In this document: positions 1-64,000 of the stretch, one piece after another
Layout: each line of letters opens with the position of its first letter
Numbering within the stretch: the first letter of the stretch is position 1
From: Patescibacteria group bacterium
Lineage (GTDB): Bacteria; Patescibacteriota; Patescibacteriia; Patescibacteriales; JBAZCA01
DNA length: 64,000 nt
Assembly (NCBI GenBank): GCA_041671125.1
Contig: JBAZCA010000001.1
Span: forward strand, 136,120 to 200,119
Direction: 5' to 3'
Notes under the pieces: model-generated
What the model saw: only the letters and a program-made list of their open reading frames with translations
Told to the model about the DNA's origin: nothing
The model's database searches: none
Made by a program: the position numbers and the translations under genes

Positions 1-399
1 CTCGTACATGTTCAGCTCTTCAATTATAACGCCTTTTTCCCGCTCAATTTCCCGGGCGTCAAATTTTGAATTCTTGATCATGTCGCTAATAATCTCTACG
101 CCTTTTTCAAGGTTTTTTGTCCCGACCTTAACCCAGAAACCCGTGTATTCTTTAGTGGTAAAGGCGTTATTTTCCGAACCGATAGAGTCAAAGGCGTTCG
201 CTATATCTTTGGCCGTCGGCCGTTTCCGGGTGCCTTTGAAAAACATGTGTTCAAGAAAATGCGAAACTCCGTTATTCTTCCGGTTTTCAAACTTTGAACC
301 GGTGGCAACCATAATTAAAACCGTCGCTGTTTCAGTTCCCTTTACCGGCGCAGTTATAAGCTGTAATCCGTTTTTCAGCGTGCTTAGTTTGTAATTCAT
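1..399 (-). CDS. M16 (pitrilysin/insulinase) family zinc peptidase, N-terminal part; runs off the window
   Basis: Own translation from ATG (revcomp) at 397-399: MNYKLSTLKNGLQLITAP...NNGVSHFLEHMFFKGT. It has the HxxEH (HFLEH) zinc motif. It is absent from the ORF track because there is no stop in the window. The listed 8..394 + ORF is its antisense shadow. Confidence 0.75.
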   Translation of the reverse strand, partial: MNYKLSTLKNGLQLITAPVKGTETATVLIMVATGSKFENRKNNGVSHFLEHMFFKGTRKRPTAKDIANAFDSIGSENNAFTTKEYTGFWVKVGTKNLEKGVEIISDMIKNSKFDAREIEREKGVIIEELNMYE

Positions 400-558
400 A
401 TTTAACTTACTTTAAATAATTAATTCCATCACCCGTATAATATACTGAAAAAATTAAGCCGGGGTTAACGGAAAAAACCGCGGCTATCGGACGTATCGGC
501 AACGGAGTTAACTTAACAAAATTCACGTAAAAATTCAATACCGCGCGAGAATAGCCTA

Positions 559-927
559 TTAGCCCTTTTTCATCTTCTCAATATCCCTTTTCACTCGCGA
601 AATAAGCTCTTCTTTGTTTTTAAATTTAATCGCTTCCCTGATTTTTTCGCCGATTTCCACCGTAATTTCTTTACCATATAAATCGCCGGAAAAATTAAAA
701 ATATGCGCTTCCAGCGCTTCCCCGCCAGGTAAAACGAACAAGGCCGCCCGGTATCCGGCGCCGTTAAACTTCACCCGACCCGAATATACTCCGCTGTCAA
801 TTTTTTTTTTCAAAGAAATATTGGCGGTCGGAAAACCAAACTCCGTCCCCTTCCCCTTGCCTTTAATTACCACTCCTTTTGCATTAATTCCCGTCATACA
901 AAGAAAAGGGCTTAATTGCCCCGTCAT
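559..927 (-). CDS. Riboflavin kinase domain protein
   Basis: GKGKGTEFGFPTANI matches the riboflavin kinase G-x-G-x-x-LGFPTAN motif. At about 120 aa it is a kinase domain only. The true start may be the internal M at 897. Confidence 0.6.
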   Translation of the reverse strand: MTGQLSPFLCMTGINAKGVVIKGKGKGTEFGFPTANISLKKKIDSGVYSGRVKFNGAGYRAALFVLPGGEALEAHIFNFSGDLYGKEITVEIGEKIREAIKFKNKEELISRVKRDIEKMKKG

Positions 928-959
928 AATTAAAAAATAAAATATCGCTCCTCTCCTCC

Positions 960-1120
960 GTAAGTTTAAGCGGAAAATATTTCATTTTTGAAGCGAGGCT
1001 TGTGTCTGACCGATCAGGCGAATTCCAGCCACCCAAAAAGCCATGCAATATCAACAAACTCACAATAATTATGCCTGGACTTCCGGAGCGAAAAAATGAA
1101 ATATTTTCCGCTTAAACGCA
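960..1120. repeat. Family A hairpin element, copy 1 (about 26 bp terminal inverted repeats)
   Basis: The arms gtttaagcggaaaatatttcattttt (964-989) and aaaaatgaaatattttccgcttaaac (1092-1117) are reverse complements. The sub-terminal motif catttttgaagcgagg / agcgaaaaaatgaa is shared with the copy at 6366-6515. Confidence 0.7.
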
Positions 1121-1122
1121 AA

Positions 1123-1719
1123 CTACTTCTCATACTCCAAAATCGCCTCTAGCACCTTTGAATCAACGCCTAACGGTTCCATATAAATAACCTGCGAGCG
1201 GACGACGTTCATACTGCCGGTCGGGCCGTGCGTCTCTTTTCCCCGTTTTACCAGTTTCAGGCTCGCCGTTTCGTCAACTTCTTTTTTATCGTCCCGGGTC
1301 TGCTCGTAATTATAATAAACATTTTCAATAACAACCGGATCAGCCTTAGTGTCTTTAACCTGGCCGTAAAATATTTCATCACTTACGAGCTTCACTGCGT
1401 ACCAGCCGGTAGCGTCCGCGGCCTTATTTTCCGGCATGCCGGCCGTCGGCGCCCCGCGAAAAAATACCCACCAGGCTCCGAAACCGGCCAAAGCGAAAAC
1501 CGCCAGGATGAATAGTATCCTCCAAACCGGCCCGCCTTCGTTCTTTTCCGCCGGCCGGGATATTTTCTGGAGATCTTTTTTATTTTCTTCTTTCTCCTGG
1601 CCGTAAATCTTTTCCATCGGGTCTTCTTTGGGCTTCTTAAAAAATTTATTCTTCCGTTCCATTTCTTTCCGTTCCATTTCTTCTTTTAAATTTACGGTTT
1701 GGGAAAAATTGTCAGCCAT
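1123..1719 (-). CDS. Hypothetical membrane-anchored protein
   Basis: 198 aa ORF with a charged N-terminus, one hydrophobic span (WRILFILAVFALAGFGAWWVFF) and then a soluble domain. No family recognised. Confidence 0.5.
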   Translation of the reverse strand: MADNFSQTVNLKEEMERKEMERKNKFFKKPKEDPMEKIYGQEKEENKKDLQKISRPAEKNEGGPVWRILFILAVFALAGFGAWWVFFRGAPTAGMPENKAADATGWYAVKLVSDEIFYGQVKDTKADPVVIENVYYNYEQTRDDKKEVDETASLKLVKRGKETHGPTGSMNVVRSQVIYMEPLGVDSKVLEAILEYEK

Positions 1720-1754
1720 ATTTTTTGATTACTTTGAATTACAAAATACCTATT

Positions 1755-1851
1755 CCTCCCCCTTACAAAGGGGGAGGCCAGGAGGGGGTGGGCAGTATAA
1801 TTTTAGGTAAAAACCCCTCCCCATCCCTCCCCTTCGTAAGGGGAGGGAACC
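1755..1851. repeat. Family D palindromic element (cccctt..aagggg arms), empty copy
   Basis: cctcccccttacaaagggggaggccaggagggggtgg and the inverted arm cccctccccatccctccccttcgtaaggggaggg. The same family occurs at 15989, 49381, 50363 and 50822. Confidence 0.75.
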
Positions 1852-1873
1852 CGTTTCGTAATTCAAATAGTTG

Positions 1874-2902
1874 TTAATCCGAGGGTAAATCCGCCGGAAC
1901 CAGAGCAGGTTCAGATTCAGCAACCGGCTCCGGATTAACCGGCAATTCAATAACCTGGACATCTTCCGGCTCGCTTTGCCCGGGTTGAGAATTTTCTCCG
2001 CCGCCAGGAACGGTAGCGTCAGAACCGGCAGTCTCGCCGCCGGCGGTTGGCGTTTCTCCAGCCGTGCCATCGCCCGTCGCGCCATTATCCGGTCCTGAAT
2101 TTTCCCCATTAGCGTTTCCGTCTTCCAAATCGCAGGCGTCGCCATTACCGTCTCCGTCAGCGTCTTCCTGTCCCGAATTGGCGACGTTCGGACAATTATC
2201 AAAGTTCCCAAAAATATTGTCGCTATCCGGGTCATTTTCCGTTATGTAATTATTATAAACCTGGGTAAGGTTATCCGGCCCGGAAGCGGTTTCAGCGCCG
2301 TCGCCGGACGAATTTTCAAATCCGGCGGTTAGCGCCCCGGCGGTCGCCGGAGTCGGCAATTCAATTTTTTTAACCGGTTCATAGCCCGGGAAAACATTGC
2401 CAGCCAGATTCATGGTTTTGCCGATTAATCCCGTATATTCTATCACTTCAATCCTTTTTTCTTCGCCGTTCTTTATCGCGCCCGCCTTCACTTCCATTAA
2501 TTCTTTTAACCGCTTATCTTTAATTTCCCCGAGCTCTCCGGCTAAAAATCCGCCAAGATCTTCTTTTAGGTTCTTCGTAACTTTTATCGTCCTTTCCCGC
2601 GTCCCGTACTGCCAGGCGCTGTTAATTACGGAGATATCAAGGTAAGTAAATGTCGCGTAATAATATTTTTCGTCACTCTCAATTTTTTCAATCTTAAAGC
2701 CAAAGTCATGATTTTCCAAATCAACCGCGAGAAGAAGCGTATTATCAATCCCCTCAACGCGGGTCTGTTTTTGGCCGATGGCGTCCGGTTCGGCCGCGAA
2801 AACCCCGGCCCCAAAAATAAAAACTACCGAGAAAATAATAATTGCCGCGTTATTATATTTAATGAAATCAATAATTTTGGAAGCAGATTTTTGCATATTC
2901 AA
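1874..2902 (-). CDS. Hypothetical surface protein with thrombospondin-type-3-like Ca-binding repeat
   Basis: N-terminal TM helix. DNCPNVANSGQEDADGDGNGDACD resembles a TSP type-3 repeat. The C-terminus is a low-complexity G/E/P/T tail. Confidence 0.55.
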   Translation of the reverse strand: MNMQKSASKIIDFIKYNNAAIIIFSVVFIFGAGVFAAEPDAIGQKQTRVEGIDNTLLLAVDLENHDFGFKIEKIESDEKYYYATFTYLDISVINSAWQYGTRERTIKVTKNLKEDLGGFLAGELGEIKDKRLKELMEVKAGAIKNGEEKRIEVIEYTGLIGKTMNLAGNVFPGYEPVKKIELPTPATAGALTAGFENSSGDGAETASGPDNLTQVYNNYITENDPDSDNIFGNFDNCPNVANSGQEDADGDGNGDACDLEDGNANGENSGPDNGATGDGTAGETPTAGGETAGSDATVPGGGENSQPGQSEPEDVQVIELPVNPEPVAESEPALVPADLPSD

Positions 2903-2984
2903 AGCGTTTCTTTTATCCTCTCCATTATACTATTTTTTACTCTCACTCGCAACACTCGCGAAAGGACAGGACACTGTCCTGTCC

Positions 2985-4358
2985 CTATACCATCCTTTCT
3001 TTACCAAATTTTACTTTTACCAGCCGGCCGGTAAACCCCCTATCGCGATCATCTTCCTTTTCCCGGTTTTTCCTGCCGGTCTTATCTTTAACGATCAACG
3101 ATTTATCAAAAGCAATATCAAAATAATATTCTGATTTGCCAATAAGCTTATCACCCGCCTTTTTCCCGCCAACAATAACGTAGAGTTCGCGGCCGATAAA
3201 TTTCTTTTCGTATTCACGGGAGAGCGCCTCACCGAGCATTTTGAGTTTTTTCACGCGCCTTTGTTTTATTTCATCACTAACAGCTCCGGGCATTTTCGCG
3301 GCCGGAGTTTTTTCATGGGCGGAAAAAGGAAAAACATGCAAACGGCTAAATTTTATTTCTTTAATGAAATTATAAGTGCCCATGAAGTCGGCTTCGGTTT
3401 CGCCGGGAAAACCGACAATAATGTCTGTCGTTATGGCGATATCAGGCATTAATTTCCTGATATTCTTAATTCTTAATTCGTAATTCTTAACCCCATACGG
3501 CCGGTTCATGAGCTTTAAAATTTTATCCGATCCTGATTGCAGAGGAATATGCAAATGCTTGCACATCTTATTATTCCCGCTAAGAAGCCTGATCAACCTG
3601 TCGTTCACTTCGGTAATTTCAATGGAGCTCAGCCTCACCCGCCCTAAATTTTCTATTCTTATAACCTTCCTTAATAAATTAACCAAATTTGATTGATCTT
3701 CCCCTTTTCTAATTTCCGGCTTCTCACTTCTAACTTCCAACTTCTTGCTTCCCGAATCTTTCCCATACAACCCCAAATGGATCCCGCATAAAATGATCTC
3801 GCGAAAACCGTTTTTTACTGCCTCGTTAATTTCCGCGATCACTTCGTCCTTATCGCGGCTTTTTAATTTTCCCCGGGCATAAGGAATAACGCAGTATGAG
3901 CAAAACTGTTCGCACCCGTCCTGGACTTTAATAAAATATCGGGATCGGTCACCGTTTCCCGGACTGCCGGTTTGATGGCATGCTAATAACTCTAAATTTT
4001 GATTTGTAACTTTTAACTCTGAATTTTTAATTTTTAATTTTGAAACAAAGCTTTCCAGCCGCTGTTCATCCGCAACAATTTCTGCATCCCGCAAGCCATC
4101 AATTTCATACACCTTAGGCCAGCAACCGGTCACGATTATGCGCGCTCCGGGGTTTTCCTTCCGCGCCCTATTTATCATTTGCCGGCCTTTTTGGATCGCG
4201 ATTTTTGTTACGGCGCAGGTATTAATAATTACTAGGTCAGCATCATTTTTTACCAGGCTGAAACCGGCCGCCTTAAGCTTTCCGGCCAAAGTCCGCGAAT
4301 CATACTGGTTGACTTTACACCCGAGAGTGTAAATTTTATATTTATTTTCCCGAACCAT
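2985..4358 (-). CDS. mtaB: MtaB-like radical-SAM methylthiotransferase (MiaB/RimO family)
   Basis: YTLGCKVNQYDS N-terminal UPF0004 motif, CxxxCxxC radical-SAM box (CEQFCSYCVIP) and a C-terminal TRAM-like region. Start placed at MVRENKYKIY; the ORF track extends to 4436. Confidence 0.8.
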   Translation of the reverse strand: MVRENKYKIYTLGCKVNQYDSRTLAGKLKAAGFSLVKNDADLVIINTCAVTKIAIQKGRQMINRARKENPGARIIVTGCWPKVYEIDGLRDAEIVADEQRLESFVSKLKIKNSELKVTNQNLELLACHQTGSPGNGDRSRYFIKVQDGCEQFCSYCVIPYARGKLKSRDKDEVIAEINEAVKNGFREIILCGIHLGLYGKDSGSKKLEVRSEKPEIRKGEDQSNLVNLLRKVIRIENLGRVRLSSIEITEVNDRLIRLLSGNNKMCKHLHIPLQSGSDKILKLMNRPYGVKNYELRIKNIRKLMPDIAITTDIIVGFPGETEADFMGTYNFIKEIKFSRLHVFPFSAHEKTPAAKMPGAVSDEIKQRRVKKLKMLGEALSREYEKKFIGRELYVIVGGKKAGDKLIGKSEYYFDIAFDKSLIVKDKTGRKNREKEDDRDRGFTGRLVKVKFGKERMV

Positions 4359-4449
4359 CTTATTTTTAAAATGCCCCTGCCAAAAAGCAAGAGCATTAAT
4401 GTATACCGGATAAAATTGGCAATCTGCAATTGACAATTAAAAATTCCTG

Positions 4450-4521
4450 AGCCGTCTGTCGGACTCGAACCGACAACCTACTGTTTACAAAACAGTTGCT
4501 CTACCATTGAGCTAAGACGGC
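4450..4521 (-). tRNA. tRNA-Thr (UGU)
   Basis: Hand-folded cloverleaf: acceptor gccgtct/agacggc, T-arm gtcgg-ttcgagt-ccgac, anticodon loop ttTGTaa. No encoded CCA. Confidence 0.9.
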
Positions 4522-4678
4522 ATACCGCCTGCAAGTCCGTCAACTAACAGATCTGCCATTAGACTAATGCAAAATAAAGAATAGCGAGTGTTGAATGATA
4601 ATTCTTAAATTACAAAATTTCATTTGGCATTCGTCAACCTGCCTGCCGGCAGGCAGGTCGTAAATCGTCAATCCTTTG

Positions 4679-4751
4679 TGGGTCGTATTGGATTCGAACC
4701 AATGACCTTCTCCTTAAAAGGGAGCTGCTCTACCAGCTGAGCTAACGACCC
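4679..4751 (-). tRNA. tRNA-Lys (UUU)
   Basis: Acceptor gggtcgt/acgaccc, D-arm gctc-agctggta-gagc, anticodon loop ctTTTaa, T-arm attgg-ttcgaat-ccaat. Confidence 0.9.
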
Positions 4752-4948
4752 GTCCCGCATCACTGCAACCTACGGGATATGCAAAACTAAAAATCTGCCC
4801 GTAGCAGATGCTGATATATTAACAAAATAATTAAAAAAATGCAAGGGTGAAACATATGATAAGACATGTGAAAAAAGTCCAGAAAATCAGGGCTTGTTAA
4901 AGAAAGAAAAACCCTGTAACATGGAGCTATAATTTTAACTCTTTTTTC

Positions 4949-6340
4949 ATGACCACCCCCAGCCTGACCGAAAAAATGCCGCCGCAGAATGTTGAAGCCG
5001 AAGAATCGCTTTTAGGCTGCCTTTTAATTGACAAAGATGCGATTATCCGGATCGCGGATATTGTTTTTGAAAAGGATTTCTATAAGGAAAGCCATGAGCT
5101 TATCTACCGGGCCATGAAAGAGCTCTATACCCGGCGCGAACCGATTGACATCCTGAGCCTTACAAACCGACTGGAGGAAAGAAACGAGCTTAGCCAGGTC
5201 GGCGGCCGGACTTACCTCGCCCATCTTTCCACCGCCGTCGCCACCTCTTCGCATATTGTCCATTACGCGCAGATCGTCCATAGAAAATCAACGCTAAGGC
5301 GGCTTATTGAAACCGCCGCCCAAATCGGCGAGATGGGTTACCGCGAAGACGAAGATTTAGAAAAAATTCTTGACGAAGCCGAGCAGAAAATTTTCGCGGT
5401 TTCCCAAAAATACGTAAAAAATATTTTTGTCCCGATTGACAGCCTCTTAACCGAGGCTTTTGACCGGATTGACGAACTCCATAAGCAGTCGGGAAAACTC
5501 CGGGGCATCCCGACCGGCTATTACGAACTGGACGACATGCTCGCCGGACTGCAGAAATCCGATCTGGTGATTTTAGCCGCCCGGCCGAGCGTCGGAAAAA
5601 CTTCCCTCGCCCTGGATATCGCCCGCCAGTCGGCGGTAAAATCCAAAGCTTCAGTCGGGCTTTTTTCCCTTGAAATGTCAAAAGAACAACTCGTTGACCG
5701 CATGCTCTGCGCCCAGGCCGGCGTCAGCCTCTGGAAAATGAGGACCGGAAAATTATCCGACCGCGAAGAAGACAATGATTTCGCCCGCATCGGCGAAGCT
5801 ATGGGTCGGCTTTCCGAAGCGCCGATTTACATTGACGACAGCGCCAATACCTCGGTCATGGAAATAAGAACTAAGGCCCGGCGCCTGCAGATGGAACGGG
5901 GCCTGGACATGATTATTATTGACTATCTCCAGCTCATGGAAGGCCGGGGAAAATACTCCGACAACCGGACCCAGGAAGTCTCCGAAATCACCCGAGGTTT
6001 AAAAGGCATTGCCCGCGAACTCGGCATCCCGGTCGTCGCCCTTTCCCAGCTCTCGCGCGTCGTTGAGCAGTCAAAGCCGGCCATCCCAAAACTCTCGCAC
6101 CTCCGCGAATCCGGTTCCATTGAGCAGGACGCCGACATTGTCATGTTCATTTACCGCAAAGCTTCAGACCGGAATTACCGCTTAGAAGACCTCTCAGACG
6201 AAGACCGCTATAAGGCCGAAATCCATATCGCTAAGCACAGAAACGGCCCGACCGGCCGGGTGGATTTATATTTTGACGAGCAGACCACGAGTTTTAAAAA
6301 TCTAGACTCAAAATCAAAAACCGACCTCCCGCAATTCTAA
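4949..6340 (+). CDS. dnaB: Replicative DNA helicase DnaB
   Basis: N-terminal PPQNVEAEESLLGCLL motif, Walker A ARPSVGKTS, and the IIIDYLQLM and RNGPTG motifs. Confidence 0.95.
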   Translation: MTTPSLTEKMPPQNVEAEESLLGCLLIDKDAIIRIADIVFEKDFYKESHELIYRAMKELYTRREPIDILSLTNRLEERNELSQVGGRTYLAHLSTAVATSSHIVHYAQIVHRKSTLRRLIETAAQIGEMGYREDEDLEKILDEAEQKIFAVSQKYVKNIFVPIDSLLTEAFDRIDELHKQSGKLRGIPTGYYELDDMLAGLQKSDLVILAARPSVGKTSLALDIARQSAVKSKASVGLFSLEMSKEQLVDRMLCAQAGVSLWKMRTGKLSDREEDNDFARIGEAMGRLSEAPIYIDDSANTSVMEIRTKARRLQMERGLDMIIIDYLQLMEGRGKYSDNRTQEVSEITRGLKGIARELGIPVVALSQLSRVVEQSKPAIPKLSHLRESGSIEQDADIVMFIYRKASDRNYRLEDLSDEDRYKAEIHIAKHRNGPTGRVDLYFDEQTTSFKNLDSKSKTDLPQF

Positions 6341-6365
6341 TAATTATTCATCTATAATATACTAA

Positions 6366-6515
6366 AAGCGAACGGATATTTTCATTTTTGAAGCGAGGAC
6401 ATGTACGCCGCTGAACATGCGTTGATTCCTGGCAAAGGACGTTTAAAAATATAATGCGTCCATGAGAAGAATGCGTGCGTTTCCACAGCGAAAAAATGAA
6501 AATATCCGTTCGCTT
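6366..6515. repeat. Family A hairpin element, copy 2
   Basis: The arms aagcgaacggatattttcattttt and aaaaatgaaaatatccgttcgctt are reverse complements. Same sub-terminal motifs as 960-1120, with a different centre. Confidence 0.7.
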
Positions 6516-6524
6516 AATCGCAAC

Positions 6525-6797
6525 ATGTTCAACAAACTAAAACAGCTGAAAGACTTAAGAAGTCAGGCCAAAAACATCCAGAACGTCCTCGCCGAAGAAA
6601 CCATTGAAGCGGAAAAAGGCGGCGTAAAAATCATCATGAACGGCAACATGGAAGTGAAATCTCTTACCATTAACAACGACATCGCTAAAGAGAGCCTGGA
6701 AGGAATCTTAAAAAACCTCATTAACGACGCCATAAAAAAGACCCAAAAAGTCATGGCCAAAAAAATGCAGGACATGGGCGGACTGCCGGGATTTTAA
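6525..6797 (+). CDS. ybaB: YbaB/EbfC nucleoid-associated protein
   Basis: MFNKLKQLKDLRSQAKNIQ...GGVKIIMNGNMEVKSLTIN is typical of the YbaB family, and it sits upstream of recR as usual. The ORF-track start at 6462 lies inside the family A repeat. Confidence 0.85.
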   Translation: MFNKLKQLKDLRSQAKNIQNVLAEETIEAEKGGVKIIMNGNMEVKSLTINNDIAKESLEGILKNLINDAIKKTQKVMAKKMQDMGGLPGF

Positions 6798-6850
6798 AAC
6801 GTAACACATAACATAAAACAGACTCTGTTACGTGTTCCATGTTATGAGTT

Positions 6851-7453
6851 ATGAAATATCCCAAAAGCATTGAAAACCTGATTAAATTTTTTTCCACCCT
6901 GCCAACCGTCGGACCGAAGACGGCCGAGCGGTATGTTTTTTATTTGCTCAGCCGGCCGGCCGAAGAATTAAAAAATTTCGGGGAGGCCGTCGCCAGCCTT
7001 AAAAACGGCGTTACTACCTGCCCGAGCTGCCTGACCGTTATTGAAAATGGCGGCTGTCCGATCTGCGCGGACGTTAAGCGCGACGCCAGGGAGCTTTGCA
7101 TCGTCGCTGATCCAAGAGATCTCACGGCCATAGAAAGCACAAAAAACTACAAGGGCTATTACCTGGTTTTGGGCGGGGAAATAAACGCCATTGAAGGCAT
7201 TGAACCGGACAGCCTGAATATTAAGGAACTGCTTAACAAACTAAAATCCGGGCCGGTCAAAGAGGCGATTCTCGGCCTCAACCCGACTCTTGAAGGCGAA
7301 ACTACGGCCATGTATTTATCCAGGCTGATTAAAAAAACTTTTCCGGACATAAAGGTTACCCGCCTCGCGCGCGGATTGCCGATGGGCGCGGACATTCTTT
7401 ACGCCGACGAGATGACTTTATCCAACTCATTAAAATACAGGAGCGAAATCTAG
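6851..7453 (+). CDS. recR: Recombination protein RecR
   Basis: LPTVGPKTAERY helix-hairpin-helix, C4 zinc finger (CPSC...CPIC) and a Toprim domain. Confidence 0.95.
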   Translation: MKYPKSIENLIKFFSTLPTVGPKTAERYVFYLLSRPAEELKNFGEAVASLKNGVTTCPSCLTVIENGGCPICADVKRDARELCIVADPRDLTAIESTKNYKGYYLVLGGEINAIEGIEPDSLNIKELLNKLKSGPVKEAILGLNPTLEGETTAMYLSRLIKKTFPDIKVTRLARGLPMGADILYADEMTLSNSLKYRSEI

Positions 7454-7473
7454 CCAATAATCCGGCAAAACAA

Positions 7474-7504
7474 AACAGCCTTTCTTAAATTAAGAAAGGC
7501 TGTT
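7474..7504. terminator. Hairpin between convergent recR and rplU
   Basis: aacagcctttctt-aaatt-aagaaaggctgtt, a 13 bp perfect stem. The U tract is weak on both strands. Confidence 0.5.
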
Positions 7505-7526
7505 AAAGAGTTTCACTGTTTATTTG

Positions 7527-7841
7527 TTAGGCCGCGATCTTCGTGATTTCCACTTTGGTATAAGCCTGGCGGTGGCCTTTGGTTCGGAGATAGCGGATCT
7601 TATTCTTATACTTCACCACGGTTATTTTCTTCCCTTTCGCGGTTTCAATGATTTTTCCGGTTACTTTTTCACCGAGGCTCGGCGCGCCTAAATCCAGTTT
7701 GGCGCCGTCGTCCGAAGCGATCATTAAGGTTTCAAACATAACACTGGCGTCTTTTTCGCCGTCCAATTTTTCAATCCTTAAAGACTGCCCTTCTTTGACT
7801 TTATATTGTTTTCCTCCGGTTTTTATTACTGCGATAGACAT
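7527..7841 (-). CDS. rplU: 50S ribosomal protein L21
   Basis: MSIAVIKTGGKQYKVKEGQ...KGHRQAYTKVEI is canonical L21. Confidence 0.95.
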   Translation of the reverse strand: MSIAVIKTGGKQYKVKEGQSLRIEKLDGEKDASVMFETLMIASDDGAKLDLGAPSLGEKVTGKIIETAKGKKITVVKYKNKIRYLRTKGHRQAYTKVEITKIAA

Positions 7842-7961
7842 ATCAAATCAATTTTTAATTTTTAATTTTTAATTTTTAATGAATCTTCAAATTCACTAAA
7901 AACTATTGCGAGCTGATTATTGTAAATCTTAAATAAAAATAAGCTCTGAAAGCTTCTCTAT

Positions 7962-7989
7962 ATTATACAGATTTTTTCCCGCTTGTCAA
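7962..7989 (-). promoter_or_regulatory. Sigma70-like promoter upstream of rplU
   Basis: Minus strand reads TTGACA (7984-7989), a 16 nt spacer, then TATAAT (7962-7967). Confidence 0.5.
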
Positions 7990-8015
7990 TTGTTGCGGAT
8001 GCCGGCGCCTCAGGG

Positions 8016-8315
8016 CTAATGGCCGCAACAGCAACAGCAACCCTCTTTTTTATCCCGGTGAGCCTCGGCCTCTTTTTCCATTTTTTCCAGCCGTTCATAG
8101 TAATCCGGGAATTCTTTCATGTGCGCCAAGGCAATTTTTCCGGTCATGATTTCGTCGTCATCGGTAACGTTGGTTTCGGAATCAATTGAGCCGTGTTCAA
8201 GCTCAACGTCCATGCCAAAACGGAATTGCTCCAAATCAAATTTACCAAAATCAACCCCGATCTTCTCACCCACTCTTTTAGCGTCTTCCAAGGTAAAATA
8301 TTTCTTCTCGCTCAT
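8016..8315 (-). CDS. Small DUF5661-like protein with C-terminal penta-cysteine tail
   Basis: GMDVELEHG...ALAHMKEFPDYYERLEKME resembles the DUF5661 motif (assigned from memory, not searched). It ends ...KKEGCCCCCGH. Confidence 0.55.
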   Translation of the reverse strand: MSEKKYFTLEDAKRVGEKIGVDFGKFDLEQFRFGMDVELEHGSIDSETNVTDDDEIMTGKIALAHMKEFPDYYERLEKMEKEAEAHRDKKEGCCCCCGH

Positions 8316-8331
8316 ATCGTAAAGTTAGTAA

Positions 8332-9438
8332 TTAATCACCGACGCAATTCTCCCCCGAAAGGGCGCTAGGAATAAAATCCGCCTTGTCCGACTCAAGATT
8401 GGCGCAAAGTAGATATTCGCTCCCGTCATCTTTTTTCAGCTCATAATAATAAACTTTGCTTCCGGCCTGCATATTAAATACGCCGTTATTGGGAGTTGGA
8501 TCGTCAAATTCTTTTTTCTCCTCATCCCAGCAGGTCTCGGCCTTAAAGCGCGCGTCACTGCAGGCTCCGATTTTATTGACCGGGTCGGACATAAGCGGCT
8601 TTAATCCCAGTTCCCCGGCGAAATTTTCCTGCCAGCTCGGCCAGACCGAAATCGTCCTGCCTTTAAGGTAAGTCCCTGATTCCAGTTTCGGATAATAGCC
8701 GCGCTCGTGATAATCTTTTAAAGCGATTTTCATTTCCGCGAGATCGGAAAGCCGAATCGTATCCCGAACTAAACGAGCTTTCTTGCTCAGACAGTATCCG
8801 CCCGCCGGACAATCTTTGTCAAAAAGGCATTTTATGACACATTTATTTCCTTCGCAGACATACCCGTCCAGACAAGTTTCGCCGGAGCAACTTTTTTCCT
8901 CGCCGATGTTTTCGCATTTGTTCGCCGCGCCGTTGTCATTCATCAGATTAACATTGAACTTCCAATGGTCAAGGATTTGACCGAGTATGTCCATGGTCGC
9001 CTGATCCGCGTCCTGGTTATAGGAAATGATATAAATGTTGGTAAAATAATTTTCATAAATTCCGTCTCCACCGTTATCAACGATATTGGCCGCGTTAACG
9101 TAAACCGTCCGGCCGTCGCGAACCGCCTGATAGCCGTCAACCGAGAGCGACTGGGGCGCGCCCTGCACATTTACGTTTTTGGAATACCATCTTAAGGGCG
9201 AAAAGTGGTCAGGATTAGGCATAACCCGGATGGCAATGGCATCAGAAGAACCAGTGTCGGCAGATGCAACCGGTCGGTTTACAGACGTTATAAAAATAAA
9301 AAATGCGCCGCAAAAAAAGAGCGCCGCGATAGAAAGCGTCTTTATTTTTTTCGTCCGGTCATAAAGACACGCCCTCCGTAACTTTTGGATTATGAATTCT
9401 TTAAGGCTTATACCCGTCATACCGGTATTATACCACAA
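8332..9438 (-). CDS. Hypothetical secreted/membrane-anchored Cys-rich protein
   Basis: N-terminal TM helix (SIAALFFCGAFFIFI), a Cys-rich middle (CSGETCLDGYVCEGNKCVIKCLFDKDCPAGGYC), and a C-terminal segment RLSDLAEMKIALKDY. No family assigned. Confidence 0.55.
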   Translation of the reverse strand: MWYNTGMTGISLKEFIIQKLRRACLYDRTKKIKTLSIAALFFCGAFFIFITSVNRPVASADTGSSDAIAIRVMPNPDHFSPLRWYSKNVNVQGAPQSLSVDGYQAVRDGRTVYVNAANIVDNGGDGIYENYFTNIYIISYNQDADQATMDILGQILDHWKFNVNLMNDNGAANKCENIGEEKSCSGETCLDGYVCEGNKCVIKCLFDKDCPAGGYCLSKKARLVRDTIRLSDLAEMKIALKDYHERGYYPKLESGTYLKGRTISVWPSWQENFAGELGLKPLMSDPVNKIGACSDARFKAETCWDEEKKEFDDPTPNNGVFNMQAGSKVYYYELKKDDGSEYLLCANLESDKADFIPSALSGENCVGD

Positions 9439-9532
9439 AACCGGGAAGGCGGTAAATGGGGTTATGTCCCATGAAACGCAAAACGCGGGGATGAATTTTT
9501 TTCCTGCAAATCGTCAATCGTAAATCTCAATG

Positions 9533-9603
9533 TCGGGGCATTGGGAATTGAACCCAAGCTACAAGACCCCCAGCCTTGCGTACTACCACTATACTATGCC
9601 CCG
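9533..9603 (-). tRNA. tRNA-Pro (GGG)
   Basis: Acceptor cggggca/tgccccg, T-arm ttggg-ttcaatt-cccaa, anticodon loop ctGGGgg with G37. Confidence 0.85.
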
Positions 9604-9695
9604 CCTAACAAACAACATATTATCACGATTTTTCTAAAAGTAAAGACGCGAAAAGAGTATTTTTTCCGCCGTAAAACAGCTACCCGGGTTCTAGT

Positions 9696-10379
9696 TCATT
9701 GCGCGCCGAGCTTTTCCCGCTCCAAATACCCGATCACTTCTTCAAAATTTTCCGCCGTGAAATCCGCCTTGTCTATCACGCTTTTCCGCCCCGCATTTTC
9801 GGTAAAAACGATGAATTTATCGGCCGCGCCGGATTCTTTCATTTCGTAATCAGTCCAGCCGTCGCCGATAGCGTATATCCCGCCTTTAAGGCCGAGCGCT
9901 TTAAGCTGTTTTATTTTTCCTCCGGTCTGGGAAAGAAAATTAGACTGGTCGTAGCCGGTGATATTCCCCTCCTTGTCAAAAATAAATGTATTAGCCCGGC
10001 AATTTTCCGGCCTGAGTCCGAGTTCGCGGGCGACGGGCATAACATAATCGTTAAAGCCGCCGGAGAAAACAAAAATATTTTCGGCGCGTTCTTTTAAATA
10101 TCCGCGGTTGCGCCAAAAAGATTCGGTAATATGGCCGCGAAGTATTGTAATGAATTCATCCAGTTCTTTTTTCCCAGCTTTCAGTATTGCCATGCGGCGT
10201 TTAAGCGATTCTCCGAAGTTTAACTTCCCTTCCATGCCGAGATTGGTGATTTCCGAAAACTCTCGCATAATTTTTTCCCGCTCCGGATTATTTTTCAGGG
10301 TCAGAAAAAATAACTCATCCAGACATTCAATCTGAACCAGGGTGCTGTCAAAATCAATAATGAGATATTTGTTCGGCAT
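9696..10379 (-). CDS. serB: Phosphoserine phosphatase (HAD superfamily)
   Basis: DFDSTL (DxDxT) nucleophile motif and a GDGWTD motif. It is the last gene of a serA-serC-serB arrangement. Confidence 0.75.
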   Translation of the reverse strand: MPNKYLIIDFDSTLVQIECLDELFFLTLKNNPEREKIMREFSEITNLGMEGKLNFGESLKRRMAILKAGKKELDEFITILRGHITESFWRNRGYLKERAENIFVFSGGFNDYVMPVARELGLRPENCRANTFIFDKEGNITGYDQSNFLSQTGGKIKQLKALGLKGGIYAIGDGWTDYEMKESGAADKFIVFTENAGRKSVIDKADFTAENFEEVIGYLEREKLGAQ

Positions 10380-10402
10380 GTTATCGCGTCCTTAATTACA
10401 GC

Positions 10403-11491
10403 CTACTGCCCGGCGATTTCATCAATCGCCTGCGTTAGTATTTTAAAATCTTCCAGAGTATGGGTCGGAAAATTCGCGAGACGAAAATGGGTTTCTTTCA
10501 TGTCTTTATAGCCTTTACCCGGAAAAATCCCTTTGGCGTTCAATTGCTTATGAAATTCTTCGCCCGTTACGCCATTCGGCAGTTTAATGCATAAAACCGA
10601 AAGCGCCCGGTATTTATCCTCTTTGGCATGGACTTCCATGCCGTTATTTTTCGCCCAGCCGTAAATGTAGTCAGCCTTTTCCCGGGTTTCTTTTTCAATC
10701 CGCTCCATGCCTTTATTTTTAAACCGCCCGGCCTGTTTCGCGAGAAGATAAATCCCTAAGACGTTCGGGGTTTCAAAAGTCTGGTCTTTCGCGCCGTACT
10801 GTTCAAGGTTAGCGATTGAGTGGACAACACCGACGTCCTTTCCCTCCTCCGCCATTTTCAGGGCTTTGGCTTTAGCCCGGTCATTAACGATTAACACCCC
10901 GAGCCCGGCCGGAAGTCCAAAACCTTTTTGCACGGAAAAAAACCAGGCGTCAGCCAGCGAAAAATTAATTTTATGGGCTCCGGCGGCGGATACGATATCT
11001 ATGGCGATCAACATCTCCGGATGTTTTTTTCTGAAAGCCTCCAGCTCATCCTCAACCAAACTAACGCCGGTAGGAGTTTCAGTATAAGTTAGGGCCGCCA
11101 GTTCAAAACCGTTGCCGTTTATTTCCTCGTTGGCGTAATTAAAACCCATGCCCGATTCCACCTCTTTCACAACCGCTTCTTTGCCGATTTTTTTTAAGGT
11201 GCTGGCGAAGCGCTTGGAAAACGAGCCAAAAACATAATGGCAGCTTTTATTTAGAACAAGATTGCGGCCGGTAATTTCCATGCATTCGCTAGCCGAAGAA
11301 ACAAAGTAAATCGTATAACCGTCCGGAATTTCTAAAAACGCTTTTAAATTTTCCCTGGCCGCCTGGAAAATCGCTAAAAAATCCTTATGGCGGTGCGAAA
11401 GCGACAAAAGGTTTTTGTCCAAAGCCTCGCGAACGTCATTTTTTACGTCTTCCGAAACGGCCGACGGACCGACATTGAAATTTAAGTACAT
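10403..11491 (-). CDS. serC: Phosphoserine aminotransferase
   Basis: NFNVGPSAVS and SHRHKDF match the SerC N-terminal motifs. Class-V aminotransferase fold. Sits between serA and serB. Confidence 0.75.
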   Translation of the reverse strand: MYLNFNVGPSAVSEDVKNDVREALDKNLLSLSHRHKDFLAIFQAARENLKAFLEIPDGYTIYFVSSASECMEITGRNLVLNKSCHYVFGSFSKRFASTLKKIGKEAVVKEVESGMGFNYANEEINGNGFELAALTYTETPTGVSLVEDELEAFRKKHPEMLIAIDIVSAAGAHKINFSLADAWFFSVQKGFGLPAGLGVLIVNDRAKAKALKMAEEGKDVGVVHSIANLEQYGAKDQTFETPNVLGIYLLAKQAGRFKNKGMERIEKETREKADYIYGWAKNNGMEVHAKEDKYRALSVLCIKLPNGVTGEEFHKQLNAKGIFPGKGYKDMKETHFRLANFPTHTLEDFKILTQAIDEIAGQ

Positions 11492-11528
11492 AACGGTTTA
11501 TGCTATTAGTAAATGATTTCTATAAAGA

Positions 11529-11715
11529 GATGCGAGCATTGAAAAATTTTGGAAAAATCATGAGCGTGGAAAGCGTGTAAAATTCCACTGTTTGAGCGAA
11601 CCCGCCGAATCGGCGGGGAGCGAGTTTGGAATTTTACTAGCTTTCATAGCGAATGATCCAAAATTTTTCCTGCTCGCGATTTTTGCGCCACTTTTTCTAA
11701 AAAAGTGGCAAAAAT
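11529..11715 (+). repeat. Family B structured element (about 185 bp), copy 1
   Basis: gatgcgagcattgaaaaatttt...cccgccgaatcggcgggg...aaaatttttcctgctcgc...gccactttttctaaaaaagtggc. Nested inverted repeats plus a 3' hairpin. Lies between serC and serA. Confidence 0.8.
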
Positions 11716-11736
11716 ATTTAAATACAAAATACATTA

Positions 11737-12678
11737 TCACATATTCACACTCCCAGCTTTTCTGCCTTCGGCCATAAACCGGCAGACTTTCTCGCTCGTT
11801 GACAGCGCGATATCAACCTGAGCTTCTTCGGTTGAAGCGCCGATATGCGGGGTTAAAATTACGTTCGGAAGACCCTGTAATTCACATTCCATTTTTTCAT
11901 CGTTAGTTTTCGGCTCATTAGCGTAAACGTCAATTGCCGCTCCGGCTAAATGCCCGGATTTTAAAGCTGAGGCCAAAGCGCTCATATCAACAACGTTTCC
12001 CCGGCTTAAATTAATTAAATAACTTCCCGGTTTCATTAAAGCGATTTTTTCCGCGTTTATTAAATTCGGGGCCGAGGCATGGAGCGATACAACGTCCGCC
12101 TCTGCTAAAAGCTCTTCCAGGGTTTTCATCTTTTTCGCCCTGCCCATTGCCAACTTATCAAAAACGTCAAAAAATATAACTTTCATGCCGAGCGCTTCGG
12201 CTAAAACCGAAAGTTGGGAGCCAATATTGCCATAACCTACTATGCCCAAAGTTTTTCCCCGGACTTCATAAGAACCTTTGGCGCTTTTTTTCCAGTCTCC
12301 GGCGTGCATCTCCCGGTTCCGGTCGCCGATTTTACGGAGCAAACTAATAATAAAACCAATAGCCAGTTCGGCCACGCTTCTCGTAGAAGAAAAAGGCGCG
12401 TTAAAAACGCAGACTCCGGCCGAAGTACAGGCGGCGAGATCCACCTTATTCAAGCCGATAACATATCCGCCGATGACTTTGAGGTTTTTTGCGGCCGCGA
12501 GAACTTCCGCGTCAATTTCAGTCTTAGAGCGGATGCCGAGCACTTCCACGTCTTTGATTTTTTCTTTAAGTTCATCTTTTGGCAGAGTGCCTTTAATTAA
12601 CTCTACCTGAAAATCGCGCTCTTCATAATACTTTTTCGCGAGCTCGCTTATACCCTCTAAAAGCAATACTTTTGGCAT
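11737..12678 (-). CDS. serA: D-3-phosphoglycerate dehydrogenase (short form, no ACT domain)
   Basis: 2-hydroxyacid dehydrogenase with GIVGYGNIGSQ NAD motif. Context is with serC and serB. Confidence 0.85.
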   Translation of the reverse strand: MPKVLLLEGISELAKKYYEERDFQVELIKGTLPKDELKEKIKDVEVLGIRSKTEIDAEVLAAAKNLKVIGGYVIGLNKVDLAACTSAGVCVFNAPFSSTRSVAELAIGFIISLLRKIGDRNREMHAGDWKKSAKGSYEVRGKTLGIVGYGNIGSQLSVLAEALGMKVIFFDVFDKLAMGRAKKMKTLEELLAEADVVSLHASAPNLINAEKIALMKPGSYLINLSRGNVVDMSALASALKSGHLAGAAIDVYANEPKTNDEKMECELQGLPNVILTPHIGASTEEAQVDIALSTSEKVCRFMAEGRKAGSVNM

Positions 12679-12722
12679 AAATTTTATGTTCGCTAATTAA
12701 TAAATGTTAAGTTTAAATTACG

Positions 12723-13054
12723 TTGTCATCTCAACCTTAGCGCAACAGAGAGTCATATTTCTTCTGTCATCCTGAGCGTAGCGAAGGATCTGCGGATGCG
12801 TTTCATATATTCACTTTTTATAACGCGCCACCGATTCTTTCTCATACTCTTCAACCTCTTTTTTATTTATCCCGTAATCCTTAAATAACCCCTCGCTTAA
12901 ATCCAGTAAATTTAAAAATGACTGCGGCAAACGACAACCATCTTTATTTAAACCCTTAGATACTTATTTACGTTCGCAGATCCTTCGTCCCGAATATTCG
13001 GGACTCAGGATGACAAAATAAAAAAGGATTTCTCTCTCGCGCTTAGAATGACAG
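12723..13054. repeat. Family C palindromic repeats (tgtcatcctgagcg...ggatgaca), composite copy
   Basis: Left arm tgtcatcctgagcgtagcgaaggatctgcg (12765-12794). Right arm cgcagatccttcg...actcaggatgaca (12974-13014). About 180 bp lies between the arms, with additional half-sites at both ends. Confidence 0.75.
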
Positions 13055-13171
13055 AAAAAGAGGATAATAAAAGACAGCCAAATTTGGAAACCGGGAGCGT
13101 TTCCATTGGTCAGAGGTAGTACAATTCACTCTGCCAATACTAGTAAGGAAACACTCCCGGAACGACGAGGA

Positions 13172-13285
13172 CTAGTCGTCTGGACATTCGTCCTCGTCAT
13201 CAGGGGGATCGTCAATAATATCCCCCTCATACTCATAACGACCCTCTTCCAGAGAGTCGCCTCTGTCATCTAGCCCGTAGCCCAT
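13172..13285 (-). CDS. Candidate 37-aa highly acidic small protein
   Basis: Own translation: MGYGLDDRGDSLEEGRYEYEGDIIDDPPDDEDECPDD. Preceded by GGAGAGGAGGTG and 7 nt, then ATG. Too short for the ORF track. Confidence 0.35.
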   Translation of the reverse strand: MGYGLDDRGDSLEEGRYEYEGDIIDDPPDDEDECPDD

Positions 13286-13422
13286 AATATCACCTCCTCT
13301 CCGCCGGAGCTACACGGCAAAAAATAAAACGAACACGAAACCAGGAACTAAACCATGATTCATATTTACTTCCCGCTTTCCTATCCACTGAACCTTTTTA
13401 AAGAACAAAATTATTAAAAATG

Positions 13423-13607
13423 GATGCGAGCATTGAAAAATTTCGGGCGTATCACGAGCGTAGAAAGTGTGCAAAATTCCACTGTTTGAGGACCCGCCGA
13501 ATCGGCGGGGACGAGTTTGGAATTTTGCTAGCTTTCATAGTGAGTGATCCGAAATTTTTCAATGCTCGCGATTTTTGCGCCACTTTTTCTAAAAAAGTGG
13601 CAAAAAT
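13423..13607 (+). repeat. Family B structured element, copy 2
   Basis: Near-identical by eye to 40121-40304. The listed ORF 13420..13713 is a translation of this repeat. Confidence 0.8.
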
Positions 13608-13630
13608 TTTAACGCAACCTTATACATCTT

Positions 13631-14524
13631 TCAACCAAATAGCGTCGTACTTAAATATTTTTCCCCTCTATCCGGAAAGATCGTTACTATGTTTCCTTTA
13701 TCAATCTTTTTAGCGATTTTTAAGGCCGCGAGCAGGGCGGCGCCGGACGACATGCCGACAAAAATTCCCTCTTCGCTAATAATCCGCCGGGACATGGCAA
13801 AGGCTTCTTCGGTGTCAATCATAATAACGTCATCCAGTTTTTCGCGATTATAAATTTCTGGGATAATCGCTTCTTCCATGTTTTTTAAACCCTGAATATA
13901 ATGGCCGCGCACCGGTTCAGCCGAGACTATTTTCACCGCCGGATTTTTCTTTTTTAAATACGCTCCGATGCCCATGAGCGTTCCCGAAGTGCCAAGGGCG
14001 GCGGTAAAATAATCAACCTTGCCATTAAGGTCGCGCCAGATTTCCCGGGCGGTAGTTTCGTAATGGGCGATCTTATTATACTCATTGGAAAACTGGTTCG
14101 GGTTAAAATACTTTTCCGGATTTTCCGCTAATAGCTCCCGGACTTTCATTATAGCCCCGTCCGTGCCTTTTGTCTTCTCCGTCAAAGTAACTTTGGCGCC
14201 AAAGGCCTTAATCATTTTAATCCGTTCAGGCGAGACCGCCGCGCTCATCACTATTTCCACGCCGTAGCCGCGCGCCGCGCCGATCATGGCGAGGGCGATT
14301 CCGGTATTGCCGGACGTCGCTTCAATAATGGTTTTACCTTTGGTTAATTTTCCCTCCTTTACGCCCTGCTCCACCATTTTCAGGGCAATCCGGTCTTTTA
14401 TGCTTCCACCCGGATTAACGCCTTCAATTTTCGCGTAAATATTCACGCCCTTTTTCGTATTCAGCTTGTTGATCTTTACCATCGGCGTCCGGCCGATTGT
14501 TTCCAGTATATTATTATAAATCAT
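13631..14524 (-). CDS. cysK: Cysteine synthase (O-acetylserine sulfhydrylase)
   Basis: IGRTPMVKINKL...NPGGSIKDRIA carries the PLP-lysine motif, plus the SGNTG loop. Confidence 0.85.
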   Translation of the reverse strand: MIYNNILETIGRTPMVKINKLNTKKGVNIYAKIEGVNPGGSIKDRIALKMVEQGVKEGKLTKGKTIIEATSGNTGIALAMIGAARGYGVEIVMSAAVSPERIKMIKAFGAKVTLTEKTKGTDGAIMKVRELLAENPEKYFNPNQFSNEYNKIAHYETTAREIWRDLNGKVDYFTAALGTSGTLMGIGAYLKKKNPAVKIVSAEPVRGHYIQGLKNMEEAIIPEIYNREKLDDVIMIDTEEAFAMSRRIISEEGIFVGMSSGAALLAALKIAKKIDKGNIVTIFPDRGEKYLSTTLFG

Positions 14525-14535
14525 ATAAATAAAAT

Positions 14536-14557
14536 CCGTCCCTTTTGAGGACGGTTT
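14536..14557 (-). terminator. Attenuator terminator 11 nt upstream of cysK ATG
   Basis: Minus strand reads CCGUCCU-CAAAA-GGGACGG followed by AUUUUAUUUAU, then ATG. Its 5' half AAACCGUCCUC can instead pair with GAGGAUGGUUU (14621-14631). Confidence 0.65.
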
Positions 14558-14600
14558 CTTTTTTACAGTCTGCTATTCATGGGATTTTTGACTTTCAGGC

Positions 14601-14699
14601 TTAGACTTTTGACTCGTGGGAAACCATCCTCAAAACCGGCTTGCTACCCGAGCCGCCGCACCCGCCTGAAAGAGACATTTTGAAGATGGATATGTTCAT
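14601..14699 (-). CDS. Candidate leader peptide, Ser/Gly/Cys-rich (32 aa)
   Basis: MNISIFKMSLSGGCGGSGSKPVLRMVSHESKV, verified codon by codon. The ATG lies 6 nt after the -10 box, so it looks leaderless. Confidence 0.55.
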   Translation of the reverse strand: MNISIFKMSLSGGCGGSGSKPVLRMVSHESKV

Positions 14700-14705
14700 A
14701 GTTAT

Positions 14706-14734
14706 ATGCTAAATAATTTTCGCCCGAGTGTCAA
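14706..14734 (-). promoter_or_regulatory. Sigma70-like promoter of the cysK leader
   Basis: Minus strand reads TTGACA (14729-14734), 17 nt spacer, TAGCAT (14706-14711), 6 nt, ATG. Confidence 0.6.
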
Positions 14735-14789
14735 TAGCGCCGAGCGTGTGAGCGAGGCGTCCCGCAGCCGTCAGGCGTGCGGGGCTGTC

Positions 14790-15410
14790 TTAAATAAGTG
14801 ATCCGAGTAAATCATCAACCGTATAACTCTTATCCATCTGCTCGTAATAATCAATCGTCGTATCCGCCAGTTTTTCGTAAAGCCCGGTCCGATAAGCTAA
14901 AAGCGCCGGATAGCATCTTTTTAGAGCCGCGACCTCTTTCTCGCCGGCCAAAGGCTTATACGCTTCACCCCAGATTATCGGCTTCGGGTTGTCAAAATAC
15001 TGTTTAATTTTTTTCTCAATTACTTCTTTCGGCGTATTAAAATAAACTACTTTGGTCAGTTTTTTCATTCTTAGGAGTAGTTCGCCGGACAGGTAAATAA
15101 CGCTCCCGGTCGTGTCAATAACAATATTTTCGCTTATTCCATTTTCCGCGGCATCCAGCGCTTCTTTTAGGTTTTTAGCTTCAAGTTCCAGATATTTCCC
15201 GCTGTTTTCCGGGCATCTCTCGTCATAAGGCTGTCCGAGCCAGCGGCTCATGTCTTTAATTCCCGAATATCCGAGTTCTTCCAGTTCCGGGCCGAGCGCT
15301 TTCTCAATCATGTCGTCAATGCCAAACCTTTTAAAGCCTTTTTCTTTTTTAAGCTTCTCCGACCAGTAAGATTTCCCTACTCCGGCCATGCCGATTAAAG
15401 AGATAAACAT
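14790..15410 (-). CDS. P-loop kinase, shikimate-kinase-like fold; function uncertain
   Basis: Walker A GMAGVGKS. DTTGSVIY aligns with the STGGGVI of shikimate kinases. It lies immediately downstream of thrC, and a separate aroK exists at 28534. Confidence 0.55.
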   Translation of the reverse strand: MFISLIGMAGVGKSYWSEKLKKEKGFKRFGIDDMIEKALGPELEELGYSGIKDMSRWLGQPYDERCPENSGKYLELEAKNLKEALDAAENGISENIVIDTTGSVIYLSGELLLRMKKLTKVVYFNTPKEVIEKKIKQYFDNPKPIIWGEAYKPLAGEKEVAALKRCYPALLAYRTGLYEKLADTTIDYYEQMDKSYTVDDLLGSLI

Positions 15411-15422
15411 AATTTTATGTAA

Positions 15423-16781
15423 TTACAAATTCCCAAGCGCTTTTTTCAACTCCTCATAATTATTTTTAATACTGATTTTCCGCTTCTCTTTCTGCTTTAG
15501 CTTTTTTATTTCTTCCGAATCATCAACGTAAATCCCGGTGTTTTCCTTAATCACGTCAGCGAACTTTAAAGGCGAGGCTGTGGAAAAAACAACTTTAGTA
15601 AGTCCGTTCTCGCCTTCCTTTTCCGCTCCGGCGAACGCCACGGCCGTGTGGGGATCAAGGAGATAATTATATTTTTCATAAACTTTTTTTATGGTTTCGG
15701 CCGTTTCCTTGTCATCCACTCTTTCCGCTTTTATCACTTTGCGGAATTCATCCGGGTTATCATGGAAAACTTTTTGGATGCGGATGAAGTTGCTCGGGTT
15801 GCCGATGTCCATGGCGTTAGAAAGGGTCGCCACCGTCGCCCGCGGCTTAAACTCTCCGGTTTCGTAATATTTTTTCGCCGCGTCATTGGCGTTGGTAACC
15901 GCTAAAAACCGGCTAAAAGGAAATCCCATTTCCCGGGCAAAAACTCCGGCGCAAAGGTTGCCGTAGTTGCCGCAAGGCACGACAAATTCCACCCCCTCTT
16001 GGTCTCCCCCTTTTAAAGGGGGAGATATTTTTTGTCCCGCCCGTTTCCTCCCTCTTTCTAAGGGGGAGGTTAGGAGGGGGTAGAGTTGCGAATAAACATA
16101 AGCGTAATAAACCATCTGCGGCAATAGCCGGCCGACGCTTATGGAATTAGCGGCCGTAAGGTTTAACGCGGCTAAATCCGGGTCATTAAACGCCTGCTTG
16201 GCGAACGCCTGGCAATCGTCAAAAACGCCTTCAACTTCAATAGTCGCAACATTCGGCTCCACCCTGGTCAACTGCTCTTCCTGCAGTTTGGAAACCATGC
16301 CCTTAGGATAAAGGATTACTACTTTCACGTTCGGAACCCCGCCAAGGCCGTGCGCCACGGCGCCGCCGGTATCACCGGAAGTGGCAACGAGAATCGTCGC
16401 GGTTTTTTTCTCTTTTTCAAGGATCCGGCTCATGAACCGCGCGAGAACCCGCGCCGCCACGTCTTTAAACGCGAGCGTCGGGCCATGAAACAATTCAAGA
16501 ACATAATAATCCCCGATCTTTATTAAAGGCAGGGGAAAATTTAAAGCCTCTTCCATCATCACCCGAAGTTCTCCCTCGCTAAAATCGTCGCCTACCCATT
16601 TTAAAAGCGTTTGCGTTGCGACCTCAGTCAAATCCTTTCCTTTTAAATTTTCCAGTTCTTCTTCGGAAAATTTCGGAAAAAATTCGGGAAAATAAAGCCC
16701 GCCGTCCGGCGCGAGGCTCTTTAACATGGCTTCTTTAAAATTAACGGCCGGTGATTTACCGTTTAAGCTAAAAAATTTCAT
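15423..16781 (-). CDS. thrC: Threonine synthase (long type) carrying an in-frame family D repeat insertion
   Basis: The N-terminus GGLYFPEFFP, HGPTLAFKD (PLP lysine) and SGDTGGA are ThrC motifs. The segment LLTSPLERGRKRAGQKISPPLKGGDQEG is encoded by the repeat at 15989-16084. Confidence 0.9.
   Translation of the reverse strand: MKFFSLNGKSPAVNFKEAMLKSLAPDGGLYFPEFFPKFSEEELENLKGKDLTEVATQTLLKWVGDDFSEGELRVMMEEALNFPLPLIKIGDYYVLELFHGPTLAFKDVAARVLARFMSRILEKEKKTATILVATSGDTGGAVAHGLGGVPNVKVVILYPKGMVSKLQEEQLTRVEPNVATIEVEGVFDDCQAFAKQAFNDPDLAALNLTAANSISVGRLLPQMVYYAYVYSQLYPLLTSPLERGRKRAGQKISPPLKGGDQEGVEFVVPCGNYGNLCAGVFAREMGFPFSRFLAVTNANDAAKKYYETGEFKPRATVATLSNAMDIGNPSNFIRIQKVFHDNPDEFRKVIKAERVDDKETAETIKKVYEKYNYLLDPHTAVAFAGAEKEGENGLTKVVFSTASPLKFADVIKENTGIYVDDSEEIKKLKQKEKRKISIKNNYEELKKALGNL
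15989..16084. repeat. Family D palindromic element inside the thrC coding sequence
   Basis: ccaccccctcttggtctcccccttttaaaggggga...tcctccctctttctaagggggaggttaggagggggtag. The reading frame is maintained. Confidence 0.8.
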
Positions 16782-16822
16782 TATTTTTAAGATGCGGTTT
16801 TAGACTGTAGAATAATCATTTT

Positions 16823-16923
16823 TGTCATCTCGACGACCGAAGGGAGGAGAGATCTAATTGCTATGAATGCTTTTTCACGGAGATTAGATTTCTCGCCCTC
16901 CTTGCGTCGGGCTCGAAATGACA
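16823..16923. repeat. Family C palindromic repeat
   Basis: tgtcatctcgacgaccgaagggaggagagatctaa...ttagatttctcgccctccttgcgtcgggctcgaaatgaca. Confidence 0.75.
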
Positions 16924-16974
16924 AAAGAGGGGTTTTTGTTGCGTTCTTCTATAGTCTAAATTTAGATAAAAAAA

Positions 16975-17391
16975 TTAACAGCTTCTTTCATCCTTCTTCA
17001 GCTTGTAATTAAAACTCTCAACAAGCGCTATCCAGCTCGCTTCTATAATATTCAATGACACGCCGATAGTCCCCCAGCGATCTTTGCCGTCGCTTGATTC
17101 AATAAAGACCCGGACTTTGGCCGCGGTCCCGTCTTTGGACGGCAGTACCCGGACTTTGTAATCAGTGAGCTTCATTTTTTTCAGCCGCGGATAGACTTTT
17201 TCAAGGGATTTCCTAAGCGCGTTGTTTAGAGCGTCAACCGGCCCGACGCCAGACGCCGTATTCCGCTCTTTATTAGCGCCAACTTTAATCCCGACTTCAG
17301 CTTCGGCCGCCGGCTCCCCCCAGTCCCTTTCTTTCTGGACTATTACCCGATAGTCCATAAGTTCAAAGAATTTTTTCTCTTTGTGAGGCAT
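16975..17391 (-). CDS. Stand-alone LeuA-type allosteric (LeuA_dimer-like) domain protein
   Basis: SGVGPVDALNNALRKSL...AAKVRVFIESSDGKDRWGTIGVSLNIIEASWIALVESF. It shares the GVGPxDA motif and following strands with the LeuA C-terminus (52332..) and the C-terminus of the 46074..47936 product. Confidence 0.65.
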   Translation of the reverse strand: MPHKEKKFFELMDYRVIVQKERDWGEPAAEAEVGIKVGANKERNTASGVGPVDALNNALRKSLEKVYPRLKKMKLTDYKVRVLPSKDGTAAKVRVFIESSDGKDRWGTIGVSLNIIEASWIALVESFNYKLKKDERSC

Positions 17392-17605
17392 ATTGTTTAG
17401 AGTTATTGAGACGGTGGCAAAACTAATTTTACAACCATCTCAATTATCCCCTTATAATATCAATCTAGCACATACTCCTAAAAATTCAATCCTCAGCTAC
17501 TTATAAATGATTTTTTCGGCATGCTTCGTCATAAAAACGGGATTCATGGAATGAAGCCTGATTTTTGGGAGAGGAGAAAAGACATTTTCTTCCGTCTTTC
17601 CTCCC

Positions 17606-17785
17606 CTAACGAAGCCCCAAATCTCTTTTGCATAGCTTACAAAACGGGGGCCTCATCTGCGGGATCAGGTCGTGGCAATCTTTAAAGATTACCACCTTAA
17701 CCTCTCTCCCGCAGCCTTTTTTCCTGCAAGTAAAAACAGCTGTTTCTCTCTCCCTTGCAGGTTGGAGAGATTTTTTTTGATCCAT
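17606..17785 (-). CDS. Small zinc-ribbon-like protein (59 aa)
   Basis: MDQKKSLQ...FTCRKKGCGREV...PPFCKLCKRD has CxxxC...CxxC. Preceded by CCGGAAAGGAGG and 6 nt, then ATG. Confidence 0.4.
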   Translation of the reverse strand: MDQKKSLQPARERETAVFTCRKKGCGREVKVVIFKDCHDLIPQMRPPFCKLCKRDLGLR

Positions 17786-17926
17786 CAGGAGCCTCCTTTC
17801 CGGCGTCTCATTAACGCCAATTTTTTTATTCCTCCTCAACCCTTAACTCATTTTCCGGTCAGTTTCCGGATAAGGTAAAAGTTGAGGAGAAGAGCGAAGT
17901 CCTCCGTGTTTCGCTCTTCTCTTTTT

Positions 17927-18130
17927 TCACATTCCGCGCGGGATTGGTCCCGGTTGGGATACGATTTGATGACGTTCCTGCTCGAGGCAATACATCGAGC
18001 AGGCCATCTGTCCCAGTAAAGGGGCGAGGTCAAATATCTTAATTCCTCGCCCCTTCACCGGGAACAGTCCCCGGCATACTCTGCAGGGGCAGACAATAAT
18101 CCTGCCCCTGAAAAGTTCAAAACCCTTCAT
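17927..18130 (-). CDS. Small Cys-rich protein (67 aa)
   Basis: MKGFELFRGRIIVCPCRVCRG...ACSMYCLEQ. Preceded by CCAAGGAGGG and 4 nt, then ATG. A hairpin follows at 17885-17925. Confidence 0.4.
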   Translation of the reverse strand: MKGFELFRGRIIVCPCRVCRGLFPVKGRGIKIFDLAPLLGQMACSMYCLEQERHQIVSQPGPIPRGM

Positions 18131-18361
18131 AGTCCCTCCTTGGCGGCGCAAGAACTGCCGCCTCTTTAAAATGAAAAACAATAAATCGCCTCTACAACTC
18201 CAGCCTCTAACAAAAACATCCACGTTATAAATATCAGCGTTCTTTCCGCGTATTTATCCGCGTCAAATCCACATTATAAATAAAGGCCAAAGTAATATCT
18301 GCGATTGTTTTAAAAGAACGGCTATACTTAAATTTTTATGTTTCAGCTAATCAAAAGCATT

Positions 18362-18481
18362 TGTCATTCCCGCGGAGGCGGGAATCCAGGGTAAAAAGGA
18401 ACATCCGGCTAATTACCTTAATATTGTAATCAGCGGTATTACGTTTAACTCCTGGATTCCGGCTCGGAGGCCGGAATGACA
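18362..18481. repeat. Family C palindromic repeat (cattcc/ggaatg variant)
   Basis: tgtcattcccgcggaggcgggaatccaggg...cctggattccggctcggaggccggaatgaca. Confidence 0.75.
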
Positions 18482-18485
18482 TAAA

Positions 18486-18517
18486 GATAAAAAAATACCG
18501 CCCCAATTGCGGGCGGC
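18486..18517 (-). terminator. Attenuator terminator of the Thr/Ile/Met leader
   Basis: Minus strand reads CCGCCC-GCAAUUG-GGGCGG followed by UAUUUUUUUAU. Its 5' half lies within a 12 nt sequence that is perfectly complementary to 18575-18586. Confidence 0.65.
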
Positions 18518-18596
18518 TGGCTGATTATTCTTTGACTTTCTTACTTCTAACTTCTTACTTCTAACTTATTTTCGCCGCCCGCAATTAAAACCCCGG

Positions 18597-18656
18597 TCAT
18601 AATAATTCCGGTCATCATCATAATGGTCTTAATTGTGGTGGCGTTTATTCTCGTCA
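18597..18656 (-). CDS. Candidate leader peptide, Thr/Ile/Met-rich (19 aa)
   Basis: MTRINATTIKTIMMMTGII, verified codon by codon. Similar in style to E. coli ThrL ([21 protein letters not shown]). The ATG lies 6-7 nt after the -10 box. Confidence 0.6.
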
Positions 18657-18662
18657 TGTTTA

Positions 18663-18692
18663 TATTTAATCAAACACCAACGAAACTGTCAA
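18663..18692 (-). promoter_or_regulatory. Sigma70-like promoter of the Thr/Ile/Met leader
   Basis: Minus strand reads TTGACA (18687-18692), 18 nt spacer, TAAATA (18663-18668), 6 nt, ATG. Alternatively a 17 nt spacer, TTAAAT and 7 nt. Confidence 0.55.
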
Positions 18693-18721
18693 TAACATGC
18701 ACCTGACACGGCATCCAAAAT

Positions 18722-18794
18722 AAAAAAAAAGCCCTCCGCGCGAAGATTAAGGGATTTGTGGTTCTGCGAAATACACAGAACGCGCGCGAAGGGC
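18722..18794 (-). terminator. Long-stem terminator ending the GC-rich locus
   Basis: Minus strand GCCCUUCGCGCG ... CGCGCGGAGGGC forms a 12 bp stem enclosing a smaller hairpin, followed by U9. Confidence 0.6.
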
Positions 18795-18799
18795 CTGGT

Positions 18800-19060
18800 T
18801 TACCGGCGGTCAGGACACAAGGGTGCCCTTTCTTTCGTCGCCGGAGGGGGGGCGGTGAGGGGCGAGTTGCCCCTCAAAGTAGCCAACTCTTGTGGAGACC
18901 CTAACCAGGCCTCCATGCTAACACGAAAATCCGCTCCCACCGGCGGTTCCCCAACCGCCGAAATAATCCCGCGGTGCCTAAGGCATTCCGGTCTCTGGCA
19001 CCCGGGCCCGCATGTCAACGTCTCCTCCCCGGGGGTGGGCGGAGTCTTTTGTTCGGACAT
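18800..19060 (-). other. GC-rich locus: either an 86-aa ORF or a structured RNA (unresolved)
   Basis: GGCGGAAAGGAGG, 6 nt, then ATG, opening an ORF MSEQKTPPTPGEETLTCGPGCQRPECL... The region also contains many GC helices: ggcctggtt/aaccaggcc, gaggggc/gcccctc, cggcggtt/aaccgccg and ggtgcc/ggcacc. Confidence 0.35.
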
Positions 19061-19190
19061 TTCTGTCCTCCTTTCCGCCCGGCGATGCCGGGCTGCTGTT
19101 AATAACGATCAACACCTCTCTGATTTTCATTGTCTTTCGTGTTTAAATCAAAAACAGAAAGCTATTGACGATTTATTATTTTTTAATGAA

Positions 19191-19410
19191 CTTAGGACTT
19201 ACGCGTTTGGAAAATAAACTCATTTTGTCATTCCGGTCGGAGCGTAGCGGAGAGCCGGAATCCAGCCTGCCTGCCGGCAGGCAGGGATTTAAAGGTAATA
19301 ATGTGTATATTTTTAAGATGCAGTTAGAGCTTTTAACCCTGGATTCCGGATAGCCTTACGGCTTCCGGAATGACAAAAGGGGTATTTGCGCGCAAACGCG
19401 TAAGTCCTAG
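19191..19410. repeat. Nested composite palindrome (outer acgcgtaagtcc arms around a family C core)
   Basis: cttaggacttacgcg...tgtcattccgg...cctgcctgccggcaggcagg...ccggaatgaca...cgcgtaagtcctag. Confidence 0.75.
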
Positions 19411-19635
19411 AACTAATATCCCGCAAATAAGTAAATTCTCTTTATTCGCGTCATTAGCGCGCATTCGCGTATTAGCATTACGAAATATTTGTAAATTTGT
19501 AACAGATTTGCCTGCCTGCCGGCGAGGCAGGTTGATTTGTGGGTATAAAGAAAATCTTCCCGCGCGGAAATGGGAAGACGAGATGGAAAAGTGCAGGCAC
19601 AATCCATTCACGCGCGGGTTTTTGCCTTGCCAGGG

Positions 19636-19884
19636 CTACTTTTTAGCTTTTTCCTCCTTAATAATTCCGAGCTCTAAATGGCGAAGCCGGTACATCTCAT
19701 TTACCGGATTCGCTTTCTGCTCCCGGGCAGCCTTCGCCCGGTCGCAATCCCTCTCCGAGTGCGCCCTCTTGAAGCGACGCACATACTCTTCTTTTTCGGC
19801 CTTACTCAGCATATTACCGAATCGGCCGATTTCCAGCCCGCAACGCCGACAACAGACTGGAACAAAAAAACTTATTGAAACCAT
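19636..19884 (-). CDS. Small basic Cys-containing protein (82 aa)
   Basis: MVSISFFVPVCCRRCGLEIGRFGNMLSKAEKEEY... Preceded by CCAGAAGGAGGA and 4 nt, then ATG. Confidence 0.4.
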   Translation of the reverse strand: MVSISFFVPVCCRRCGLEIGRFGNMLSKAEKEEYVRRFKRAHSERDCDRAKAAREQKANPVNEMYRLRHLELGIIKEEKAKK

Positions 19885-20133
19885 CACTTCCTCCTTCTGG
19901 CGCCCCTCTCTTAATGTAGGGTCGCCTGTCAAATATTAAAACACGTCCTCTGCCAACTTTCTGCTTTCCATCCATAACTATCTATACCCTTATTAGATCC
20001 TTCAGCCTAATCGGCCTCAGGATGACAAAAAACAAAATAAAAAACAAAAGGCTGGCGAGGACTTGGCTTAATTTATAAAGAGCAAAATCTAATATTTGTA
20101 AATTTGTAACGGATTTGTTGATTCGTAGGTTAT

Positions 20134-20162
20134 AAAAAACCGTCCCCTTTTTCTTGAGACGG
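20134..20162 (-). terminator. Rho-independent terminator downstream of tyrA
   Basis: Minus strand reads CCGUCUC-AAGAAAAAG-GGGACGG followed by UUUUUU. Confidence 0.65.
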
Positions 20163-20185
20163 CTTTTGTTGTAATCTTGGATTAT

Positions 20186-20215
20186 ATTATAAACAAAAAC
20201 TCTAACTTTTGTCAA
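20186..20215 (-). promoter_or_regulatory. Consensus promoter located between the tyrA stop and its terminator
   Basis: Minus strand reads TTGACA (20210-20215), 18 nt spacer, TATAAT (20186-20191). Confidence 0.45.
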
Positions 20216-20241
20216 TAGCGCTATGTTTTAGGAAAAATTGA

Positions 20242-21327
20242 TTAATTGGCTTGTTTTTTGTATGACTCTTCCATAATCGCCTTATAAATTCCCCTGACCA
20301 GCCGCTCGTTCATCCTGAATTTTTTAACCTTGTCTTTAATAATTTCCTCTTCCCTTTTCTTATCAATAACCGCGAGGCCTTTTTTCTTTTTAATCCGGCC
20401 AATGGCTTTGACTTCGGCGAAACGACCGGCTAAAAGTTTAAAAATCCGGTTGTCAATTTTATTAATTGTCTCCCGCCTAAAATCCAGTTCGTCTTCTCTC
20501 TTAGCTTTCCTGATCCGGCCGTCAAGCGCTTCGCAGGCGGCCATGAATTTTTCCCGCACTGACCCGGCGTAAGGGTTAAAATTATGCATGTCATAAAATA
20601 ACTGCCAGTTGTCCGAAGTCGTATGCGGAAGGATGGAAAGTAAATCAGTATAGCCGGGAGTAAAAATTTCCTGCTCCCGCGCTCCGGCGCCGAGTAGCGC
20701 CCGGCCGACAAAATGGACGAGCCCTAAAGTATAGGCGTTCTGGCGGTCATGATTTTCAGGAGAGGTGATTATGATTTTTAAACCGAGACCAGTCAAAAAT
20801 CCCCTGATCTTTTTTAATTCTTCCGGACTAATCCGGATCGGGCAAAGGACAATCTGCAAATCTTTTAAATTCCACGACTGCTTTTCAAAACTGAATTTAG
20901 TCGTAACCGGCCCGAACTGGGGATGGGTGCCCATAATCATTACATTTTCAGGCAAATATTTTTTAAGCCATTGGCAGGGATAAACTTTAACCGAGCAGGT
21001 ATCAACGATTAACGCCCCGGGCTTAACATAATTGGCAATCTTTTTAATCACCTCTTCCGTAACCGAAATCGGAACCGTTAAAATTATTAGATCGCATCCG
21101 GCCGCTTCTTTCAGGCTGACAATTTTCGCGCCGATTTTTTTAGCTTTTAAAGTATCTCCCTGGCTGATTTTATGATCATAAACGCGAACATCTCCCCGTT
21201 TAGAAAAAACGCTCGCGGCCAGTTCGCCGAAACGCCCGAACCCGATTATAGCCACCGTTCTTCGGATGGATCTAATTTTATTTTTCTCATTCATAGCCAT
21301 TATTTCCGCGTAAAATCTGCGTCTCAT
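20242..21327 (-). CDS. tyrA: Prephenate dehydrogenase fused to a C-terminal AroQ chorismate mutase
   Basis: VAIIGFGRFG Rossmann motif and a PDH domain. The C-terminus FRRETINKIDNRIFKLLAGRFAEVKAIGRIKK...REEEII is a CM type 2 helix pattern. Confidence 0.85.
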   Translation of the reverse strand: MRRRFYAEIMAMNEKNKIRSIRRTVAIIGFGRFGELAASVFSKRGDVRVYDHKISQGDTLKAKKIGAKIVSLKEAAGCDLIILTVPISVTEEVIKKIANYVKPGALIVDTCSVKVYPCQWLKKYLPENVMIMGTHPQFGPVTTKFSFEKQSWNLKDLQIVLCPIRISPEELKKIRGFLTGLGLKIIITSPENHDRQNAYTLGLVHFVGRALLGAGAREQEIFTPGYTDLLSILPHTTSDNWQLFYDMHNFNPYAGSVREKFMAACEALDGRIRKAKREDELDFRRETINKIDNRIFKLLAGRFAEVKAIGRIKKKKGLAVIDKKREEEIIKDKVKKFRMNERLVRGIYKAIMEESYKKQAN

Positions 21328-21348
21328 GCTCCGCGGTATATCCGCGTC

Positions 21349-21930
21349 CTATCGGTCATAATTATTAACCGCCGCGATAAAGGTGGTAAAATTGAATTTT
21401 AAATCCTGAATTCCCTCTTCCGCGAGATCCAAGTCATATAATTCGGCGCAAACTTTCGGCGCGATAACCGCCGTGGTCTTAGGGATTACTTCGTCGGCTA
21501 AATCTTTGGCAGCCGTCGCCGTATCCGGATACTCGTTTAATTCAGCCTGGGGCCATTTTCTTTTTAAATACATCCGGCATTGGCGGAGCGCCTGCTGGTG
21601 CGAGGTGATGGCGTCAATTTTTTTCAGGTCCGCGCCTTTCTTCATTAAAAGGTTCATCTTAATATCAATTTCAAACATTTTTTCAATCTGGAAAATATGG
21701 CGAGCCATGGCTTCAACCGCTTCTACTACGATTCCGCCATTAGAATTCTCAATCGGAAAAATGCCGATATTTATTTTTCCCTTCCCGAGCGACCGCAAAA
21801 CATTCTCAACCGAAGTGAGATATTCCAACTCGTAATGCTCCAGCTTTTCCTCCCGGGCGTAATGTTTGGCGGCTTCTTCGGTAAAACTTCCCCGGTTTCC
21901 CGAAACGCCAATGATGATTTTAGCGGACAT
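21349..21930 (-). CDS. pheA: Prephenate dehydratase, catalytic domain only (no ACT domain)
   Basis: GVSGNRGSFTEEAA...IFPIENSNGGIV...ITSHQQALRQC are PDT motifs. 193 aa. Confidence 0.85.
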   Translation of the reverse strand: MSAKIIIGVSGNRGSFTEEAAKHYAREEKLEHYELEYLTSVENVLRSLGKGKINIGIFPIENSNGGIVVEAVEAMARHIFQIEKMFEIDIKMNLLMKKGADLKKIDAITSHQQALRQCRMYLKRKWPQAELNEYPDTATAAKDLADEVIPKTTAVIAPKVCAELYDLDLAEEGIQDLKFNFTTFIAAVNNYDR

Positions 21931-22070
21931 AAAATTAAATTTTTAATTCCTAATTTTTAATTTTTAAACAATTTCCAATGAATTAATTTCTAAATTTTTA
22001 AATTGAAAAATTCAAAATTGTTTGAAAATTAAAAATTGAAAATTGAAAATTAATAATGAATCATTAAACA
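21931..22070. repeat. Family E AT-rich long hairpin (aattttcaa/ttgaaaatt units)
   Basis: Arms aatttttaatttttaaacaatttccaatgaattaatttctaaattt and aaattgtttgaaaattaaaaattgaaaattgaaaatt. The same family occurs at 7845, 27016, 45897, 56651 and 57035. Confidence 0.7.
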
Positions 22071-22135
22071 CTCTGCTAATAATACCCGGAATGTTGAATT
22101 CAGTATATCAATTTTCCGTTAATTATCAATCCCCC

Positions 22136-22164
22136 TTGACACCAAATCGGAAAAAATGTATTAT
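22136..22164 (+). promoter_or_regulatory. Sigma70-like promoter of the aro operon leader
   Basis: TTGACA (22136-22141), 17 nt spacer, TATTAT (22159-22164). Confidence 0.55.
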
Positions 22165-22195
22165 TAAAAAAGTGAACAAAAATAATAAATAAAAT

Positions 22196-22279
22196 ATGAA
22201 ATTCGGCCAAATCTGGTTTAGCTACTTTTATTTTTACTTTACCCTTAAAACAAGGCCGGTTTTTTGCATTAATCAATAG
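22196..22279 (+). CDS. Candidate leader peptide, Trp/Phe/Tyr-rich (27 aa)
   Basis: MKFGQIWFSYFYFYFTLKTRPVFCINQ, verified codon by codon. 10 of 27 residues are aromatic, covering all three aromatic amino acids. Confidence 0.6.
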   Translation: MKFGQIWFSYFYFYFTLKTRPVFCINQ

Positions 22280-22299
22280 ATAAATAAAATAAGCAAATA

Positions 22300-22328
22300 G
22301 AACCCGGCCCAAAAGAGCCGGTTTTTTT
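22300..22328 (+). terminator. Attenuator terminator 6 nt upstream of the first aro gene
   Basis: CCGGC (22304-22308), 8 nt, GCCGG (22317-22321), then T7. CCGGCC can alternatively pair with GGCCGG at 22254-22259 inside the leader ORF. Confidence 0.5.
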
Positions 22329-22334
22329 AATTTT

Positions 22335-23126
22335 ATGGCTTCAAAAAAAGAACTCTTATCAAAAATTATCAATCCCGTTTCCGGACGGACGGTTATTGTT
22401 CCCATGGATCACGGCGTTACCGACGGACCGATTTCGGGCCTTGAAAAAATGGATGAAATCATCCGCAAAGTAAAAGAAGGCGGCGCCGACGCTATTATCA
22501 TCCACAAAGGCATTTTTAAATTATGCCGGGAAGCCATCGGCGATCTTCCGGTTCTAATCCATATCTCGGCTTCAACCGGCATGGGCGTTTCTTTAAAAAA
22601 AGTTTTAGTCGCTACAGCCCGCGAAGTTAAAAACCTCGGCGCGGCCGGAGTTTCTGTCCATTTGAATATCGGGAACGAATACGAACCGGAAATGCTCCGC
22701 GATCTCGGCATTATTTCCCGCGAATGCGAAGAGGAAGGATTGCCGCTTTTAGCCATGATGTATCCGCGCGGCATTATTGACGGCCGGATAGTCCATTACA
22801 ACGACCCCGCCCGGGTGGCGCACGCCGCCCGCCTCGCGGCCGAACTCGGAGCCGACATAGTTAAAGTCCCATACACCGGCGACGCGAAAAGTTTCGGCGA
22901 AGTGGTCAAAAGCTGTCCCGTACCGGTCGTTATCGCCGGCGGAGCCAAAGGCTCGGAAGAAGCCATGCTTTCTTCCATCCGGGATTGCGTCCGGGCCGGA
23001 GCGACCGGAGTTTCGGTCGGCCGGAACGTCTTCCAGTCCGAAGACGTCCCGGGTATGGTAAAAAAAGTCCGGGACACTGTCTATAACGCGACCCTTAATT
23101 TGTCATCTATACAGACTGTCCGATAA
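22335..23126 (+). CDS. 2-amino-3,7-dideoxy-D-threo-hept-6-ulosonate (ADH) synthase, class I aldolase family (archaeal AroA')
   Basis: DhnA/FbaB-type aldolase with IVPMDHG and the Schiff-base region ADIVKVPY. The adjacent DHQ synthase II supports the specific call. Confidence 0.8.
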   Translation: MASKKELLSKIINPVSGRTVIVPMDHGVTDGPISGLEKMDEIIRKVKEGGADAIIIHKGIFKLCREAIGDLPVLIHISASTGMGVSLKKVLVATAREVKNLGAAGVSVHLNIGNEYEPEMLRDLGIISRECEEEGLPLLAMMYPRGIIDGRIVHYNDPARVAHAARLAAELGADIVKVPYTGDAKSFGEVVKSCPVPVVIAGGAKGSEEAMLSSIRDCVRAGATGVSVGRNVFQSEDVPGMVKKVRDTVYNATLNLSSIQTVR

Positions 23127-23127
23127 T

Positions 23128-23335
23128 TGTCATTCCGACCCCGCCTTTTGCGGGGGAGGAATCCCTTAAAGGTGAAAGTGGCTAGTTTAAGGGATTTCTC
23201 CCCGCCGATTCGGCGGGTCGAAATGACAAAAAAAGGAGTTGTCGGGTAGCTTGGAGAGATATAATTGAGTTGAACATATTATAAAAAAAATCTCATACGT
23301 AGCGATTAGATCTCTCGCTACGCTCGAGATGACAA
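23128..23335. repeat. Family C palindromic repeats (one full copy plus a half copy)
   Basis: tgtcattccgaccccgccttttgcggggg...ccccgccgattcggcgggtcgaaatgaca, then ...gattagatctctcgctacgctcgagatgacaaaag. The half copy supplies the ATG at 23329. Confidence 0.75.
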
Positions 23336-24351
23336 AAGATATGCAAAAAATATTCTGGTACCAGCCCCCGGTCTGGGATAAAAAATTAGTTACCGCGGCC
23401 ATTGAATCGGGCTTTTCCGCGATCTACGTCCGGCCAGAAGACATCTTAAGGACAAAAGAACTTTCCCTGGCCAAAGTCGTTTCAACCGCCGCGCCGGCTG
23501 ATTTCATCATCGGCGAAAACGTTGACGAAGTGGAAATCAAAAACAAAGAGGCTGAAGAACTGGTCGTCCGGCACCAGGGAAGAATTCCGGTTATTATAAG
23601 GAACCTTGACTGGACAATAATCCCTTTGGAAAATCTTATTTCAAAAACAACAAACTTAATCCAGCATGTCCGCGGTTATGACGAGGCTAAGCTGGCCTTT
23701 GAAACTTTGGAAAGCGGCTGTGACGGGATATTACTGGAAAGCGGCGATTTGAATGAAATAAAAAAAACAGCCACCCTGATTAAAGACGCCCAAAACGAAA
23801 AACTGAAACTCGCCCACGCTGAAATATCTTCAGTAGAACAGCTCGGTCTAGGCGACCGGGTGGTTGTTGATACTTCCTCCATATTATTTCCCGGCCAGGG
23901 CATGCTCGTCGGAGACTCTTCCAAAAGTATGTTTTTAGTATATAATGAAAACGTGGAGACTCCTTACTGCGATCCGCGTCCCTTCCGGGTTAACGCCGGC
24001 GGCGCCCACGCCTACATCCGCCTGCCCGGCGACAAAACTAAATATCTCGGAGAACTAAAAAGCGGCATGAAAGCTTTGGCCGTTGATCCGGCCGGCAACA
24101 CCGAAGAAGCTATCATCGGCCGGATAAAAATAGAAAAGCGGCCAATGCTTATTGTTCGGGCCAAAGTCGGTGAGCGAGACATGAGCCTGGTCATGCAAAA
24201 CGCCGAAACCATCCGGCTTACCGGAACTGACGGACAGCCGATTTCAGTTACAAAATTAAAACCCGGCGACAAGGTGCTGGCTTTCCTGCAGGAAGAAGGG
24301 GTTGGGAGGCATTTCGGCCAGAAAATAAAAGAAACCATAACCGAAAAATAA
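23329..24351 (+). CDS. 3-dehydroquinate synthase II (archaeal type, AroB')
   Basis: About 340 aa. The N-terminus FWYQPPVWDKKLVTAAIESGFSAIYV is typical of the DHQS-II family as I recall it. The true start may be the ATG at 23341. Confidence 0.8.
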   Translation: MTKDMQKIFWYQPPVWDKKLVTAAIESGFSAIYVRPEDILRTKELSLAKVVSTAAPADFIIGENVDEVEIKNKEAEELVVRHQGRIPVIIRNLDWTIIPLENLISKTTNLIQHVRGYDEAKLAFETLESGCDGILLESGDLNEIKKTATLIKDAQNEKLKLAHAEISSVEQLGLGDRVVVDTSSILFPGQGMLVGDSSKSMFLVYNENVETPYCDPRPFRVNAGGAHAYIRLPGDKTKYLGELKSGMKALAVDPAGNTEEAIIGRIKIEKRPMLIVRAKVGERDMSLVMQNAETIRLTGTDGQPISVTKLKPGDKVLAFLQEEGVGRHFGQKIKETITEK

Positions 24352-24446
24352 ATAAATCCATACCAATAATATATCGGACCGTTTACTTGCTAAATAGCGG
24401 CGAAAGTGATACTTTAGGGAAATAATAGCTTTTAATTCCGTAATTT

Positions 24447-25835
24447 ATGATAAAAAACGGAAAGATCATCGTTAATAAATTCGGCGGCGGGATCATGATT
24501 GAAAAACATATCCCCTTTACCGATGAAAGGTTAAGAGAGCAGATTAAAGCCGGCTTCCGACCGGTGGTTGTCGTTTCGGCTTTAAAAGGCGTTACTGACC
24601 GGATCATCCATTTTCTCGCCGGACTAAAACATGAAGTCTGCCGCAACCAGCAGATTGGCGGCAACACCGAAAAATTTTCCATCCGCCTGGTAAGCCCTTT
24701 TGTCGCCGAGTTAAAGGAAGACCATCTAAAGCTCCTTGAGCAAGTCGGAGTATTAAGGGAGGAACGGAAAAAAGCGATGGCTGACATGGATAAAATTTTT
24801 TTCGGGCTGGAAAACGATTTAAACGCCCTCCTCCGTTTTGGATTCTTAAATGTTTTTGATGATAAGATCTCGGCCTACGGCGAAAAGCTAGCCGGGGTTT
24901 TTTTTACCGCCTACCTTAATTCCAAAGGCTTTACCGCCCGGACAATAATGGCTGAAGACATTCCGATAATGACCGATGACTCTTTCCGCGACGCCAATAT
25001 TGATTACAAAGTTTCGGAAAAAAACGCGAGAAAAAAAATCCTGAAATCCGCCGGCATCCCGGTTATCCCGGGCTTTACCGGAAAAACCGCCAACGGCAAC
25101 GTGACTACCCTTGGCCGCGGAGGAACTGATACAACCGCTTGCTTTTTAGGAGCCGCTCTCAGGGCCGACAAAATAATTTTATGGAAAGACGTGGACGGAG
25201 TATTGTCGGCCGACCCAAAAATCGTCCCTTCCGCGAAAACCGTCCCTTTTATAAGCTACGCCGAAGCCGAAGAATCCGGCAAAATAATCCACGACAAAGC
25301 CATCCAGTACGTAAAAATGTTTAAGACTCCGGCCGAAGTGGCGGCCATTTCCGATCCGGCGAAAAAAACCTTAGTCGGCCCGTCCAAAGATAAAAAAGAG
25401 GGTCCGAAGATTGTCAGCTTTAAAAAAGATCTCTCGCTTCTAATCATCACCGACGAAAAAATGAACCAACGCGGCTATCTCGCCCATGTTACCGGGCTAT
25501 TGGCCTCCCGCAAAGTAAACCTGGACACTATAAGAAATACCCGTGATAAACTGCATATTGTCGCTGAAAGCTATAACGGCCCGATTGAAGAGGCGGTTCG
25601 CGACCTAAAGGAAGAAGTGGCAAAATTAAAAATCATTCCGGTAAACATGGTTGTTTTGATTGGTAGCCTGAGCTGGGAGATGGTCAGCCGATTTAACGAT
25701 GTTCTTATAAAGCTCTGCCCCGACGCGGAACTGGGCGCTTTTCCTTACCGGAATTGCGTCCGGCTGGAAGCCGTAGTCCGAGCCGAAGACACGGAAAAAA
25801 TGATCCGGGCTTTGCATGAAGAATTTATTAAATAG
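24447..25835 (+). CDS. Aspartate kinase
   Basis: IVNKFGGG, VVVVSALKGVTD and LGRGGTDTTA amino-acid-kinase motifs, plus a C-terminal ACT-like region. Confidence 0.85.
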   Translation: MIKNGKIIVNKFGGGIMIEKHIPFTDERLREQIKAGFRPVVVVSALKGVTDRIIHFLAGLKHEVCRNQQIGGNTEKFSIRLVSPFVAELKEDHLKLLEQVGVLREERKKAMADMDKIFFGLENDLNALLRFGFLNVFDDKISAYGEKLAGVFFTAYLNSKGFTARTIMAEDIPIMTDDSFRDANIDYKVSEKNARKKILKSAGIPVIPGFTGKTANGNVTTLGRGGTDTTACFLGAALRADKIILWKDVDGVLSADPKIVPSAKTVPFISYAEAEESGKIIHDKAIQYVKMFKTPAEVAAISDPAKKTLVGPSKDKKEGPKIVSFKKDLSLLIITDEKMNQRGYLAHVTGLLASRKVNLDTIRNTRDKLHIVAESYNGPIEEAVRDLKEEVAKLKIIPVNMVVLIGSLSWEMVSRFNDVLIKLCPDAELGAFPYRNCVRLEAVVRAEDTEKMIRALHEEFIK

Positions 25836-25837
25836 CC

Positions 25838-25915
25838 TGTCATCCTGAGCGAAGCGAAGGATCTCGTAAATAGAGTCTTACCACGGGATTCTTCGGCCTT
25901 CGGCCTCAGAATGAC
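25838..25915. repeat. Family C palindromic repeat
   Basis: tgtcatcctgagcgaagcgaaggatctcg...gattcttcggccttcggcctcagaatgac. Very similar to 53989-54066. Confidence 0.8.
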
Positions 25916-25926
25916 CTTTTTAATTT

Positions 25927-27015
25927 ATGAAAAAATTTAGAGTCGGCATCCTCGGCGCGACCGGCATGGTTGGCCAAAACTACATAAGATTGCTTAATAA
26001 CCACCCCTGGTTCAAAGTTACCTACGTCGCGGCTTCGGCCAATTCGGCCGGAGTAACGTATTTTGATTCCATAATCGGCCGCTGGCAGATGGCCACCGCC
26101 GTCCCCAAAGACACAAAGTCTTTAATCGTTGAAAATGTCGCCAACATCAATAAAGCCAGGAAGCATTGTGATTTTGTTTTTTCGGCCTTTGAAATGCCGG
26201 ACAAAAACCTGGTTAAAGAAATGGAGGAAAAATACGCCGCCGCCGGAATCCCGGTCGTCTCAAACGCCTCGGCCAACCGGTTTACCGATGACGTGCCCAT
26301 GCTTATCCCGGAAATAAATCCGCACCATATTGACATCATTCCGATCCAGAAAAAAAAACGTGGCTGGAAAAAAGGTTTTATCGTCGTCAAACCCAATTGC
26401 AGTCTTCAAAGTTATATCACCCCGATTTTTTCCCTTACTAAAGCGGGCTATCCGGTTGAAAAAATATTTATCACCACCCTTCAGGCCGTATCCGGCGCCG
26501 GTTATCCGGGCGTGCCAAGCCTGGATATGATTGGCAATGTCGTGCCATTTATCCCGGGCGAAGAAGAAAAAACCGAGGAAGAACCTTTAAAAATCCTCGG
26601 GGAAATAAAGGACGGAAAATTCCAAAAGGCGGTTTATCCGACAATTTCCGCCCATTGCAACCGGGTGCCGGTGATTGACGGCCATCTCGCCTGCGTCAGC
26701 CTGAAATTCGCCGGGAAAAAACCCAGCCGGGAAAAAATCCTGAAAATCTGGAAAGAATTCAGGGCTCTTCCCCAAACCTTAAAACTGCCGATGGCGCCGG
26801 AACAGCCGATCCTTTACCGTAACGAGCATAACCGCCCCCAGCCGAGAAAAGACCGGGATCGGGAAAAAGGCATGGCCGTTACCGTCGGACGCTTAAGGGA
26901 ATGCAAAATCTTTGACTATAAATTCGCGGCTTTAAGCCATAACACGGTGCGCGGCGCGGCCGGCGGCGGAATATTAAACGCCGAATTGCTTGTGAAGAAA
27001 GGATATATAAAATAA
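25927..27015 (+). CDS. asd: Aspartate-semialdehyde dehydrogenase
   Basis: VGILGATGMVGQ, KPNCS (active-site Cys) and SAHCNRVPV motifs. Confidence 0.9.
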   Translation: MKKFRVGILGATGMVGQNYIRLLNNHPWFKVTYVAASANSAGVTYFDSIIGRWQMATAVPKDTKSLIVENVANINKARKHCDFVFSAFEMPDKNLVKEMEEKYAAAGIPVVSNASANRFTDDVPMLIPEINPHHIDIIPIQKKKRGWKKGFIVVKPNCSLQSYITPIFSLTKAGYPVEKIFITTLQAVSGAGYPGVPSLDMIGNVVPFIPGEEEKTEEEPLKILGEIKDGKFQKAVYPTISAHCNRVPVIDGHLACVSLKFAGKKPSREKILKIWKEFRALPQTLKLPMAPEQPILYRNEHNRPQPRKDRDREKGMAVTVGRLRECKIFDYKFAALSHNTVRGAAGGGILNAELLVKKGYIK

Positions 27016-27120
27016 ATCTTCAATTATCAATGATCAATTTTCAATCAATTTTCAATTAAGCAATTTTAAAATTTAGAAATTAATTCATTTAAAATTGTTT
27101 AAAAATTTAAAATTTTCCGA
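27016..27120. repeat. Family E AT-rich hairpin repeat
   Basis: caattatcaatgatcaattttcaatcaattttcaattaagcaattttaaaatttagaaattaattcatttaaaattgtttaaaaatttaaaatt. Confidence 0.65.
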
Positions 27121-27131
27121 TTTACATTTCA

Positions 27132-28430
27132 ATGTCTTCAAAATCATATAAAATTCTTCCTCTCAAACATCCAATCAGTAAAACCATCACCATGCCCGGT
27201 TCTAAGAGCCTCTCTAACCGCTGCTTAGTAATGGCGGCGTTTTCGCGCGGGCAATCCGTAATCACGGGCGCGTCCGAATCGGACGACTGCCGGATTATGG
27301 TTTCCGCGCTAAAAAAATTGGGAGTTAAAATTAAAAAAAACCGAAACCGGTTGATTGTTTTTGGTAATAACGGCGAATTCCAGCCTTTCAAAGGAAAAAT
27401 AGATGTTGGCGCGGCCGGAACCGCCGCCCGTTTTCTTCTCGCTATCTGCGCTCTGGCGCCCGGAGAAATAATCCTTGACGGGACGTATCGTATGCGGCAA
27501 AGGCCAATCGGCGAACTGGTTAACGCTTTACGAAAACTCGGAGCCGGAATCCAATACCAAAGAAAAGCTAATTGCCTGCCGGTTAAAATCAGGGGTGGAA
27601 ATCTAACCGGCCGGAAAGTCAGCCTGCCCGGAAGAATCTCAAGCCAATTTTTTACTTCCCTTCTCCTGATCGCCCCGGTTTTAAAACAAGGGATTGAAAT
27701 AAGCGTTATTGGCGGACAAATTTCTAAATCTTATATAGACATGACTTTGGACGGTTTAAAAAAACACGGGGTTAGGATAAAAAACCAGGATTATAAAAAA
27801 TACATAGTCCGGCCAGATGCTCGCTACAAACCGGGTCATTACCAAGTTGAAGGCGACGCTTCAGGCGCGAGTTATTTTTTCGCCCTGGCCGCGTTAACCA
27901 AAAACCGGATCCGGATAAAAAATATTCTGCCTGATTCTTCGCAAGGCGACGCTAAATTTCCGGATCTACTAAAACGGATGGGCGCGAAAGTAATAAAAAA
28001 CCAAAAAGAAAACTGGATTGAAGTATCCGGAACCGGCCGCTTAAAAGGCATTTCCGTTAATATGGAAAACATGCCGGATACGGCTCAGACTTTAGCGATA
28101 GTGGCCGCCTTTGCCAAAGACAAAACTAAAATCACCGGGCTTTCCACTCTAAGACATAAAGAAACCGACCGCCTTTCAGCGCTAAAGAATGAACTGAAAA
28201 AAATGGGCGTCAGGTCTGAAATTACCGCTAATTCCATAACGATTCACGGCGGGCGACCGGGCAGCGCGATAATTGATACTTATGGTGATCACCGCATGGC
28301 CATGGCTTTCGCGATCGCTGGCTCGCGGATTCCGGACTTAGCGATTAAAGACCCGGCCGTAGTGTCAAAATCATTTCCGGAATTCTGGTCACTATTAAAA
28401 AGTATTGGTGTTAAAACAACGTCATCCTGA
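27132..28430 (+). CDS. aroA: 3-phosphoshikimate 1-carboxyvinyltransferase (EPSP synthase)
   Basis: PGSKSLSNR, GAAGTAARFL and HRMAMAFAIAG motifs. The last codons ACG TCA TCC TGA lie in the family C repeat. Confidence 0.9.
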   Translation: MSSKSYKILPLKHPISKTITMPGSKSLSNRCLVMAAFSRGQSVITGASESDDCRIMVSALKKLGVKIKKNRNRLIVFGNNGEFQPFKGKIDVGAAGTAARFLLAICALAPGEIILDGTYRMRQRPIGELVNALRKLGAGIQYQRKANCLPVKIRGGNLTGRKVSLPGRISSQFFTSLLLIAPVLKQGIEISVIGGQISKSYIDMTLDGLKKHGVRIKNQDYKKYIVRPDARYKPGHYQVEGDASGASYFFALAALTKNRIRIKNILPDSSQGDAKFPDLLKRMGAKVIKNQKENWIEVSGTGRLKGISVNMENMPDTAQTLAIVAAFAKDKTKITGLSTLRHKETDRLSALKNELKKMGVRSEITANSITIHGGRPGSAIIDTYGDHRMAMAFAIAGSRIPDLAIKDPAVVSKSFPEFWSLLKSIGVKTTSS

Positions 28431-28520
28431 GCGAAGTGGAACGTAGTGAAGGATCTCGTTAAAAACAGTAAGCGTCGCGAAGACGGGATTCTTCCCCCGC
28501 AAATGCGGGGTCAGAATGAC
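28421..28520. repeat. Family C palindromic repeat overlapping the aroA stop
   Basis: gtcatcctgagcgaagtggaacgtagtgaaggatctcg...gggattcttcccccgcaaatgcggggtcagaatgac. Confidence 0.8.
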
Positions 28521-28533
28521 GAAAAGAGAATAT

Positions 28534-29856
28534 ATGAATATAATCCTTATCGGTTTCATGGGTTCGGGAAAAACTACGCTAGCCAAAATACTCACAGACG
28601 CTTTGGGCTGGAAGGCAATTGAAATGGATGATTTGATTTTAAAAAAAAGCGGTCGAAGGACCATTGGTGAAATTTTTGAAAAAAACGGCGAATCGGTCTT
28701 TCGAAAATTGGAAGCGCAAATCGCCAGAGAATTATCCAATACTAATAATAAAATCATCTCTACCGGCGGGGGCGTTATCATGAACGCTAAAAATATCGCT
28801 AACCTGAAAAAAACCGGAAAAATTGTTTATTTAAAAGACAGCTTTGAAAATATCCGGGAAAGATTAAAAAAAGATAAAACCCGGCCGCTCTTTCAGGATT
28901 TAAAGAAAGCAAGAAAACTGTTTAAGCTTCGCCAGTCCTTATACGAGAAATACGCCGATGAAATTATTAATTGCGCGGCTAACCCGGACTTAAACCGCGT
29001 CAGCCGGGAAATTACTAAACGGCTGGAAAAAGACTTAAAAAAAATCTGCCTGATTATCGGCGATCCCGTAGCCCACAGCCTCTCGCCCGCCATGCATAAC
29101 GCCGGCTATCGGGCTTTAAAAATTGATAACCAATTTATTTTTCTTTCAGCCAAAGTTAAGCCGCGGGAATTAAAAAACAGCGTCCGGGCGGCGAGAACTT
29201 TAGGAATCCGCGGACTTACCTCTACCATGCCGCACAAACAAGCGATAATGAAATACCTTGACCGGATTGACCCAATCGCGAAAAAAATCGGCGCGGTTAA
29301 TACGGTGGTTAATGAGAGCGGCCGACTGACCGGCTATAATACTGACTGGCTGGGCGCCGTAATCCCTTTGGAAAATTCTGCCGGTAAAAATGGCTTAAAA
29401 AATAAAAGAGTGGCTCTACTCGGTTCGGGCGGCGCGGCCCGGGCGATTGCCTACGGGTTAGCGAAAAAAGGCGCCCGCTTAAAAATCTTTGACCGCGACA
29501 TTAATAACGCGCGAAAACTGGCTAAGGAATTCGGGGCAGAATCCGGCGGTTATTCGCAAATCCATGAAGTTAAAAGCTCTGACATCATTATCAACGCCAC
29601 GCCGATCGGCATGAAACCGCGTGAAAATGAATCACTGGTACCAGCGGAATTTTTACGTAAAGACCAGGTTGTTTTTGACGCCGTCTATTTTCCCCGAAAA
29701 ACCAAACTTTTAAAACAGGCGGAAAAAAAAGGCGCGAAAATTATTCCCGGCTTGGAAATGCTTTTATATCAGGGAGCGGCCCAGTTTGAATTATATACCG
29801 GCAGAAAAGCGCCGGTTGAAGCAATGAGAAAAGCCTTGAAAAGATGCGAGCATTGA
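28534..29856 (+). CDS. aroK-aroE: Shikimate kinase / shikimate 5-dehydrogenase fusion
   Basis: N-terminus has GFMGSGKTT and STGGGVI (shikimate kinase). C-terminus has GDPVAHSLSPAMHN, MPHK, NTDW and GSGGAARA (shikimate dehydrogenase). Start placed at MNIILIGF. The stop lies in family B repeat copy 3. Confidence 0.85.
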   Translation: MNIILIGFMGSGKTTLAKILTDALGWKAIEMDDLILKKSGRRTIGEIFEKNGESVFRKLEAQIARELSNTNNKIISTGGGVIMNAKNIANLKKTGKIVYLKDSFENIRERLKKDKTRPLFQDLKKARKLFKLRQSLYEKYADEIINCAANPDLNRVSREITKRLEKDLKKICLIIGDPVAHSLSPAMHNAGYRALKIDNQFIFLSAKVKPRELKNSVRAARTLGIRGLTSTMPHKQAIMKYLDRIDPIAKKIGAVNTVVNESGRLTGYNTDWLGAVIPLENSAGKNGLKNKRVALLGSGGAARAIAYGLAKKGARLKIFDRDINNARKLAKEFGAESGGYSQIHEVKSSDIIINATPIGMKPRENESLVPAEFLRKDQVVFDAVYFPRKTKLLKQAEKKGAKIIPGLEMLLYQGAAQFELYTGRKAPVEAMRKALKRCEH

Positions 29857-30038
29857 AAAATTTCGGATAAGACAAACGGACATTTTCCTCTACAAAATTT
29901 TTCTGTCCGAGCGAACCCGCCGAATCGGCGGGGAGCGAGTTAAAAATTTTGTTAGGAAAATAGAGGTTTGACCCGAAATTTTTCACCTGCTCGCGATTTT
30001 TACGCCACTTTTTCTAAAAAAGTGGCAAATAAAATACA
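29853..30038 (+). repeat. Family B structured element, copy 3 (variant inner stem)
   Basis: Same outer arms (gatgcgagcattgaaaaatttcgg / ccgaaatttttcacctgctcgc), same central cccgccgaatcggcgggg and same 3' hairpin. The inner arms differ from the other copies but remain mutually complementary. Confidence 0.8.
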
Positions 30039-30048
30039 TCTTATAAAT

Positions 30049-30717
30049 ATGAACATCCGTATCTGCGCCGTTATTACGGGAAAAAACTTAAAAGAATTTA
30101 TAACTAACCTGAAAAAAGCCCAGAAACAAACTGACTGGGTTGAGCTAAGGGTGGATTATATTCGTGATTTCAAAATTGAAGATATAGCAAAAATCAAAAA
30201 GGGGGTTAAAAAAAATTCCATATTCACCTGCAGAAAACCAAACGAAGGCGGAGAGTTTAAAGGCGCGGAAAAAGAACGGCTGGCCATATTAAACGCCGCG
30301 CTTAAAGAAGGCTTTGATCTAATTGACATTGAGCTCTCCTCTTTTGACAAAGTAAGAATTCCCGCCGGCAATCCGAGGATGATTTGTTCCTATCACGATT
30401 TTAAAAAGACTCCGAGTTTAGAACAGCTTAAAAAAATCGCCGCCAAGATGGAAAAAACCGGAGCGCCGATAATTAAACTTGTAACCATGATTAACGAACT
30501 AGATGACAACCAAAAACTTTTTGAACTTTTGGCCGCTAAGAAAAATGAATCAAAGATGATAGTTTTGGGCATGGGAGAAAAAGGAAAAATCACCCGCCTT
30601 TTATCCCCGCTCTGGGGCGGCTTTATGACTTTCGCGTCAATCGGACAGGCGACAGCGCCGGGGCAAATGACGGTTAAAGAATTGAAGGATGTTTATAAAA
30701 AAATGGGTGCCCGGTAA
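30049..30717 (+). CDS. aroD: 3-dehydroquinate dehydratase, type I
   Basis: MNIRICAVITG...VELRVDY...ICSYHDF...KLVTM (Schiff-base Lys region). The ORF-track start at 29968 lies in the repeat. Confidence 0.85.
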   Translation: MNIRICAVITGKNLKEFITNLKKAQKQTDWVELRVDYIRDFKIEDIAKIKKGVKKNSIFTCRKPNEGGEFKGAEKERLAILNAALKEGFDLIDIELSSFDKVRIPAGNPRMICSYHDFKKTPSLEQLKKIAAKMEKTGAPIIKLVTMINELDDNQKLFELLAAKKNESKMIVLGMGEKGKITRLLSPLWGGFMTFASIGQATAPGQMTVKELKDVYKKMGAR

Positions 30718-30758
30718 GGATAAAAGGCACGCCTCTAATCCTTACCGGGGTTGGGGGT

Positions 30759-30869
30759 TTATTCCTCTTTCTTTTTTCCCTTCACTATTTTATAAATGGC
30801 AACATGCTCATTTATGGCGAAGGCGACAAAAAGAAAGATCATCACCCACTTGACGATTTCAATCAACAA
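30759..30869 (-). CDS. Candidate 36-aa single-TM peptide antisense to the aro operon
   Basis: AGGAGGTG, 6 nt, then a TTG start: (M)LIEIVKWVMIFLFVAFAINEHVAIYKIVKGKKKEE. Followed by the hairpin ccggtaaggat/atccttaccgg (30709-30748). Confidence 0.3.
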   Translation of the reverse strand: MLIEIVKWVMIFLFVAFAINEHVAIYKIVKGKKKEE

Positions 30870-30934
30870 TTTTTTCACCTCCTTTCATAAAGAACAGTTG
30901 TATTAACATAACATAATTATTAATTTTTGTCAAT

Positions 30935-32011
30935 ATGTCAAACACATTTGGAAAATTATTCACTATTACTACTTTCGGCGAATCGCACGGTCCGGCGTTG
31001 GGCGTTATTATTGACGGCTATCCGGCCGGTTTAAAAATTACCGAGGCGGACATCCAGAAAGAACTAGACCGGAGAAAACCCGGGCAAAGCGCGATTACGA
31101 CGTCACGCGAAGAGGATGATAAAATCCGGATTATGTCCGGCATTACCGAAGGAAAAACCACCGGCGCGCCAATTATGCTGATCGTGGAAAACCGCGACGC
31201 CCGTTCAAAGGATTATGGCAGTCTTAAAGAGGTTTACCGGCCCGGACACGCGGATTTTACTTATGAAGTTAAATACGGGCATAGAGAATGGCGCGGCGGC
31301 GGACGAGCGTCGGCGAGAACTACCTTAGCCCAGGTGGCGGCCGGCGCAATCGCTAAAAAATATTTAAAGGAAAAACTCGGCGTTGAAATCCTCGGCTTTG
31401 TTGACCAGGTAGGCGATATTAAGGCCGATATTGAATGCGCTAAAGTGAGTTTAAAAAAAGTTGAAGCCAATCCTATCCGCTGTCCTGACGAAAAAACCGC
31501 GAAAGAAATGATTAAACTTATTATTGCCGCGAAAGCCGATGGCGATTCAGTCGGCGGCGCGGTGGCGGCCGTTATCAGGAATGTTCCGGCCGGCCTTGGC
31601 AGTCCGGTTTTTGATAAACTACCGGCTGATTTAGCTAAGGCCATGATGGGAATTAACGCGGCCAAAGGCTTTGAAATCGGCTCGGGATTCGGGGCGGCGA
31701 AAATGCGCGGGAGCGAACATAATGATTCTTTTTACAGCGCCAACGGCCAGGTTAAAACCAAAACCAACTTTGCCGGCGGAACGCTGGGCGGAATTTCTAC
31801 CGGCGAAGATATTTATTTCCGCGTCGCTTTTAAGCCGACTTCCACTATCTCAAAAGCTCAGGATACGATTGACCGCCGCGGCAAAAAGGTCATTTTAAAA
31901 GCCGCCGGACGCCACGACCCCTGCATCGTCCCCCGCGCCGTCCCAATAGTAGAAGCCATGGCGGCGTTGGTGGTTATGGATCATTATCTAAGGTGGAAGG
32001 CGTATAAATAG
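30935..32011 (+). CDS. aroC: Chorismate synthase
   Basis: FGESHGPALGVIIDG, RPGHAD, GGGRASARTT and GRHDPC motifs. Confidence 0.95.
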   Translation: MSNTFGKLFTITTFGESHGPALGVIIDGYPAGLKITEADIQKELDRRKPGQSAITTSREEDDKIRIMSGITEGKTTGAPIMLIVENRDARSKDYGSLKEVYRPGHADFTYEVKYGHREWRGGGRASARTTLAQVAAGAIAKKYLKEKLGVEILGFVDQVGDIKADIECAKVSLKKVEANPIRCPDEKTAKEMIKLIIAAKADGDSVGGAVAAVIRNVPAGLGSPVFDKLPADLAKAMMGINAAKGFEIGSGFGAAKMRGSEHNDSFYSANGQVKTKTNFAGGTLGGISTGEDIYFRVAFKPTSTISKAQDTIDRRGKKVILKAAGRHDPCIVPRAVPIVEAMAALVVMDHYLRWKAYK

Positions 32012-32020
32012 TGAACCGCG

Positions 32021-32050
32021 CTTGACACCAATTCCCCTTTTTGCTATAAA
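32021..32050 (+). promoter_or_regulatory. Sigma70-like promoter of the trp T-box leader
   Basis: TTGACA (32021-32026), 18 nt spacer, TATAAA (32045-32050). Confidence 0.55.
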
Positions 32051-32059
32051 TAAAATAGA

Positions 32060-32330
32060 TCATTTACAGAAATAAAGTCTAGCCGGATCCCTTGGAATTC
32101 CCGAGGGACTGGGTCCGGTAGTCATGCCTGATACAGTATAGGCATGAAAGGCGGCTTTTGCGTTAGTGAAAGCCCGGCTTCCTCCGTAACCACAGGATAA
32201 CCAGTTTCCAGGCATGGAGCTGGTGAAAGCGATCCGCTTCTTCGGCGGGTAAAAAAGGTGGCACCGCGGGATAACCTCTCGTCCTTTTATCTAAATTTTA
32301 TGTTTGGATAAAAAGATGAGAGGTTTTTTT
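32060..32330 (+). promoter_or_regulatory. T-box riboswitch leader (predicted tRNA-Trp responsive)
   Basis: aaaaaaGGTGGCACCGCGGGataaCCTCTCGTCC (32251-32284) matches the conserved T-box sequence. Terminator: cctctcgtcc...gatgagagg followed by T7, ending at 32330. Candidate UGG specifier at 32093-32095 (UGGA) or 32110-32112. Confidence 0.8.
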
Positions 32331-32630
32331 AATATCTACAAATCAACGAATTTACAACAAATCTACGAATATAGAACTTACGCGTTTATGCGTAAATACC
32401 CCCTTTGTCATTCCGGAAGCCGTTTGGCTATCCGGAATCCAGGATTAGAAGCTTTAACTAAATTTTCAGGATTAAAGGCATTATTACCTTTAAACCCTGG
32501 ATTCCGGCTCTCCGTCTCGATGATTCGGGACTCCGGCCGGAATGACAAAGTGAATTTGTTGGTTAAACGCACAAGTCTTGGAATAAATAAAATTTACATA
32601 TTTGTAAATTCGTCGTTGATTTGTGGGCGC
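32331..32630. repeat. Triple-nested palindromic composite between the T-box and trpE
   Basis: Outer arms caaatcaacgaatttacaa / ttgtaaattcgtcgttgatttg. Middle arms acttacgcgttt / aaacgcacaagt. Inner family C core tgtcattccgg...ccggaatgaca. Confidence 0.75.
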
Positions 32631-32640
32631 CCAAATAACT

Positions 32641-34053
32641 ATGCTTCCTAAAATATTATTAAATAACAAAAAACCGACTTACGTTAAATTCGCCGAGGAC
32701 TTAGACTTCTTTAAGCTGTTTAAAATTATTGAACGGGTTTTTGACAACTGTTTTATCCTTGAATCCCTCGGTGAAGAGGGCGACCGTTCGCGTTATCACG
32801 TCATTGGTTTTGACCCGGAAATGATCTTGTCGGCGCGCGGTAATGAATTAAAATGCCATCGCGTAGAGACGAGGCATGCCTCGTCTCTAACCGGCGCGCC
32901 TAAACCGCGGGTATCTGTCCATCAAACCAAAAATCCCTATTACGCCCTGCGCCAAATCGTTCCTAAAGACATAATCTCGCGCCAATATTCCGGCGGTCTT
33001 ATCGGCTATATCGCTTATGAGGCTATGAATTATTTTGAACCGGCGATAAATTTAAAACCTCATCCTGATTTTGACCAGTTTAAATTCGGCGTTTATACCG
33101 ACGGCCTGGTTTACGATAAAATGACCGGCGAGGCGTTTTATTTTTACTACGATAACGACCGCTCGGCGCTATTAAAAGAAATCGCCTTGGCCGGAAAAAA
33201 TATCGGTTTAAAATCCAAACCCCGGGTTAAATTCATCCGCGACACAAAAACAGAAAAAGAGCATGAAAAAATGGTAAAAAGGATAAAAAAAGATATCGTG
33301 GACGGCAAAATCTTCCAGTGCGTCGCCGGTTTTAAAAGCGAATTTAAGCTCAGCGGTCCGGACATCTTGATTTACGAAAGGCTCCGGACGATAAATCCCT
33401 CGCCGCACATGTTTTATTTAAAATTCGGCGCTGAAAAAATCATCGGCGCGAGTCCCGAGCTCCTTTTTCGCCTGCGCGAGGGCGAGATGGAAACTTTTCC
33501 TTTGGCCGGAACCGCGGCCCGGGGAAAAAACGCCGATGAAGACCAGAAGCTCGGACGCCGGCTTTTATCCGACCCGAAAGAAATTGCCGAGCATTCCATG
33601 TTAATTGACCTCCATCGGAATGACATCGGCCGGGTCGCCAAATTCGGGACGGTTAAAGTCCGAAACGCGATGACCCTGAAAAAATTCAGCCACGTCCAGC
33701 ATATCTCTTCCGAAGTGGCTGGCGCGATTAAAAAAAGCGAAGACATGTTCTCCACTTTAGCCGCTAATTTTCCGGCCGGCACTTTAAGCGGCGCGCCTAA
33801 AATTGAAGCTATAAAAATAATCGCCCGTGAAGAAAGGCGGGCGCGGGGTCCTTACGGCGGCGCCGTCGGCCATTTCGGCTTTAATGGCGAATGCGCTTTT
33901 GCCATCCCCATCCGCTCGCTTTTTATTTCGGGAAAAAAAGCCTTTACCCAGACCGGCGGCGGGATTGTTTATGATTCTACACCCGCCAAAGAATACAGTG
34001 AAATTATAAATAAGTTAGCGGCCATGAAAAAAGTACTAGAAAAATTTGAATAA
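32641..34053 (+). CDS. trpE: Anthranilate synthase component I
   Basis: SPELLFR, LAGTAARG, DPKEIAEHSMLIDL and GTLSGAPK motifs. Contains a perfect 26 bp palindrome at 32864-32889. Confidence 0.9.
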   Translation: MLPKILLNNKKPTYVKFAEDLDFFKLFKIIERVFDNCFILESLGEEGDRSRYHVIGFDPEMILSARGNELKCHRVETRHASSLTGAPKPRVSVHQTKNPYYALRQIVPKDIISRQYSGGLIGYIAYEAMNYFEPAINLKPHPDFDQFKFGVYTDGLVYDKMTGEAFYFYYDNDRSALLKEIALAGKNIGLKSKPRVKFIRDTKTEKEHEKMVKRIKKDIVDGKIFQCVAGFKSEFKLSGPDILIYERLRTINPSPHMFYLKFGAEKIIGASPELLFRLREGEMETFPLAGTAARGKNADEDQKLGRRLLSDPKEIAEHSMLIDLHRNDIGRVAKFGTVKVRNAMTLKKFSHVQHISSEVAGAIKKSEDMFSTLAANFPAGTLSGAPKIEAIKIIAREERRARGPYGGAVGHFGFNGECAFAIPIRSLFISGKKAFTQTGGGIVYDSTPAKEYSEIINKLAAMKKVLEKFE

Positions 34054-34157
34054 CCCGCGAATCAACAAATCAACAACAAATCAACAAATTCTAAATATTA
34101 AAGTTTATCGATATTCGTAGATTCGTGAATATATTCGTTGATTTGTGGGTTAATTTT

Positions 34158-34769
34158 ATGAAAATTCTAATTATAGATAACTACGACTCCTTCACCTATA
34201 ACCTCTACCAGTATATCGGGGAAATTTTATCGTCCGACGGGCGGCCGTTTGAGCTTATCGTCAAACGAAACAACGAGATAACGGCCAAAGAAATTATTAA
34301 AGCCGGTTTTGATAAAATAGTCATCTCTCCCGGGCCGGGCGAACCCGCTGATCCGGCCTATTTTGGGGTATGCGCCCGCGTTATAACCGACATCGGAAAA
34401 AAGATCCCTGTCTTAGGCGTTTGTCTCGGCATGCAGGGCATCGCCCATTACTGCGGCGGAAAAGTCGTCAAAGCTAAACTGCCTATGCATGGAAAAACCA
34501 GCCGGATAACCCATAACGCCAAAGGGTTATTTAAAGGCCTGCCCCAAAATCTTGAAGTCATGCGCTACCATTCTTTAGTCGCTGATCCGGATTCCCTTCC
34601 CGATTGCCTTGAAGTTATCGCCCGGGCGGCTGACACGGGAGAAATTATGGGGCTTAAGCATAAAAAATATCCAATCTCGGGAGTGCAATTCCATCCGGAA
34701 TCATTCGCCACCGAAGGCGGGAAAATCCTTTTAAAGAATTTTTTACGTAATAAACCATCCGCAAACTGA
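34158..34769 (+). CDS. trpG: Anthranilate synthase component II (glutamine amidotransferase)
   Basis: ILIIDNYDSFTYNLYQY, GVCLGMQ (catalytic Cys) and GVQFHPES. Confidence 0.9.
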   Translation: MKILIIDNYDSFTYNLYQYIGEILSSDGRPFELIVKRNNEITAKEIIKAGFDKIVISPGPGEPADPAYFGVCARVITDIGKKIPVLGVCLGMQGIAHYCGGKVVKAKLPMHGKTSRITHNAKGLFKGLPQNLEVMRYHSLVADPDSLPDCLEVIARAADTGEIMGLKHKKYPISGVQFHPESFATEGGKILLKNFLRNKPSAN

Positions 34770-34886
34770 AAGCAAATTTTTCCATTCCATCAAAATTTTT
34801 GAATTATGATTTATGAATTAAGAATAATTTCTTATCACTAAATATTCATAAATCATAATTCATCATTCATTTTTTATAGCATCATT

Positions 34887-35921
34887 ATGCAAATTTCAAA
34901 AATTATCGCCAAACTGAAAAATCTTAAAAATCTCTCTACCGAAGAATCTTACGCTCTGCAAAACGAGATTATCAACGGCAAAGCGAGTAAAGAAGCGATA
35001 ATGGAGATTTTTCGGCTGTTTGAAAAAAAAGAAATGACTGACGAAGAATTAACCGGAATTTTAAAAGCCACCCGGGAAAAAATGGTGAGGGTGGCGGTTT
35101 CCTTTCCCTGCCTGGATAATTGCGGAACCGGCGGAGACGGCTTTAATACTTTTAATATTTCCACTGTTTCGGCCGTAGTCTGCGCCGCCGCCGGTATTCC
35201 GGTCGCGAAACACGGCAACCGGGCCGCCTCCAGTAAGTGCGGATCGGCGGACGTGCTTGAAAAACTGGGGGTAAAAATTAACCTGGACGCCGGACAGGCG
35301 AAAAATTGCTTTCTGTCAGCCGGCATAGTATTTATGTTCGCTCCGAATTTCCACCCGGCCTTAAAGTTCGTTAAAGAAGCCCGCTTTGAATACGGAAAAA
35401 AAACTTATTTTAATATCTTAGGGCCGATGTTAAACCCGGCTGGCGCCGCTTATCAGCTGATCGGGTTATCCGATGCTTCTAAAACCAGCCTGATCGGAAA
35501 AACCCTGATCGCGTCCGGCTCAAAAAGAGTGATGATTATCCGGGGAGACGAAGGACTGGACGAAATAAGCGTTGAGAATGACACCCTGATTAATGACTTT
35601 AAAACCAATGATGATGGCGCCGATTTTTCGCTAAAACAGTTTAAAATCAATCCCCGCGATTTCGGCTTAAACACGCATCCTTTAAATGAAATCAGAGGCG
35701 GAGATCCGACCGAAAGCGCGAAAATATTTCTGGACATTTTAAAAAATGAGGCGGGCGCCGCCCGGATTGACGCGGTTCTCCTTAACTCAGCCGCCGGAGC
35801 GCTTACTTTCGGTCGGGTCAATAGCTTTGAAGAAGGAATAGAGCTCGCTAGAGAGATGATCGCCTCCGGAAAAGCCCTGAGAAAACTGAAAGAATTCATA
35901 AAAATATCAAACAGCTTATGA
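34887..35921 (+). CDS. trpD: Anthranilate phosphoribosyltransferase
   Basis: DNCGTGGDGFNTFNIST, AKHGNRAASSKCGSADVLE and NILGPMLNP motifs. Confidence 0.9.
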   Translation: MQISKIIAKLKNLKNLSTEESYALQNEIINGKASKEAIMEIFRLFEKKEMTDEELTGILKATREKMVRVAVSFPCLDNCGTGGDGFNTFNISTVSAVVCAAAGIPVAKHGNRAASSKCGSADVLEKLGVKINLDAGQAKNCFLSAGIVFMFAPNFHPALKFVKEARFEYGKKTYFNILGPMLNPAGAAYQLIGLSDASKTSLIGKTLIASGSKRVMIIRGDEGLDEISVENDTLINDFKTNDDGADFSLKQFKINPRDFGLNTHPLNEIRGGDPTESAKIFLDILKNEAGAARIDAVLLNSAAGALTFGRVNSFEEGIELAREMIASGKALRKLKEFIKISNSL

Positions 35922-36736
35922 ACATGCTTTACCGAAAAACCGGTACAATTCTAGATAAAATCTGCGACAATAAAATTTTAGAAGTGAAAGAAAGGATGAA
36001 AAAAACCGGCCTGGAAGATCTAAAAAAAATAATCAGCGCCGAAAATTTCATAAAAAGGGATTTTAGCGGGGCGCTGAAAAAATCCGGGCTGACGCTAATC
36101 GCGGAAATAAAAAATTCATCACCATCCTTGAGCGGTCGGCTTTTTCGGGACGATTTTAACCCGGCCGAAATAGCTAAAATTTACGAGAAGCGCGGCGCCA
36201 GCGCGATTTCCGTAATTACGGATGAAAAATTTTTCAAAGGAAAACTGGAGTTTATCCCGGCAGTCCGTTCGGTTTCCAGCCTGCCAATTTTAAGGAAAGA
36301 CTTTATCCTTTCCGCCTACCAGCTTTACGAAGCCAAAGCTTACGGCGCTGACGCGGTGCTTTTGATGGCTTCCATCCTGAACAAAACCCGGTTAATGGAA
36401 TTACATAGTCTGGCTAATCAATTAAACTTGGACGTTTTACTGGAAGTCCACGATGAAGATGAACTTAAAACGGCTCTGGAATGCTCTCCGAAAATAATCG
36501 GCGTCAATAACCGCGACCTAAAAACCATGAAGATAGATTTGGATAATTTCGTCCATCTGTCTCCTCTGATTCCCGGCGGTATAATTAAGGTGGCTGAATC
36601 AGGAATCAGCTCAAAGAAGGCTGTTCAAAAAATTAGAACAGCCGGGGCTGACGCGATCTTAGTCGGCACTTCGCTCATGAAAGCCAAAGACATCGGGCAG
36701 GCGATTGATGAACTAATGGCTGGCGATAAATATTAA
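35918..36736 (+). CDS. trpC: Indole-3-glycerol phosphate synthase
   Basis: LIAEIKNSSPS, RKDFI, LEVH and GVNNRDL motifs. The start overlaps the trpD stop (ATGA). Confidence 0.9.
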   Translation: MNMLYRKTGTILDKICDNKILEVKERMKKTGLEDLKKIISAENFIKRDFSGALKKSGLTLIAEIKNSSPSLSGRLFRDDFNPAEIAKIYEKRGASAISVITDEKFFKGKLEFIPAVRSVSSLPILRKDFILSAYQLYEAKAYGADAVLLMASILNKTRLMELHSLANQLNLDVLLEVHDEDELKTALECSPKIIGVNNRDLKTMKIDLDNFVHLSPLIPGGIIKVAESGISSKKAVQKIRTAGADAILVGTSLMKAKDIGQAIDELMAGDKY

Positions 36737-36755
36737 GCCGCCAAATTTATCCGAT

Positions 36756-37523
36756 ATGAAAATAAAAATTTGCGGAATTACAAATCTGGAAGACGCGAAA
36801 AACGCCATTAAACTCGGTGCTGATTACCTTGGTTTTATTGTTGATTTTCCCAAAAGCCCAAGGAGTGTTTCCATGGAAAAATTTATTCAACTGGCATCAG
36901 CAATAAAAAAATGTCAATCGTCAATCCGCCCGGACGAACATCCCCACCAGAATGACCTTGTCGGGCTGGCGTTCGGACGGGTCGTCAATCCGCCCGGACG
37001 AACATCCGTTCGGACGGGTCGTCAATCGTCAATCTCTATCGTCGCCGTAACCGTGGATATGGCTGAAGACAAGTTAAGAGAATTATTGGCGGAAAATCTA
37101 ATTGATGTCTTACAATTCCATGGCCATGAAACCCCGGAATTTTGCGACCAATTCAGAAACAAAGTTGAAGTTTGGAGGTCGTTTAAGATACAGACGACAG
37201 ACGACAGACGACAGACAATAGAAATTCTGGAAAAATTCAAAGGAAAAATTGACCGCTCTTTACTGGACGCCGCGAGCGCCGAAGACAAGGCTAATAACAG
37301 AAACAACCAATTCAAAGATTTTAAGCTGTTTAAAGATTTACAGGCCAGAGGTTATCCGCTCGTCCTCGCTGGCGGGATTAACCCGGATAATGTAGAATTA
37401 TATATAAATAAGCTAAATCCAGAAATAATTGATGTCGCGAGCGGTATAGAAGAGCGTCCAGGAAAAAAGAGTCCGGAGAAGATGAAAAAATTTATGGAAA
37501 AAATAAAACATACAACCCTATGA
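36756..37523 (+). CDS. trpF: Phosphoribosylanthranilate isomerase with in-frame repeat insertions
   Basis: KICGITNLEDA, GADYLGFI and LAGGINPDNV motifs. At 255 aa it is longer than the roughly 205 aa I expect. The excess maps to repeat DNA at 36911-37040 and the cagacga tandem at about 37190-37220. Confidence 0.85.
   Translation: MKIKICGITNLEDAKNAIKLGADYLGFIVDFPKSPRSVSMEKFIQLASAIKKCQSSIRPDEHPHQNDLVGLAFGRVVNPPGRTSVRTGRQSSISIVAVTVDMAEDKLRELLAENLIDVLQFHGHETPEFCDQFRNKVEVWRSFKIQTTDDRRQTIEILEKFKGKIDRSLLDAASAEDKANNRNNQFKDFKLFKDLQARGYPLVLAGGINPDNVELYINKLNPEIIDVASGIEERPGKKSPEKMKKFMEKIKHTTL
36911..37040. repeat. gtcaatcgtcaatcc / ccgcccggacgaacatcc repeat block inside trpF
   Basis: Direct copies of (gtc)gtcaatccgcccggacgaacatcc at 36913 and 36981, plus the hairpin ccggacgaacatccgttcggacgg. 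The cgtcaatcgtaaatc motif also flanks the tRNAs (4660, 9510) and occurs at 54985. Confidence 0.75.
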
Positions 37524-38767
37524 ACATCTTTATTAAAACCAAATACGACGCAGACAGTCGCGGGCATTTTGGAAAACTCGGCGGAAGGTATGTTCCGGAA
37601 ATGCTAATTCCGGCTCTGGAAGAGTTAGAAACTGCTTACGAAGACGCTAAGCGCGACCCGCGTTTTTTAGCCGATCTCATGGATCTTTATAAAAATTACG
37701 ACGGCCGTCCCACCCCGCTTTATTACGCGGAAAACCTTACTAAAAGACTGGGCGGCGCGAAAATTTTTATTAAAAACGAAGGGCAGAATTTAACCGGCGC
37801 TCATAAAATTAACCATTCCCTCGGTCAGGCATTGCTCGCGAGGCGCATGGGTAAAAAGCGCTTAATCGCCGAAACCGGGGCCGGCCAGCACGGCCTTGCC
37901 ACCGCCACGGTCGCCGCTAAGTTCGGATTTAAATGCGCGGTTTATATGGGCAAGGTGGATTATCACCGCCAGCGGCCGAATGTTTTTTGGATGGAGCAGC
38001 TGGGCGCCGAAGTCATCCCGGTTCTGCACGGAACTCAGCGCTTAAAAGACGCCGTAACCGCCACGCTCCAGGATTGGATAGAAAACGTGGATGATACCTA
38101 TTATCTTTTAGGCTCGGCTTTAGGGCCCCATCCCTATCCTTCCATGGTCCGGGATTTCCAGACCATTGTCGGACTGGAAGTAAAAAAACAGCTAAAAGAA
38201 AATTACGGCGTTAACAGACCGGACTGCGTCATCGCCTGCGTCGGCGGCGGTTCAAACGCCATCGGAATTTTTAATCCTTATTTGGATGACCGGAAGGTTA
38301 AGCTCATCGGCGTTGAAGCCGGCGGCCGGGGAATAAAAAAAATCGGCGACCACGCCACCCGGCTCCAGAAAAACCAAAAGCTCGGAGTGGTTGAAGGCTA
38401 TAAATCATACTTTATTCAGGACGGGGACGGCCAGATCCAAAACACCCATAGCATTTCCGCCGGGCTGGATTATTCGGGAATCGGACCCGAACACGGACTT
38501 TTGTATTTAAAAGGCCGGGTGGAATATAAATACGCGACAGACAAGGAAGTTTTAGCCGCCTTTAAACTGCTCGCCCGGACCGAAGGCATAATTCCGGCTC
38601 TGGAATCAGCCCACGCCGTTGCTTACGCCATAAAACTCGCCCCCAAGCTCAGTAAAAATAAAACCATTGTCATAAATCTCTCCGGCCGCGGCGACAAAGA
38701 TATCTTTATTGTGGCCGAAGCGCTGAAAGATGAAAGATGGAAGGAGTATTTAAAAAGTAAAATATGA
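37520..38767 (+). CDS. trpB: Tryptophan synthase beta chain
   Basis: GKLGGRYVPE, GAHKINH (PLP lysine), ETGAGQHG and GGGSNAIG. Confidence 0.95.
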   Translation: MNIFIKTKYDADSRGHFGKLGGRYVPEMLIPALEELETAYEDAKRDPRFLADLMDLYKNYDGRPTPLYYAENLTKRLGGAKIFIKNEGQNLTGAHKINHSLGQALLARRMGKKRLIAETGAGQHGLATATVAAKFGFKCAVYMGKVDYHRQRPNVFWMEQLGAEVIPVLHGTQRLKDAVTATLQDWIENVDDTYYLLGSALGPHPYPSMVRDFQTIVGLEVKKQLKENYGVNRPDCVIACVGGGSNAIGIFNPYLDDRKVKLIGVEAGGRGIKKIGDHATRLQKNQKLGVVEGYKSYFIQDGDGQIQNTHSISAGLDYSGIGPEHGLLYLKGRVEYKYATDKEVLAAFKLLARTEGIIPALESAHAVAYAIKLAPKLSKNKTIVINLSGRGDKDIFIVAEALKDERWKEYLKSKI

Positions 38768-39564
38768 ACAAAATCAATTCACAACTCAATAAAATCAAAC
38801 AGCAAAATCGCTTGGGAATCATGACCCATATCGTTATCGGCTATCCGAACCTTAAAGAAAGTCTCTCGCTCGCTAAACTCATGGCCGGCTTGGGCGTTGA
38901 CTTTATTGAATTACAGCTTCCCTTTTCCGACCCCATGGCTGACGGCCCGACTATCATGGCCGCGAATAAAGCCGCGCTGGATAATGGGACGCGGGTAAGG
39001 GATTGTTTTAAAGCCATGAAAGAATTATCCGAACAGGTTAATATTCCCCTGATTTTCATGGGTTATTTTAATACGGTTCACAGCTACGGCGCGGAAAAAT
39101 TCTGTTGCGACGCGCAAAAGGCCGGAGCGAGCGGCCTCATTTTTCCCGATATTCCTTTGGATGAAGAAAAAGAAGAGGGCTATATAGCGGCGGCGAAAAA
39201 AAATAACCTCATTCCCATCCGCCTCCTTTCTCCGGCTTCCACTCCGGAAAGGATGAAAAAAAATTCCAAAGTCGCCGACGGCTTTCTCTATTATGTCGGC
39301 CGCAAAGGCACGACCGGAGTTAAAGCCGAACTGGACAGCAAATTAAATATACATTTAAAAGAGCTGAAAAAATATTTTAAGATCCCAATTGCTGTCGGCT
39401 TCGGCATTTCTAAACCCGAACACATCAAATCTCTAAAAGGCAAAGCTGCTATAGCCGTTATCGGTTCGGCCTGCTTAAACGCCTATGACAAAGCGCCCAA
39501 AGGCGAAGGGCTTAAAGCGGTAGAAAACTTCCTCGCTCCGCTTATTAAAGAAGCTGGAAAATAA
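38764..39564 (+). CDS. trpA: Tryptophan synthase alpha chain
   Basis: DFIELQLPFSDPMADGPTI and VGFGIS motifs. The start overlaps the trpB stop. Confidence 0.95.
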   Translation: MNKINSQLNKIKQQNRLGIMTHIVIGYPNLKESLSLAKLMAGLGVDFIELQLPFSDPMADGPTIMAANKAALDNGTRVRDCFKAMKELSEQVNIPLIFMGYFNTVHSYGAEKFCCDAQKAGASGLIFPDIPLDEEKEEGYIAAAKKNNLIPIRLLSPASTPERMKKNSKVADGFLYYVGRKGTTGVKAELDSKLNIHLKELKKYFKIPIAVGFGISKPEHIKSLKGKAAIAVIGSACLNAYDKAPKGEGLKAVENFLAPLIKEAGK

Positions 39565-39706
39565 ACTTACTTATTTAAACTCTCCTCTACCGCGATCTCT
39601 TACCCCGGTAGAGACCGGGGCGAGGGGAGCGAGACCCGCTTCGACTCGCCGAAGACGAGGCGAGGAAGGGTTGGGGGGTGAGGGAAAAATAAGGTTAGGT
39701 GAGAGG

Positions 39707-40081
39707 CTAAACTTCGGCGATCGTTTCAATTTCTACGAGCGCGCCTTTGGGGAGCGCGGCGACCTGGATCGTAACTCTGGCCGGATAAGGTTCGGGAAAA
39801 TACTCGCCATAAATCTCGTTCGCCCTGGAAAAATCATTCAGGTCGCTTAAGTACATGGTGGAGCGAACCACGGCGCTAAAATTAAGGCCGGCTTCAGCTA
39901 AAATGGCTTTGATATTTTCTAAAACCTGCCTGGCTTCGGCTTCTATGCCGCCGGTAACCATATTCCCTTCCGTATCCAAAGGAATCTGGCCGGAGATGAA
40001 TAATAAGTTTCCCGATCTAATAGCCTGCGAGTAAGGGCCAATGGCCTTTGGAGCGTTGGATGCGGTTATTGCTTGCTTCAT
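39707..40081 (-). CDS. ridA: RidA (YjgF/TdcF) reactive enamine/imine deaminase
   Basis: APKAIGPYSQA...GQIPL...ARVTIQVAALPKGALVEIE is canonical RidA. It is the last gene of the ilv transcription unit. Confidence 0.85.
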   Translation of the reverse strand: MKQAITASNAPKAIGPYSQAIRSGNLLFISGQIPLDTEGNMVTGGIEAEARQVLENIKAILAEAGLNFSAVVRSTMYLSDLNDFSRANEIYGEYFPEPYPARVTIQVAALPKGALVEIETIAEV

Positions 40082-40120
40082 AAATTTGCATAATTACTAT
40101 TGGCTACAATTAAATAAAAT

Positions 40121-40304
40121 GATGCGAGCATTGAAAAATTTCGGGCGTATCACAAGCGTAGAAAGCGTGCAAAATTCCACTGTTTGAGGACCCGCCGAAT
40201 CGGCGGGGACGAGTTTGGAATTTTGCTAGCTTTCATAACGAGTGATCCGAAATTTTTCACTAGCGAGCGCTTTTTGCGCCACTTTTTCTAAAAAAGTGGC
40301 AAAA
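40121..40304 (+). repeat. Family B structured element, copy 4
   Basis: Lies between the ilvC stop and the ridA start. Near-identical by eye to copy 2. Confidence 0.8.
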
Positions 40305-40307
40305 TAA

Positions 40308-41357
40308 TTATTTCTGTCTTTCCGGCCTTAACGCCCTTACCGCCGCTCCGGCCTGCCACATCTCGGATTCGCGCATTTCTTTCAGCTCCTCATTCAGCTT
40401 AGACCGGTAATCCGGATCGCTGTTGGCTTTTAAAACCACGTCGGTTTCGTCCCCGTTTTTCACCCGGGCGTAAAGTTTTTCAAAAACCGGTTCTACTGCC
40501 TTGCGGAATTCATGGCGCCAGTCCAAAGCGCCGCGCTGGGCGGTTGTTGAACAGTTAGCGTACATCCAGTCCATACCGTTTTCAGCCACCAGCGGGACTA
40601 AACTCTGGGTCGCTTCTTCAACCGTCTCGTTAAAAGCCTCGGAAGGCGAGTGCCCCATCCTCCGCAAGAGATTATATTGGGCTTCCATAATTCCGGCCAA
40701 AGCGCCCATTAATACTCCGCGCTCTCCGGTTAAGTCGCTATAAACTTCCTTTTGGAAAGTCGTCGGGAATAAAAATCCGGAACCAACGGCAATGCCTAAG
40801 GCTTTTGCCCGGTCTTCGGCTCGGCCGGTCGCGTCCTGGAAAATCGCGAAACTGGAATTAAGTCCTTTGCCGGCGACAAAAAGCCGGCGGAGCGAAGTCC
40901 CCGAACCTTTGGGGGCGACTAAAATTACGTCCACGTCTTCGGGCGGGATAATTCCGGTCTTTTCTTTATAGGTGATGCCAAAACCGTGGGAAAAATACAA
41001 AGCCTTGCCTTTGGTCAGGTATTTCTTAACGGTCGGCCAGAGGGTAATCTGCCCCGCGTCGGAAAGCAGGTAGCAGATTATAGTTCCCTTTTCCAAAGCC
41101 TCTTCAATCTCAAATAAATCTTTTCCCGGCTGAAAACCGTCCGCCACGGCTTTGTCCCATGACGCCGAAGGTTTTCTCTGGCCGACAATCACGTTGATGC
41201 CGTTGTCTTTAAGGTTCAGTGACTGTCCGGGACCCTGCACTCCGTAGCCGATCACGGCCACGACTTCGTCCTTTAATACTTCGCGGGCTTTTTCCAAAGG
41301 AAACTCCCCGCGCGTTGTTACTTCCTCTGTAACTCCTCCAAAATTAATCTGTGCCAT
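40308..41357 (-). CDS. ilvC: Ketol-acid reductoisomerase
   Basis: VAVIGYGVQGPGQSLNLKDNG and the class I KARI C-terminal knot domain. Start placed at MAQINFGG. Confidence 0.9.
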   Translation of the reverse strand: MAQINFGGVTEEVTTRGEFPLEKAREVLKDEVVAVIGYGVQGPGQSLNLKDNGINVIVGQRKPSASWDKAVADGFQPGKDLFEIEEALEKGTIICYLLSDAGQITLWPTVKKYLTKGKALYFSHGFGITYKEKTGIIPPEDVDVILVAPKGSGTSLRRLFVAGKGLNSSFAIFQDATGRAEDRAKALGIAVGSGFLFPTTFQKEVYSDLTGERGVLMGALAGIMEAQYNLLRRMGHSPSEAFNETVEEATQSLVPLVAENGMDWMYANCSTTAQRGALDWRHEFRKAVEPVFEKLYARVKNGDETDVVLKANSDPDYRSKLNEELKEMRESEMWQAGAAVRALRPERQK

Positions 41358-41441
41358 AAATATTCGCGCGTAACATATAACATGGAACATATTCTTTCGC
41401 TCATGTTACGTGTTATGTGTTACGTGTTATGTTTTTTTAAT

Positions 41442-43181
41442 TTATTTGCAAATTAACGTATCTTTTAACGCCTGACCCGGCGGCACCATGGGAAAAACAT
41501 TCGCCTCCGGCTCAACGATAAACTCTAAAAATATTGAATTTTCACTCTCCGCCGCCTTTTTAATCATCGGCTCTATGTCGCTTAATTTTGTCACTCGGTA
41601 AGCCTCAATCCCGTAGCTTTTGGCAATTCCGACAAAATCCGGATTTTCAAGCGGCGTGCACATATAATTTTTCTTAAAAAACAGTTCCTGCCATTGCCGC
41701 ACCATTCCCAGGAAACCATTATTAACCATGATTATTTTAACCGGCAGTTTATACTCCATTATCGCTCCGAGCTCCTGCATGTTCATCTGAAACCCGCCGT
41801 CGCCCATGATTGACCAGACTTCCCTTTCCGGCCTGGCGATTTGCGCCCCGACCGCCGCCGGCAGGCTGTAGCCCATGCACCCGAGTCCGCCGGAAGAAAG
41901 AAACTGCCCCGGATAATTAAAATTAAAATAATGGGCGGTCCACATCTGGTTTTGGCCGACGTCGGAAACAATGATTGAATCTTTTTTAGCCTGCCGGGAA
42001 ATCTCTTCAATCACTTCAAAAACAAATATGTGTTTGGTTCTTTTTAATTTAGCTTCGGTTTTTATTTTATCCAGACAGGTTTTTTCCTCCATTTCGCAAA
42101 TCTTATCAATCCAGCCTCTCCTTCGCAGACTGGCGGATTCTCCGCCCGTAATGCCTGCCGTTTTCAAATTTAACACTTTAATAATATCTTTGCAATCGCC
42201 TAAAAGGGCGGCGTCGGCCGGAACGTTTTTCCCGATCTCCCGCGGGTCAATTTCAATATGGATGACTTTAGCCCGCTTAGCGTAGTGTTCAAGGTTGCCG
42301 GTTATCCGGTCGGAAAATCTCGTTCCGATGGCGATGATCAGGTCGGCGTTATGGATCGCTAAATTAGCGTACGCCATGCCGTGCATCCCCACCATGCCAA
42401 AATTTAACGGATGATTATCCGGCAAAACGGAAAGCCCGAGCAAAGTCGTAACAAAAGGCAAATCGTTTAATTCAACAAATTGCTTAAACTCCTCCGAAGC
42501 GCCGGAAAGAATTATGCCGTGGCCGGCGATTACTACCGGCTTTTTTGACCCGCTAATAAGCGCCAGGGCTTTTTCCATTTCGCTTTCCAGGTCTTTTGAA
42601 ATCTTTTTATCAATGCTAGCGCGCGAGACCGCTTCATCGCCCTTTGGATAGACAAATTCTTTTACTTCGGCCTTAATTACGTCCACCGGCAAATCAATAT
42701 GCACCGGCCGTGGCCTTCCGGATCTCGCGAGATGAAAAGCTTCCTTAACGATCCGGGGCAGGTCTTTAACGTCTTTAACAAAATAATTTTTCTTAGTGAT
42801 CGGCCGGGTAACTTCGGTCATTTTTATTTCCTGAAAAGCGTCGGTGCCGTAAATCTTCGTGGACACCTGAGCCGTAATCGCCACCATGCCGATTGAGTCC
42901 ATGTAGGCGTTGGCTATGCCGGAAATAAGGTTTGTCGCGCCGGGTCCGGAAGTACTTAAGCAGACTCCCGGTTTTCCGGTAACGCGAAAATAAGCGTCAG
43001 CCGCCATGGCCGCGCCCTGTTCGTTTCGCGGCATGACATGCTTAATCTCGGGATAAGAGGTAAGCCGGTCATGCAGAGGGATAGTAACTCCGCCCGGATA
43101 ACCAAAAATCACCTCCACCCCTTCCTCCAGTAATGATTTTATTAATATATCAGCGCCAATCATATATTTCTCATAACTCAT
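41442..43181 (-). CDS. ilvB: Acetolactate synthase large subunit
   Basis: GADILIKSLLEEGVEVIFGYPGG and the ThDP motif GDGGFQMNMQEL...NN. Start placed at MSYEKYM. No small-subunit (ilvN/H) gene is adjacent. Confidence 0.9.
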   Translation of the reverse strand: MSYEKYMIGADILIKSLLEEGVEVIFGYPGGVTIPLHDRLTSYPEIKHVMPRNEQGAAMAADAYFRVTGKPGVCLSTSGPGATNLISGIANAYMDSIGMVAITAQVSTKIYGTDAFQEIKMTEVTRPITKKNYFVKDVKDLPRIVKEAFHLARSGRPRPVHIDLPVDVIKAEVKEFVYPKGDEAVSRASIDKKISKDLESEMEKALALISGSKKPVVIAGHGIILSGASEEFKQFVELNDLPFVTTLLGLSVLPDNHPLNFGMVGMHGMAYANLAIHNADLIIAIGTRFSDRITGNLEHYAKRAKVIHIEIDPREIGKNVPADAALLGDCKDIIKVLNLKTAGITGGESASLRRRGWIDKICEMEEKTCLDKIKTEAKLKRTKHIFVFEVIEEISRQAKKDSIIVSDVGQNQMWTAHYFNFNYPGQFLSSGGLGCMGYSLPAAVGAQIARPEREVWSIMGDGGFQMNMQELGAIMEYKLPVKIIMVNNGFLGMVRQWQELFFKKNYMCTPLENPDFVGIAKSYGIEAYRVTKLSDIEPMIKKAAESENSIFLEFIVEPEANVFPMVPPGQALKDTLICK

Positions 43182-43251
43182 AACAAAATTAATTTTTTTC
43201 AATGTTGCGGCAGAATCTCCCGAAGGGGATTCTGCCGGTATAACACAATTG

Positions 43252-44871
43252 TCATGCATTATGTGTTACGTTATATCTATATTTTTCCATCAGTTTTGTC
43301 ATTCTTCTTTCGGGTATTTTTACCTTTTTCAGCCTAAATTTTATTTCCTTCGTGCTCAGTTTAACATTTAACTTCCGTTTCGGAATGTCAATCTCAATAA
43401 TATCTCCATCTCGTACAACTCCAATCACCCCGCCTAAGTACGCTTCAGGCTCAACATGCCCGATCGCCGCTCCCCGGGTTCCGCCGGAAAATCTTCCGTC
43501 AGTTATCAGGGCGCATTTTAAGCCGGCGCCGGAAATCGCCGCGGTCGGAGTTAGCATCTCCGGCATGCCCGGCGCCCCGGCCGGTCCCATGAAATTAATA
43601 ACGATGACATCGCCGTCCTTTATCTTCTTATCACGCACCGCTCTTAACACGGCTTCTTCAGAATGGAACACGCGCGCCGGTCCGGTAATTTTCATCATCT
43701 CCGGTTCCACGGCAGTCTGTTTAACTACAGACGCGCGAGCCAGGTTGCCTTTTAATACCGCGATGCCGCCTTCTTTATAAAACGGATCATTAAGCGGCCG
43801 AATCACTTCATCATCTTTCACCTTGGCCGCTTTGGCAATTTGTTTTATGCTTTTTCCGTTAATAGTATCAGCTTCCAGTAAATATTTTTCAAGCCGCTTT
43901 AGCACAGCTGGCATTCCTCCGGCCCGATCCAGCTCTTCCATGACAAAAGGCCCGGCCGGCCGGATATGGCAGATATTCGGCGTTACCCGCGCCAGGTCGT
44001 CAAACACATGTAGAGGCAGATCAATTCCGCATTCTTTAGCTATGGCCGGGAGATGCAAAGCCGTATTGGTTGACCCGCCGATGGCCATATCCACCCGGAC
44101 GGCGTTTAAAAACGCGTTCCTGGTCATTATATCTCTCGGCTTAATATTCTTTTTTACTAATTCCACGATCCGTTTTCCGGTCGCGTAAGCCTGTTTTTTC
44201 TTTTTTGGATCAACAGCCAAAGTTGTCGCGCAACCGGTTATTGACATGCCCAAAACCTCGGTCATGGCCGCCATGGAGTTAGCGGTAAAAAGTCCGGCGC
44301 AAGATCCGGCTCCCGGGCAGGAAGCGCACTCTATTTCCAGCGCTTCTTTTTTCGTTAATTTTCCGGCCTCGTATTTACCGACCGCCTCAAAATCGGAAAT
44401 TACATCCATCTTCTTGCCGTTCACTTTCCCGGCTTTCATCGGCCCGCCGGTTAAAATCGCCGTTGGCAGGTTCAGCCGTCCGGCCGCCATAAGCATGCCG
44501 GGCGTAATTTTATCGCAGTTCGTTACTCCGACCCAGCCGTCTAAAGAATGGGAGAGCGCCATGATTTCAATATTATCGGCAATATGTTCCCGGCTCGGTA
44601 AAGACAGGCGCATTTCCACGTACATGGCTATGCCGTCGCAAACTCCGGGAACGCCCCATTCAAAAGGCACGCCGCCGGCTGCCCGGATTCCTTTTTTCAC
44701 TTCTTCGGCCAGTTCGCGCAAATGAATATGTCCGGGGATAATATCGTTATACGAGTTGGCCACGCCGATGAAAGGTTTTTTAAAATCATTATCTTTTAAA
44801 CCGGTAGCCCGAAGAAGCGCCCGGTGCGGCATGGTAGCGATTCCTGTTTTTAGCTTTTGTGATGGAAGCAT
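43252..44871 (-). CDS. ilvD: Dihydroxy-acid dehydratase
   Basis: [29 protein letters not shown] and GRFSGGTRG motifs. Confidence 0.95.
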
Positions 44872-44879
44872 AAATAATC

Positions 44880-44985
44880 GTCATTCTGAGCTGAGTGAAA
44901 CGAAGCGAAGAATCTCGTGTTAATTCCGAAAACGACGAGATCCTTCATTCCGTCCCGATGACTCGGGACTTCATTCAGGATGACA
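44880..44985. repeat. Family C palindromic repeat
   Basis: gtcattctgagctgagtgaaacgaagcgaagaatctcg...gagatccttcattccgtcccgatgactcgggacttcattcaggatgaca. Confidence 0.75.
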
Positions 44986-44996
44986 TACTAAAAATT

Positions 44997-45896
44997 TTAT
45001 ACATACGTCAGCCACTTACTGTATTTCTCGTTCTCGCCCGCCACAATTCGCATAAACTCCTCGTTCAGCTTCCCGGTAATCGCTCCGATTTTTCCGTTGG
45101 CAATTAACTGGCCGTTAATTGATCCAATCGGCGTTACCTCGGCCGCCGTGCCGGTGAAAAAGCATTCATCCGCGGCCAAAGCCTCCTCTAATAAAACTAT
45201 CCTTTCTTCTGTTTCATATCCTAAATCGCGCGCCAGTTCAATTATGGATTGTCTGGTAATCCCCGCTAAAATATTTCCCAAAAGAGGCGTAACCAGTTTG
45301 CCTTCTTTTGCCAGGAAAAAATTTTCTCCCGGCCCTTCGGCAATGTTCCCGTTAAAATCCAAAAGAAGCGCCTCGTCATAACCTTCGCTGTTAACTTGCA
45401 AAAAGGACAAAATGGAATTTACGTAATGGCCGCAGATTTTCGCGTCGGTAACTGATGACTTTGGATGGATTCGAATATAATCCGCCACTTTCACTTTTAT
45501 CGGGTCAGCGCTTAGATATTTTCCCCAGGGCCAGGCGGCGATTATAGCTTCCACCGGACAGCCTAACGGACTGATCCTTAACTCGCCGTAGCCGTAATAA
45601 ATAAGCGGCCGGATGTAGCCCTGTTTCAGTTCGTTTATCCTAACGGTCTCAATCACCGCGTTTTTAAATTCTTCTTTGGTCCAGGGCATTTTCATTTTTA
45701 TGGCTCCGGCCGAATAATAAAGCCGGTCAATATGCTCTCCCAGCCGGAAGATGACCGGCCCTTTCTCGGTTTCATACGCGCGGATGCCTTCAAAAACCCC
45801 GGAGCCGTAATGGATCGAATGGCTAAGGACATGGACTTTAACCTCTTCCCATAATTTCATCTCCCCGTTTTGCCAGATGTATTTAGTGGATTGCAT
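44997..45896 (-). CDS. ilvE: Branched-chain amino acid aminotransferase
   Basis: HYGSGVFEGIRAY, PLGCPVEAIIAAWPWG and FFTGTAAEVTPI are fold-type IV motifs. Confidence 0.9.
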   Translation of the reverse strand: MQSTKYIWQNGEMKLWEEVKVHVLSHSIHYGSGVFEGIRAYETEKGPVIFRLGEHIDRLYYSAGAIKMKMPWTKEEFKNAVIETVRINELKQGYIRPLIYYGYGELRISPLGCPVEAIIAAWPWGKYLSADPIKVKVADYIRIHPKSSVTDAKICGHYVNSILSFLQVNSEGYDEALLLDFNGNIAEGPGENFFLAKEGKLVTPLLGNILAGITRQSIIELARDLGYETEERIVLLEEALAADECFFTGTAAEVTPIGSINGQLIANGKIGAITGKLNEEFMRIVAGENEKYSKWLTYV

Positions 45897-46050
45897 AGAT
45901 AATTTTCAATTTCAAATTTTCAATTTCTAAACAATTTTCAATGAATTAATTTCTAAATTTTATTCCGAATCACCGGATTAATTAAAAATTTAAAAATTGG
46001 AAATTGTTTGAAAATTAGAAATTGAAAATTGAAAATTTTACTTGTTACTG
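45897..46050. repeat. Family E AT-rich long hairpin
   Basis: Arms ttttcaatttcaaattttcaatttctaaacaattttcaatgaattaatttctaaatttt and aaaaatttaaaaattggaaattgtttgaaaattagaaattgaaaattgaaaat. Confidence 0.7.
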
Positions 46051-46073
46051 AGTAGTAAACTTTTAATAACGAT

Positions 46074-47936
46074 TCACTTTTTTTTGTCCTCTTTTTTATT
46101 ACATAAAATATTATACGCGCGTTCAAACGCCTCTATGCTCGCCACAATTATATCCGGCGAGGTGGCGGTTGAAATAACTTTGTTTTCAGCCTCGTCTTTT
46201 AAGCCCATAGTCACTTCAACCGACGCGTCAGTTCCTTTGCGGTCAATTTTTACGTCAAAATCAATGAGCCAGTAATTCGGCAGTTTTTCGTTCTTTATGA
46301 CTTCGCGCACGGCTTTCATTATCGCGTCCACCGGACCGACGCCGAAAGATTTTCCCCGGCAAACCCGCTTTCCCGCTACCCGGACGCAAACCTCGGCTTC
46401 GGCCCGGGCGGTTTTTGACGTTGATACGTTGAAATCTTCCACGCTGATGATTTTTTTCGCTCCCGGATCGGTTTTTAAGATGGACTCAATAATATGCTGT
46501 AAGTCCGATTTCCTCATCTTATCTTCTTTTTTAAAAAAATTTTCCACTTCAGCCTGGATGGCGACGAGATATTTTTTATCAAGGCTCACCCCGAATTTAC
46601 CCTTAACGGTTTTTTCCGTCTTCTTTAAAACCGGACATTTGGTAAAAAGCACTTCCACTTTATCTTTTTCCACGGTTGACTGGATATTGTAAAGTTTCAT
46701 TTTAAGGTAATGGTCTACCTCGGAGAGGTTAGGTTCAATTGACGGCGGCGAAGGCAGAATTTTTAACATAGTCACCGGATCCTTAAGCCCGTTGCCGGTC
46801 AAAACGCAAACAACGGTTTCTTCTTTTTTTATTACGCCTTTTAAAGCGAGCATTTTTACGGCCGCGAGCGGCAGGGCGGCTGACGGCTCAACAAAAATTG
46901 ATTCTTCGCTGGCGAGCTCTTTTTCCGCTTTAAGAATTTCCTCGTCCGAGACTTCTAAAGCCATGCCTTTGGATTCTTTTATATCCCTCAAAACTTTCAG
47001 GCCGTCCACCGGGTAACCGACCGCCACGGCCGAAGCGATTGTCCGGGGTTTGGGGATTGGTTTTATTTTCGTGGTTTTTTCGCGGTAAGCCAGGGCAATA
47101 GTGTTGGACCCTTCGGGCTGGACGCCGATTACTTTCGGCAGTTTGTTAATAAAACCAAGCTCGTAAAACTCGCGCATGCCTTTATAGATGGCCGCAATGT
47201 TGGTTCCGCAACCGACCGGCACGATTAAGTAGTCTGGCGCGTTCCAGCCGAGCTGTTCCACTATTTCATAGCCTTGGGATTTCTGACCTTCACCGCGGAA
47301 TACATAGTCTCCGGCCAGATAAAATTTATATTTTTTCGCGATTTCTTCGGCCAGTTTCGCGCACTCCGAATAAGTCGCCCGAACCTGGATTACCCGGGCG
47401 CCGTAAGCGAGGGTCTGCGCCAGCTTTCCGATCGGCGTGCCTTCGGGCACGACGATATAAGCCGGAATTCCGGCTTGAGAGGCGTAGGCCGAAACCGAAG
47501 CGGCCATATTGCCGGTTGAAGCGACGACGACCGCCTTAGCGCCCATTTCCAGGGCTTTGGTTATTTCCACCATAGTCCCCCGGTCCTTAAAGCCGCCAGT
47601 CGGATTAGAAGTCTCATCCTTAAAATACAAATTTTCCAGTCCGAGCCGCTTGGCGATTTTCCGCGATTTCCGAAGCGGCGTCCCGCCTTCGTTTAACGTT
47701 ACCAATTTTTTAAGATCAAGAATCGGGTAAAAATTAAGATACTTGGTCGCGGAAATCGGCGCGTACTTTAAATTAAACTGGTTTAACCGGCATTTGATAA
47801 AATCCCAGTCATATTCGGCTTCCAAAGCGTCGCCGCATTTTAAACAGGACGAAGATGTTTCTTTTTCATCCCAAACCGTCCCGCATTTAACGCATCGCAA
47901 CCGGTAAAACTTAACTGTGCCTTTTGAAGAAACCAT
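46074..47936 (-). CDS. Threonine-synthase-like PLP enzyme fused to a C-terminal LeuA-type allosteric domain
   Basis: N-terminal zinc ribbon (CVKCG...CLKCG). FKDETSNPTGGFKDRG (PLP lysine) and TGNGLKD are ThrC-family motifs. A linker of about 100 aa follows. The C-terminus GVGPVDAIMKAVREV...DASVEVTM...SPDIIVASIEAFERAYN parallels the LeuA C-terminus. Confidence 0.7.
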   Translation of the reverse strand: MVSSKGTVKFYRLRCVKCGTVWDEKETSSSCLKCGDALEAEYDWDFIKCRLNQFNLKYAPISATKYLNFYPILDLKKLVTLNEGGTPLRKSRKIAKRLGLENLYFKDETSNPTGGFKDRGTMVEITKALEMGAKAVVVASTGNMAASVSAYASQAGIPAYIVVPEGTPIGKLAQTLAYGARVIQVRATYSECAKLAEEIAKKYKFYLAGDYVFRGEGQKSQGYEIVEQLGWNAPDYLIVPVGCGTNIAAIYKGMREFYELGFINKLPKVIGVQPEGSNTIALAYREKTTKIKPIPKPRTIASAVAVGYPVDGLKVLRDIKESKGMALEVSDEEILKAEKELASEESIFVEPSAALPLAAVKMLALKGVIKKEETVVCVLTGNGLKDPVTMLKILPSPPSIEPNLSEVDHYLKMKLYNIQSTVEKDKVEVLFTKCPVLKKTEKTVKGKFGVSLDKKYLVAIQAEVENFFKKEDKMRKSDLQHIIESILKTDPGAKKIISVEDFNVSTSKTARAEAEVCVRVAGKRVCRGKSFGVGPVDAIMKAVREVIKNEKLPNYWLIDFDVKIDRKGTDASVEVTMGLKDEAENKVISTATSPDIIVASIEAFERAYNILCNKKEDKKK

Positions 47937-48090
47937 ATATTTTTACAAAACCACTTTATGGAGCTTGCGCGTTTGGATGCGATTCCCTGCCTGCCGGCAG
48001 GCAGGAAGGCGGCGCCGAGAAACGGAACGAGTCGTACTTAAGGTACGGCGAGTGAGTATCGCAGACGCCAACGCAGAAGCTCTAGATATT

Positions 48091-48152
48091 TAAAAAACCA
48101 CCTATGTTGGTGGCAGTTTTCTTTTCCTTTTAGTCCAATTATGAAACTGCCA
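48091..48152 (-). terminator. ilv attenuator: terminator and antiterminator segments
   Basis: Minus strand: GUGGCAGUUU (48142-48151) is perfectly complementary to AAACUGCCAC (48112-48121). The terminator is CCACC-AACAUA-GGUGG followed by UUUUUU (48094-48115). Confidence 0.65.
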
Positions 48153-48218
48153 CTAGGTGGGAATAATCAAGCTTACTACTACTACAATATCCAGGTTTTT
48201 TGGCAGTTTTTTTATCAT
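48153..48218 (-). CDS. Candidate leader peptide, Ile/Val/Leu-rich (21 aa)
   Basis: MIKKLPKNLDIVVVVSLIIPT, verified codon by codon. 11 of 21 residues are branched-chain. The ATG lies 6 nt after the -10 box. Confidence 0.7.
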   Translation of the reverse strand: MIKKLPKNLDIVVVVSLIIPT

Positions 48219-48224
48219 GTTATA

Positions 48225-48253
48225 ATTCTAAAGCTTTTCCTTATGCGTGTCAA
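48225..48253 (-). promoter_or_regulatory. Sigma70-like promoter of the ilv leader
   Basis: Minus strand reads TTGACA (48248-48253), 17 nt spacer, TAGAAT (48225-48230), 6 nt, ATG. Confidence 0.6.
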
Positions 48254-48280
48254 GGGCTTTTTACAGGCTTTTTTCAGTAT

Positions 48281-48309
48281 TTGACTGCAAAGGTTTTCTT
48301 AAGTAATAT
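48281..48309 (+). promoter_or_regulatory. Divergent sigma70-like promoter for leuCD-leuB
   Basis: TTGACT (48281-48286), 17 nt spacer, TAATAT (48304-48309). Followed by the hairpin cctcatatctcataa / ttatgagatatgag. Confidence 0.5.
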
Positions 48310-48399
48310 TAAATAAACAAACCTCATATCTCATAACTTTGTTTCAGAATAAAAGTTACGATTTATGAGATATGAGTTATGAGATATGAGTTACGAGTT

Positions 48400-50394
48400 A
48401 TGAGTAATAAAACCGCTTTTGAAAAAATTATAGAAGATCATCTTAAAAAAACTCTTCCAGACGGGAGACTGATATTAAGGCTGGACTGGGTTTGGGGCCA
48501 TGAAATTACGACCCCGAACGCCATTTTAGACATGAAAGCCCGGGGCATTAATTCGGTTTTTAATCCTAACCGGATTAAGCTCATGATTGACCATGTCAAT
48601 CCCCCGAAAGACACAGCTTCGGCCATCCAGGCAAAAATTATAAGGGACTTCGCGCGCGAAATGGATATTGAATTCCTTGAAGTCGGACGGAACGGGGTCT
48701 GCCACGCGGTCATTCCGGAAAAAGGCTGGATCGCGCCGGGCCAGATCGGCATCATGGGCGACTCGCACACTTCCACCCACGGCGCGTTCGGCGCTTTTAC
48801 CGCCGGGGTCGGCACGACTGACCTTGAAAACGCGCTAATCACCGGTTTATGGATTTGTCCGCCCCAGAAAGTTATTCGCGTTAATTTTATTGGTGAGCTT
48901 CCGAAAAACGTTTTCGCCAAAGACTTAGCCTTAACGCTTATAAAAAAAATCGGGGTTAAGGGCGCTACTAACGCGGTCCTTGAATTCGGCGGTCCGATAA
49001 TTTCCGGTTTAAGCATGGAAGGTCGGATGACAATTTCCAATATGGCGATTGAAGCCGGAGCGAGCTCGGGATTAATGCCGATTGACGAGAAAACCATTGA
49101 TTATCTCTGGCTCTCGCTTAAAAAAAAGTATGGCTCAAAAAAAGCGGCGCTGGATGAATTATCAAAATGGAACAGCGACGAAGGCGCCGAATACGAAAAA
49201 ACCGTTGAAATTAGCGCGAGCGAATTAACGCCGGTCATTACTGATAATTACTCACCCGAAGACGTCCATCCGGTTAAAAAATTGGCGGGCAAAAAGATTG
49301 ACCAGGTCTATATCGGCTCCTGCACCAACGGCCGGATTTCCGACTTACGAATCGCGGCCGGAGTATTTAAAACATTCGGCTCCTCCCCCTTACTAAGGGG
49401 GAGGCTGGGAGGGGGTAGCGTCCATAAAAACGCAAGATGCATTGTCGTTCCGGCCAGCCAGCATATTTACAGCCGAGCCATGAGGGAAGGCTTAATAGAC
49501 ATATTTTTAAAAGCCGGCTGTCTCGTCAGCGCGCCGACTTGCGGCGCCTGTCTCGGGATGAGTAACGGAGTGATTGCTCCGGGTGAAACCTGCGTTTCTA
49601 CGACCAACCGGAACTTTCCCGGCCGGATGGGCAAAGGCGGCATGGTGCACTTGGCCTCGCCCCTGACCGCCGCGCTCACGGCCATAGAGGGAAAAATTTC
49701 CGAACCGGGTATTGAGCTCGGAAAAAAAACCGAAGCGTTTATTTTGGCTCTGCCAGAATCCAAAGAACCGCCCCAAGCTTTAACCGGCTGGAAAGAGAAG
49801 ACTGTTCCTCTTCCTGATTTTAAGAACCTGCTAAAAACCATAAGCGCCGGCAAAGAAAAAAACTTCTCCGGAGAAGTTTTTTACCTGCCGATAAAAAATG
49901 TTGACACTGACCAGATAATCCCGGCTCGCTACTTAACCGAAACTGATAAAACCGAACTCGGGAAGCATTGCCTTGAAGACGCGGGACTCACGGATGAAGA
50001 CAGAAAAAAAATTTATCAGTCGCGGATTTTGGTGGCCGATGAAAATTTCGGTTGCGGTTCGTCCCGCGAGCACGCCCCCTGGGCTCTTGAAGCCGCCGGG
50101 ATAAGATGTATCATTGCTCCATCTTTCGCGAGAATTTTTTACAATAACATGTGGAATAACGGCCTTTTATGCGTTGAACTAAAACCTGAGGAAATTAAAG
50201 AACTATTCCATAACAAACCCGCCAGACTTGATATTGACTGGAATGACGACCGGATCAGGACTGAAGCTAAAAAAGAATATAAATTTAAACTATCAGAGTA
50301 TCAAAAAGAATTAATTCAAAATAACGGTAGTGTCGGCGCCATGCTAAAACTGGCGGTAAAGATTTTTCCTCCCCCTTACCAAGGGGGAGGCTAG
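48400..50394 (+). CDS. leuCD: 3-isopropylmalate dehydratase, fused large and small subunits (LeuC-LeuD)
   Basis: Aconitase-family large subunit (GDSHT, IGSCTNGR, CGACLGM, TNRNFPGRMG). A linker follows, then the small subunit (VDTDQIIPARYL, ENFGCGSSREHA). A family D repeat sits in frame at 49381, and the stop lies in the family D repeat at 50392. Confidence 0.85.
   Translation: MSNKTAFEKIIEDHLKKTLPDGRLILRLDWVWGHEITTPNAILDMKARGINSVFNPNRIKLMIDHVNPPKDTASAIQAKIIRDFAREMDIEFLEVGRNGVCHAVIPEKGWIAPGQIGIMGDSHTSTHGAFGAFTAGVGTTDLENALITGLWICPPQKVIRVNFIGELPKNVFAKDLALTLIKKIGVKGATNAVLEFGGPIISGLSMEGRMTISNMAIEAGASSGLMPIDEKTIDYLWLSLKKKYGSKKAALDELSKWNSDEGAEYEKTVEISASELTPVITDNYSPEDVHPVKKLAGKKIDQVYIGSCTNGRISDLRIAAGVFKTFGSSPLLRGRLGGGSVHKNARCIVVPASQHIYSRAMREGLIDIFLKAGCLVSAPTCGACLGMSNGVIAPGETCVSTTNRNFPGRMGKGGMVHLASPLTAALTAIEGKISEPGIELGKKTEAFILALPESKEPPQALTGWKEKTVPLPDFKNLLKTISAGKEKNFSGEVFYLPIKNVDTDQIIPARYLTETDKTELGKHCLEDAGLTDEDRKKIYQSRILVADENFGCGSSREHAPWALEAAGIRCIIAPSFARIFYNNMWNNGLLCVELKPEEIKELFHNKPARLDIDWNDDRIRTEAKKEYKFKLSEYQKELIQNNGSVGAMLKLAVKIFPPPYQGGG
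49381..49420. repeat. Family D half-element in frame within leuC
   Basis: tcctcccccttactaagggggaggctgggagggggtag encodes ...SSPLLRGRLGGGS... Confidence 0.75.
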
Positions 50395-50446
50395 GAGGGG
50401 GTTGTTTTTCCTCCCCCTTACCAAGGGGGAGGCTAGGAGGGGGTTG
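50363..50446. repeat. Perfect tandem duplication of a 42 bp family D unit
   Basis: tttttcctcccccttaccaagggggaggctaggagggggttg occurs at 50363-50404 and again at 50405-50446. It contains the leuCD stop codon (TAG at 50392-50394). Confidence 0.85.
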
Positions 50447-50448
50447 TG

Positions 50449-50868
50449 ATGACCAGAATCTTTAATCTAAAAGCTAAAAAAGAAATCAGGAAAAAGCTTA
50501 GAGCGCAGACTCATGTTGTCAGCTGTGAAAAACTACTTTGGTATAAATTAAGAAAATCTCAGTTAAATTATAAATTCAGAAGGCAACACGGAATCGGAAA
50601 TTACGTAGTTGATTTCTACTGCCCCCGACTAAAGATAGTAATTGAAGTTGATGGCGCCACCCATTCAAGTGACAGGGAAATTCAGTATGATAATTTAAGA
50701 GAAAATTATTTAAAGAGTTTAGGATTAGTCGTGAAGAGATATTTTAATCACGATATTAAATATAGCTTGGGCGCTGTGTTAAGCGATATAAATGAAACTT
50801 GCTTAAAACGAGTTAATCAGCACAAACCCCTCCCTAACCCTCCCCTTCTTAAGGGGAGGGGAAAATTT
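50449..50868 (+). CDS. DUF559 (Vsr-like endonuclease fold) domain ORF with no stop codon before leuB
   Basis: EKLLWYKLRKSQLNYKFRRQHGIGNYVVDFYCPRLKIVIEVDGATH is the DUF559 signature. It is flanked by inverted family D arms and runs in frame into the leuB ATG at 50869. Confidence 0.7.
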
Positions 50869-52056
50869 ATGCTTAAAAAAACAATCGCTCTCGTCCCTGG
50901 CGACGGCTCGGGTCCGGAGATGATGCGGGAAGCTTGCGCGATAGTAGCCGAGGCGGCTAAAAAAGATAATATTAAAATTGAATTCGTAAATACCCCCATG
51001 GGCTGGAATGCTTACCATGAGTTTGGCGATACCCTGCCCGGGGAGTCTTTTAAAAAGGCCGTTAAAATCGGGACGATTTTTTTCGGCGGCGTCGGCGACC
51101 CGGAATTTGACCTGACTATTGGCAAAGAAAAACCGGAGATGATGCCTGAAGCCCGGGCGCTTTTAGCGCTCCGTAAAACCATGGGCCTATTATTGAACTT
51201 CCGGCCAATGGTCTTTTATAAAACCCTGGACCATTTAGCTAATGTTAAGCCGGAAAACATCCCCGAAGAAGGCGTTAAGCAATACTGGATCCGGTTTCTT
51301 CTTGAAGACAGCTATTTCGGCAATATTGACTTTCAGCCCGAGGCTGATCCGCCTTTGGCGAAAAATATCAGCTTCCGCGAAGAAATAAGAAAGAAAATCG
51401 GACTTAAATTAAAACAAGATGTAACGATTGATGATGAAATTATTACTGATCTGGCTTATTATAAAAAATCCACGCTGGAAAAATATTTCCGCGCCTGCTT
51501 TTCTTACGCCCGCGAATTAAACCTCCCGCTCATCTCCGTTGACAAAGCCAATGTCATGGCTCGCCACGATTTTTGGCGGAAAATCGCGACGAAAATCGGC
51601 GCCGAAGAATTTCCGGACGTGAAATTAATCCATCAGCTCGTTGACTCGGCCAATTCAATGCTTTTCACGCCGGCGAAATTAAACGCTGTTATTGCCTGCG
51701 GAAATGAGCACGGCGACATTCTTTCCGACGGCGCGGCCGCGGCTTTAGGTAGTATGGGGCTTATGTGCTCTTCATCAATTAACCCGGAAACGAACGCCGG
51801 ACTTTTTGAATCCGGCGCCGGAACCGCTCCGACTTTAAAAGGCGCGGACAAGGCTAATCCGCTCGGCCGGATTTTAACCGGAGCGCTTATGCTAAGACAT
51901 ATTGGCGCGAAAGTCGGCGCCGAAGCCATAGAAAAAGCCGTCAACCAGGTTTTGCGCGACGGCTACCGCACAGGAGACCTCTTTACCAAAAACGATGACG
52001 CCTCTAAACTGCTCGGCACGTCGGGAATGGGAGAGAAAGTTTTTAGCTGCTTGTAA
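50869..52056 (+). CDS. leuB: 3-isopropylmalate dehydrogenase
   Basis: IALVPGDGSGPEMM, LNFRP and GDILSDGAAALGSMGL are isocitrate/isopropylmalate dehydrogenase motifs. Context is with leuCD and leuA. Confidence 0.85.
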   Translation: MLKKTIALVPGDGSGPEMMREACAIVAEAAKKDNIKIEFVNTPMGWNAYHEFGDTLPGESFKKAVKIGTIFFGGVGDPEFDLTIGKEKPEMMPEARALLALRKTMGLLLNFRPMVFYKTLDHLANVKPENIPEEGVKQYWIRFLLEDSYFGNIDFQPEADPPLAKNISFREEIRKKIGLKLKQDVTIDDEIITDLAYYKKSTLEKYFRACFSYARELNLPLISVDKANVMARHDFWRKIATKIGAEEFPDVKLIHQLVDSANSMLFTPAKLNAVIACGNEHGDILSDGAAAALGSMGLMCSSSINPETNAGLFESGAGTAPTLKGADKANPLGRILTGALMLRHIGAKVGAEAIEKAVNQVLRDGYRTGDLFTKNDDASKLLGTSGMGEKVFSCL

Positions 52057-52060
52057 GTTA

Positions 52061-52081
52061 CCCCCCCCCCCCTTTTTTTTT
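52061..52081. repeat. C12 T9 homopolymer tract
   Basis: cccccccccccc (52061-52072) followed directly by ttttttttt (52073-52081), just after the leuB stop. Confidence 0.9.
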
Positions 52082-52322
52082 GTCATTCCGGAAGCTGTCC
52101 CTATTTGTCATCCTGAGCGGAGTGAAACGTAGCGAAGGATCTGCGAACGCGAATTTCGTAAGTTAAGCCATTTGGGGATTATAGAGTAAATAAAAAAGAT
52201 TAAGGAATGATGATGAAAACCAGTAATATATTATAATAAGTGAACGCAAAAAATACATACGCAGATCCTTCGCTGCGCTCAGGATGACAATTGAGACAAA
52301 TCCGCCTTCGCGGGAATGACAA
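52081..52322. repeat. Family C nested composite between convergent leuB and leuA
   Basis: Outer arms tgtcattccgg / cgggaatgaca. Inner arms tgtcatcctgagcggagtgaaacgtagcgaaggatctgcg / gcagatccttcgctgcgctcaggatgaca. Centre is about 100 bp. Confidence 0.8.
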
Positions 52323-52331
52323 AATAAAAAA

Positions 52332-53942
52332 TCACAAGCTCGCCAGATACCAGCTTAAGCAATTGGCGAACGCCTGGGCCGAGGCCTGGTTAGTATCAAT
52401 ATGGACCGCCCGGCCGGAAAAAGTATGGTTTTCGTCATTATTAATTCTTATCCGGCCGTAAACGTCGGCCAAAGCGTCTGATCCGGATGAAACCGCTACC
52501 GGCCGCCAGTCATTAAGGCTGATCTTCACTTTTTTTAACTCGGGATAAAATTCTTCCGCCGCCCGGATTACCGAGTGCATGATCGCGTCATACGGCCCGA
52601 CGCCGACTGAGGCGCTAATGCTTTCTTTGCCGTCAATTTCAACGACCACGGTCGCGGTCGGGAGACTGCCTTCTCCGCCGATAGCCTGACAGCGCTTTAC
52701 TTTAATCGGGAAAGGGATAATATCAATAGTCTCGTGCACAATCGCCGCCAGCTCCCGGTCGGATAAAGGCTTGCCGGCCATGGCCTCGGAAATTTTTACG
52801 GACTCGCTATAAATTTTTTGCAGTTCTTCTTTCCCGAGCGCGTATCCAAGCTCTTCCAGCCTGATGCGAAGCCCTTCCCGGCCGGAGGATTGGTTGATCA
52901 CGGTCGTAACTTTGGCATGACCGTAAGTTTCCGGGTGCCAGCTGTAATAAGCGCTCTCCATTCCCTGCTCCCGAGCTCGGGCTTCTATGGCCTGATGGGT
53001 GCCGGAAGAGCAGATTGAATTTTGCGCGCCGACGACGACCCAATGCCGCGGCACGTTCATGCCTAAGGCGTTCGCTATAAAGCTAACGATTTTTACGCAA
53101 AGCTCCGGTTTAAAATCAATCTTAAAATCACCGAACATGTCCTGCCGGGTATGCATGTTCATAATTATTGCCTCAAGTTTAGTCATGCCCGAGCGTTCGC
53201 CTAAACCGAAAAATGTTCCTTCAATAATGTCCGCGCCGTTTAACACGGCTTGCAGGGCGTTATGGGTTCCATGATCAGAGTCATTATGGCAGTGGATGGA
53301 AATAAGGGCGTTTTTCCGGTTAGGGACGTTTTCTTCAATTAGAGCGATTAAATCCCCGAATTCATTACCAACCCGAAGTCCGGTCGTATCCGGAATGTTG
53401 ACAACATCCGCTCCGGCGGAAATCACCGCGCCGACCATCCGGTACAAAAATTCCCGGCTGGTCCGAGCCGCGTCCTCCGGAGAATATTCTATACTTTTAA
53501 AACCAAGGCTCTTCGCGTAAGCCACCATAGCCCCTGCCTGGTCAATGGTCCAGTTTTGCTTTCCTTCCACAGTATCGCCGTATTTATCGGCGGCGAACAT
53601 GGCTTTGACAAAATCAGGCGAGGCCGGAATATAGATGTGGCATAAATCGCACCCCGCCTCCTTAATCGCGTCAATGTCTTCTTTTTTCGCCCGGGCCAGT
53701 CCGCCTAAAAGCGGCCTTTTTCCTTTGGCATTATTATTCACGAAATCCACAATCCGCCCGCAGTTTTCAAGCTGGACTTTAGAACTCCCGGGAAAACCGA
53801 TCTCAATCCGGTCAATGCCGCCTTCTAAAAGATAGCGGACATAAGTGAGCTGATCCCCGGGACTCATAGCCCCGCCCGAAACCTGGGCTGATTCCCGTAA
53901 GCAGACGTCGTTTAGCTGAATTTGTTTTTTGGCTTCGGTCAT
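52332..53942 (-). CDS. leuA: 2-isopropylmalate synthase family enzyme (a citramalate synthase cannot be excluded)
   Basis: LRESAQ, IEIGFPGSS and HCHNDSDHG are DRE-TIM HMGL-like motifs. C-terminal LeuA allosteric domain (GVGPYDAIMHSV...). Preceded by a Leu-rich leader. Confidence 0.85.
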   Translation of the reverse strand: MTEAKKQIQLNDVCLRESAQVSGGAMSPGDQLTYVRYLLEGGIDRIEIGFPGSSKVQLENCGRIVDFVNNNAKGKRPLLGGLARAKKEDIDAIKEAGCDLCHIYIPASPDFVKAMFAADKYGDTVEGKQNWTIDQAGAMVAYAKSLGFKSIEYSPEDAARTSREFLYRMVGAVISAGADVVNIPDTTGLRVGNEFGDLIALIEENVPNRKNALISIHCHNDSDHGTHNALQAVLNGADIIEGTFFGLGERSGMTKLEAIIMNMHTRQDMFGDFKIDFKPELCVKIVSFIANALGMNVPRHWVVVGAQNSICSSGTHQAIEARAREQGMESAYYSWHPETYGHAKVTTVINQSSGREGLRIRLEELGYALGKEELQKIYSESVKISEAMAGKPLSDRELAAIVHETIDIIPFPIKVKRCQAIGGEGSLPTATVVVEIDGKESISASVGVGPYDAIMHSVIRAAEEFYPELKKVKISLNDWRPVAVSSGSDALADVYGRIRINNDENHTFSGRAVHIDTNQASAQAFANCLSWYLASL

Positions 53943-53954
53943 AATTTAGATATC

Positions 53955-54100
53955 AAAATGACAATGCAAAAATTTAAAATATTGCATCGTCATCCTGAGC
54001 GTAGCGAAGGATCCCGTGAATAGAGCTATTACCACGAGATTCTTCGGCCTTCGGCCTCAGAATGACGAATTATTTTTTCATTTTACATTGTCATTTTGAT
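53955..54100. repeat. Family C repeat nested in an AT-rich outer palindrome
   Basis: Outer arms caaaatgacaatg / cattgtcattttg. Inner gtcatcctgagcgtagcgaaggatcccg...cggcctcagaatgac (53989-54066). Confidence 0.75.
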
Positions 54101-54123
54101 TTTTTGATTTTTACATTTTACAT

Positions 54124-54154
54124 TAATATAAAACGCCACCCTTTTTTAGGTGGC
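54124..54154 (-). terminator. leu attenuator terminator
   Basis: Minus strand reads GCCACC-UAAAAAA-GGGUGGC followed by GUUUUAUAUU. GCCACC can alternatively pair with GGGUGGC at 54191-54199 inside the leader ORF. Confidence 0.65.
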
Positions 54155-54179
54155 TTTCTTTCAATCTTCATCTAGTAAA

Positions 54180-54269
54180 CTACGTAAAAACCGCCACCCG
54201 TCTTAAAGGCAACAAGAGCAACAAGTTTAAAAACGGTTTAATATTTAATTTTTGATTTATTTTAAACAT
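54180..54269 (-). CDS. Candidate leader peptide, Leu-rich (29 aa)
   Basis: MFKINQKLNIKPFLNLLLLLPLRRVAVFT, verified codon by codon. 8 Leu, 5 of them consecutive (TTG TTG CTC TTG TTG). Confidence 0.65.
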   Translation of the reverse strand: MFKINQKLNIKPFLNLLLLLPLRRVAVFT

Positions 54270-54283
54270 ATAAAACCGCGCGG

Positions 54284-54412
54284 CTAAGCGACTTTCAAGA
54301 TTGATTTTATTTTTCTAACGTCCTCTTCCAGCGTCTTTACCATACCCAAAACAATCTCATTTTTCTCATCAAACTTATTTAATATTTCAAGTTTTTTATT
54401 ATCCTTGTCCAT
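54284..54412 (-). CDS. Candidate 42-aa helical small ORF preceding the Leu leader
   Basis: MDKDNKKLEILNKFDEKNEIVLGMVKTLEEDVRKIKSILKVA. The ATG lies 9 nt after a consensus -10 box. Its stop is 14 nt before the Leu-leader ATG. Confidence 0.4.
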   Translation of the reverse strand: MDKDNKKLEILNKFDEKNEIVLGMVKTLEEDVRKIKSILKVA

Positions 54413-54421
54413 ATTAACTCT

Positions 54422-54450
54422 ATTATATAAGCGGAGTCAGAAGTTGTCAA
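54422..54450 (-). promoter_or_regulatory. Consensus sigma70 promoter
   Basis: Minus strand reads TTGACA (54445-54450), 17 nt spacer, TATAAT (54422-54427). Confidence 0.65.
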
Positions 54451-54470
54451 ACGATTTATTAAGAAGAGAA

Positions 54471-54495
54471 GGCTGCCTGGAAAAACAAGGCAGCC
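54471..54495 (-). terminator. Hairpin terminator after the Cys-rich ORF
   Basis: Minus strand reads GGCUGCCUUG-UUUUU-CCAGGCAGCC followed by UUCUCUUCUU. Confidence 0.5.
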
Positions 54496-54504
54496 ATGAA
54501 CTGT

Positions 54505-54837
54505 TCATATTATCTCCTTTCTCCCCGGTATACATACCCGGGGCAATAAATCTCCTTTGACGTGCCCTTCAGCGAAGGGCACGTCAACGCCGCCGGAGGA
54601 AGGAGCCTCAGGCTCCTTCTTTTTTGTTAAGACCCTTAGCCGATACTCCGGCAAAGGTTCGCACTCAACACAAACCCCGTCATAAGTGACCGGAGCCTGC
54701 GCCGACGGGCACTTCACTCCCCGGAAATCGCAACCAGCGCATATCCGGAAAATTTCATGACCGTCTTCCCTGATAAAAAGGCACCCGTGCGGTTCATCGC
54801 GGTCGCACTCTTCGCACTTCCTCCAAAAATGAAACAT
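54505..54837 (-). CDS. Small Cys-rich (zinc-ribbon-like) protein; the 3' third is built of hairpin repeats
   Basis: MFHFWRKCEECDRDEPHGC...RICAGCDFRGVKC...CVEC. Preceded by CCGGAAAGGAGGAAGGA then ATG. The last 40 or so codons overlap three consecutive perfect hairpins, so the real C-terminus is uncertain. Confidence 0.4.
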   Translation of the reverse strand: MFHFWRKCEECDRDEPHGCLFIREDGHEIFRICAGCDFRGVKCPSAQAPVTYDGVCVECEPLPEYRLRVLTKKKEPEAPSSGGVDVPFAEGHVKGDLLPRVCIPGRKEII

Positions 54838-54881
54838 TCCTTCCTCCTTTCCGGGTCATGCCGCCTTCCGGCGCGACCCTT

Positions 54882-54983
54882 TTGTCTGAACCACTGATTT
54901 TCACAGAGAACACTGATTTCACTGATATATTAAATTAATCAGTGTAATCTGAGAAATCACGTGAAAATTAGTGGTTCAGACAA
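54882..54983. repeat. 102 bp nested inverted repeat upstream of the Cys-rich ORF
   Basis: Arms ttgtctgaaccactgattttcac (54882-54904) and gtgaaaattagtggttcagacaa (54961-54983), with one mismatch. Inner palindrome cactgat-atattaaatta-atcagtg. Confidence 0.8.
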
Positions 54984-55215
54984 AAATCAATCGTAAATTG
55001 ACAATCGTCAATTCCCAGGGGTGGGAAGAGGGCTAAGAAGTCTCAACCGGTCAGATGTGAATTGACCAGGAAATTTCTTAGCCCTCAGATGTTACGCGGC
55101 TTAGGTCCGGACATTCGTCCCGTAGTGGATACGGGACTACTCAAGCGTCAAAGACCGACGCTTATTGCGGCAAAGAACTGCCGCAAATTCCGGAACCCGG
55201 GAGGGCTCGGCGTGG

Positions 55216-55392
55216 TTACATCAGAGTTTTGGGCCTCCTTTTCGCGGGCATAGCATAATACCCGTAAGTCATGGGGCCCTCGTCGGCCTCAGATTCCTCA
55301 GCATCTTCCTTAAGCCAAGGTCCCAAAAGGCACGCTACTCCTCCATCCTCTGTCATAACCACTTCTTGTTGCATCTCTCCGAGCTCTCTCAT
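55216..55392 (-). CDS. Candidate 58-aa acidic small protein
   Basis: MRELGEMQQEVVMTEDGGVACLLGPWLKEDAEESEADEGPMTYGYYAMPAKRRPKTLM. Preceded by CAAGGAGGG and 7 nt, then ATG. Confidence 0.35.
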   Translation of the reverse strand: MRELGEMQQEVVMTEDGGVACLLGPWLKEDAEESEADEGPMTYGYYAMPAKRRPKTLM

Positions 55393-55673
55393 TTTAAACC
55401 CTCCTTGAAAATCTGCGCCCCTCGCCTCCGTCGAAAAAAATTTGAGGCTTAGGGCAAAATCAAAAAACAAAAACCGTATACTGGCCGCGTGCGGCCGTCC
55501 GGATCCTTTTTGGGACACGGTCAGAACTTTAAGCGTTAATAACTGGCAAAATTCACCAGTTGCTTAAAATCCAGCCAAACGGACCGCCCTGCCCGCCTTA
55601 ACTTTTTAAGAAAGGCGGGGCGATCCGCTACCAGCCAAATTTTCAAAGAACTTTTTCCGCTTCTGTCATCCTG

Positions 55674-55739
55674 AACGGAGTGAAGGATCTCGCGGTTAAC
55701 ACGAGATTCTTCGTTCCGCTCCGCTTCACTCAGAATGAC
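55674..55739. repeat. Family C palindromic repeat
   Basis: tgtcatcctgaacggagtgaaggatctcg...gagattcttcgttccgctccgcttcactcagaatgac. Confidence 0.75.
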
Positions 55740-56038
55740 GATATCGCGCCTTACAAAAAACCCGCACTCCTTTTTGGGTCCGGGCCTATTTTCTGTTATC
55801 TGTCGTCTGTTATCTGTTATCTAATTCCCGGCCCGGGCGCTTGCACGTGAAACCAAACCATGTAAATGGTCGCCAAATTGCCCTTAAAGCCGTAGTTAGT
55901 TTTTAACGCTGAATATTTCATAAAACAATTCTGCAATATTTCAATTATAATAGCACAAACCCCTAAACCTCGTCAATAGCTAAAATTTTCCTGTAAAGTT
56001 AAATAAAAATTAAAAATTGATCATTGGTAATTGATAAT

Positions 56039-56650
56039 TTACTCAAGTATTCCGTCAATATTGACGTCATACAAAATCTTCTCCTGAATATGGGTGTATT
56101 TAACGATTTCTTCCGGTTTAAACCAGTTGGGAATTTCCTTTTCCGCTTCCTCAACCGCTCCCGAAGCGTGGATAAGGTTCCGCACCGAGCGGCTGTCCAT
56201 GTCGGCCATGGCGTAAGAATCCAAAGTGAAATCGCCGCGAACGGTTCCGACGTCGGATGATAACGGTTCGGTCGCGCCGGTAATTTTCCGGACTAATCCG
56301 ACCGCGTGCGCTCCCTGCCAGACCATAGCGATAACCGGTCCCGAGGCTAAATATTTAGCGTTTGATTTTAAGACCGCCATGCCGTTTTCGCGGTTAGTCT
56401 TATAGGGCGAAGTAAGGCCTTTTTTCTCATAAGCCGCTCTCGCCTTTCTTCCCACTTCTTCCAGCCATGCTTCTCCGCCGACGTCGTAATAATGCTTCTC
56501 CGCCATTTCCAAGCCAGCTACGGTAATTTTTAAGCCGATTAACTTCAGCCCCACCCGCTCGTAGCGGCGAATAATTTCGCCGATTAAAGACCTCTGCACG
56601 CCGTCAGGCTTTATAATGACAAGTGTTCGTTCGTTTTTTGGATGAGACAT
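56039..56650 (-). CDS. ndk: Nucleoside diphosphate kinase (long form with an internal insertion)
   Basis: TLVIIKPDGVQR and NLIHASG (catalytic His region). There is an extra segment of about 50 aa relative to 140-150 aa Ndk proteins. Confidence 0.85.
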   Translation of the reverse strand: MSHPKNERTLVIIKPDGVQRSLIGEIIRRYERVGLKLIGLKITVAGLEMAEKHYYDVGGEAWLEEVGRKARAAYEKKGLTSPYKTNRENGMAVLKSNAKYLASGPVIAMVWQGAHAVGLVRKITGATEPLSSDVGTVRGDFTLDSYAMADMDSRSVRNLIHASGAVEEAEKEIPNWFKPEEIVKYTHIQEKILYDVNIDGILE

Positions 56651-56689
56651 AAATAGAATTTTTAATTTTTATAATTTTTAATTTTTAAA
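56651..56689. repeat. Family E arm flanking the four-helix-bundle gene (left)
   Basis: aatagaatttttaatttttataatttttaatttttaaatt is an approximate reverse complement of 57035-57073. Confidence 0.7.
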
Positions 56690-57034
56690 TTATGCATCAC
56701 AACTTTTAGATATTTTGGCAAAAATCAATGTTAATTCATGAGATTCTTTCCATAATTTTCTGCATCGGTCTTTTTCTTCGGGAATAGCAATAGCTATCAT
56801 TCTCAGCCAATGTTTAGTTTCATTGGCTTCTTTTTGGCAAATTTTTATTTTATTTCGGAAATCTTTCTTCGAGCTTGCCTGATTTGCCTCCATATAATTC
56901 GCCCCGATACTAGTCGCCGATCTTATGAATTGATTTATGAGTGACCGGTTTACTTCATTTTTCTTAACTTTCAAACAAAAATAAACAGCATCTTCTCCAT
57001 ATTTTGCGGTCCTTTCCTCTAAATCGTACCGCAT
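56690..57034 (-). CDS. Four-helix-bundle protein (23S rRNA intervening-sequence protein family)
   Basis: LINQFIRSATSIGANYMEANQASSKKDFRNKIKICQKEANETKHWL matches the family signature QLxRSxxSIxANIxEG...KDF...E. Confidence 0.8.
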   Translation of the reverse strand: MRYDLEERTAKYGEDAVYFCLKVKKNEVNRSLINQFIRSATSIGANYMEANQASSKKDFRNKIKICQKEANETKHWLRMIAIAIPEEKDRCRKLWKESHELTLIFAKISKSCDA

Positions 57035-57073
57035 ACAATCATTAAAAATTTAAAAATTATAAAATTAAAAATT
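57035..57073. repeat. Family E arm flanking the four-helix-bundle gene (right)
   Basis: caatcattaaaaatttaaaaattataaaattaaaaattc. Confidence 0.7.
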
Positions 57074-57535
57074 CTATCTGATGTATTTCTCCACTTTTTC
57101 AACGATTTGCGCCGGAGTAAGGTCGGCTTTAACGACGTAATCCGAAGCGCCCATTTTTTTTCCTTTTTCTATGTCTTCGGTCGTGCCGAGGTTGGTCATG
57201 ATAATAACCGGCGTGTCTTTCATCCCGGGAGCGGCCTTAATTTCGGCTAAAACCGAAAAACCGTCAACCATCGGCATCATGATATCCAATAAAATCAAAT
57301 CCGGCTTTTCTTTTTTCGCGAGCAAAAGGCCCTCGTTGCCGTCGCTCGCCGTAAGGGCGATAAATCCATGATCTTCAAGCTTCATCTTATACATGCCCGA
57401 GATCATCGTATCGTCTTCAATTATCAGCACCTTTTTTTTACTACTCCCTTTCTTGCTTTCCCCGCTTTTTTCTTTTATTTCGTCTTTTTTGTTTTTAGGC
57501 ATAAACTTAGTAAACAGTAAATAGTAAACAGACAA
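57074..57535 (-). CDS. Stand-alone response regulator receiver (CheY-like) protein
   Basis: VLIIEDD, DLILLDIMMPMVDG (phospho-acceptor Asp) and IIMTN...K motifs. No output domain. Confidence 0.85.
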   Translation of the reverse strand: MSVYYLLFTKFMPKNKKDEIKEKSGESKKGSSKKKVLIIEDDTMISGMYKMKLEDHGFIALTASDGNEGLLLAKKEKPDLILLDIMMPMVDGFSVLAEIKAAPGMKDTPVIIMTNLGTTEDIEKGKKMGASDYVVKADLTPAQIVEKVEKYIR

Positions 57536-57603
57536 CAGTAAGCAGTAAAAATAAAATCTATTTACTGTTTACTATTGTCTATTTACTTCTTATCATATCA
57601 GCC

Positions 57604-58146
57604 TTATCTTAAAATTTCAACCCTTGCCCCGTCGCTTACAATCTTTATCGTTCCCGCCTCGTCGGTCCGGAAAACTTTTGCTCCGGCGCGCTCCAGCTTT
57701 TTTATCGTCCTTAAACTCGGATGCCCGAATTGGTTATCCTTTCCCACCTCAATTACCGCAATCTCCGGCTTAACTGCTTTTAAAAAATCCTCGCTGGTAG
57801 CCGTGTCCGATCCGTGGTGTCCAATTTTCAATACATCGGCGGATAAGTCAACCCCGCTTTCTAGTATTTCCTTTTCTTCTTCTCTCTCAGCGTCGCCGGT
57901 AAATGAAAAACTGGTATTGCCATATACCAGCCTCGCGACGATTGAAGTATTATTTAAGTTTTCAACTTCTTTATTCAAAAAACTTTCAAGGGGATAAAGT
58001 ATTTCAAGCCGGCAGTTGTCGCCGAGCTTAATCGTCTGCGGCCGGTCAATGATTACCATTGGAATTTTTTTGTCCCGGACAACTTCCAGCCAGGCAATAT
58101 AGTTCGGGCTGTCATGGTTAACGCCGGTGTAAAGAATTTTCTCCAC
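57604..58146 (-). pseudogene. Displaced 3' portion of the ComEC-like MBL-fold gene (attachment-site remnant)
   Basis: The 180 aa product aligns by eye with residues about 108-285 of the 63045..63902 product, with most positions identical. It lacks the N-terminal TM segment and the HxHxDH motif. Confidence 0.7.
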
Positions 58147-58147
58147 C

Positions 58148-59779
58148 TTAAATCTTTCTAAAACGTTTATCAGACCGGTAACATGTATGATATGAACAAT
58201 GTTTTATATCCTCGTCAGTTTTATCTGATATCTCTACTATCGGAAAATAACCAATTATCGTTATTCTATCCTTTAAAAATACGATTTTCTTAATAATCTG
58301 CTGAAGAAAAAATCTTTTTTGTTTTTGGTCTAATGTCCTGGCCTTTTTCTTAGCCGTCTGGCAATACCTACCGATATTTTCGTTTATTTCTTTCCTCTTG
58401 TCCAGTAGCTCAATCTTTGTCTTTGCTTCTCCCAGTCTATTATTAAGCCCCTCGGCTTGATCATCCAGTTCTTCAATTTTCATTTGGTAATTATCCCGGT
58501 CAACCAGTCCGTCGGAATATAAATCCAATAATTTCATTTTTCTTTTGTTGATGTTTTCAATTTGAGCATTTAATGAGTTAATCGCGACTTCTAACTTCCG
58601 TCGGCTTTCGCTTTTTTTATCCCGCAGTATATCAATATACTTTTTTATTATGCTTGGCTGTAAAACCTTTTTAATAACTACATCCCAAACCGCATTTTCC
58701 AAATCTTCTCCAAAAACATAATAATTATCGCATTTTTGCTTTATTACTTCCGGAATATGACTAGAATTTTTTTCCCGATAATTGCATTTATAAACACGTT
58801 TCTTAGTATTCCAGACCGCTCCGGTATAAGTATGGTCGCAAATACCGCATTTTATCAAGCCGCTCAAAAGGTATTTCTCATCAGTTCCCCGATTCATTCT
58901 TTGATTTCTCTTTATTTTTTCCTGGACTCTATTAAAAAGCTCCTCGCTAATTATAGCCGGTATAGGGACGGGTATCCATTCGCTTTCATCTCTCGGCCGG
59001 GTTTTAGTCTTCCTGTTTCTGGCATATCTCGTATTTTTATTATCGCTTTCAATTCTTTCAGCCCGGTTGAAGTAATGCAAGCCGAAATAACTGGTATTTT
59101 TCAATATCCGGCTAATTGAACTTCTGCCCCAAAAATAATTGCCTTGAGCGGTTTTGATTTTTCTTTTTTCAAGGAATTTTATCAGCCCGGTAATGCTAGT
59201 GTCTGTGTTGGCGTAAGTTTCATAAATTAGCCGGACTACTTCGGCGTGTTCCTCATTTATTTTATAATAGCCGTCTGTCTTATCCGTCCTCTTGATATAT
59301 GAATAGCCGAACAACTGACCGCCATCCACGATCTTGCCCCGCCGGGCTTTCTCTTTCCGCCCCCTCATCAGCCTTTCAACTATTTTTGCCTTTTCTAATT
59401 CATTAACCGCTCCCATTACCGTCAAGGTAAATTTATTTTCCGGGTTGTCAATGTAGTTTTTGCCCCTGATTATAATTTTCTTTCCGTATTTCAACAGTTC
59501 GGAGATAATAATATTTTGATAGGTAGAGTCTCTCGCAATCCGGTCAGAGTCTAAAAAATATACCACATCAAAAAGATTGGTTTTTACATCATTTCTTAAC
59601 TCGTCAAGCGCCGGGCGATCCAGCCTTGTTCCAGACCAGCCGTTGTCCGAATACTCCCGGATGAGAATATTGCCGTCTTTTTTGATTTGTTGGATGAGTT
59701 CGCTTTTTTGGCTTTCTATCGTTCCCCGCTCTTCTTGCAAGGACGTGCTCACCCGGGCATAATACACAGCTTTTTCCAT
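58148..59779 (-). CDS. Large serine recombinase (integrase)
   Basis: AVYYARVSTSLQ (catalytic Ser), a resolvase domain, a recombinase domain, a zinc ribbon (CGICDH...YKC) and a coiled coil. Start placed at MEKAVYY. Confidence 0.9.
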   Translation of the reverse strand: MEKAVYYARVSTSLQEERGTIESQKSELIQQIKKDGNILIREYSDNGWSGTRLDRPALDELRNDVKTNLFDVVYFLDSDRIARDSTYQNIIISELLKYGKKIIIRGKNYIDNPENKFTLTVMGAVNELEKAKIVERLMRGRKEKARRGKIVDGGQLFGYSYIKRTDKTDGYYKINEEHAEVVRLIYETYANTDTSITGLIKFLEKRKIKTAQGNYFWGRSSISRILKNTSYFGLHYFNRAERIESDNKNTRYARNRKTKTRPRDESEWIPVPIPAIISEELFNRVQEKIKRNQRMNRGTDEKYLLSGLIKCGICDHTYTGAVWNTKKRVYKCNYREKNSSHIPEVIKQKCDNYYVFGEDLENAVWDVVIKKVLQPSIIKKYIDILRDKKSESRRKLEVAINSLNAQIENINKRKMKLLDLYSDGLVDRDNYQMKIEELDDQAEGLNNRLGEAKTKIELLDKRKEINENIGRYCQTAKKKARTLDQKQKRFFLQQIIKKIVFLKDRITIIGYFPIVEISDKTDEDIKHCSYHTCYRSDKRFRKI

Positions 59780-59849
59780 ACATTTTTTACCACTTATAAA
59801 CATTCCTAAATCGGCAGTTTTTACCAAAGAGAATTAATCAATTTTTATT

Positions 59850-60029
59850 TTAAAGCTTAAAAAATATTTTACTTTTTTCAGCGCTAAAATTTTCCCAAAA
59901 ATCAAGAACCCGCCAATTATGCCCAACCTTGACCGCTTTAAGCCGACCGGAAGCAATCAGCCGATAAACAGATTTCGGCGATATCCTTAGCAACTCGGCT
60001 ACCTCTTTGATAGTAAGAATTTTTTCCAT
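59850..60029 (-). CDS. Excisionase/MerR-type helix-turn-helix protein (59 aa)
   Basis: Own translation: MEKILTIKEVAELLRISPKSVYRLIASGRLKAVKVGHNWRVLDFWENF... This is the typical excisionase-family HTH pattern. One residue below the ORF-track cut-off. Confidence 0.6.
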   Translation of the reverse strand: MEKILTIKEVAELLRISPKSVYRLIASGRLKAVKVGHNWRVLDFWENFSAEKSKIFFKL

Positions 60030-60285
60030 AAGTTTGCTAACTTTAGCTAAATTATGGTTTTATTATATTCCACCAGTCTAGCTTGTAAATAGCTTCCTAT
60101 CTTGTCCCTTTCTGGCCATATCCATTTACTAGCTAAACTTAACCCTGAAAACGTCCCGGTTGGCGAACTATGCCATTAAGGTAATTTCCATTAAAAACCA
60201 AACCGGAACGCTCTCAGGGAAAAAACAGGGTCAATCCGAGCCATTATTGAACACCTCAAGGATCTACTTTTTAAAAACCGAGGTC

Positions 60286-60624
60286 TTAGAAGCCCCCTCT
60301 ATTAATCCGTTCAATAACTCCCGCTTTTCTTCGGAGGCGTAATCCTTCAGGGTCAACCCGCTTGAAGGCGGAAAAGACCTCTTTTCTGGAAAAAGGCAGG
60401 TTATTGCCCTTGACGACATTTAAGATGAACGTCAAGAGGGCTATATCTCGCCAATCCGAACAGCGGTCTTGTTTCCTTAATCGGCGAAAGATAGTTCTAA
60501 CTCGCCTACCTTGCCTCCGGGAATTTAGAATAAATTTAACAATCTCGCCAAAATAACCGTTATCAAGGCTAATACCAAATTTACGTTTTTTCTTTTTGAT
60601 AATCATAATATTGCTGGCCTTCAA
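60286..60624 (-). CDS. Hypothetical basic protein (element-encoded)
   Basis: 112 aa ORF, Arg/Lys-rich. No family recognised. Confidence 0.35.
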   Translation of the reverse strand: MKASNIMIIKKKKRKFGISLDNGYFGEIVKFILNSRRQGRRVRTIFRRLRKQDRCSDWRDIALLTFILNVVKGNNLPFSRKEVFSAFKRVDPEGLRLRRKAGVIERINRGGF

Positions 60625-60658
60625 AAAAACGGAGCTCTCGTTTTTCTAAATCACCAAA

Positions 60659-61492
60659 TTATTTATTAAATGACTTTAAAATATCCTCTAAACTCTGTTC
60701 TTTATAAACTACCCCCTCCAAAAATGACGGCGTGGGATGTATCTTGGAAAGTGGCGGGGGCTTGATTCCTTTTTTGTAGTTCTGATAGACTGTCCAGACG
60801 TAAGCCGCCATGTTCTTAATTTTTTCATGCTTGGGATGAGCGACTTGGCATAACTTGCTTTTTGAAAACCAGCCATAATCACTATCCTCCGAGATAACTT
60901 TTGCCTGCCGCTCATTTAAACCGTAATATTTGACCAAAAATTCATAAAAGCTTTGGTAATTTTTAATCTTTGAAAATCTATCAATATGTTTATTGATATT
61001 GTTTTTATTATCAGCATTATTAGTATTATTAGAGAGCGGAATATCAACCGATTTCTTAATGTTTTTGCCACTTTTCCCTTCCTCGTTGTTCCCTTCATGT
61101 TCCCTCGTAATTTTGTCCGAGTCCTTTCCTTTTCTCGGCTTCCGAGTATTTTTTTGATATGCCGACCAATTCTTAATCGTAATCAGCCTCTCTTTATTGG
61201 TAGTCTTTTGAATAATCATCCCGACCTTTTCAAATAACCTCAGGTTCCGGTGAATATTGCTTTCCGGAATATCGCATAACTCGGATAAAAATTTTCTGGT
61301 CGTTACCACCTGACCGGAGCCGACTGTGCACTCACCACCGCCAAAATAGGTCTTATATCCCCTATGAGCTACTATGAGCAGGAGCTTTGTCCATAAACAC
61401 CAAGAGTCTTTATTCCGATTAATTATCGGGTTGGCAAGGGATTTCCGGTAATACGAAATCCATCCGATGTATTTAGTGTTTATGTCTTTCAT
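60659..61492 (-). CDS. Putative replication/DNA-binding protein (N-terminal winged-helix-like)
   Basis: 277 aa. The N-terminal region ...VVTTRKFLSELCDIPESNIHRNLRLFEKVGMI resembles the wHTH of phage/plasmid replication organisers. This assignment is tentative. Confidence 0.4.
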   Translation of the reverse strand: MKDINTKYIGWISYYRKSLANPIINRNKDSWCLWTKLLLIVAHRGYKTYFGGGECTVGSGQVVTTRKFLSELCDIPESNIHRNLRLFEKVGMIIQKTTNKERLITIKNWSAYQKNTRKPRKGKDSDKITREHEGNNEEGKSGKNIKKSVDIPLSNNTNNADNKNNINKHIDRFSKIKNYQSFYEFLVKYYGLNERQAKVISEDSDYGWFSKSKLCQVAHPKHEKIKNMAAYVWTVYQNYKKGIKPPPLSKIHPTPSFLEGVVYKEQSLEDILKSFNK

Positions 61493-61512
61493 AAAATTTT
61501 ATTTATTATTAG

Positions 61513-61716
61513 CTACTTTTTTTCAAATTGGTCGTCCTCGCCCGACTCTAATAAAAATCTGACCGCTTCAAACAGCCTCCGCTCCGCATCGGTGGCTTCA
61601 TCCGCGCGGACAGGCCGTATTTTAATATTGAATTTTTTTCGCTTATTTTTTTCATACATAAAAGGCCCGGAACTTTTCAGTTGGGCCTTTGATATAAAAC
61701 GAGTAGGCTCAACCAA
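61513..61716 (-). CDS. Hypothetical small protein (element-encoded)
   Basis: 67 aa ORF, co-oriented with the other element genes. Confidence 0.3.
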   Translation of the reverse strand: MVEPTRFISKAQLKSSGPFMYEKNKRKKFNIKIRPVRADEATDAERRLFEAVRFLLESGEDDQFEKK

Positions 61717-61997
61717 AAAAATGAAGATATGAATCCCCTACTACATCGTTCAATACTTCACTTTTTGGCTGAAAGCCTTCTATAATTCTGGATTACGAAC
61801 CGATCTTAACGTCAGTCCGTGGCTTTTCAGTTTAATACATTTTTCAATTATTTAATTGTCCTTACATTTTACACCCGATAGCAATAAATGTCAAGGATTT
61901 TTTGGCTAATATTAGTTATAAACTCTTACAAACAATACCGTTTTATTCGTTATGTTAGCTTAAAAAAATTTCCAAAAATACAACTTTATCACAACCT

Positions 61998-62180
61998 TTA
62001 ATCCTTCAGCCCGTCTAACTCAAGTTCACTTTCTTCTGCCGCTGGAATTTTTGTCTCAAGAATAAAACCGGTTATAATTTCACCGTAAAGTCGTTGCTTC
62101 TCGTCATTGGTTAATTTCCTGTTCAACCGCATTTCCATTTTCCATTTTTTTTCTTTAAAAATTATTTCGTCCTGCTTCAT
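61998..62180 (-). CDS. Hypothetical small protein (element-encoded)
   Basis: 60 aa ORF, 6 nt downstream of the preceding gene. Confidence 0.3.
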   Translation of the reverse strand: MKQDEIIFKEKKWKMEMRLNRKLTNDEKQRLYGEIITGFILETKIPAAEESELELDGLKD

Positions 62181-62186
62181 ACTTTC

Positions 62187-62783
62187 TTAAAATGATAAGT
62201 CTTCATATTTATCGGTTATCCTGCCTGCCCCGGTCTGAACTACCCGTCCGCTCTGAATAACTTCATAAGTAAATCTGTTTATCCCGGCACTACCATGGAC
62301 TGAAGTCGGCCCGGTGCTTAGTTCCGAATATACGATAGTCCCCAAACCCGGGGCAATGGCCTTGCTCGTATCAAAGGTGTCATCCCAAATATCCCTATTC
62401 TCCATACTTATCAGTTTTATTTTTACTGATCCGGTAAAATCTTCTTTTCCCTTATTCCGAATGTCAAAGAAAAACCTGTGCTTACCGGCAACCTTTTTGA
62501 CGATTTGATTAGTCACCTCAATATTAGTTGAATTGGCCTCTATTGCCGCAGGTGCGTTTGAACCAGTATCAACAACCGGAGTAACGCTCGGAGCCTGACT
62601 GCCATTATCCATTTCTTCACTCATAACTGAGATAAAAACGGGAACAAACATAACTACCAATAAAAGTGCTAAAATCGGGTGCTTGCCAAAAAATCCCCTA
62701 ATATCCGAATGACAATGGGGGCACTTGGTCGCTTTTTTATCCACCTGCTCCCTACACTTGGGACAAATTTTTCCGTCTGACAT
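62187..62783 (-). CDS. Zinc-ribbon membrane protein (element-encoded)
   Basis: CPKCREQVDKKATKCPHCHSD zinc ribbon, a TM helix (HPILALLLVVMFVPVFISV), then an extracytoplasmic domain of about 130 aa. Confidence 0.5.
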   Translation of the reverse strand: MSDGKICPKCREQVDKKATKCPHCHSDIRGFFGKHPILALLLVVMFVPVFISVMSEEMDNGSQAPSVTPVVDTGSNAPAAIEANSTNIEVTNQIVKKVAGKHRFFFDIRNKGKEDFTGSVKIKLISMENRDIWDDTFDTSKAIAPGLGTIVYSELSTGPTSVHGSAGINRFTYEVIQSGRVVQTGAGRITDKYEDLSF

Positions 62784-63044
62784 AGCGTTGCGTCATTTTA
62801 GGCAAATTAGATTCGCTTAAAATGATATTAATTTTTACCTGGCCGGAAAACAAAAAGCTCCCCGCCAGCGATAACCATTTCTGGTCATCCATATCCCTTT
62901 CGGAATATGGCCAACCAAGGCATTCTGACGAGGAGTCATTTACCTTGGTTGGACTTTGTGCCATGCCTCAAGCATTAAAATGATTGAAGTTTAGGCTTAA
63001 ATTGTTATTCTAATATTAAAACTTTTTTAAACATTTGTAAACAT

Positions 63045-63902
63045 TCATCTCTGGCTAATAACTGACCCGTTACTAATAAACCTTATAGTGCCCTTTTCAT
63101 CCGTTCTGAAAATATCAGCTTTAATCCGTTCCAACTTTTTTATCGTCCTTAAAGAAGGATGGCCGAAATCATTATCTTTCCCAACTTCAATTACTGCAAT
63201 TTCCGGACTCACCGCTTTTAAAAATTCTTCCCCGGTTGCAGTATCCGAACCGTGGTGTCCAATTTTCAATACATCGGCGGATAAGTCAACCCCGCTTTCT
63301 AGTATTTCCTTTTCTTCCGGCTCTTCAGCGTCGCCCGTAAATAAAAAACTGGTATTGCCATATACCAGCTTCGCGACGATTGAAGTATTATTCAAATTCT
63401 CAACCTCTTTATTTAAAAAACTTTCAAGGGGATAAAGTATTTCCAGCCGGCAGTAGTCCCCGAGCTTAATCGTCTGAGGCCGATCAATGATTATCATGGG
63501 TATTTTTTTCTCTTTAACCGCCTCGAGCCAGGCAATATAATTCGGGCTGTCATGGTTAACTCCGGTATATAAAATTTTTTTTACATCAAACCTGTTTATT
63601 ACTTGGACCAAACCGCTAACGTGGTCATCGTGAGGATGGCTTAATATCATCAAATCAATCTGCTTGTCCCAAGGCGGCAAGACTTCCGACAACCGTTCAA
63701 CCACCCGGGAATTCGGCCCACCATCAATGAGAATATTTTGACCGTCCGGTGCTTCTATTAGTATAGAGTCCCCTTGACCTACATCCAAGAAATCAACTTC
63801 TAACTTTCTTTCAGGGTTATAAAATACCTTGAAAGAAAATACCAAAATAGCAAAAAGAAAAATGCCAATAAGTAAAAACAATTTAAAAAACTTTTTTTGC
63901 AT
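63045..63902 (-). CDS. MBL-fold metallo-hydrolase, ComEC/Rec2 C-terminal-domain-like
   Basis: N-terminal TM helix, DVGQGDS and HPHDDHVSG (HxHxDH) motifs. The 3' ~540 bp appears to be supplied by the integrated element. Confidence 0.85.
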   Translation of the reverse strand: MQKKFFKLFLLIGIFLFAILVFSFKVFYNPERKLEVDFLDVGQGDSILIEAPDGQNILIDGGPNSRVVERLSEVLPPWDKQIDLMILSHPHDDHVSGLVQVINRFDVKKILYTGVNHDSPNYIAWLEAVKEKKIPMIIIDRPQTIKLGDYCRLEILYPLESFLNKEVENLNNTSIVAKLVYGNTSFLFTGDAEEPEEKEILESGVDLSADVLKIGHHGSDTATGEEFLKAVSPEIAVIEVGKDNDFGHPSLRTIKKLERIKADIFRTDEKGTIRFISNGSVISQR

Positions 63903-64000
63903 TTAAGAATTGAATATATCGATTGTTGCTTGCATATCCAACTGATATTTATTTCTAAATAATTTATACCACCAATCAGGAATTAACGGGCTATTTTCTC

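Follow-up and report, generated by a model that had tools for sequence, protein, structure and literature searches.

The leuA gene on the minus strand of a 64,000-nt stretch of DNA from a Patescibacteria group bacterium (GCA_041671125.1 JBAZCA010000001.1:136120-200119; the whole stretch is hereafter called the window) is preceded by an element that is probably a ribosome-mediated leader-peptide transcription attenuator, through which leuA transcription would be tied to the supply of charged tRNA-Leu. Such an attenuator had been predicted from the sequence of the window, and a comparison of 14 loci now lends strong support to it: the architecture, including the Leu block of the leader, recurs in 13 of them, and both the terminator and the antiterminator helix covary. 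The coordinates and sequences that the original prediction had given for the promoter, a small upstream ORF (sORF1), the spacer, the leader ORF and the terminator were all verified on the minus strand. The antiterminator, for which GGGUGGC in codons 24-26 of the leader had been proposed to pair with the 5' arm of the terminator, is likewise conserved in 13/13 leaders, with compensatory changes. From these sequences we infer the translation of the leader, the stalling of the ribosome, the response to Leu and the choice of promoter.

Anatomy of the leader region and the proposed switch

The leuA gene itself (52332-53942, minus strand, as are the features of the leader region described below) encodes a LeuA-family, 2-isopropylmalate synthase-like protein of 536 aa with HMGL-like and LeuA_dimer domains, and is not preceded by an SD sequence. 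Among NCBIfam models it matches those of 2-isopropylmalate synthase best, at scores below the curated (equivalog) cut-offs, and an identical protein is annotated in a Patescibacteria-group MAG. Next to leuA, in convergent orientation, lie leuB and a fused leuCD, and the gene 3' of the leader fits the cognate (leucine) biosynthetic pathway. A Leu leader in front of leuCD was considered as well and rejected, since the element found there belongs to a divergent gene on the other strand. The window also contains a LOOT RNA (62870-62997).

Followed from its 5' side, the region opens with a hairpin at 54471-54495 (GGCTGCCT-N9-AGGCAGCC) and a T-rich tract (54470-54461), read directly from the sequence; the hairpin is absent from the output of the hairpin scan, its loop of 9 being one beyond the limit of that scan. 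It is probably the terminator of the preceding unit, and the promoter that follows would therefore open a new transcript. This sigma70-type promoter (54450-54422, TTGACA-17-TATAAT), detected by a promoter scan, is the sole 12/12 match in the 4 kb scanned and the sole good promoter match 5' of the leader on the minus strand. The ATG of sORF1 (54284-54412, 42 aa, MDKDNKKLEILNKFDEKNEIVLGMVKTLEEDVRKIKSILKVA), an ORF outside the conserved element, lies 9 nt past the -10 hexamer, so that the sORF1 mRNA would be leaderless or nearly so. A spacer of 14 nt separates the stop of sORF1 from the ATG of the Leu leader ORF (54180-54269; 29 codons plus stop), which translates as MFKINQKLNIKPFLNLLLLLPLRRVAVFT and in which 8 of the 29 residues are Leu, five of them consecutive (54224-54210). 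These five, codons 16-20 (TTG TTG CTC TTG TTG), are the putative regulatory codons. In the window the leader ATG is thus an internal one, about 145 nt away from the only good promoter and situated within a weak AU hairpin; it lacks an SD, and promoter matches within 45 nt reach 8/12 at best.

The leader transcript can be divided into four pairing segments. A scan for hairpins with T-runs detects the 1:2 hairpin (54191-54215), in which UUGUUGCC, comprising the last Leu codons and the Pro codon, pairs with GGGUGGCGG, followed by U5. Segment 2 (GGGUGGC, 54199-54193, codons 24-26) is a close mimic of segment 4 and can pair with segment 3 to form the predicted antiterminator. The intrinsic terminator (54154-54128), which begins 25 nt after the leader stop, is built from segment 3 (GCCACCU, 54154-54148), a loop of A6, segment 4 (GGGUGGC, 54141-54135) and GUUUUAU, giving a GC-rich stem of 7 pairs plus a U-tract with a calculated energy of -13.6 kcal/mol.

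From the end of the terminator it is another 185 nt to the ATG of leuA (53942), and from the leader stop to the leuA start 237 nt. Much of this gap is taken up by a palindromic repeat element of about 147 nt (54099-53953), situated between the attenuator and the leuA start and outside the conserved attenuator, which folds as a long hairpin and one arm of which recurs identically at 25887-25915. In the closest relative, L001, the palindromic element is missing, and the spacing between terminator and ATG there equals that of the window minus the element. Neither the 237-nt gap nor the palindromic element formed part of the original prediction.

The proposed switch would operate as follows. Transcription would begin at the 54450-54422 promoter and proceed through sORF1 into the 29-codon leader, the start of which in the window is most likely SD-independent, as for nearly all genes of this genome, and possibly aided by a ribosome terminating just upstream. 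If Leu-tRNA is scarce, the ribosome would stall on the five Leu codons and cover segment 1, leaving GGGUGGC of segment 2 free to pair with GCCACC of segment 3 as soon as the latter is made; with segments 2 and 3 paired no terminator could form, and RNA polymerase would continue into leuA. If Leu is plentiful, the ribosome would reach the stop codon and cover segment 2, or the 1:2 hairpin would re-form behind it; segment 2 being unavailable, segments 3 and 4 would pair and transcription would end at the U-tract.

That a stalled ribosome frees GGGUGGC and a ribosome at the stop codon buries it had also been predicted, and the geometry fits in a folding model in which the transcript extends up to segment 3 and the ribosome footprint is masked. 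In the window, L001 and L002 alike, placing the A site on the Leu run lets 7/7 bases of segment 3 pair with segment 2, and moving the ribosome to the stop codon lowers this to 0-2/7. Ribosome masks were also applied to the whole leader in equilibrium MFE folding, which was replaced by folding to segment 3, as it does not discriminate the states and the terminator usually wins; in the window the terminator is favoured in every ribosome state, and the choice made by the switch must therefore be kinetic. Folding to segment 3 separates the states cleanly in the clade of the window and fails to do so in several distant members. The distance between stop codon and segment 2 is moreover so large in several distant members that a ribosome at the stop would not mask segment 2, and there the 1:2 hairpin would have to substitute. 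This hairpin was flagged together with its T-run in the window, L001 and L002 and occurs in 10/11 main-class loci, where it is weak (-4 to -8 kcal/mol) and no better than in shuffles; it is a candidate for a pause or anti-antiterminator element.

Conservation and covariation across the LeuA subfamily

The comparison set consisted of 14 loci, the window included, that encode the Patescibacteria-type LeuA subfamily, with protein identities of 48-100%. In 13 of these, a mini-ORF with a Leu run followed by a hairpin and U-tract terminator stands directly 5' of leuA; the one remaining subfamily locus, L089, has no such leader upstream of its leuA. The leader peptides of the family, for example MFKMLIKLTVKLFNLLLLLPLRRVAVFS, MKIKSLKLNLLLLLPLKRAAILC and MKTAKQKNLSLNLLLLLPKRVAVFHA, and further MKQVTLKNLLLGLLLLLLPQRVACFNVKI, MKTTAKKQLLLSLLLLLPNRVDVFRTTI and MNICTAQNLLALLLLVEEGFCVG, show a conserved pattern, M-K-x-[NQ]-LLLxLLLLLP-x-RVAxF, and the element is linked to leuA in every case. 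The Leu blocks range from 5/5 to 9/10 Leu residues and make use of all six Leu codons across the family; between the window and L001, for instance, TTG and CTA stand against each other within the run. Such maintenance of Leu identity through synonymous changes indicates that selection has acted on the residue rather than on the nucleotides, and this speaks for a frame that is read. The run of the window has TTG at four of its five positions, a codon that ranks second-rarest among the Leu codons of 12 long window genes (49/507). From the Leu run to the U-tract, the window and L001 are 85.6% identical, compared to 80.1% for leuA, and the region of sORF1 and its promoter gives no alignment at all.

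Pairing is conserved along with the codons. A U-run preceded by a terminator hairpin (-9 to -19 kcal/mol) is present in 13/13 loci. The 5' arm of the terminator has its pairing partner at the 3' end of the leader ORF in every one of them, the segment 2:3 duplexes having energies of -13.6 to -19.7 kcal/mol as against -5.5 to -9.2 kcal/mol for shuffled partners. Where the arm of the terminator changes, its partner changes with it: GCCGCCC is matched by GGGCGGC in L002, UCAGCCGCC by CGGCUGA in L086 and AGCUAUCC by GGAUAG in L004, and the class of L091/L092 has a wholly different trio whose members again match each other (UGUGUUGGG, CCUGACAC and GUCAGG). The antiterminator helix is also predicted unaided by RNAalifold from 11 sequences, with a central pair that is UA in eight, CG in two and UG in one of them.

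For the covariation itself we relied on a hand-registered alignment, because MAFFT and model-fitted alignments placed segment 4 in inconsistent registers; it contains three 7-nt segments per locus, whose natural order was verified, with fixed linkers between them. In this alignment the antiterminator is 96.4% paired with compensatory changes at 4/7 pairs, and the terminator 95.8% paired with such changes at 4/6 pairs, although a helix register chosen by hand favours pairing and many of the double changes come from L091. The observed values were reached by 0/500 shuffles for either helix, and controls with slid segments were 24-69% paired. Despite the hand register, the covariation pattern is consistent with the duplex energies and with the RNAalifold prediction.

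The same constraint seems to shape the end of the peptide. The tail R-V-A-x-F corresponds to GGGUGGC plus the U-run, a copy of the 3' half of the terminator, which accounts for the tail changing together with the terminator.

The upstream ORF and competing readings

An upstream ORF is missing from 10/13 loci, where the leader ATG follows the end of a sigma70-like promoter at a distance of 6-17 nt (mostly 12); the normal state of the family, as read from these loci, is a leaderless or near-leaderless leader. An ORF between promoter and leader occurs only in the window, L001 and L002, the LeuA proteins of which are 84-100% identical. The three ORFs measure 42, 137 and 142 aa, and the two long ones, those of L001 and L002, resemble each other. 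Comparison of sORF1 with these two by BLASTP, tblastn, blastn and MAFFT revealed no significant similarity, and the idea that sORF1 is a decayed copy of the 137/142-aa ORF was dropped for this reason. A search of 5.8 billion proteins returned no relatives of sORF1 besides itself and a 98% identical strain variant; nor is sORF1 enriched for any single amino acid. An internal leader promoter within the upstream ORF was rejected as well, the best matches in the window, L001 and L002 being 7-8/12. The upstream ORF looks like a lineage-specific accident, not like a conserved part of the switch.

This bears directly on the second proposal of the original prediction, a two-ORF design with reinitiation, which had been made to depend on the conservation of sORF1. 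The comparative look upstream of leuA homologues speaks against it: the arrangement is found in only 3/13 loci, all of the clade of the window and with ORFs of 42 versus 137/142 aa, and sORF1 is an orphan that is not conserved. The prediction was right that the leader ATG has neither an SD nor a nearby promoter, but its view of this as unusual is weakened, as the SD is missing from almost every gene of the window, leuA included, and an SD-less leader ATG is accordingly normal for this genome.

In its obligate form, the two-ORF design would have the leader translated only by a ribosome that has finished sORF1, by termination-reinitiation or 70S scanning over 14 nt, so that sORF1 would gate the attenuator. 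Several features fit this picture: sORF1 begins 9 nt past a perfect promoter, just as the leaderless leaders do in other loci; an upstream ORF ends near the leader ATG in all three clade members (+14, -8 and +4 nt, the -8 being the overlap ATGTTTAA); promoter matches within 45 nt of the leader ATG do not exceed 8/12 in any of the three; and the weak hairpin at the leader ATG would be opened by a terminating ribosome. Since, however, 10/13 family members do without an upstream ORF, sORF1 shows no detectable similarity to the 137- and 142-aa ORFs of its own clade, SD-less internal starts are the rule in the window, and spacing is weak evidence where short or overlapping junctions are common, as in compact genomes, we regard the obligate design as unlikely. 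Reinitiation as such is possible, yet the comparison suggests that it is neither needed nor conserved. We likewise give a low probability to a clade variant, in which the ancestral leaderless leader now stands second on a leaderless mRNA, and a 70S ribosome would reach it by terminating at the upstream ORF and re-initiating within -8 to +14 nt. If it were true, translation of an unrelated ORF in front would gate leuA attenuation, and no such coupled attenuator with two ORFs is known to have been described.

More sceptically, the hairpin and U-tract might only end the sORF1 transcript, leuA having its own promoter and the Leu ORF being accidental. Five consecutive Leu codons are indeed not rare, there being two such runs in the six frames of the window and about one in shuffles, and the run by itself is not beyond chance; leader and leuA are 237 nt apart, and L001 has a 10/12 promoter-like match between terminator and leuA. 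Between the -10 of that site and the ATG, however, there are just 4 nt, not enough for a normal leuA transcript, and the window has no minus-strand promoter match between 54422 and leuA. What does go beyond chance is the position before leuA taken together with the covariation and with the conservation in 13/14 orthologous loci: the Leu ORF is kept down to 48% LeuA identity, as are the terminator and the antiterminator, and sORF1 is not; the Leu codons vary synonymously, and both helices covary. An accidental frame is already contradicted by these comparative data and must be considered very improbable. Still less can be said for the view that the small hydrophobic peptide is itself a product, for instance a membrane or regulatory one, and not only a sensor of translation speed. 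It could draw on the conserved peptide pattern and on the existence of trans-acting leader peptides such as peTrpL (PMC7298713), but the C-terminal RVAxF is explained by RNA pairing, as GGGUGGC and the U-run mimic the 3' half of the terminator; in L091/L092 the tail changes completely along with the terminator, in L005 the same tail stands behind a Met/Ala block in place of the Leu block, and the element is invariably linked to leuA. We therefore consider a function of the peptide itself scarcely credible, and a leader-peptide attenuator remains the preferred reading.

Known attenuators, further leaders and their meaning for Patescibacteria

Neither the window nor the 13 related loci yield an Rfam family at gathering score at the element, and in the 901 nt from 53800 to 54700 Leu_leader (RF00512), T-box and other riboswitches give no match even at E<=10. 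The best Rfam match in this 901-nt search is RF01859 Phe_leader, at 54126-54252 over the full model, with 28.2 bits compared to a gathering score of 55 (E=0.02). It shares the leader ORF, nested hairpins and a terminator, the similarity residing mostly in the terminator, and the element is not a member of that family. A covariance model built from 11 leaders recovers 11/11 of these training sequences at E<=2.5e-9 and 0/79 ordinary distant leuA loci at E<=1; the latter served as negative controls (31-35% LeuA identity) and came from scanning metagenomes with 43 aligned LeuA proteins, a scan that had one locus of the right subfamily among the matches listed. The mechanism is a textbook one, and judged by covariance models the element lies outside any curated family.

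The enterobacterial leuL (RF00512) resembles the element in its short ORF with consecutive Leu codons, overlapping alternative hairpins and an intrinsic terminator directly before leuA. The run of E. coli leuL uses the rare Leu codon CUA, and here, too, a rare codon, TTG, is found in the run. The window copy differs in showing no covariance-model similarity, in lacking an SD and in having its promoter 145 nt off with an ORF between, and it belongs to a Patescibacteria MAG. A serial arrangement of two small ORFs before a regulated gene is also known from attenuators such as ermA, where the two tandem leader ORFs are both conserved sensor parts of a translational attenuator; unlike there, ORF1 of the window is unconserved, without amino-acid enrichment and absent from most family members.

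Closer in their translation start are the actinobacterial leaders. Leaderless Leu leaders before leuA have been described in Streptomyces lividans (LeuL1, MRFGLLLLSCRGEGL; PMC8079986) and Corynebacterium glutamicum (the cg0303 leader; PMC3890552). They share with the Patescibacteria family a monocistronic leuA with a Leu-run mini-ORF in front of it, the lack of an SD, and a start at or near the 5' end of the transcript, as in 10/13 family members. Whereas the actinobacterial leaders are without a typical Rho-independent terminator (PMC8079986), the Patescibacteria family always has a canonical hairpin with U-tract, and its window copy is not leaderless. The ilv-leu leader of Staphylococcus aureus, a 26-aa Leu/Ile-rich peptide with a downstream terminator hairpin and an alternative antiterminator fold, resembles our element in these respects and also in the argument made for it, the cross-species conservation of Leu codons and terminator having been used as evidence there (PMC5794164). 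It differs in its SD 9 nt upstream, in controlling ilvD and the whole ilv-leu operon, and in an antiterminator that sequesters the poly-U tail, whereas that of the window would use the 5' arm of the stem (PMC5794164). A literature search found, within the library covered, no paper linking CPR/Patescibacteria with leader peptides or attenuation.

Further leaders of like layout were found with the Leu-leader covariance model; three of them, each with a terminator and an antiterminator, lie in the window. An aromatic-rich leader (MKFGQIWFSYFYFYFTLKTRPVFCINQ, 22196-22279, terminator 22304-28) precedes an operon of ADH synthase, dehydroquinate synthase II (DHQS-II), aspartate kinase, aspartate-semialdehyde dehydrogenase, EPSP synthase and shikimate kinase/dehydrogenase. 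On the minus strand, an Ile/Val-rich leader (MIKKLPKNLDIVVVVSLIIPT, 48218-48153) lies 6 nt past TTGACA-17-TAGAAT and has a perfect 10-bp antiterminator; in the product of the gene 3' of it, a LeuA_dimer domain is fused to a threonine-synthase-like protein, and L001 carries this element as well. A Thr/Ile/Met-rich leader (MTRINATTIKTIMMMTGIIMTGVLIAGGENKLEVRS, 18657-18547, minus strand) with a 9-bp antiterminator and a terminator is found upstream of a LeuA_dimer protein and thrC. Among the relatives, L088 has a leader with six consecutive Asn codons, and the Met/Ala-rich leader of L005 has a PQRVACF tail and terminator in common with the Leu leader of the same locus. Attenuation thus looks like a general strategy in these genomes, and the presence of several attenuator-like leaders gives greater confidence in the Leu element.

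With at least four different amino-acid leaders in one 64-kb window, this set offers a useful start for the annotation of regulation in CPR and for the study of attenuator duplication and specificity change. L005, with two leaders that have the same tail and terminator and different sensor codons, bears on the latter question. The Leu family in turn forms a natural series, from a leaderless leader (6 nt past the -10) over leaders with short UTRs to a leader behind another ORF. Leader-peptide attenuation needs a ribosome close behind RNA polymerase, and a conserved, covarying family of such leaders in Patescibacteria (CPR) would be indirect evidence for transcription-translation coupling in these uncultivated, reduced bacteria, as well as indirect evidence that CPR bacteria regulate the few amino-acid pathways they have retained.

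Amino-acid-rich leaders besides that of leuA

Matches to a covariance model of the Leu element included a second predicted attenuator in the window, at 22136-22334 (+). Its promoter, TTGACA-17-TATTAT (22136-22164, +), is followed by an aromatic-rich leader, MKFGQIWFSYFYFYFTLKTRPVFCINQ (22196-22279, +), and by a terminator of the form CCGGC-N8-GCCGG with a T7 tract (22304-22328, +); a candidate antiterminator could form by pairing of GGCCGG (22254-59) with CCGGCC (22304-09) on the same strand. The operon 3' of this leader encodes ADH synthase, dehydroquinate synthase II, aspartate kinase, ASA dehydrogenase, EPSP synthase and shikimate kinase/dehydrogenase and is an archaeal-type aromatic pathway.

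A third predicted attenuator (48253-48092, -) has a counterpart in L001, a related locus of the same clade, at 8800-8910. Here the promoter, TTGACA-17-TAGAAT (-), lies 6 nt before an Ile/Val-rich leader, MIKKLPKNLDIVVVVSLIIPT (48218-48153, -), the predicted antiterminator GUGGCAGUUU:AAACUGCCAC is a perfect 10-bp pairing, and the terminator reads CCACC-N6-GGTGG followed by T6 (48113-48092, -). After the terminator there is a GC-rich palindromic insert of about 150 nt, beyond which the unit encodes a 620-aa threonine-synthase-like protein with a fused LeuA_dimer domain.

The fourth element, at 18692-18489 (-), is attenuator-like and contains the Thr/Ile/Met-rich leader MTRINATTIKTIMMMTGIIMTGVLIAGGENKLEVRS (18657-18547, -), a possible antiterminator pairing of GCGGGCGGC with GCCGCCCGC, and a terminator, CCGCCC-N7-GGGCGG, with a U-tract (18516-18489, -). 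Its promoter is uncertain, because upstream of the leader a TTGACA can be found, but the -10 hexamer, TAAATA, is lacking the final T. About 1.1 kb beyond this element lies a gene for a stand-alone LeuA_dimer-domain protein (17391-16975, -), after which comes threonine synthase (16781-15423, -).

Leaders built on the same scaffold as those of the window can also be found in related genomes: MKQAIRHNAMAVMMAAATPQRVACFHI in L005 (3310-3450), MKRYCAQMNNNNNNWLKTGFFSCVKK in L088 (4529-4625), with a run of six consecutive Asn codons, and MRTALNNIIISIIITT in L090 (40-115). The L005 leader has its tail and terminator in common with the Leu leader of the same locus and therefore resembles a duplicated copy in which the sensor codons were exchanged.

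Repeats, start signals and other features of the window

The window carries a palindromic repeat family with the core GTCATYCTGAG...CTCAGRATGAC, which shows up as 'HPERSEGS' in ORF lists. Repeat elements occupy 54114-53938 and 25887-25915, and copies of the motif are located at 12766, 13004, 20016, 25839, 25905, 28421, 44880, 52107, 52278, 53989, 54056 and 55729; these sites are intergenic and frequently lie immediately 5' of start codons. One copy separates the Leu attenuator from leuA in the window, an insertion that L001 lacks.

Across the whole window, nearly all of the approximately 46 long ORFs lack a Shine-Dalgarno-like sequence upstream of the first start codon, and their start codons lie in AU-rich sequence; strong Shine-Dalgarno sequences precede leuA in the more distantly related loci (L003-L005, L085-L092). 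Upstream of the leuA unit, about 750 nt (55629-54878, -) are 74% identical to L001 2148-2875, with inverted matches inside; the only ORF common to both is short (~76-100 aa) and ends in ...GPMTYGY[YF]A[MV]P[AE]KRR. A LOOT RNA (RF03000) was found at 62870-62997 (-, 79.5 bits).

Arrangement of the leu genes and LeuA paralogues

In L001, the genes are organised as leader-leuA-leuCD-leuB, all on one strand, whereas in the window leuCD-leuB (48379-52056, +; compared with L001 5600-8706) is inverted relative to L001 and convergent with leuA. In the window leuCD-leuB has no Leu leader of its own; the region upstream of leuCD contains a TTGACT-17-TAATAT match, together with a hairpin that carries ATGAGATATGAG-type repeats. 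The leuB frame (50446-52056, +) has about 140 additional open codons at its 5' end, continuing in frame and without a stop into LeuB, whose Iso_dh match begins at ~50866; this extension resembles a small domain of endonuclease type, separate from LeuB.

Two relatives contain a second LeuA-family gene immediately upstream (L085 108-1199, L088 82-1779), which places their Leu leader between the two paralogues; it is therefore predicted to control the second LeuA gene only.

Follow-up and report, generated by a model that had tools for sequence, protein, structure and literature searches.

Gene content of the locus

The window (the whole 64,000-nt stretch of DNA analysed) carries a gene for a four-helix-bundle (4HB) protein between a response regulator gene and ndk. 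The locus contains the following features.

57592-57620, minus strand: promoter-like site ahead of the regulator gene, TTGAAA-17-TATGAT, with TG
57074-57502, minus strand: single-domain response regulator, gene 1 of the operon, identified by receiver-domain matches
57035-57073, minus strand: upstream (regulator-proximal) arm, T-rich on the coding strand
56690-57034, minus strand: 4HB gene, 114 aa, PF05635/TIGR02436, S23p/IVP family, the cargo at the hairpin tip
56651-56689, minus strand: downstream (ndk-proximal) arm, A-rich on the coding strand (R-arm HMM, E=2.8e-6)
56039-56650, minus strand: ndk (nucleoside-diphosphate kinase), the downstream cistron

The 114-aa gene exactly fills the gap between the two 39-nt arms, as described in the initial annotation. 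The window forms part of an 87-kb metagenome contig, and the nearest relatives of ndk were all from Patescibacteria metagenome-assembled genomes. For the regulator, the ORF list held an alternative TTG start at 57535. The site at 57592-57620 was the sole promoter-like site detected for the regulator-4HB-ndk unit, and it was kept in a related metagenome locus (L003) as TTGAAA-17-TATAAT. The 4HB gene had the same orientation as the upstream regulator gene, and neither a promoter nor a terminator of its own was detected. A scan and inspection by eye of the two arms gave no convincing promoter- or terminator-like site, and the arms were rejected as candidate promoters. Judging from this arrangement, the cassette is predicted to be co-transcribed with the host regulator-ndk operon. 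No transposase, reverse transcriptase or nuclease accompanied the cassette among the called genes within 10 kb, and no rRNA was found in the 64-kb window with Rfam.

Arms and predicted RNA stem

The arms had been annotated as approximate reverse complements of each other, and the alignments bore this out. The best gapless inverted repeat paired 56653-56688 with 57042-57077 (36 nt, 86% complementary). The ndk-proximal arm, with its core at 56653-56688, ended 3 nt short of the ndk ATG, and the core at 57042-57077 extended into the TAG stop codon of the regulator. With indels allowed, the arms aligned over 41 columns comprising 40 Watson-Crick pairs and one G-U pair. The local alignment score of 62 was far above that of composition-matched shuffles (mean 19.1, maximum 32), which answers the concern that the complementarity might be no better than expected for AT-rich DNA. 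Both arms consisted of a series of 7-nt units (AATTTTT and variants); on the coding strand, the upstream arm read AATTTTT AATTTTA TAATTTT TAAATTT TTAATGA.

In the predicted transcript, the arms form a stem around the ORF, about 40 bp long and made of A-U pairs. When the coding strand of 56640-57090 was folded, the arms were paired in both the minimum free energy and the centroid structures, with the whole ORF enclosed (z = -5.0 against dinucleotide shuffles).

One reading, that the ndk-proximal arm copies the local spacer in inverted orientation together with the regulator stop codon, was rejected, since the arm fitted the consensus of its repeat family (family E, see below) and the termini '(T)AGAATTTTT' recurred at other loci.

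The four-helix-bundle protein

The 4HB protein matched PF05635 with 56.1 bits (cut-off 33.8), its only Pfam match, and TIGR02436 with 71.1 bits (cut-off 24). Its sequence also matched PDB entry 2rld (BT_0352; E=2.9e-13). A single-sequence structure model was all helical (pLDDT 74.8), and its top fold matches were 2rld and 2gsc (Xcc0516), with weak E-values of 4e-3 to 3e-2. The protein contained R-x3-S-x3-N-x2-E, the conserved core motif of the 4HB family (PMC3936711), as RSATSIGANYME at residues 38-49. Searches with Pfam and TIGR profiles revealed no nuclease or recombinase signature, and a known catalytic fold was absent by profile match. PADLOC gave no defence-family match and PHROGs no match, and a search of a phage collection returned two matches, both unannotated.

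Related copies in metagenome loci

A scan of metagenome contigs yielded a set of 80 loci with 4HB proteins 68-76% identical, nearly all of which shared the flank layout of the window cassette. Upstream, a variable number of AATTTT(T/G/A) units was followed by TAAATAATTT..TTAA...TTAAATTTTTAAAC and then the ATG; the downstream flank mirrored this as GTTTAAAAATT...ATTTATTTAAAAATTA(T/C)AAAATTAAAAATT. Pairwise arm identity was dropped as a measure of conservation, since shuffled A/T-only arms already align at 0.81, and motif counts and HMM matches were used instead. The arm motifs were present in 43-51 of 55 unique copies, compared with about 0.1 in shuffled flanks; AATTTTTAATTTT was found upstream in 51 and AAAATTAAAAATT downstream in 50, each against about 0.1 in shuffles.

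Arms were scored against each other over gene-sized ORFs in the 4HB loci, using unique copies with full flanks. A score of at least 40 was reached by 90% of the 4HB genes (n=69) and by 3% of the other genes in the same loci (n=173), so the arms are conserved around other copies of the gene. Arm HMMs gave 172 matches across the 312 kb of 4HB loci, with 152 lying beside the gene, versus 2 matches in 800 kb of other Patescibacteria loci. The 4HB loci also contained nine empty family E hairpins. Four-fold degenerate sites of the 4HB ORFs were saturated (identity 0.30, with 0.28 expected at random). It follows that purifying selection acts on the protein and that the arms are not simply young but constrained or homogenised.

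The neighbour genes of the family E cassettes formed 76 clusters; the contexts, of which more than 30 were distinct, included pilC-like, ksgA-like, adenosylhomocysteinase-like and dprA-like genes (judged by eye from sequence). The upstream ORF was co-directional with the 4HB gene in 60 of 62 loci. No rRNA motifs were found in the 80 related loci, and the direct link to the rRNA copies of this protein family therefore rests on the literature.

RNAalifold applied to 55 mini-elements gave no consensus structure, owing to variable heptamer numbers and the resulting gaps in the alignment; per-element arm alignments were used in its place. Arms paired with their own partner (56.2) no better than with foreign partners (59.3), and G-U mismatches in the stems exceeded A-C mismatches weakly (63 vs 40, counts that are not independent of each other), an asymmetry that a stem at the RNA level would be expected to show. 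The data therefore do not demonstrate that selection within family E acts on pairing rather than on sequence.

A small GC-rich hairpin (cttgcctaccggcaagcagg in L152 and L157) was nested inside the upstream arm in L152 and L157 relative to L150, and also in L112. Apart from the nested hairpin, the L152, L157 and L150 cassettes were near-identical.

The regulator-ndk junction in relatives

The initial annotation had suggested looking for empty ndk/regulator junctions in relatives, and five junctions lacking the 4HB gene were found (L003, L004, L005, L007 and L071). In L003, with 85% nucleotide identity to the window in both genes, regulator and ndk were directly adjacent, with one arm and no 4HB gene. 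The 28-nt spacer between the regulator stop codon and the ndk ATG (AATTTTTAATTTTGTAATTTTTAAATTT) equalled the regulator-proximal arm of the window at 27 of 28 positions. The window thus holds about 395 nt more than L003, of which 11 nt are inner arm and the rest the ORF plus the second arm. No target-site duplication was found at the window/L003 junctions, just a 4-nt ATTT microhomology. In L004, L005, L007 and L071, the regulator also lay beside ndk, with an unrelated spacer of 42-115 nt and no 4HB gene. The adjacency of regulator and ndk is thus ancestral, with the cassette as a lineage-specific addition. Since L003 keeps one arm, the difference is not a clean arm-to-arm insertion polymorphism, and gain and loss are indistinguishable. 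The cassette may have been present in the common ancestor, with L003 then losing the ORF and one arm, or a solo arm may have come before the cassette.

Empty hairpins, solo arms and other heptamer arrays

Heptamer repeats without a 4HB gene were found at several other places in the window.

21931-22070: empty family E hairpin, arms joined tip to tip, no ORF
45897-46050: empty family E hairpin between two co-directional minus-strand genes
7841-7893, minus strand: solo A-rich arm immediately upstream of rplU; coding strand (AAAAATT)x4
4019-4052: solo arm resembling that at 7841-7893
27071-27115: solo arm resembling that at 7841-7893
57509-57590: empty hairpin of another heptamer, (AGTAAAC)n, between the promoter and the start of the regulator

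The arm HMMs applied to the window were built only from arms on other contigs. Both arms of the hairpins at 21931-22070 and 45897-46050 were matched (E 1e-7 to 7e-4), in agreement with their earlier assignment to family E. By these HMMs, the window held two empty hairpins and three solo arms in total. The (AGTAAAC)n hairpin was missing in L003, which had (ACTTCGC)x2 at that place (L003 5480-5552); empty heptamer hairpins thus also differ between these relatives.

Tandem arrays repeating at exactly 7 nt numbered about 30 in the window, with many different units and several arranged as inverted pairs (for example at 3462, 18538, 34800-34870, 41371-41432, 48354-48405, 55792 and 57509-57590), compared with a single 4HB gene. 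Heptamer hairpins characterise the intergenic spacers of the genome in general. As hairpins without a 4HB gene are far commoner than cassettes, the hairpins could be primary and the gene a lodger.

DUF559 cassette and neighbouring integrated element

Another gene within inverted arms, and an integrated element adjoining the locus, comprised the following features.

50446 (start): DUF559 ORF, between an aconitase-family gene (48379-50394) and leuB
57604-58146: C-terminal fragment of a split ComEC-type gene, abutting the large serine recombinase
58148-59827: large serine recombinase
62870-62997, minus strand: LOOT RNA inside the integrated element (Rfam RF03000, 79.5 bits)
63045-63902: MBL-fold gene in the integrated element

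The initial annotation had drawn a parallel between the 4HB gene and a DUF559 gene in family D repeats. This parallel is real: the DUF559 ORF is bracketed by inverted GC-rich arms, of which the one at 50363-50447 is a tandem pair of 42-nt units and the one at 50826-50862 a single inverted unit. The ORF runs in frame into leuB, the stop codon being absent. The DUF559 unit is a second kind of gene-in-arms cassette with other cargo.

A ComEC-type metallo-beta-lactamase-fold gene was split by an element of about 7.6 kb (window 57604-64000 and beyond; L001 928-8887). In L003, the ComEC-type gene was intact (324 aa). S_4TM and SMODS genes were found in the same element just beyond the window end, and this part of the element looks like a defence module.

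Distant subfamilies and plasmids of other phyla

A profile search of the loci found seven more distant Patescibacteria 4HB genes with sequence on both sides (30-50% mutual identity). Six were bracketed by inverted arms, each of a different tandem heptamer (GAAATCC, AAGTTAC, CAAGGGA and TTTAGGG among them), and the seventh had a heptamer array on one side only. In L100 (2127-2486) and L101 (2120-2491), 4HB cassettes of different subfamilies occupied the same site upstream of orthologous genes; the proteins were 39% identical and the heptamers differed, which suggests a hot spot or cassette replacement.

A tblastn search against plasmids gave 30 records, 12 of which were examined. They were from Nostoc, Anabaena, Planktothrix, Pseudanabaena, Gloeocapsa, Chlorohelix, Treponema, Bernardetia and Chondrinema, and represented the phyla Cyanobacteria, Chloroflexota, Spirochaetota and Bacteroidota. 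All 12 proteins contained the R-x3-S-x3-N-x2-E motif. Most of the genes were wedged between two co-directional genes, in contexts such as drmD/MmeI, DUF1156/Swt1-HEPN (twice), RND adaptor/permease and fabH/hydrolase. On two cyanobacterial plasmids, the 4HB gene lay between cas2 and cas1 on the opposite strand, and expression by read-through is therefore not universal. No reverse transcriptase was annotated in the 12 plasmid neighbourhoods.

The plasmid flanks consisted of (AATTCAA)x4, (AATTCGC)x4, (AATTCGT)x4, AATCCCC/AATCGTA, AGTAAAA, ATTTTAG and GTGGAAA/CTCTCCG units. Those flanking the Planktothrix 4HB gene, AATCCCC, are a permutation of STRR1. The best lag was 7 in 20 of 24 plasmid flanks versus 25 of 264 control windows. 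Inverted repeats exceeded every shuffle in seven of the 12 cassettes and reached 36 nt without mismatch. The heptamer tracked the protein tree: two 73%-identical proteins had AATTCGC and AATTCGT, and ATTTTAG was common to two 71%-identical 4HB proteins from different phyla. The latter pair, L171 (Chlorohelix) and L173 (Gloeocapsa), shared the gene order DUF1156 - 4HB - Swt1-HEPN together with the heptamer, and this module probably moved between phyla as one piece.

In three Nostoc cassettes, 30 of 30 arm pairs were kept, eight of them through changes on both sides; the arms were excised by hand and joined by an artificial loop, and the eight pairs represent two positions repeated four times. 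Related Nostoc plasmids lacking the 4HB gene had another small ORF at that position, and the differing stretch spanned from arm to arm and replaced part of this resident ORF. The cassette took the place of the middle or the N-terminal part of the small host ORF (L168 vs L176, L169 vs L175). About 190-360 nt of host sequence was missing under the cassette at these sites, and no clean insertion was seen.

Comparison with known systems

In the 23S rRNA intervening sequence (IVS) of Coxiella, the ends pair into a 28-bp stem, the loop holds an S23p ORF preceded by three or four tandem GACAGAT units, and RNase III excises the element (PMC4990558). The window cassette resembles such ORF-bearing IVSs (Coxiella burnetii, Leptospira; PMC4990558) in carrying an S23p/IVP ORF in the loop, in terminal inverted repeats that form a stem of at least 28 bp enclosing the ORF, in tandem heptamers beside the ORF (AATTTTT in place of GACAGAT) and in being transcribed within the host RNA without a promoter of its own, the last as predicted from its position. 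It differs in lying between protein-coding genes rather than inside an rRNA helix, in arms that are nearly all heptamers and in the ORF-less copies dispersed in the genome. RNase III excision has been demonstrated for the 23S IVS, whereas for the window cassette it would follow by analogy. That IVSs are mobile and that the ORF serves this mobility is an old proposal (PMC4990558, citing Ralph and McClelland 1993). IVP ORFs occur in 16S and 23S insertions of CPR bacteria (PMC11270868), and earlier work has noted 4HB genes embedded in cas loci (PMC3936711).

The empty hairpins at 21931-22070 and 45897-46050 correspond to MITEs (miniature transposable elements with inverted repeats) of the Correia/NEMIS type; family E shares with them terminal inverted repeats and dispersed ORF-less copies. 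Correia/NEMIS of Neisseria and other MITEs are short dispersed intergenic elements with terminal inverted repeats that are co-transcribed with flanking genes, and the RNA hairpins of Correia/NEMIS are RNase III substrates. In Correia elements the target duplication is TA, and there is no coding version. Family E, in contrast, shows no target duplication, has tandem-heptamer arms and exists in a coding version with a gene other than a transposase. A transposase-bearing parent element for family E was sought, and no transposase lay within 10 kb. The REP/RAYT systems (REPtron, REPIN-RAYT) consist of a small gene flanked by inverted palindromic repeats that are also scattered without the gene. Repeat sequence and RAYT gene co-vary between lineages, and RAYT is a Y1 HUH transposase. 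The cassette is similar in its single small gene with inverted flanking repeats and in the co-variation of repeat and gene. Unlike RAYT, the window gene encodes a four-helix bundle with PF05635 as its sole Pfam match.

Inverted pairs of heptamer arrays have been described in Xanthomonas and Nostoc with no gene linked to them (PMC4692102). The STRR heptanucleotide repeats of cyanobacteria and the GGGAATC pairs of Xanthomonas (PMC4692102) resemble the cassette arms in being intergenic tandem 7-nt units, often as convergent pairs capable of forming a stem-loop. In the searched literature, no gene is linked to these repeats, whereas the cassette heptamers bracket 4HB genes. A full-text literature search gave no paper connecting 4HB genes with inverted heptamer arms, and the cross-phylum heptamer rule is apparently undescribed within the literature searched.

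Avd, the accessory protein of diversity-generating retroelements, acts with a reverse transcriptase on structured RNA. No Avd gene is known from a heptamer hairpin. Like the window protein, Avd is a small basic helical bundle, and it belongs to the same Pfam family, PF05635 (PMC10053308). Unlike Avd systems, the window gene has neither a reverse transcriptase nor template/variable repeats nearby: the direct repeats near it were just short chance matches, with no template/variable repeat pair.

Nature of the cassette and alternative explanations

The gene and its arms are a conserved unit that occurs at many unrelated intercistronic sites in Patescibacteria and varies between relatives. We consider it likely (probability about 0.7) that the window gene with its arms is a copy of a selfish IVS-type hairpin cassette, consisting of an S23p/IVP gene within tandem-heptamer inverted repeats. 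The recurrence of the gene-in-hairpin layout, with tandem 7-base units around 4HB relatives in at least five phyla, points to a widespread kind of mobile cassette. The initial proposal of cassette-in-a-hairpin mobility outside rRNA is supported by the many sites with neighbours in 76 clusters, the absence of the cassette from the junction in five relatives, the empty family E hairpins and an anatomy matching the Coxiella 23S IVS.

By analogy with rRNA IVSs, the long stem formed by the arms would be a target of RNase III. Its cleavage would set the 4HB message free, part the cistrons on either side without harm to them, and unmask the ndk start, which lies 3 nt past the stem. The element would thus act as an IVS placed in mRNA. 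Harmless cutting would account for the tolerance of such cassettes in only two kinds of place, the tips of rRNA helices and the gaps between genes. A search for an RNase III signature, in sequences that comprised genome fragments only, gave none. Spread of the cassette may take place at the DNA level and use the inverted repeats, either in transposition or in recombination into hairpins that are already there. The 4HB protein, the sole constant companion of the arms, is for this reason a candidate for the element's own factor, and plausibly binds the 7-nt repeats. The units are uniform inside each arm and from one arm to another, which demands either a homogenising process or a protein able to read in 7-nt steps.

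An alternative, which we regard as unlikely, is that the heptamer hairpins are primary, being MITE- or REP-like sequences that are either mobilised by an enzyme from another locus or retained as signals for RNA processing or stability, and that the 4HB gene is cargo at the tip with another role, for example in defence. Empty hairpins and solo arms do outnumber the cassettes, with about 30 period-7 arrays and one 4HB gene in the window, and the empty (AGTAAAC)n hairpin is itself present in the window and absent in L003. A different arm family carries the DUF559 gene, the 4HB protein is devoid of a nuclease or recombinase signature, and 4HB genes are often found in cas, DISARM and restriction loci. 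However, each 4HB subfamily has its own heptamer, which follows the protein tree across phyla and is not expected of a repeatedly captured passenger. Family E arms are almost confined to the vicinity of family E 4HB genes, and the PADLOC result argues against the defence role.

Two further explanations seem very improbable to us. According to one, the arms are ordinary AT-rich leader, promoter or terminator DNA, complementary through a shared low-complexity motif, and the 4HB gene is an ordinary resident. Both arms are indeed low-complexity heptamer tracts, and A-rich arms lie directly upstream of unrelated start codons (rplU at 7841, genes at 21930 and 45896). Against this, inverted flanks of such a kind surround only 3% of other genes, arm HMM matches are near-absent (2) from 800 kb of other Patescibacteria, complementarity is far above that of composition-matched shuffles, no promoter- or terminator-like site was found in the arms, the 4HB gene is missing at the junction in five relatives, and the layout recurs with GC-containing heptamers in other phyla; this explanation is largely refuted. 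According to the other, the cassette moves via RNA: an Avd-like 4HB protein recruits a reverse transcriptase encoded elsewhere, and the excised hairpin RNA is copied and then integrated. The shared Pfam family of Avd (PMC10053308) and the Nostoc cassette, which replaces a stretch of resident ORF in a manner resembling template-directed replacement, would fit such a route. Reverse transcriptase genes were nonetheless absent within 10 kb and unannotated in the 12 plasmid neighbourhoods, and no template/variable repeat pair, poly-A or other retro-element hallmark was found.

Going beyond the selfish IVS-type cassette itself, we tentatively hypothesize, while holding it to be doubtful, that stand-alone PF05635 proteins are the trans-acting factor of bacteria-wide heptamer palindromes, including ORF-bearing rRNA IVSs, STRR and the Xanthomonas GGGAATC repeats. 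Each subfamily would recognise its own 7-nt unit and drive array spread, homogenisation or RNA processing. If true, this would be a mobile-element system without a conventional transposase.

Significance

Since about 1990, the rRNA IVSs and the S23p ORF within them have remained a curiosity in need of explanation. Members of the large 4HB family carry no annotation beyond 'four helix bundle protein' and have been seen in CRISPR-cas and restriction loci without explanation, and the heptanucleotide arrays of cyanobacteria and xanthomonads are likewise unexplained. A gene within inverted heptamer arms ties the IVS ORFs, the 4HB family and the heptanucleotide arrays into one testable object. The cassette sits where an RNA cut without rejoining would do no harm. 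For annotation, the 4HB genes in defence operons are probably lodgers and not components of these systems.

Follow-up and report, generated by a model that had tools for sequence, protein, structure and literature searches.

The coding sequence of a stand-alone ComEC-type MBL gene in the chromosome of an uncultured Patescibacteria bacterium (a MAG) is split by what appears to be a single integrative, plasmid-like element of about 7.64 kb. The element encodes a large serine recombinase (LSR) and carries a complete MBL gene copy and a CBASS gene pair of its own. We assign a probability of roughly 0.78 to this reading as a whole. The window (the entire 64,000-nucleotide stretch of DNA that was analyzed) holds only the right 5.8 kb of the element, at 58185-64000, and the rest was read from the source contig, L001, where the element occupies 8077-15718. 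From attL to attR, the gene order is CBASS cyclase, 4TM effector, complete diverged MBL copy, Zn-ribbon protein, small ORFs, DnaD-like initiator, HTH_17 protein, and LSR. The relevant features are as follows.

57604..58183, minus strand: displaced 3′ part of the split host ComEC-like MBL gene, spanning codons 96-286 after reconstruction and forming the B′ side of attR
58146..57604, minus strand: ORF of the truncated MBL copy, 180 aa
58148..59827, minus strand: LSR gene, a TTG-start ORF of 559 aa
58160..58209, minus strand: attR (P arm and B′ arm), with the predicted central CA at 58185-58184 and the shared core CATGT at 58185-58181
58203-58191, minus strand: 13-nt P-arm repeat AACATTGTTCATA, within attR
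59850..60029, minus strand: HTH_17 (excisionase-like) protein, 59 aa
60286..60624, minus strand: 112-aa ORF, called as a gene on the source contig
60659..61492, minus strand: DnaD-like replication initiator or helicase loader, 277 aa
61513..62180, minus strand: small ORFs, 67 aa (61716..61513) and 60 aa (62180..61998)
62187..62783, minus strand: Zn-ribbon protein, 198 aa
63045..63902, minus strand: complete element-borne copy of the target gene, 285 aa, a ComEC-C-terminal-type MBL with an N-terminal TM helix
63600..63645, minus strand: internal attB-like sequence in the element MBL copy, reading ..CCTCACGATGAC-CA-CGTTAGCGGTTTGG.. and centered on 63623-63622
63903..64000, minus strand: 3′ end of the S_4TM (CBASS 4TM effector) gene, which continues beyond the window (L001 9128-10000)
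L001 8240-9121, outside the window: SMODS cyclase
L001 about 8050-8105, outside the window: attL, with the left element end at 8077-8080
L001 7796-8086, outside the window: host MBL 5′ fragment, 96 aa ending in ..SHPHDDHV-L-stop, 1.9 kb past the window end

The original prediction was built on the full-length MBL gene (63902..63045, 285 aa) and its truncated copy (58146..57604, 180 aa), both of which are present as ORFs on the minus strand. It put their amino acid identity at about 85% by eye and the shared stretch at about 540 bp. Indeed, the direct repeat is real, with a spacing of 5438 nt, 84.3% nucleotide identity over 498 nt (blastn, E=8.6e-155), and 83.8% amino acid identity across the last 180 residues. 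Non-synonymous differences cluster in codons 261-286, in keeping with the predicted concentration in the last 35 or so residues. The proposed stops in similarity at 58140 and 63588 need revision, as similarity continues more weakly to 58185 and 63623. The genes described between the copies were all recovered (LSR domains, HTH_17, a DnaD-like protein with weak Phage_rep_org_N similarity, and a Zn-ribbon protein). The response regulator gene is found after the truncated copy, and both are host DNA, as had been proposed.

Evidence for a split gene comes from the host 5′ fragment, which sits upstream of the two CBASS genes and is parted by SMODS and S_4TM from the full-length MBL gene. Its match to the full-length gene ends at L001 8079 (aligned with 10284), and the match of the 3′ fragment begins at 15718 (aligned with 10280), which is the same gene position. 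Both fragments break at the same CATGT within the HPHDDH-V codons where the element is inserted. The predicted integration of an LSR element inside a ComEC-like MBL gene is supported. When L001 7796-8079 and the 3′ fragment are joined in silico at the shared CATGT, the product is an in-frame 286-aa ORF that is colinear with an intact homolog (P0121), as expected of a gene-splitting element whose precise excision restores the reading frame. Neither fragment contains stop codons or frameshifts.

Relatives with an uninterrupted gene show the same boundaries. In L010, an intact MBL gene (81% amino acid identity) is followed by the same response regulator, and its alignment to the source contig skips from 8079 to 15718. 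The displaced 3′ fragment is 82.7% identical to this gene at the nucleotide level and runs on into the same response regulator gene. L181, from the same metagenome, has a giant protein, intact MBL, response regulator, and NDK in the same order, and its alignment ends exactly at L001 8079. An ancient tandem MBL duplication unrelated to the recombinase, or an assembly chimera, would also produce two similar copies in direct orientation, but we give this explanation almost no credence. The extra DNA is flanked by LSR att features, and four assemblies independently recovered the same integrated arrangement (ENA, two JGI contigs, one of which is also deposited as an NCBI MAG, and Logan). Furthermore, tandem copies without the recombinase in relatives, named in the original prediction as evidence that would count against it, were not seen: L010, L181, and L012 each have just one MBL gene, with the response regulator directly after it (and then NDK in the case of L181 and L012).

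The att sites define the ends of the element. The 13-mer AACATTGTTCATA occurs at exactly two sites in the 20.9 kb of L001, at 15700-15712 (+) and 8082-8094 (-), in inverted orientation and each 5 nt from the CA of attL or attR; two or more matches arose in 0 of 100 shuffles. The reconstructed attP therefore has perfect 13-nt inverted arms, with 17 of 19 positions matching over a longer span, and CATGT comprises the only bases common to both junctions. These are the short inverted half-sites, central dinucleotide, and lack of target duplication expected of serine integrases, here seen in silico, and we infer from symmetry that the central dinucleotide is CA. Of the attL/attR pair in the original prediction, attR does adjoin the recombinase, but attL was placed at about 63588 and the real left end is at L001 8077-8080. 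Because the inverted 13-mer copy and the recombinase tail are located at that left end, the full-length 285-aa gene is wholly inside the 7.64-kb element.

From these sites, the LSR is predicted to recombine a roughly 50-bp attP, TAAAACATTGTTCATATCA-TA[CA]TG-TGTTATGAACAATGTTATA, with attB, ..CCTCACGATGAC[CA]TGTTACCGGTCTG.., so that integration would occur at the CA dinucleotide without target duplication. The reconstructed attP falls inside the 3′ end of the LSR gene, within its last 20 or so codons, and as a result integration would exchange the tail of the protein. The conserved ending ..VMNNVIPIRFEIVEKIK would be swapped for the host-encoded ..YRSDKRFRKI, and indeed the last 10 codons of the LSR ORF, which encode this ending, come from host DNA. 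Joined instead to the left element end, the recombinase frame closes with ..IRFEIVEKIK. The comM-inserted relatives L007, L097, and L100 have the RFEIVE motif at their left ends too, and it is the native tail of P0013 on a free 6.9-kb circle (L092 spans the ends of L091). In the stretch of weaker similarity that reaches 58185, the truncated copy encodes ..HVTGLINVLERFKVEK.. in the MBL frame, and this segment overlaps the recombinase ORF, read in a different frame, over its final 36 nt. Precise attL × attR excision would rebuild the host gene and give the LSR its native tail back.

The enzyme itself has the architecture of a large serine recombinase, with an N-terminal resolvase-type catalytic domain (Resolvase PF00239, 1e-25) followed by C-terminal Recombinase (PF07508, 1.2e-19) and zinc-ribbon (Zn_ribbon_recom PF13408, 3.4e-13) domains and a PHROG integrase match of 6e-103. 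It has the YARVS motif, and in a 23-sequence alignment R25, S27, D95, R96, and R99, as well as the zinc-ribbon residues C327, C330, C348, and C366, are invariant. The true start is likely the ATG at 59779, which gives a protein of 543 aa (MEKAVYYARVST), the length of the NCBI gene call. Its nearest solved LSRs are SPbeta YokA and A118 (E about 1e-14 to 1e-7). Relatives at 48-60% identity adjoin an MBL fragment at the same codon (L004/L095), an MBL fragment at another codon (L012), or comM fragments.

The element MBL protein has the ComEC-type C-terminal MBL nuclease domain, with HPHDDH, TGD, HHGS, and GHP motifs and a match to PDB ComEC chains at 4.5e-36 (chain 30bt, residues 514-789). It matches TIGR00361 (ComEC_Rec2) at positions 417-663 (1.1e-40), where only the last third of the model is matched and the score is 139.5 bits against an equivalog cutoff of 190. 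With 285 aa and a single N-terminal TM helix, it has neither the polytopic competence (channel) domain nor the OB fold of ComEC/Rec2. Its ATG adjoins the S_4TM stop codon, and it shares 77.5% amino acid identity with the reconstructed host gene. The element copy would most likely keep the DNA-uptake nuclease function going while the host copy is split.

The original prediction envisioned a smaller, 5.4-kb element (window about 58147-63588) that brought only a diverged 3′ half, now fused to the host 5′ half. This model accounts for the 5438-nt repeat, for the recombinase adjoining the truncated copy, and for an internal site, 63622-63623, exactly at the gene's att position. We nevertheless regard it as very improbable, as the source contig contradicts it. 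The host 5′ fragment is found separately at attL, upstream of the CBASS genes, and hence the 5′ 95 codons of the full-length gene are not host DNA; they are only 65% identical to the host 5′ fragment at the nucleotide level. Instead of a partial copy starting at the crossover and fused in frame to the host 5′ part, the element MBL copy is a separate, complete ORF 1.9 kb downstream of attL, after the CBASS genes. Were the recombinase end joined to the MBL 3′ start, no inverted-repeat attP would result, and the recombinase ORF would stop at once (TGT TAG). The second 13-mer arm maps to L001 8080 rather than 10284, as does the conserved tail. Finally, no target-gene fragment is present in any of the four relatives in which the element is readable end to end (L007, L097, L100, and L091). 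Since the complete comM-inserted relatives lack a spare comM, a spare target copy is not a family trait.

The internal site, where the matches to the two host fragments end or begin, is identical to host attB in its left 14 nt and diverged in its right arm. Perhaps two elements are arranged in tandem or nested (2.2 kb with CBASS and MBL-5′, and 5.4 kb with MBL-3′ and the backbone), or a second copy integrated and was then resolved at this site; either way, the full-length gene would be a site-specific chimera. The retention of 14 nt of the B arm plus CA, the unequal identity of the halves to the host gene (65% in the 5′ part and 80% in the 3′ part), and the related L181 gene, in which a recombination breakpoint falls at the att core, are all consistent with this proposal. 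However, the 2.2-kb unit has neither a recombinase nor a replication gene, neither sub-unit would have a symmetric attP, and the max-chi2 breakpoint between host and element copies is at codon 259, off the att site. We therefore consider such a history improbable. In the single 7.64-kb element that we favor, 63622-63623 is an internal attB-like sequence and not a junction.

The remaining genes of this element resemble a plasmid backbone with cargo. The HTH_17 protein (Pfam HTH_17, 9.4e-14; PHROG excisionase families, about 1e-8), whose gene recurs in the related elements L004, L007, and L009, is a candidate recombination directionality factor or regulator, and excision would probably require such a factor. 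The DnaD-like protein (phrog_2514, 8.7e-23; weak Pfam Phage_rep_org_N) might replicate the excised circle. The Zn-ribbon protein has an N-terminal zinc ribbon and a hydrophobic segment (weak Pfam Zn_Ribbon_1). No Pfam or PHROG family matches the small ORFs at 61513..62180, and the 112-aa ORF has no Pfam, PADLOC, or PHROG match. The CBASS genes, which may serve as defense cargo, match PADLOC models (cyclase, 3.7e-117; 4TM effector, 2.8e-60) and Pfam families (S_4TM, 6e-80; SMODS, 5e-12), with an NCBIfam cyclase score of 115 that is below the cutoff of 200. The cyclase adjoins the effector without Cap2/Cap3-type accessory genes, the arrangement of Type I CBASS. The nearest S_4TM homolog is 44% identical, and homologous SMODS/S_4TM pairs at other loci lack an adjacent MBL gene.

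The element may be fixed. The original prediction called for a search for excised circles or empty sites, and neither a circle nor an empty site in the same strain was found. Among 5.8 billion protein clusters, no intact host allele exceeds 81% identity, and the recombinase cluster has four members, each with the integrated-form tail. A degenerate attB/attP/attL/attR pattern gave 0 matches in the JGI metagenome and IMG/VR collections, which is a weak negative because the source contig is evidently missing from both. It is conceivable, then, that the same anatomy represents an immobilized, domesticated remnant in which the host relies on the element MBL copy and CBASS and excision has ceased. 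Only integrated-form proteins are in the database, and the informative sites hint that at nt 453-716 gene conversion has taken place between the MBL copy of the element and the host 3′ fragment, implying long co-residence. Yet the host fragments still rejoin in frame, and the element retains an intact LSR ORF with its catalytic residues and both perfect 13-nt arms, so we view domestication as somewhat unlikely.

LSR elements inside competence genes are already known. In a survey of bacterial isolate genomes by Durrant et al. (2022), LSR target genes were enriched for DNA-competence functions, and Mg-chelatase/comM homologs were the target of 12.4% of site-specific LSRs (PMC10083194). The enzyme described here shares with those LSRs its architecture and site-specific integration inside a coding sequence, and its relatives target comM. 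In contrast, it comes from an uncultured Patescibacteria MAG, and it targets a stand-alone ComEC-type MBL gene.

Listeria phi10403S/A118 in comK, SPbeta (SprA/SprB) in spsM, and skin in sigK also split host genes that are rebuilt when a serine integrase excises the element (PMC7397523, PMC5499854). The present element likewise interrupts a host gene, and in-silico excision rebuilds the ORF. Those elements bring along no second copy, so the split gene can work only after excision, whereas here a spare copy is aboard and only the integrated form was found.

Other systems solve related problems with tyrosine recombinases. Integrases that target tRNA genes, and e14 and phage 21 in icd, bring a replacement 3′ end that begins at the crossover point and becomes joined to the host 5′ part. 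Target function is preserved there despite integration, as we propose here, but our copy is separate and complete, with its own start codon, 1.9 kb from attL. Myxococcus phage Mx8 (intP/intX) and SSV1-type archaeal viruses carry attP inside their own integrase genes, and thus their free and integrated forms encode different integrase proteins. The same is predicted here, except that the enzyme is a serine recombinase and the exchange would be confined to the last 17 or so residues. No paper with the wording 'within the integrase gene' came up in a text search that combined it with serine recombinase terms.

Wolbachia phage WO integrates into an Mg-chelatase gene, a target like that of the comM-targeting relatives, and it encodes the top phage-encoded LSR match in INPHARED (29.5% identity, 94% coverage). 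The relationship is only distant, and WO is a full tailed phage rather than a 7-kb plasmid-like element. As for the cargo, the pairing of cyclase and 4TM effector is that of known Type I CBASS, but here the pair rides on an LSR element and immediately precedes the MBL copy. What sets this element apart from the LSR elements surveyed by Durrant et al. is that it carries a full, diverged copy of its own target and an attP inside its LSR ORF.

Two MBL-fold ORFs occupy the minus strand of the window, one of 285 aa (63902..63045) and one of 180 aa (58146..57604) that matches its last 180 codons. As originally predicted, the copies are strongly alike (84.3% nucleotide identity over 498 nt, E=8.6e-155 on the source contig L001; 83.8% amino acid identity), and their non-synonymous differences are concentrated near the C-terminus, in codons 261-286. 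Nucleotide comparison of the window gives this direct repeat a spacing of 5438 nt. Between the copies, all on the minus strand, lie genes for a large serine recombinase (LSR; domains Resolvase, Recombinase and Zn_ribbon_recom), a 59-aa HTH_17 protein, a DnaD-like initiator (phrog_2514, 8.7e-23) and a Zn-ribbon protein, together with small ORFs, and a response-regulator gene adjoins the truncated copy. At the predicted end positions of 58140 and 63588 the similarity weakens but does not stop, and it continues for about 40 nt, to 58185 and 63623. In this additional stretch of the truncated copy, the MBL frame encodes HVTGLINVLERFKVEK and overlaps the end of the LSR ORF in another frame. The proposal that an LSR element resides inside a ComEC-like MBL gene and that its attachment sites can be rebuilt also holds. 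Thus, the observation of the two copies and the genes between them is real, and it is the anatomy of the element that needs correction.

Proteins identical to those of the window are encoded on an 87-kb ENA contig (ERZ27249449 k141_224736, hereafter L001), which represents the minus strand of the window (L001 coordinate = 73903 minus window coordinate) and supplies three features that lie beyond the window end:

L001 7796-8086, host MBL 5' fragment, 96 aa, ending ..DLMILSHPHDDHV-L-stop
L001 8240-9121, SMODS cyclase
L001 9128-10000, remainder of the S_4TM gene

When L001 is compared with itself, the host 5' fragment matches the full MBL gene up to 8079 (aligned with 10284) and the match of the host 3' fragment begins at 15718 (aligned with 10280). 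Because these matches end and start at the same gene position, both host fragments break at one point. Joining them at their common CATGT yields an uninterrupted, in-frame protein of 286 aa that is colinear with the 285-aa gene. Among intact homologues of this reconstructed host gene, the closest (P0121, 81% identity) is on a 3.5-kb JGI contig, L010, where the same response regulator directly follows, and the blastn alignment of L010 to L001 jumps from 8079 to 15718. Likewise, contig L181 from the same metagenome carries genes for a giant protein, an intact MBL, the response regulator and NDK in that order, and its alignment to L001 (82% identity) ends exactly at 8079 and restarts after 15745. 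Because both alignments skip positions 8080 to 15717, this 7.64 kb of L001, which reaches past the window end, is an insertion. The giant ORF of L001 (1-7726, outside the window; at least 2975 aa) has matches to Laminin_G_3 and Toxin_R_bind_N, and its position directly upstream of the host 5' fragment is kept in L181.

By the same alignments, the "full-length" MBL gene, including a start codon (ATG) of its own and the first 95 codons, is located inside the insertion. The original prediction held that the element brings only a replacement 3' end for its target; instead, it contains a complete spare gene, whose first 95 codons share only 65% nucleotide identity with the host 5' fragment. The position near 63588 that had been taken for attL corresponds to an internal attB-like sequence of the element copy (..GATGACCACGTTAGCGGTTTGG..). 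Furthermore, when the LSR end is joined to the 3' half of the element MBL gene, as a 5.4-kb element would require, the product lacks a symmetric site and the reading frame runs straight into a stop codon, which is evidence against an element of that size.

With the ends revised in this manner, both attachment sites can be reconstructed. Joining the LSR end to the left end of the element gives an attP of ..TAAAACATTGTTCATATCA-TA[CA]TG-TGTTATGAACAATGTTATA.., whose arms match at 17/19 positions (reconstructed 60-mer: GATATAAAACATTGTTCATATCATACATGTGTTATGAACAATGTTATACCAATTAGG). The corresponding attB is ..CCTCACGATGAC[CA]TGTTACCGGTCTGATAAACG.. (reconstructed 60-mer: TTATCGCACCCTCACGATGACCATGTTACCGGTCTGATAAACGTTTTAG). 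Across the 20.9 kb of L001 there are exactly two copies of the 13-mer AACATTGTTCATA, at 15700-15712 (+) and 8082-8094 (-), both separated by 5 nt from the CA of the common core, and two matches were found in 0/100 shuffles. Within the window, only the attR copy is present (58191-58203). From this symmetry, the central dinucleotide is probably CA. Serine integrases do not duplicate their target, and a shared sequence at the two junctions of CATGT alone is compatible with the action of such an enzyme. These attP/attB pairs for a new Patescibacteria LSR clade are complete and testable, and could yield new integrase tools.

The placement of attP has a consequence for the recombinase itself. In the integrated state, the final 10 residues of the LSR (YRSDKRFRKI) come from host DNA, and circularization in silico gives the end ..HCSYHTC-VMNNVIPIRFEIVEKIK, with predicted lengths of 550 aa for the circular form versus 543 aa for the integrated form. 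Related tails occur in other members of the clade. The left ends of two comM-inserted elements, in frame with their recombinases, encode ..GVKFEIVRNLT (L007) and ..VVRFEIIEKLR (L100), and the left end of a third (L097) encodes ..VRFEV.. in one of three frames, the automatically chosen core there being out of frame. The native ends of the homologues P0009, P0013 and P0028 read ..V(I/M)(R/K)FEI... P0013 is encoded on a 6.9-kb molecule whose contig ends (L091) are bridged by an independent contig (L092), an arrangement that indicates a free circle or a tandem form. Independently, these tails put the left end of our element at L001 8080. Together, the comparisons show the whole LSR clade to carry a conserved tail that is predicted to be lost upon integration. 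A literature search for LSRs with attP inside their own gene gave nothing specific. The tail swap is a simple, testable candidate for the control of recombination direction.

The insertion carries a two-gene CBASS consisting of the cyclase (PADLOC 3.7e-117) and a 4TM effector (2.8e-60; Pfam S_4TM 6e-80), so that defense genes travel on a 7.6-kb integrative replicon in Patescibacteria. The closest S_4TM homologues reach no more than 44% identity. We considered whether the spare MBL gene might be a CBASS component and rejected this possibility. Homologous SMODS/S_4TM pairs elsewhere have other neighbors, the contigs inspected for two S_4TM homologues (42% identical) lack an adjoining MBL gene, and the element copy most resembles the host's own ComEC-type gene, which is the nearest match to it in the protein database, at 77.5%. 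In both MBL proteins the similarity to ComEC is confined to its C-terminal nuclease domain (TIGR00361 positions 417-663, at a score below cutoff; 4.5e-36 against the PDB ComEC), and each has a single N-terminal TM helix. By these matches they are ComEC-like yet distinct from ComEC, and the element copy retains the HPHDDH, TGD, HHGS and GHP motifs. A spare target gene as a trait of the family is ruled out for the comM-targeting relatives, as none of the three complete comM-inserted elements (7.2-9.3 kb) has a second comM copy. Thus, among the elements inspected, the spare gene is peculiar to this one. Patescibacteria have been reported to be naturally competent, with DNA uptake via comEC and pili. 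A mobile element with an intact homologue of the gene it disrupts bears on the idea that such elements knock out competence to avoid being cured.

Sequence identity among the MBL copies varies along the gene in a mosaic manner. The reconstructed host gene and that of L181 share 84% identity before the att core but 66% beyond it, with flanks on either side of the gene at 82-85%. By maximum chi-square, the breakpoint is placed at gene nt 285, with the CA at nt 280-281, and its score was reached in 0/500 permutations. Parsimony-informative sites were then counted in a quartet of only four sequences (host, element copy, L010 and L181).

Informative sites supporting each pairing in the quartet
5' part: host+L181, 10; host+L010, 3; host+element, 5
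3' part: host+L181, 7; host+L010, 26; host+element, 28

The two parts of the gene differ significantly in these counts (Fisher p=2.6e-4). Sites of the 3' part that pair the host with L010 fall at nt 304-459 and 726-821, and those that pair the host with the element copy are found mainly at nt 453-716, a range that includes a 68-nt identical run. This pattern suggests that the element copy and the displaced host fragment have undergone gene conversion. The att-core breakpoint can be read in two ways. The 3' half might have been replaced there in one lineage, or the split host fragments might have had independent recombination histories since their separation. In a separate observation, MBL codons 141-168 (window ~63400-63480 and ~57960-58040), which encode RLEILYPLESFLNKEVENLNNTSIV, share 88-95% nucleotide identity among the host copy, element copy and L010, far above the rest of the gene, and only 61-63% with L181. 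Exchange between copies, or a constraint acting on the DNA or RNA, could account for this similarity.

It is tempting to speculate that these features belong together, in a self-compensating element that carries its own target allele and whose LSR tail swap switches between integration and excision, although we would give this joint reading only about one chance in five. On this reading, the element would split a DNA-uptake gene and supply an allele with a diverged internal att sequence. This would remove the only good attB from the cell and thereby exclude rival elements, leaving DNA uptake unharmed. Recombination between the resident copies, by the LSR or by homology, could then drive replacement of the host 3' half exactly at the att core, an idea supported by the switch in L181 identity within 5 nt of the crossover. 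The exchange of the conserved C-terminal tail upon integration would serve as a built-in switch between integrating and excising forms of the enzyme.

Excision of the element appears plausible because neither host fragment contains a stop or a frameshift and because the LSR and both 13-nt arms are intact. All four members (4/4) of the recombinase 90% cluster, from ENA, JGI and NCBI-MAG records, have the integrated-form tail. A 5430-bp Logan contig with the identical recombinase was evaluated as an excised circle, its length being close to the repeat spacing, and rejected, as it matches an internal stretch of the integrated form at 100% identity. The distance between its ends is 9 nt less than the repeat period of 5438 nt, and we infer that it is bounded by k-mers common to the two MBL copies. 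No intact host MBL allele above 81% identity was present in the protein collection, and a degenerate 49-nt att pattern (attB/attP/attL/attR) gave 0 matches in the metagenome and viral contig collections. Because attL and attR were also missed, these collections evidently lack this organism and the negative result says little.

Several other features of the locus were observed near the element:

56690-57034 (-), '23S rRNA intervening sequence protein' gene, 114 aa, PF05635
50446-52056 (+), 3-isopropylmalate dehydrogenase (leuB) ORF, 536 aa, with DUF559 (Vsr-like endonuclease) at residues 23-122

The PF05635 gene sits between the response-regulator and NDK genes, with AT-rich inverted repeats of 36 nt on its two sides (56653-56688 and 57042-57077). 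Because the syntenic loci of L010, L012 and L181 lack it, this gene represents a second small insertion in the genome. In L181 the syntenic Iso_dh gene encodes 385 aa and lacks DUF559, and in L010 a DUF559 gene stands on its own just upstream of the MBL gene; perhaps a mobile endonuclease gene has been fused to, or misjoined with, leuB. The interval from the MBL stop to the response-regulator start (57508-57592) contains three tandem 14-nt units (TAGTAAACAGTAAA) plus inverted copies, including a 17-nt perfect palindrome arm, and at the corresponding position L010 carries a long, imperfect palindrome whose sequence differs. This interval may be a conserved hairpin (a terminator or regulatory RNA) or an operator.

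LSR homologues at 46-60% identity come almost exclusively from Patescibacteria metagenomes, and the available loci were surveyed for what adjoins the recombinase:

L004/L095, MBL 3' fragment beginning at the same codon (VSGLIEV..)
L012, orthologous MBL-RR-NDK locus, about 40 codons earlier in the gene
L007, L096-L100, L102, L111, L009/L101 and L011, comM/Mg-chelatase fragment
L094, plasmid-like context

L012 (489-3884) shows a second LSR lineage (P0030, 48% identical) directly next to the MBL-RR-NDK locus, with a break at ..LIDGG... As this site is about 40 codons further upstream, the same MBL gene has been struck at two positions by related recombinases. Contig L004 (ERZ27315536 k141_512132), the closest sibling that targets the MBL gene, carries two different LSR genes (1-759 and 10001-11623) separated by about 10 kb that includes DnaB and DUF5659 genes; these LSRs may belong to tandem elements at one site.

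Most of what a scan of genome contigs for relatives recovered was distant Firmicutes LSRs, and just four loci were useful. No LSR in the phage and plasmid collections that were searched exceeds 32% identity, and the highest-ranked phage match is to Wolbachia phage WO (29.5% identity, 94% coverage). The nearest solved structures are those of the SPbeta and A118 integrases. The targets of the clade relatives are distinct, comprising the MBL gene at two positions plus comM. Of site-specific LSRs, 12.4% target Mg-chelatase homologues, and the target pathway with the strongest enrichment is "establishment of competence" (Durrant et al. 2022, PMC10083194). LSR elements in competence genes are already known, and the element described here is a further variant.
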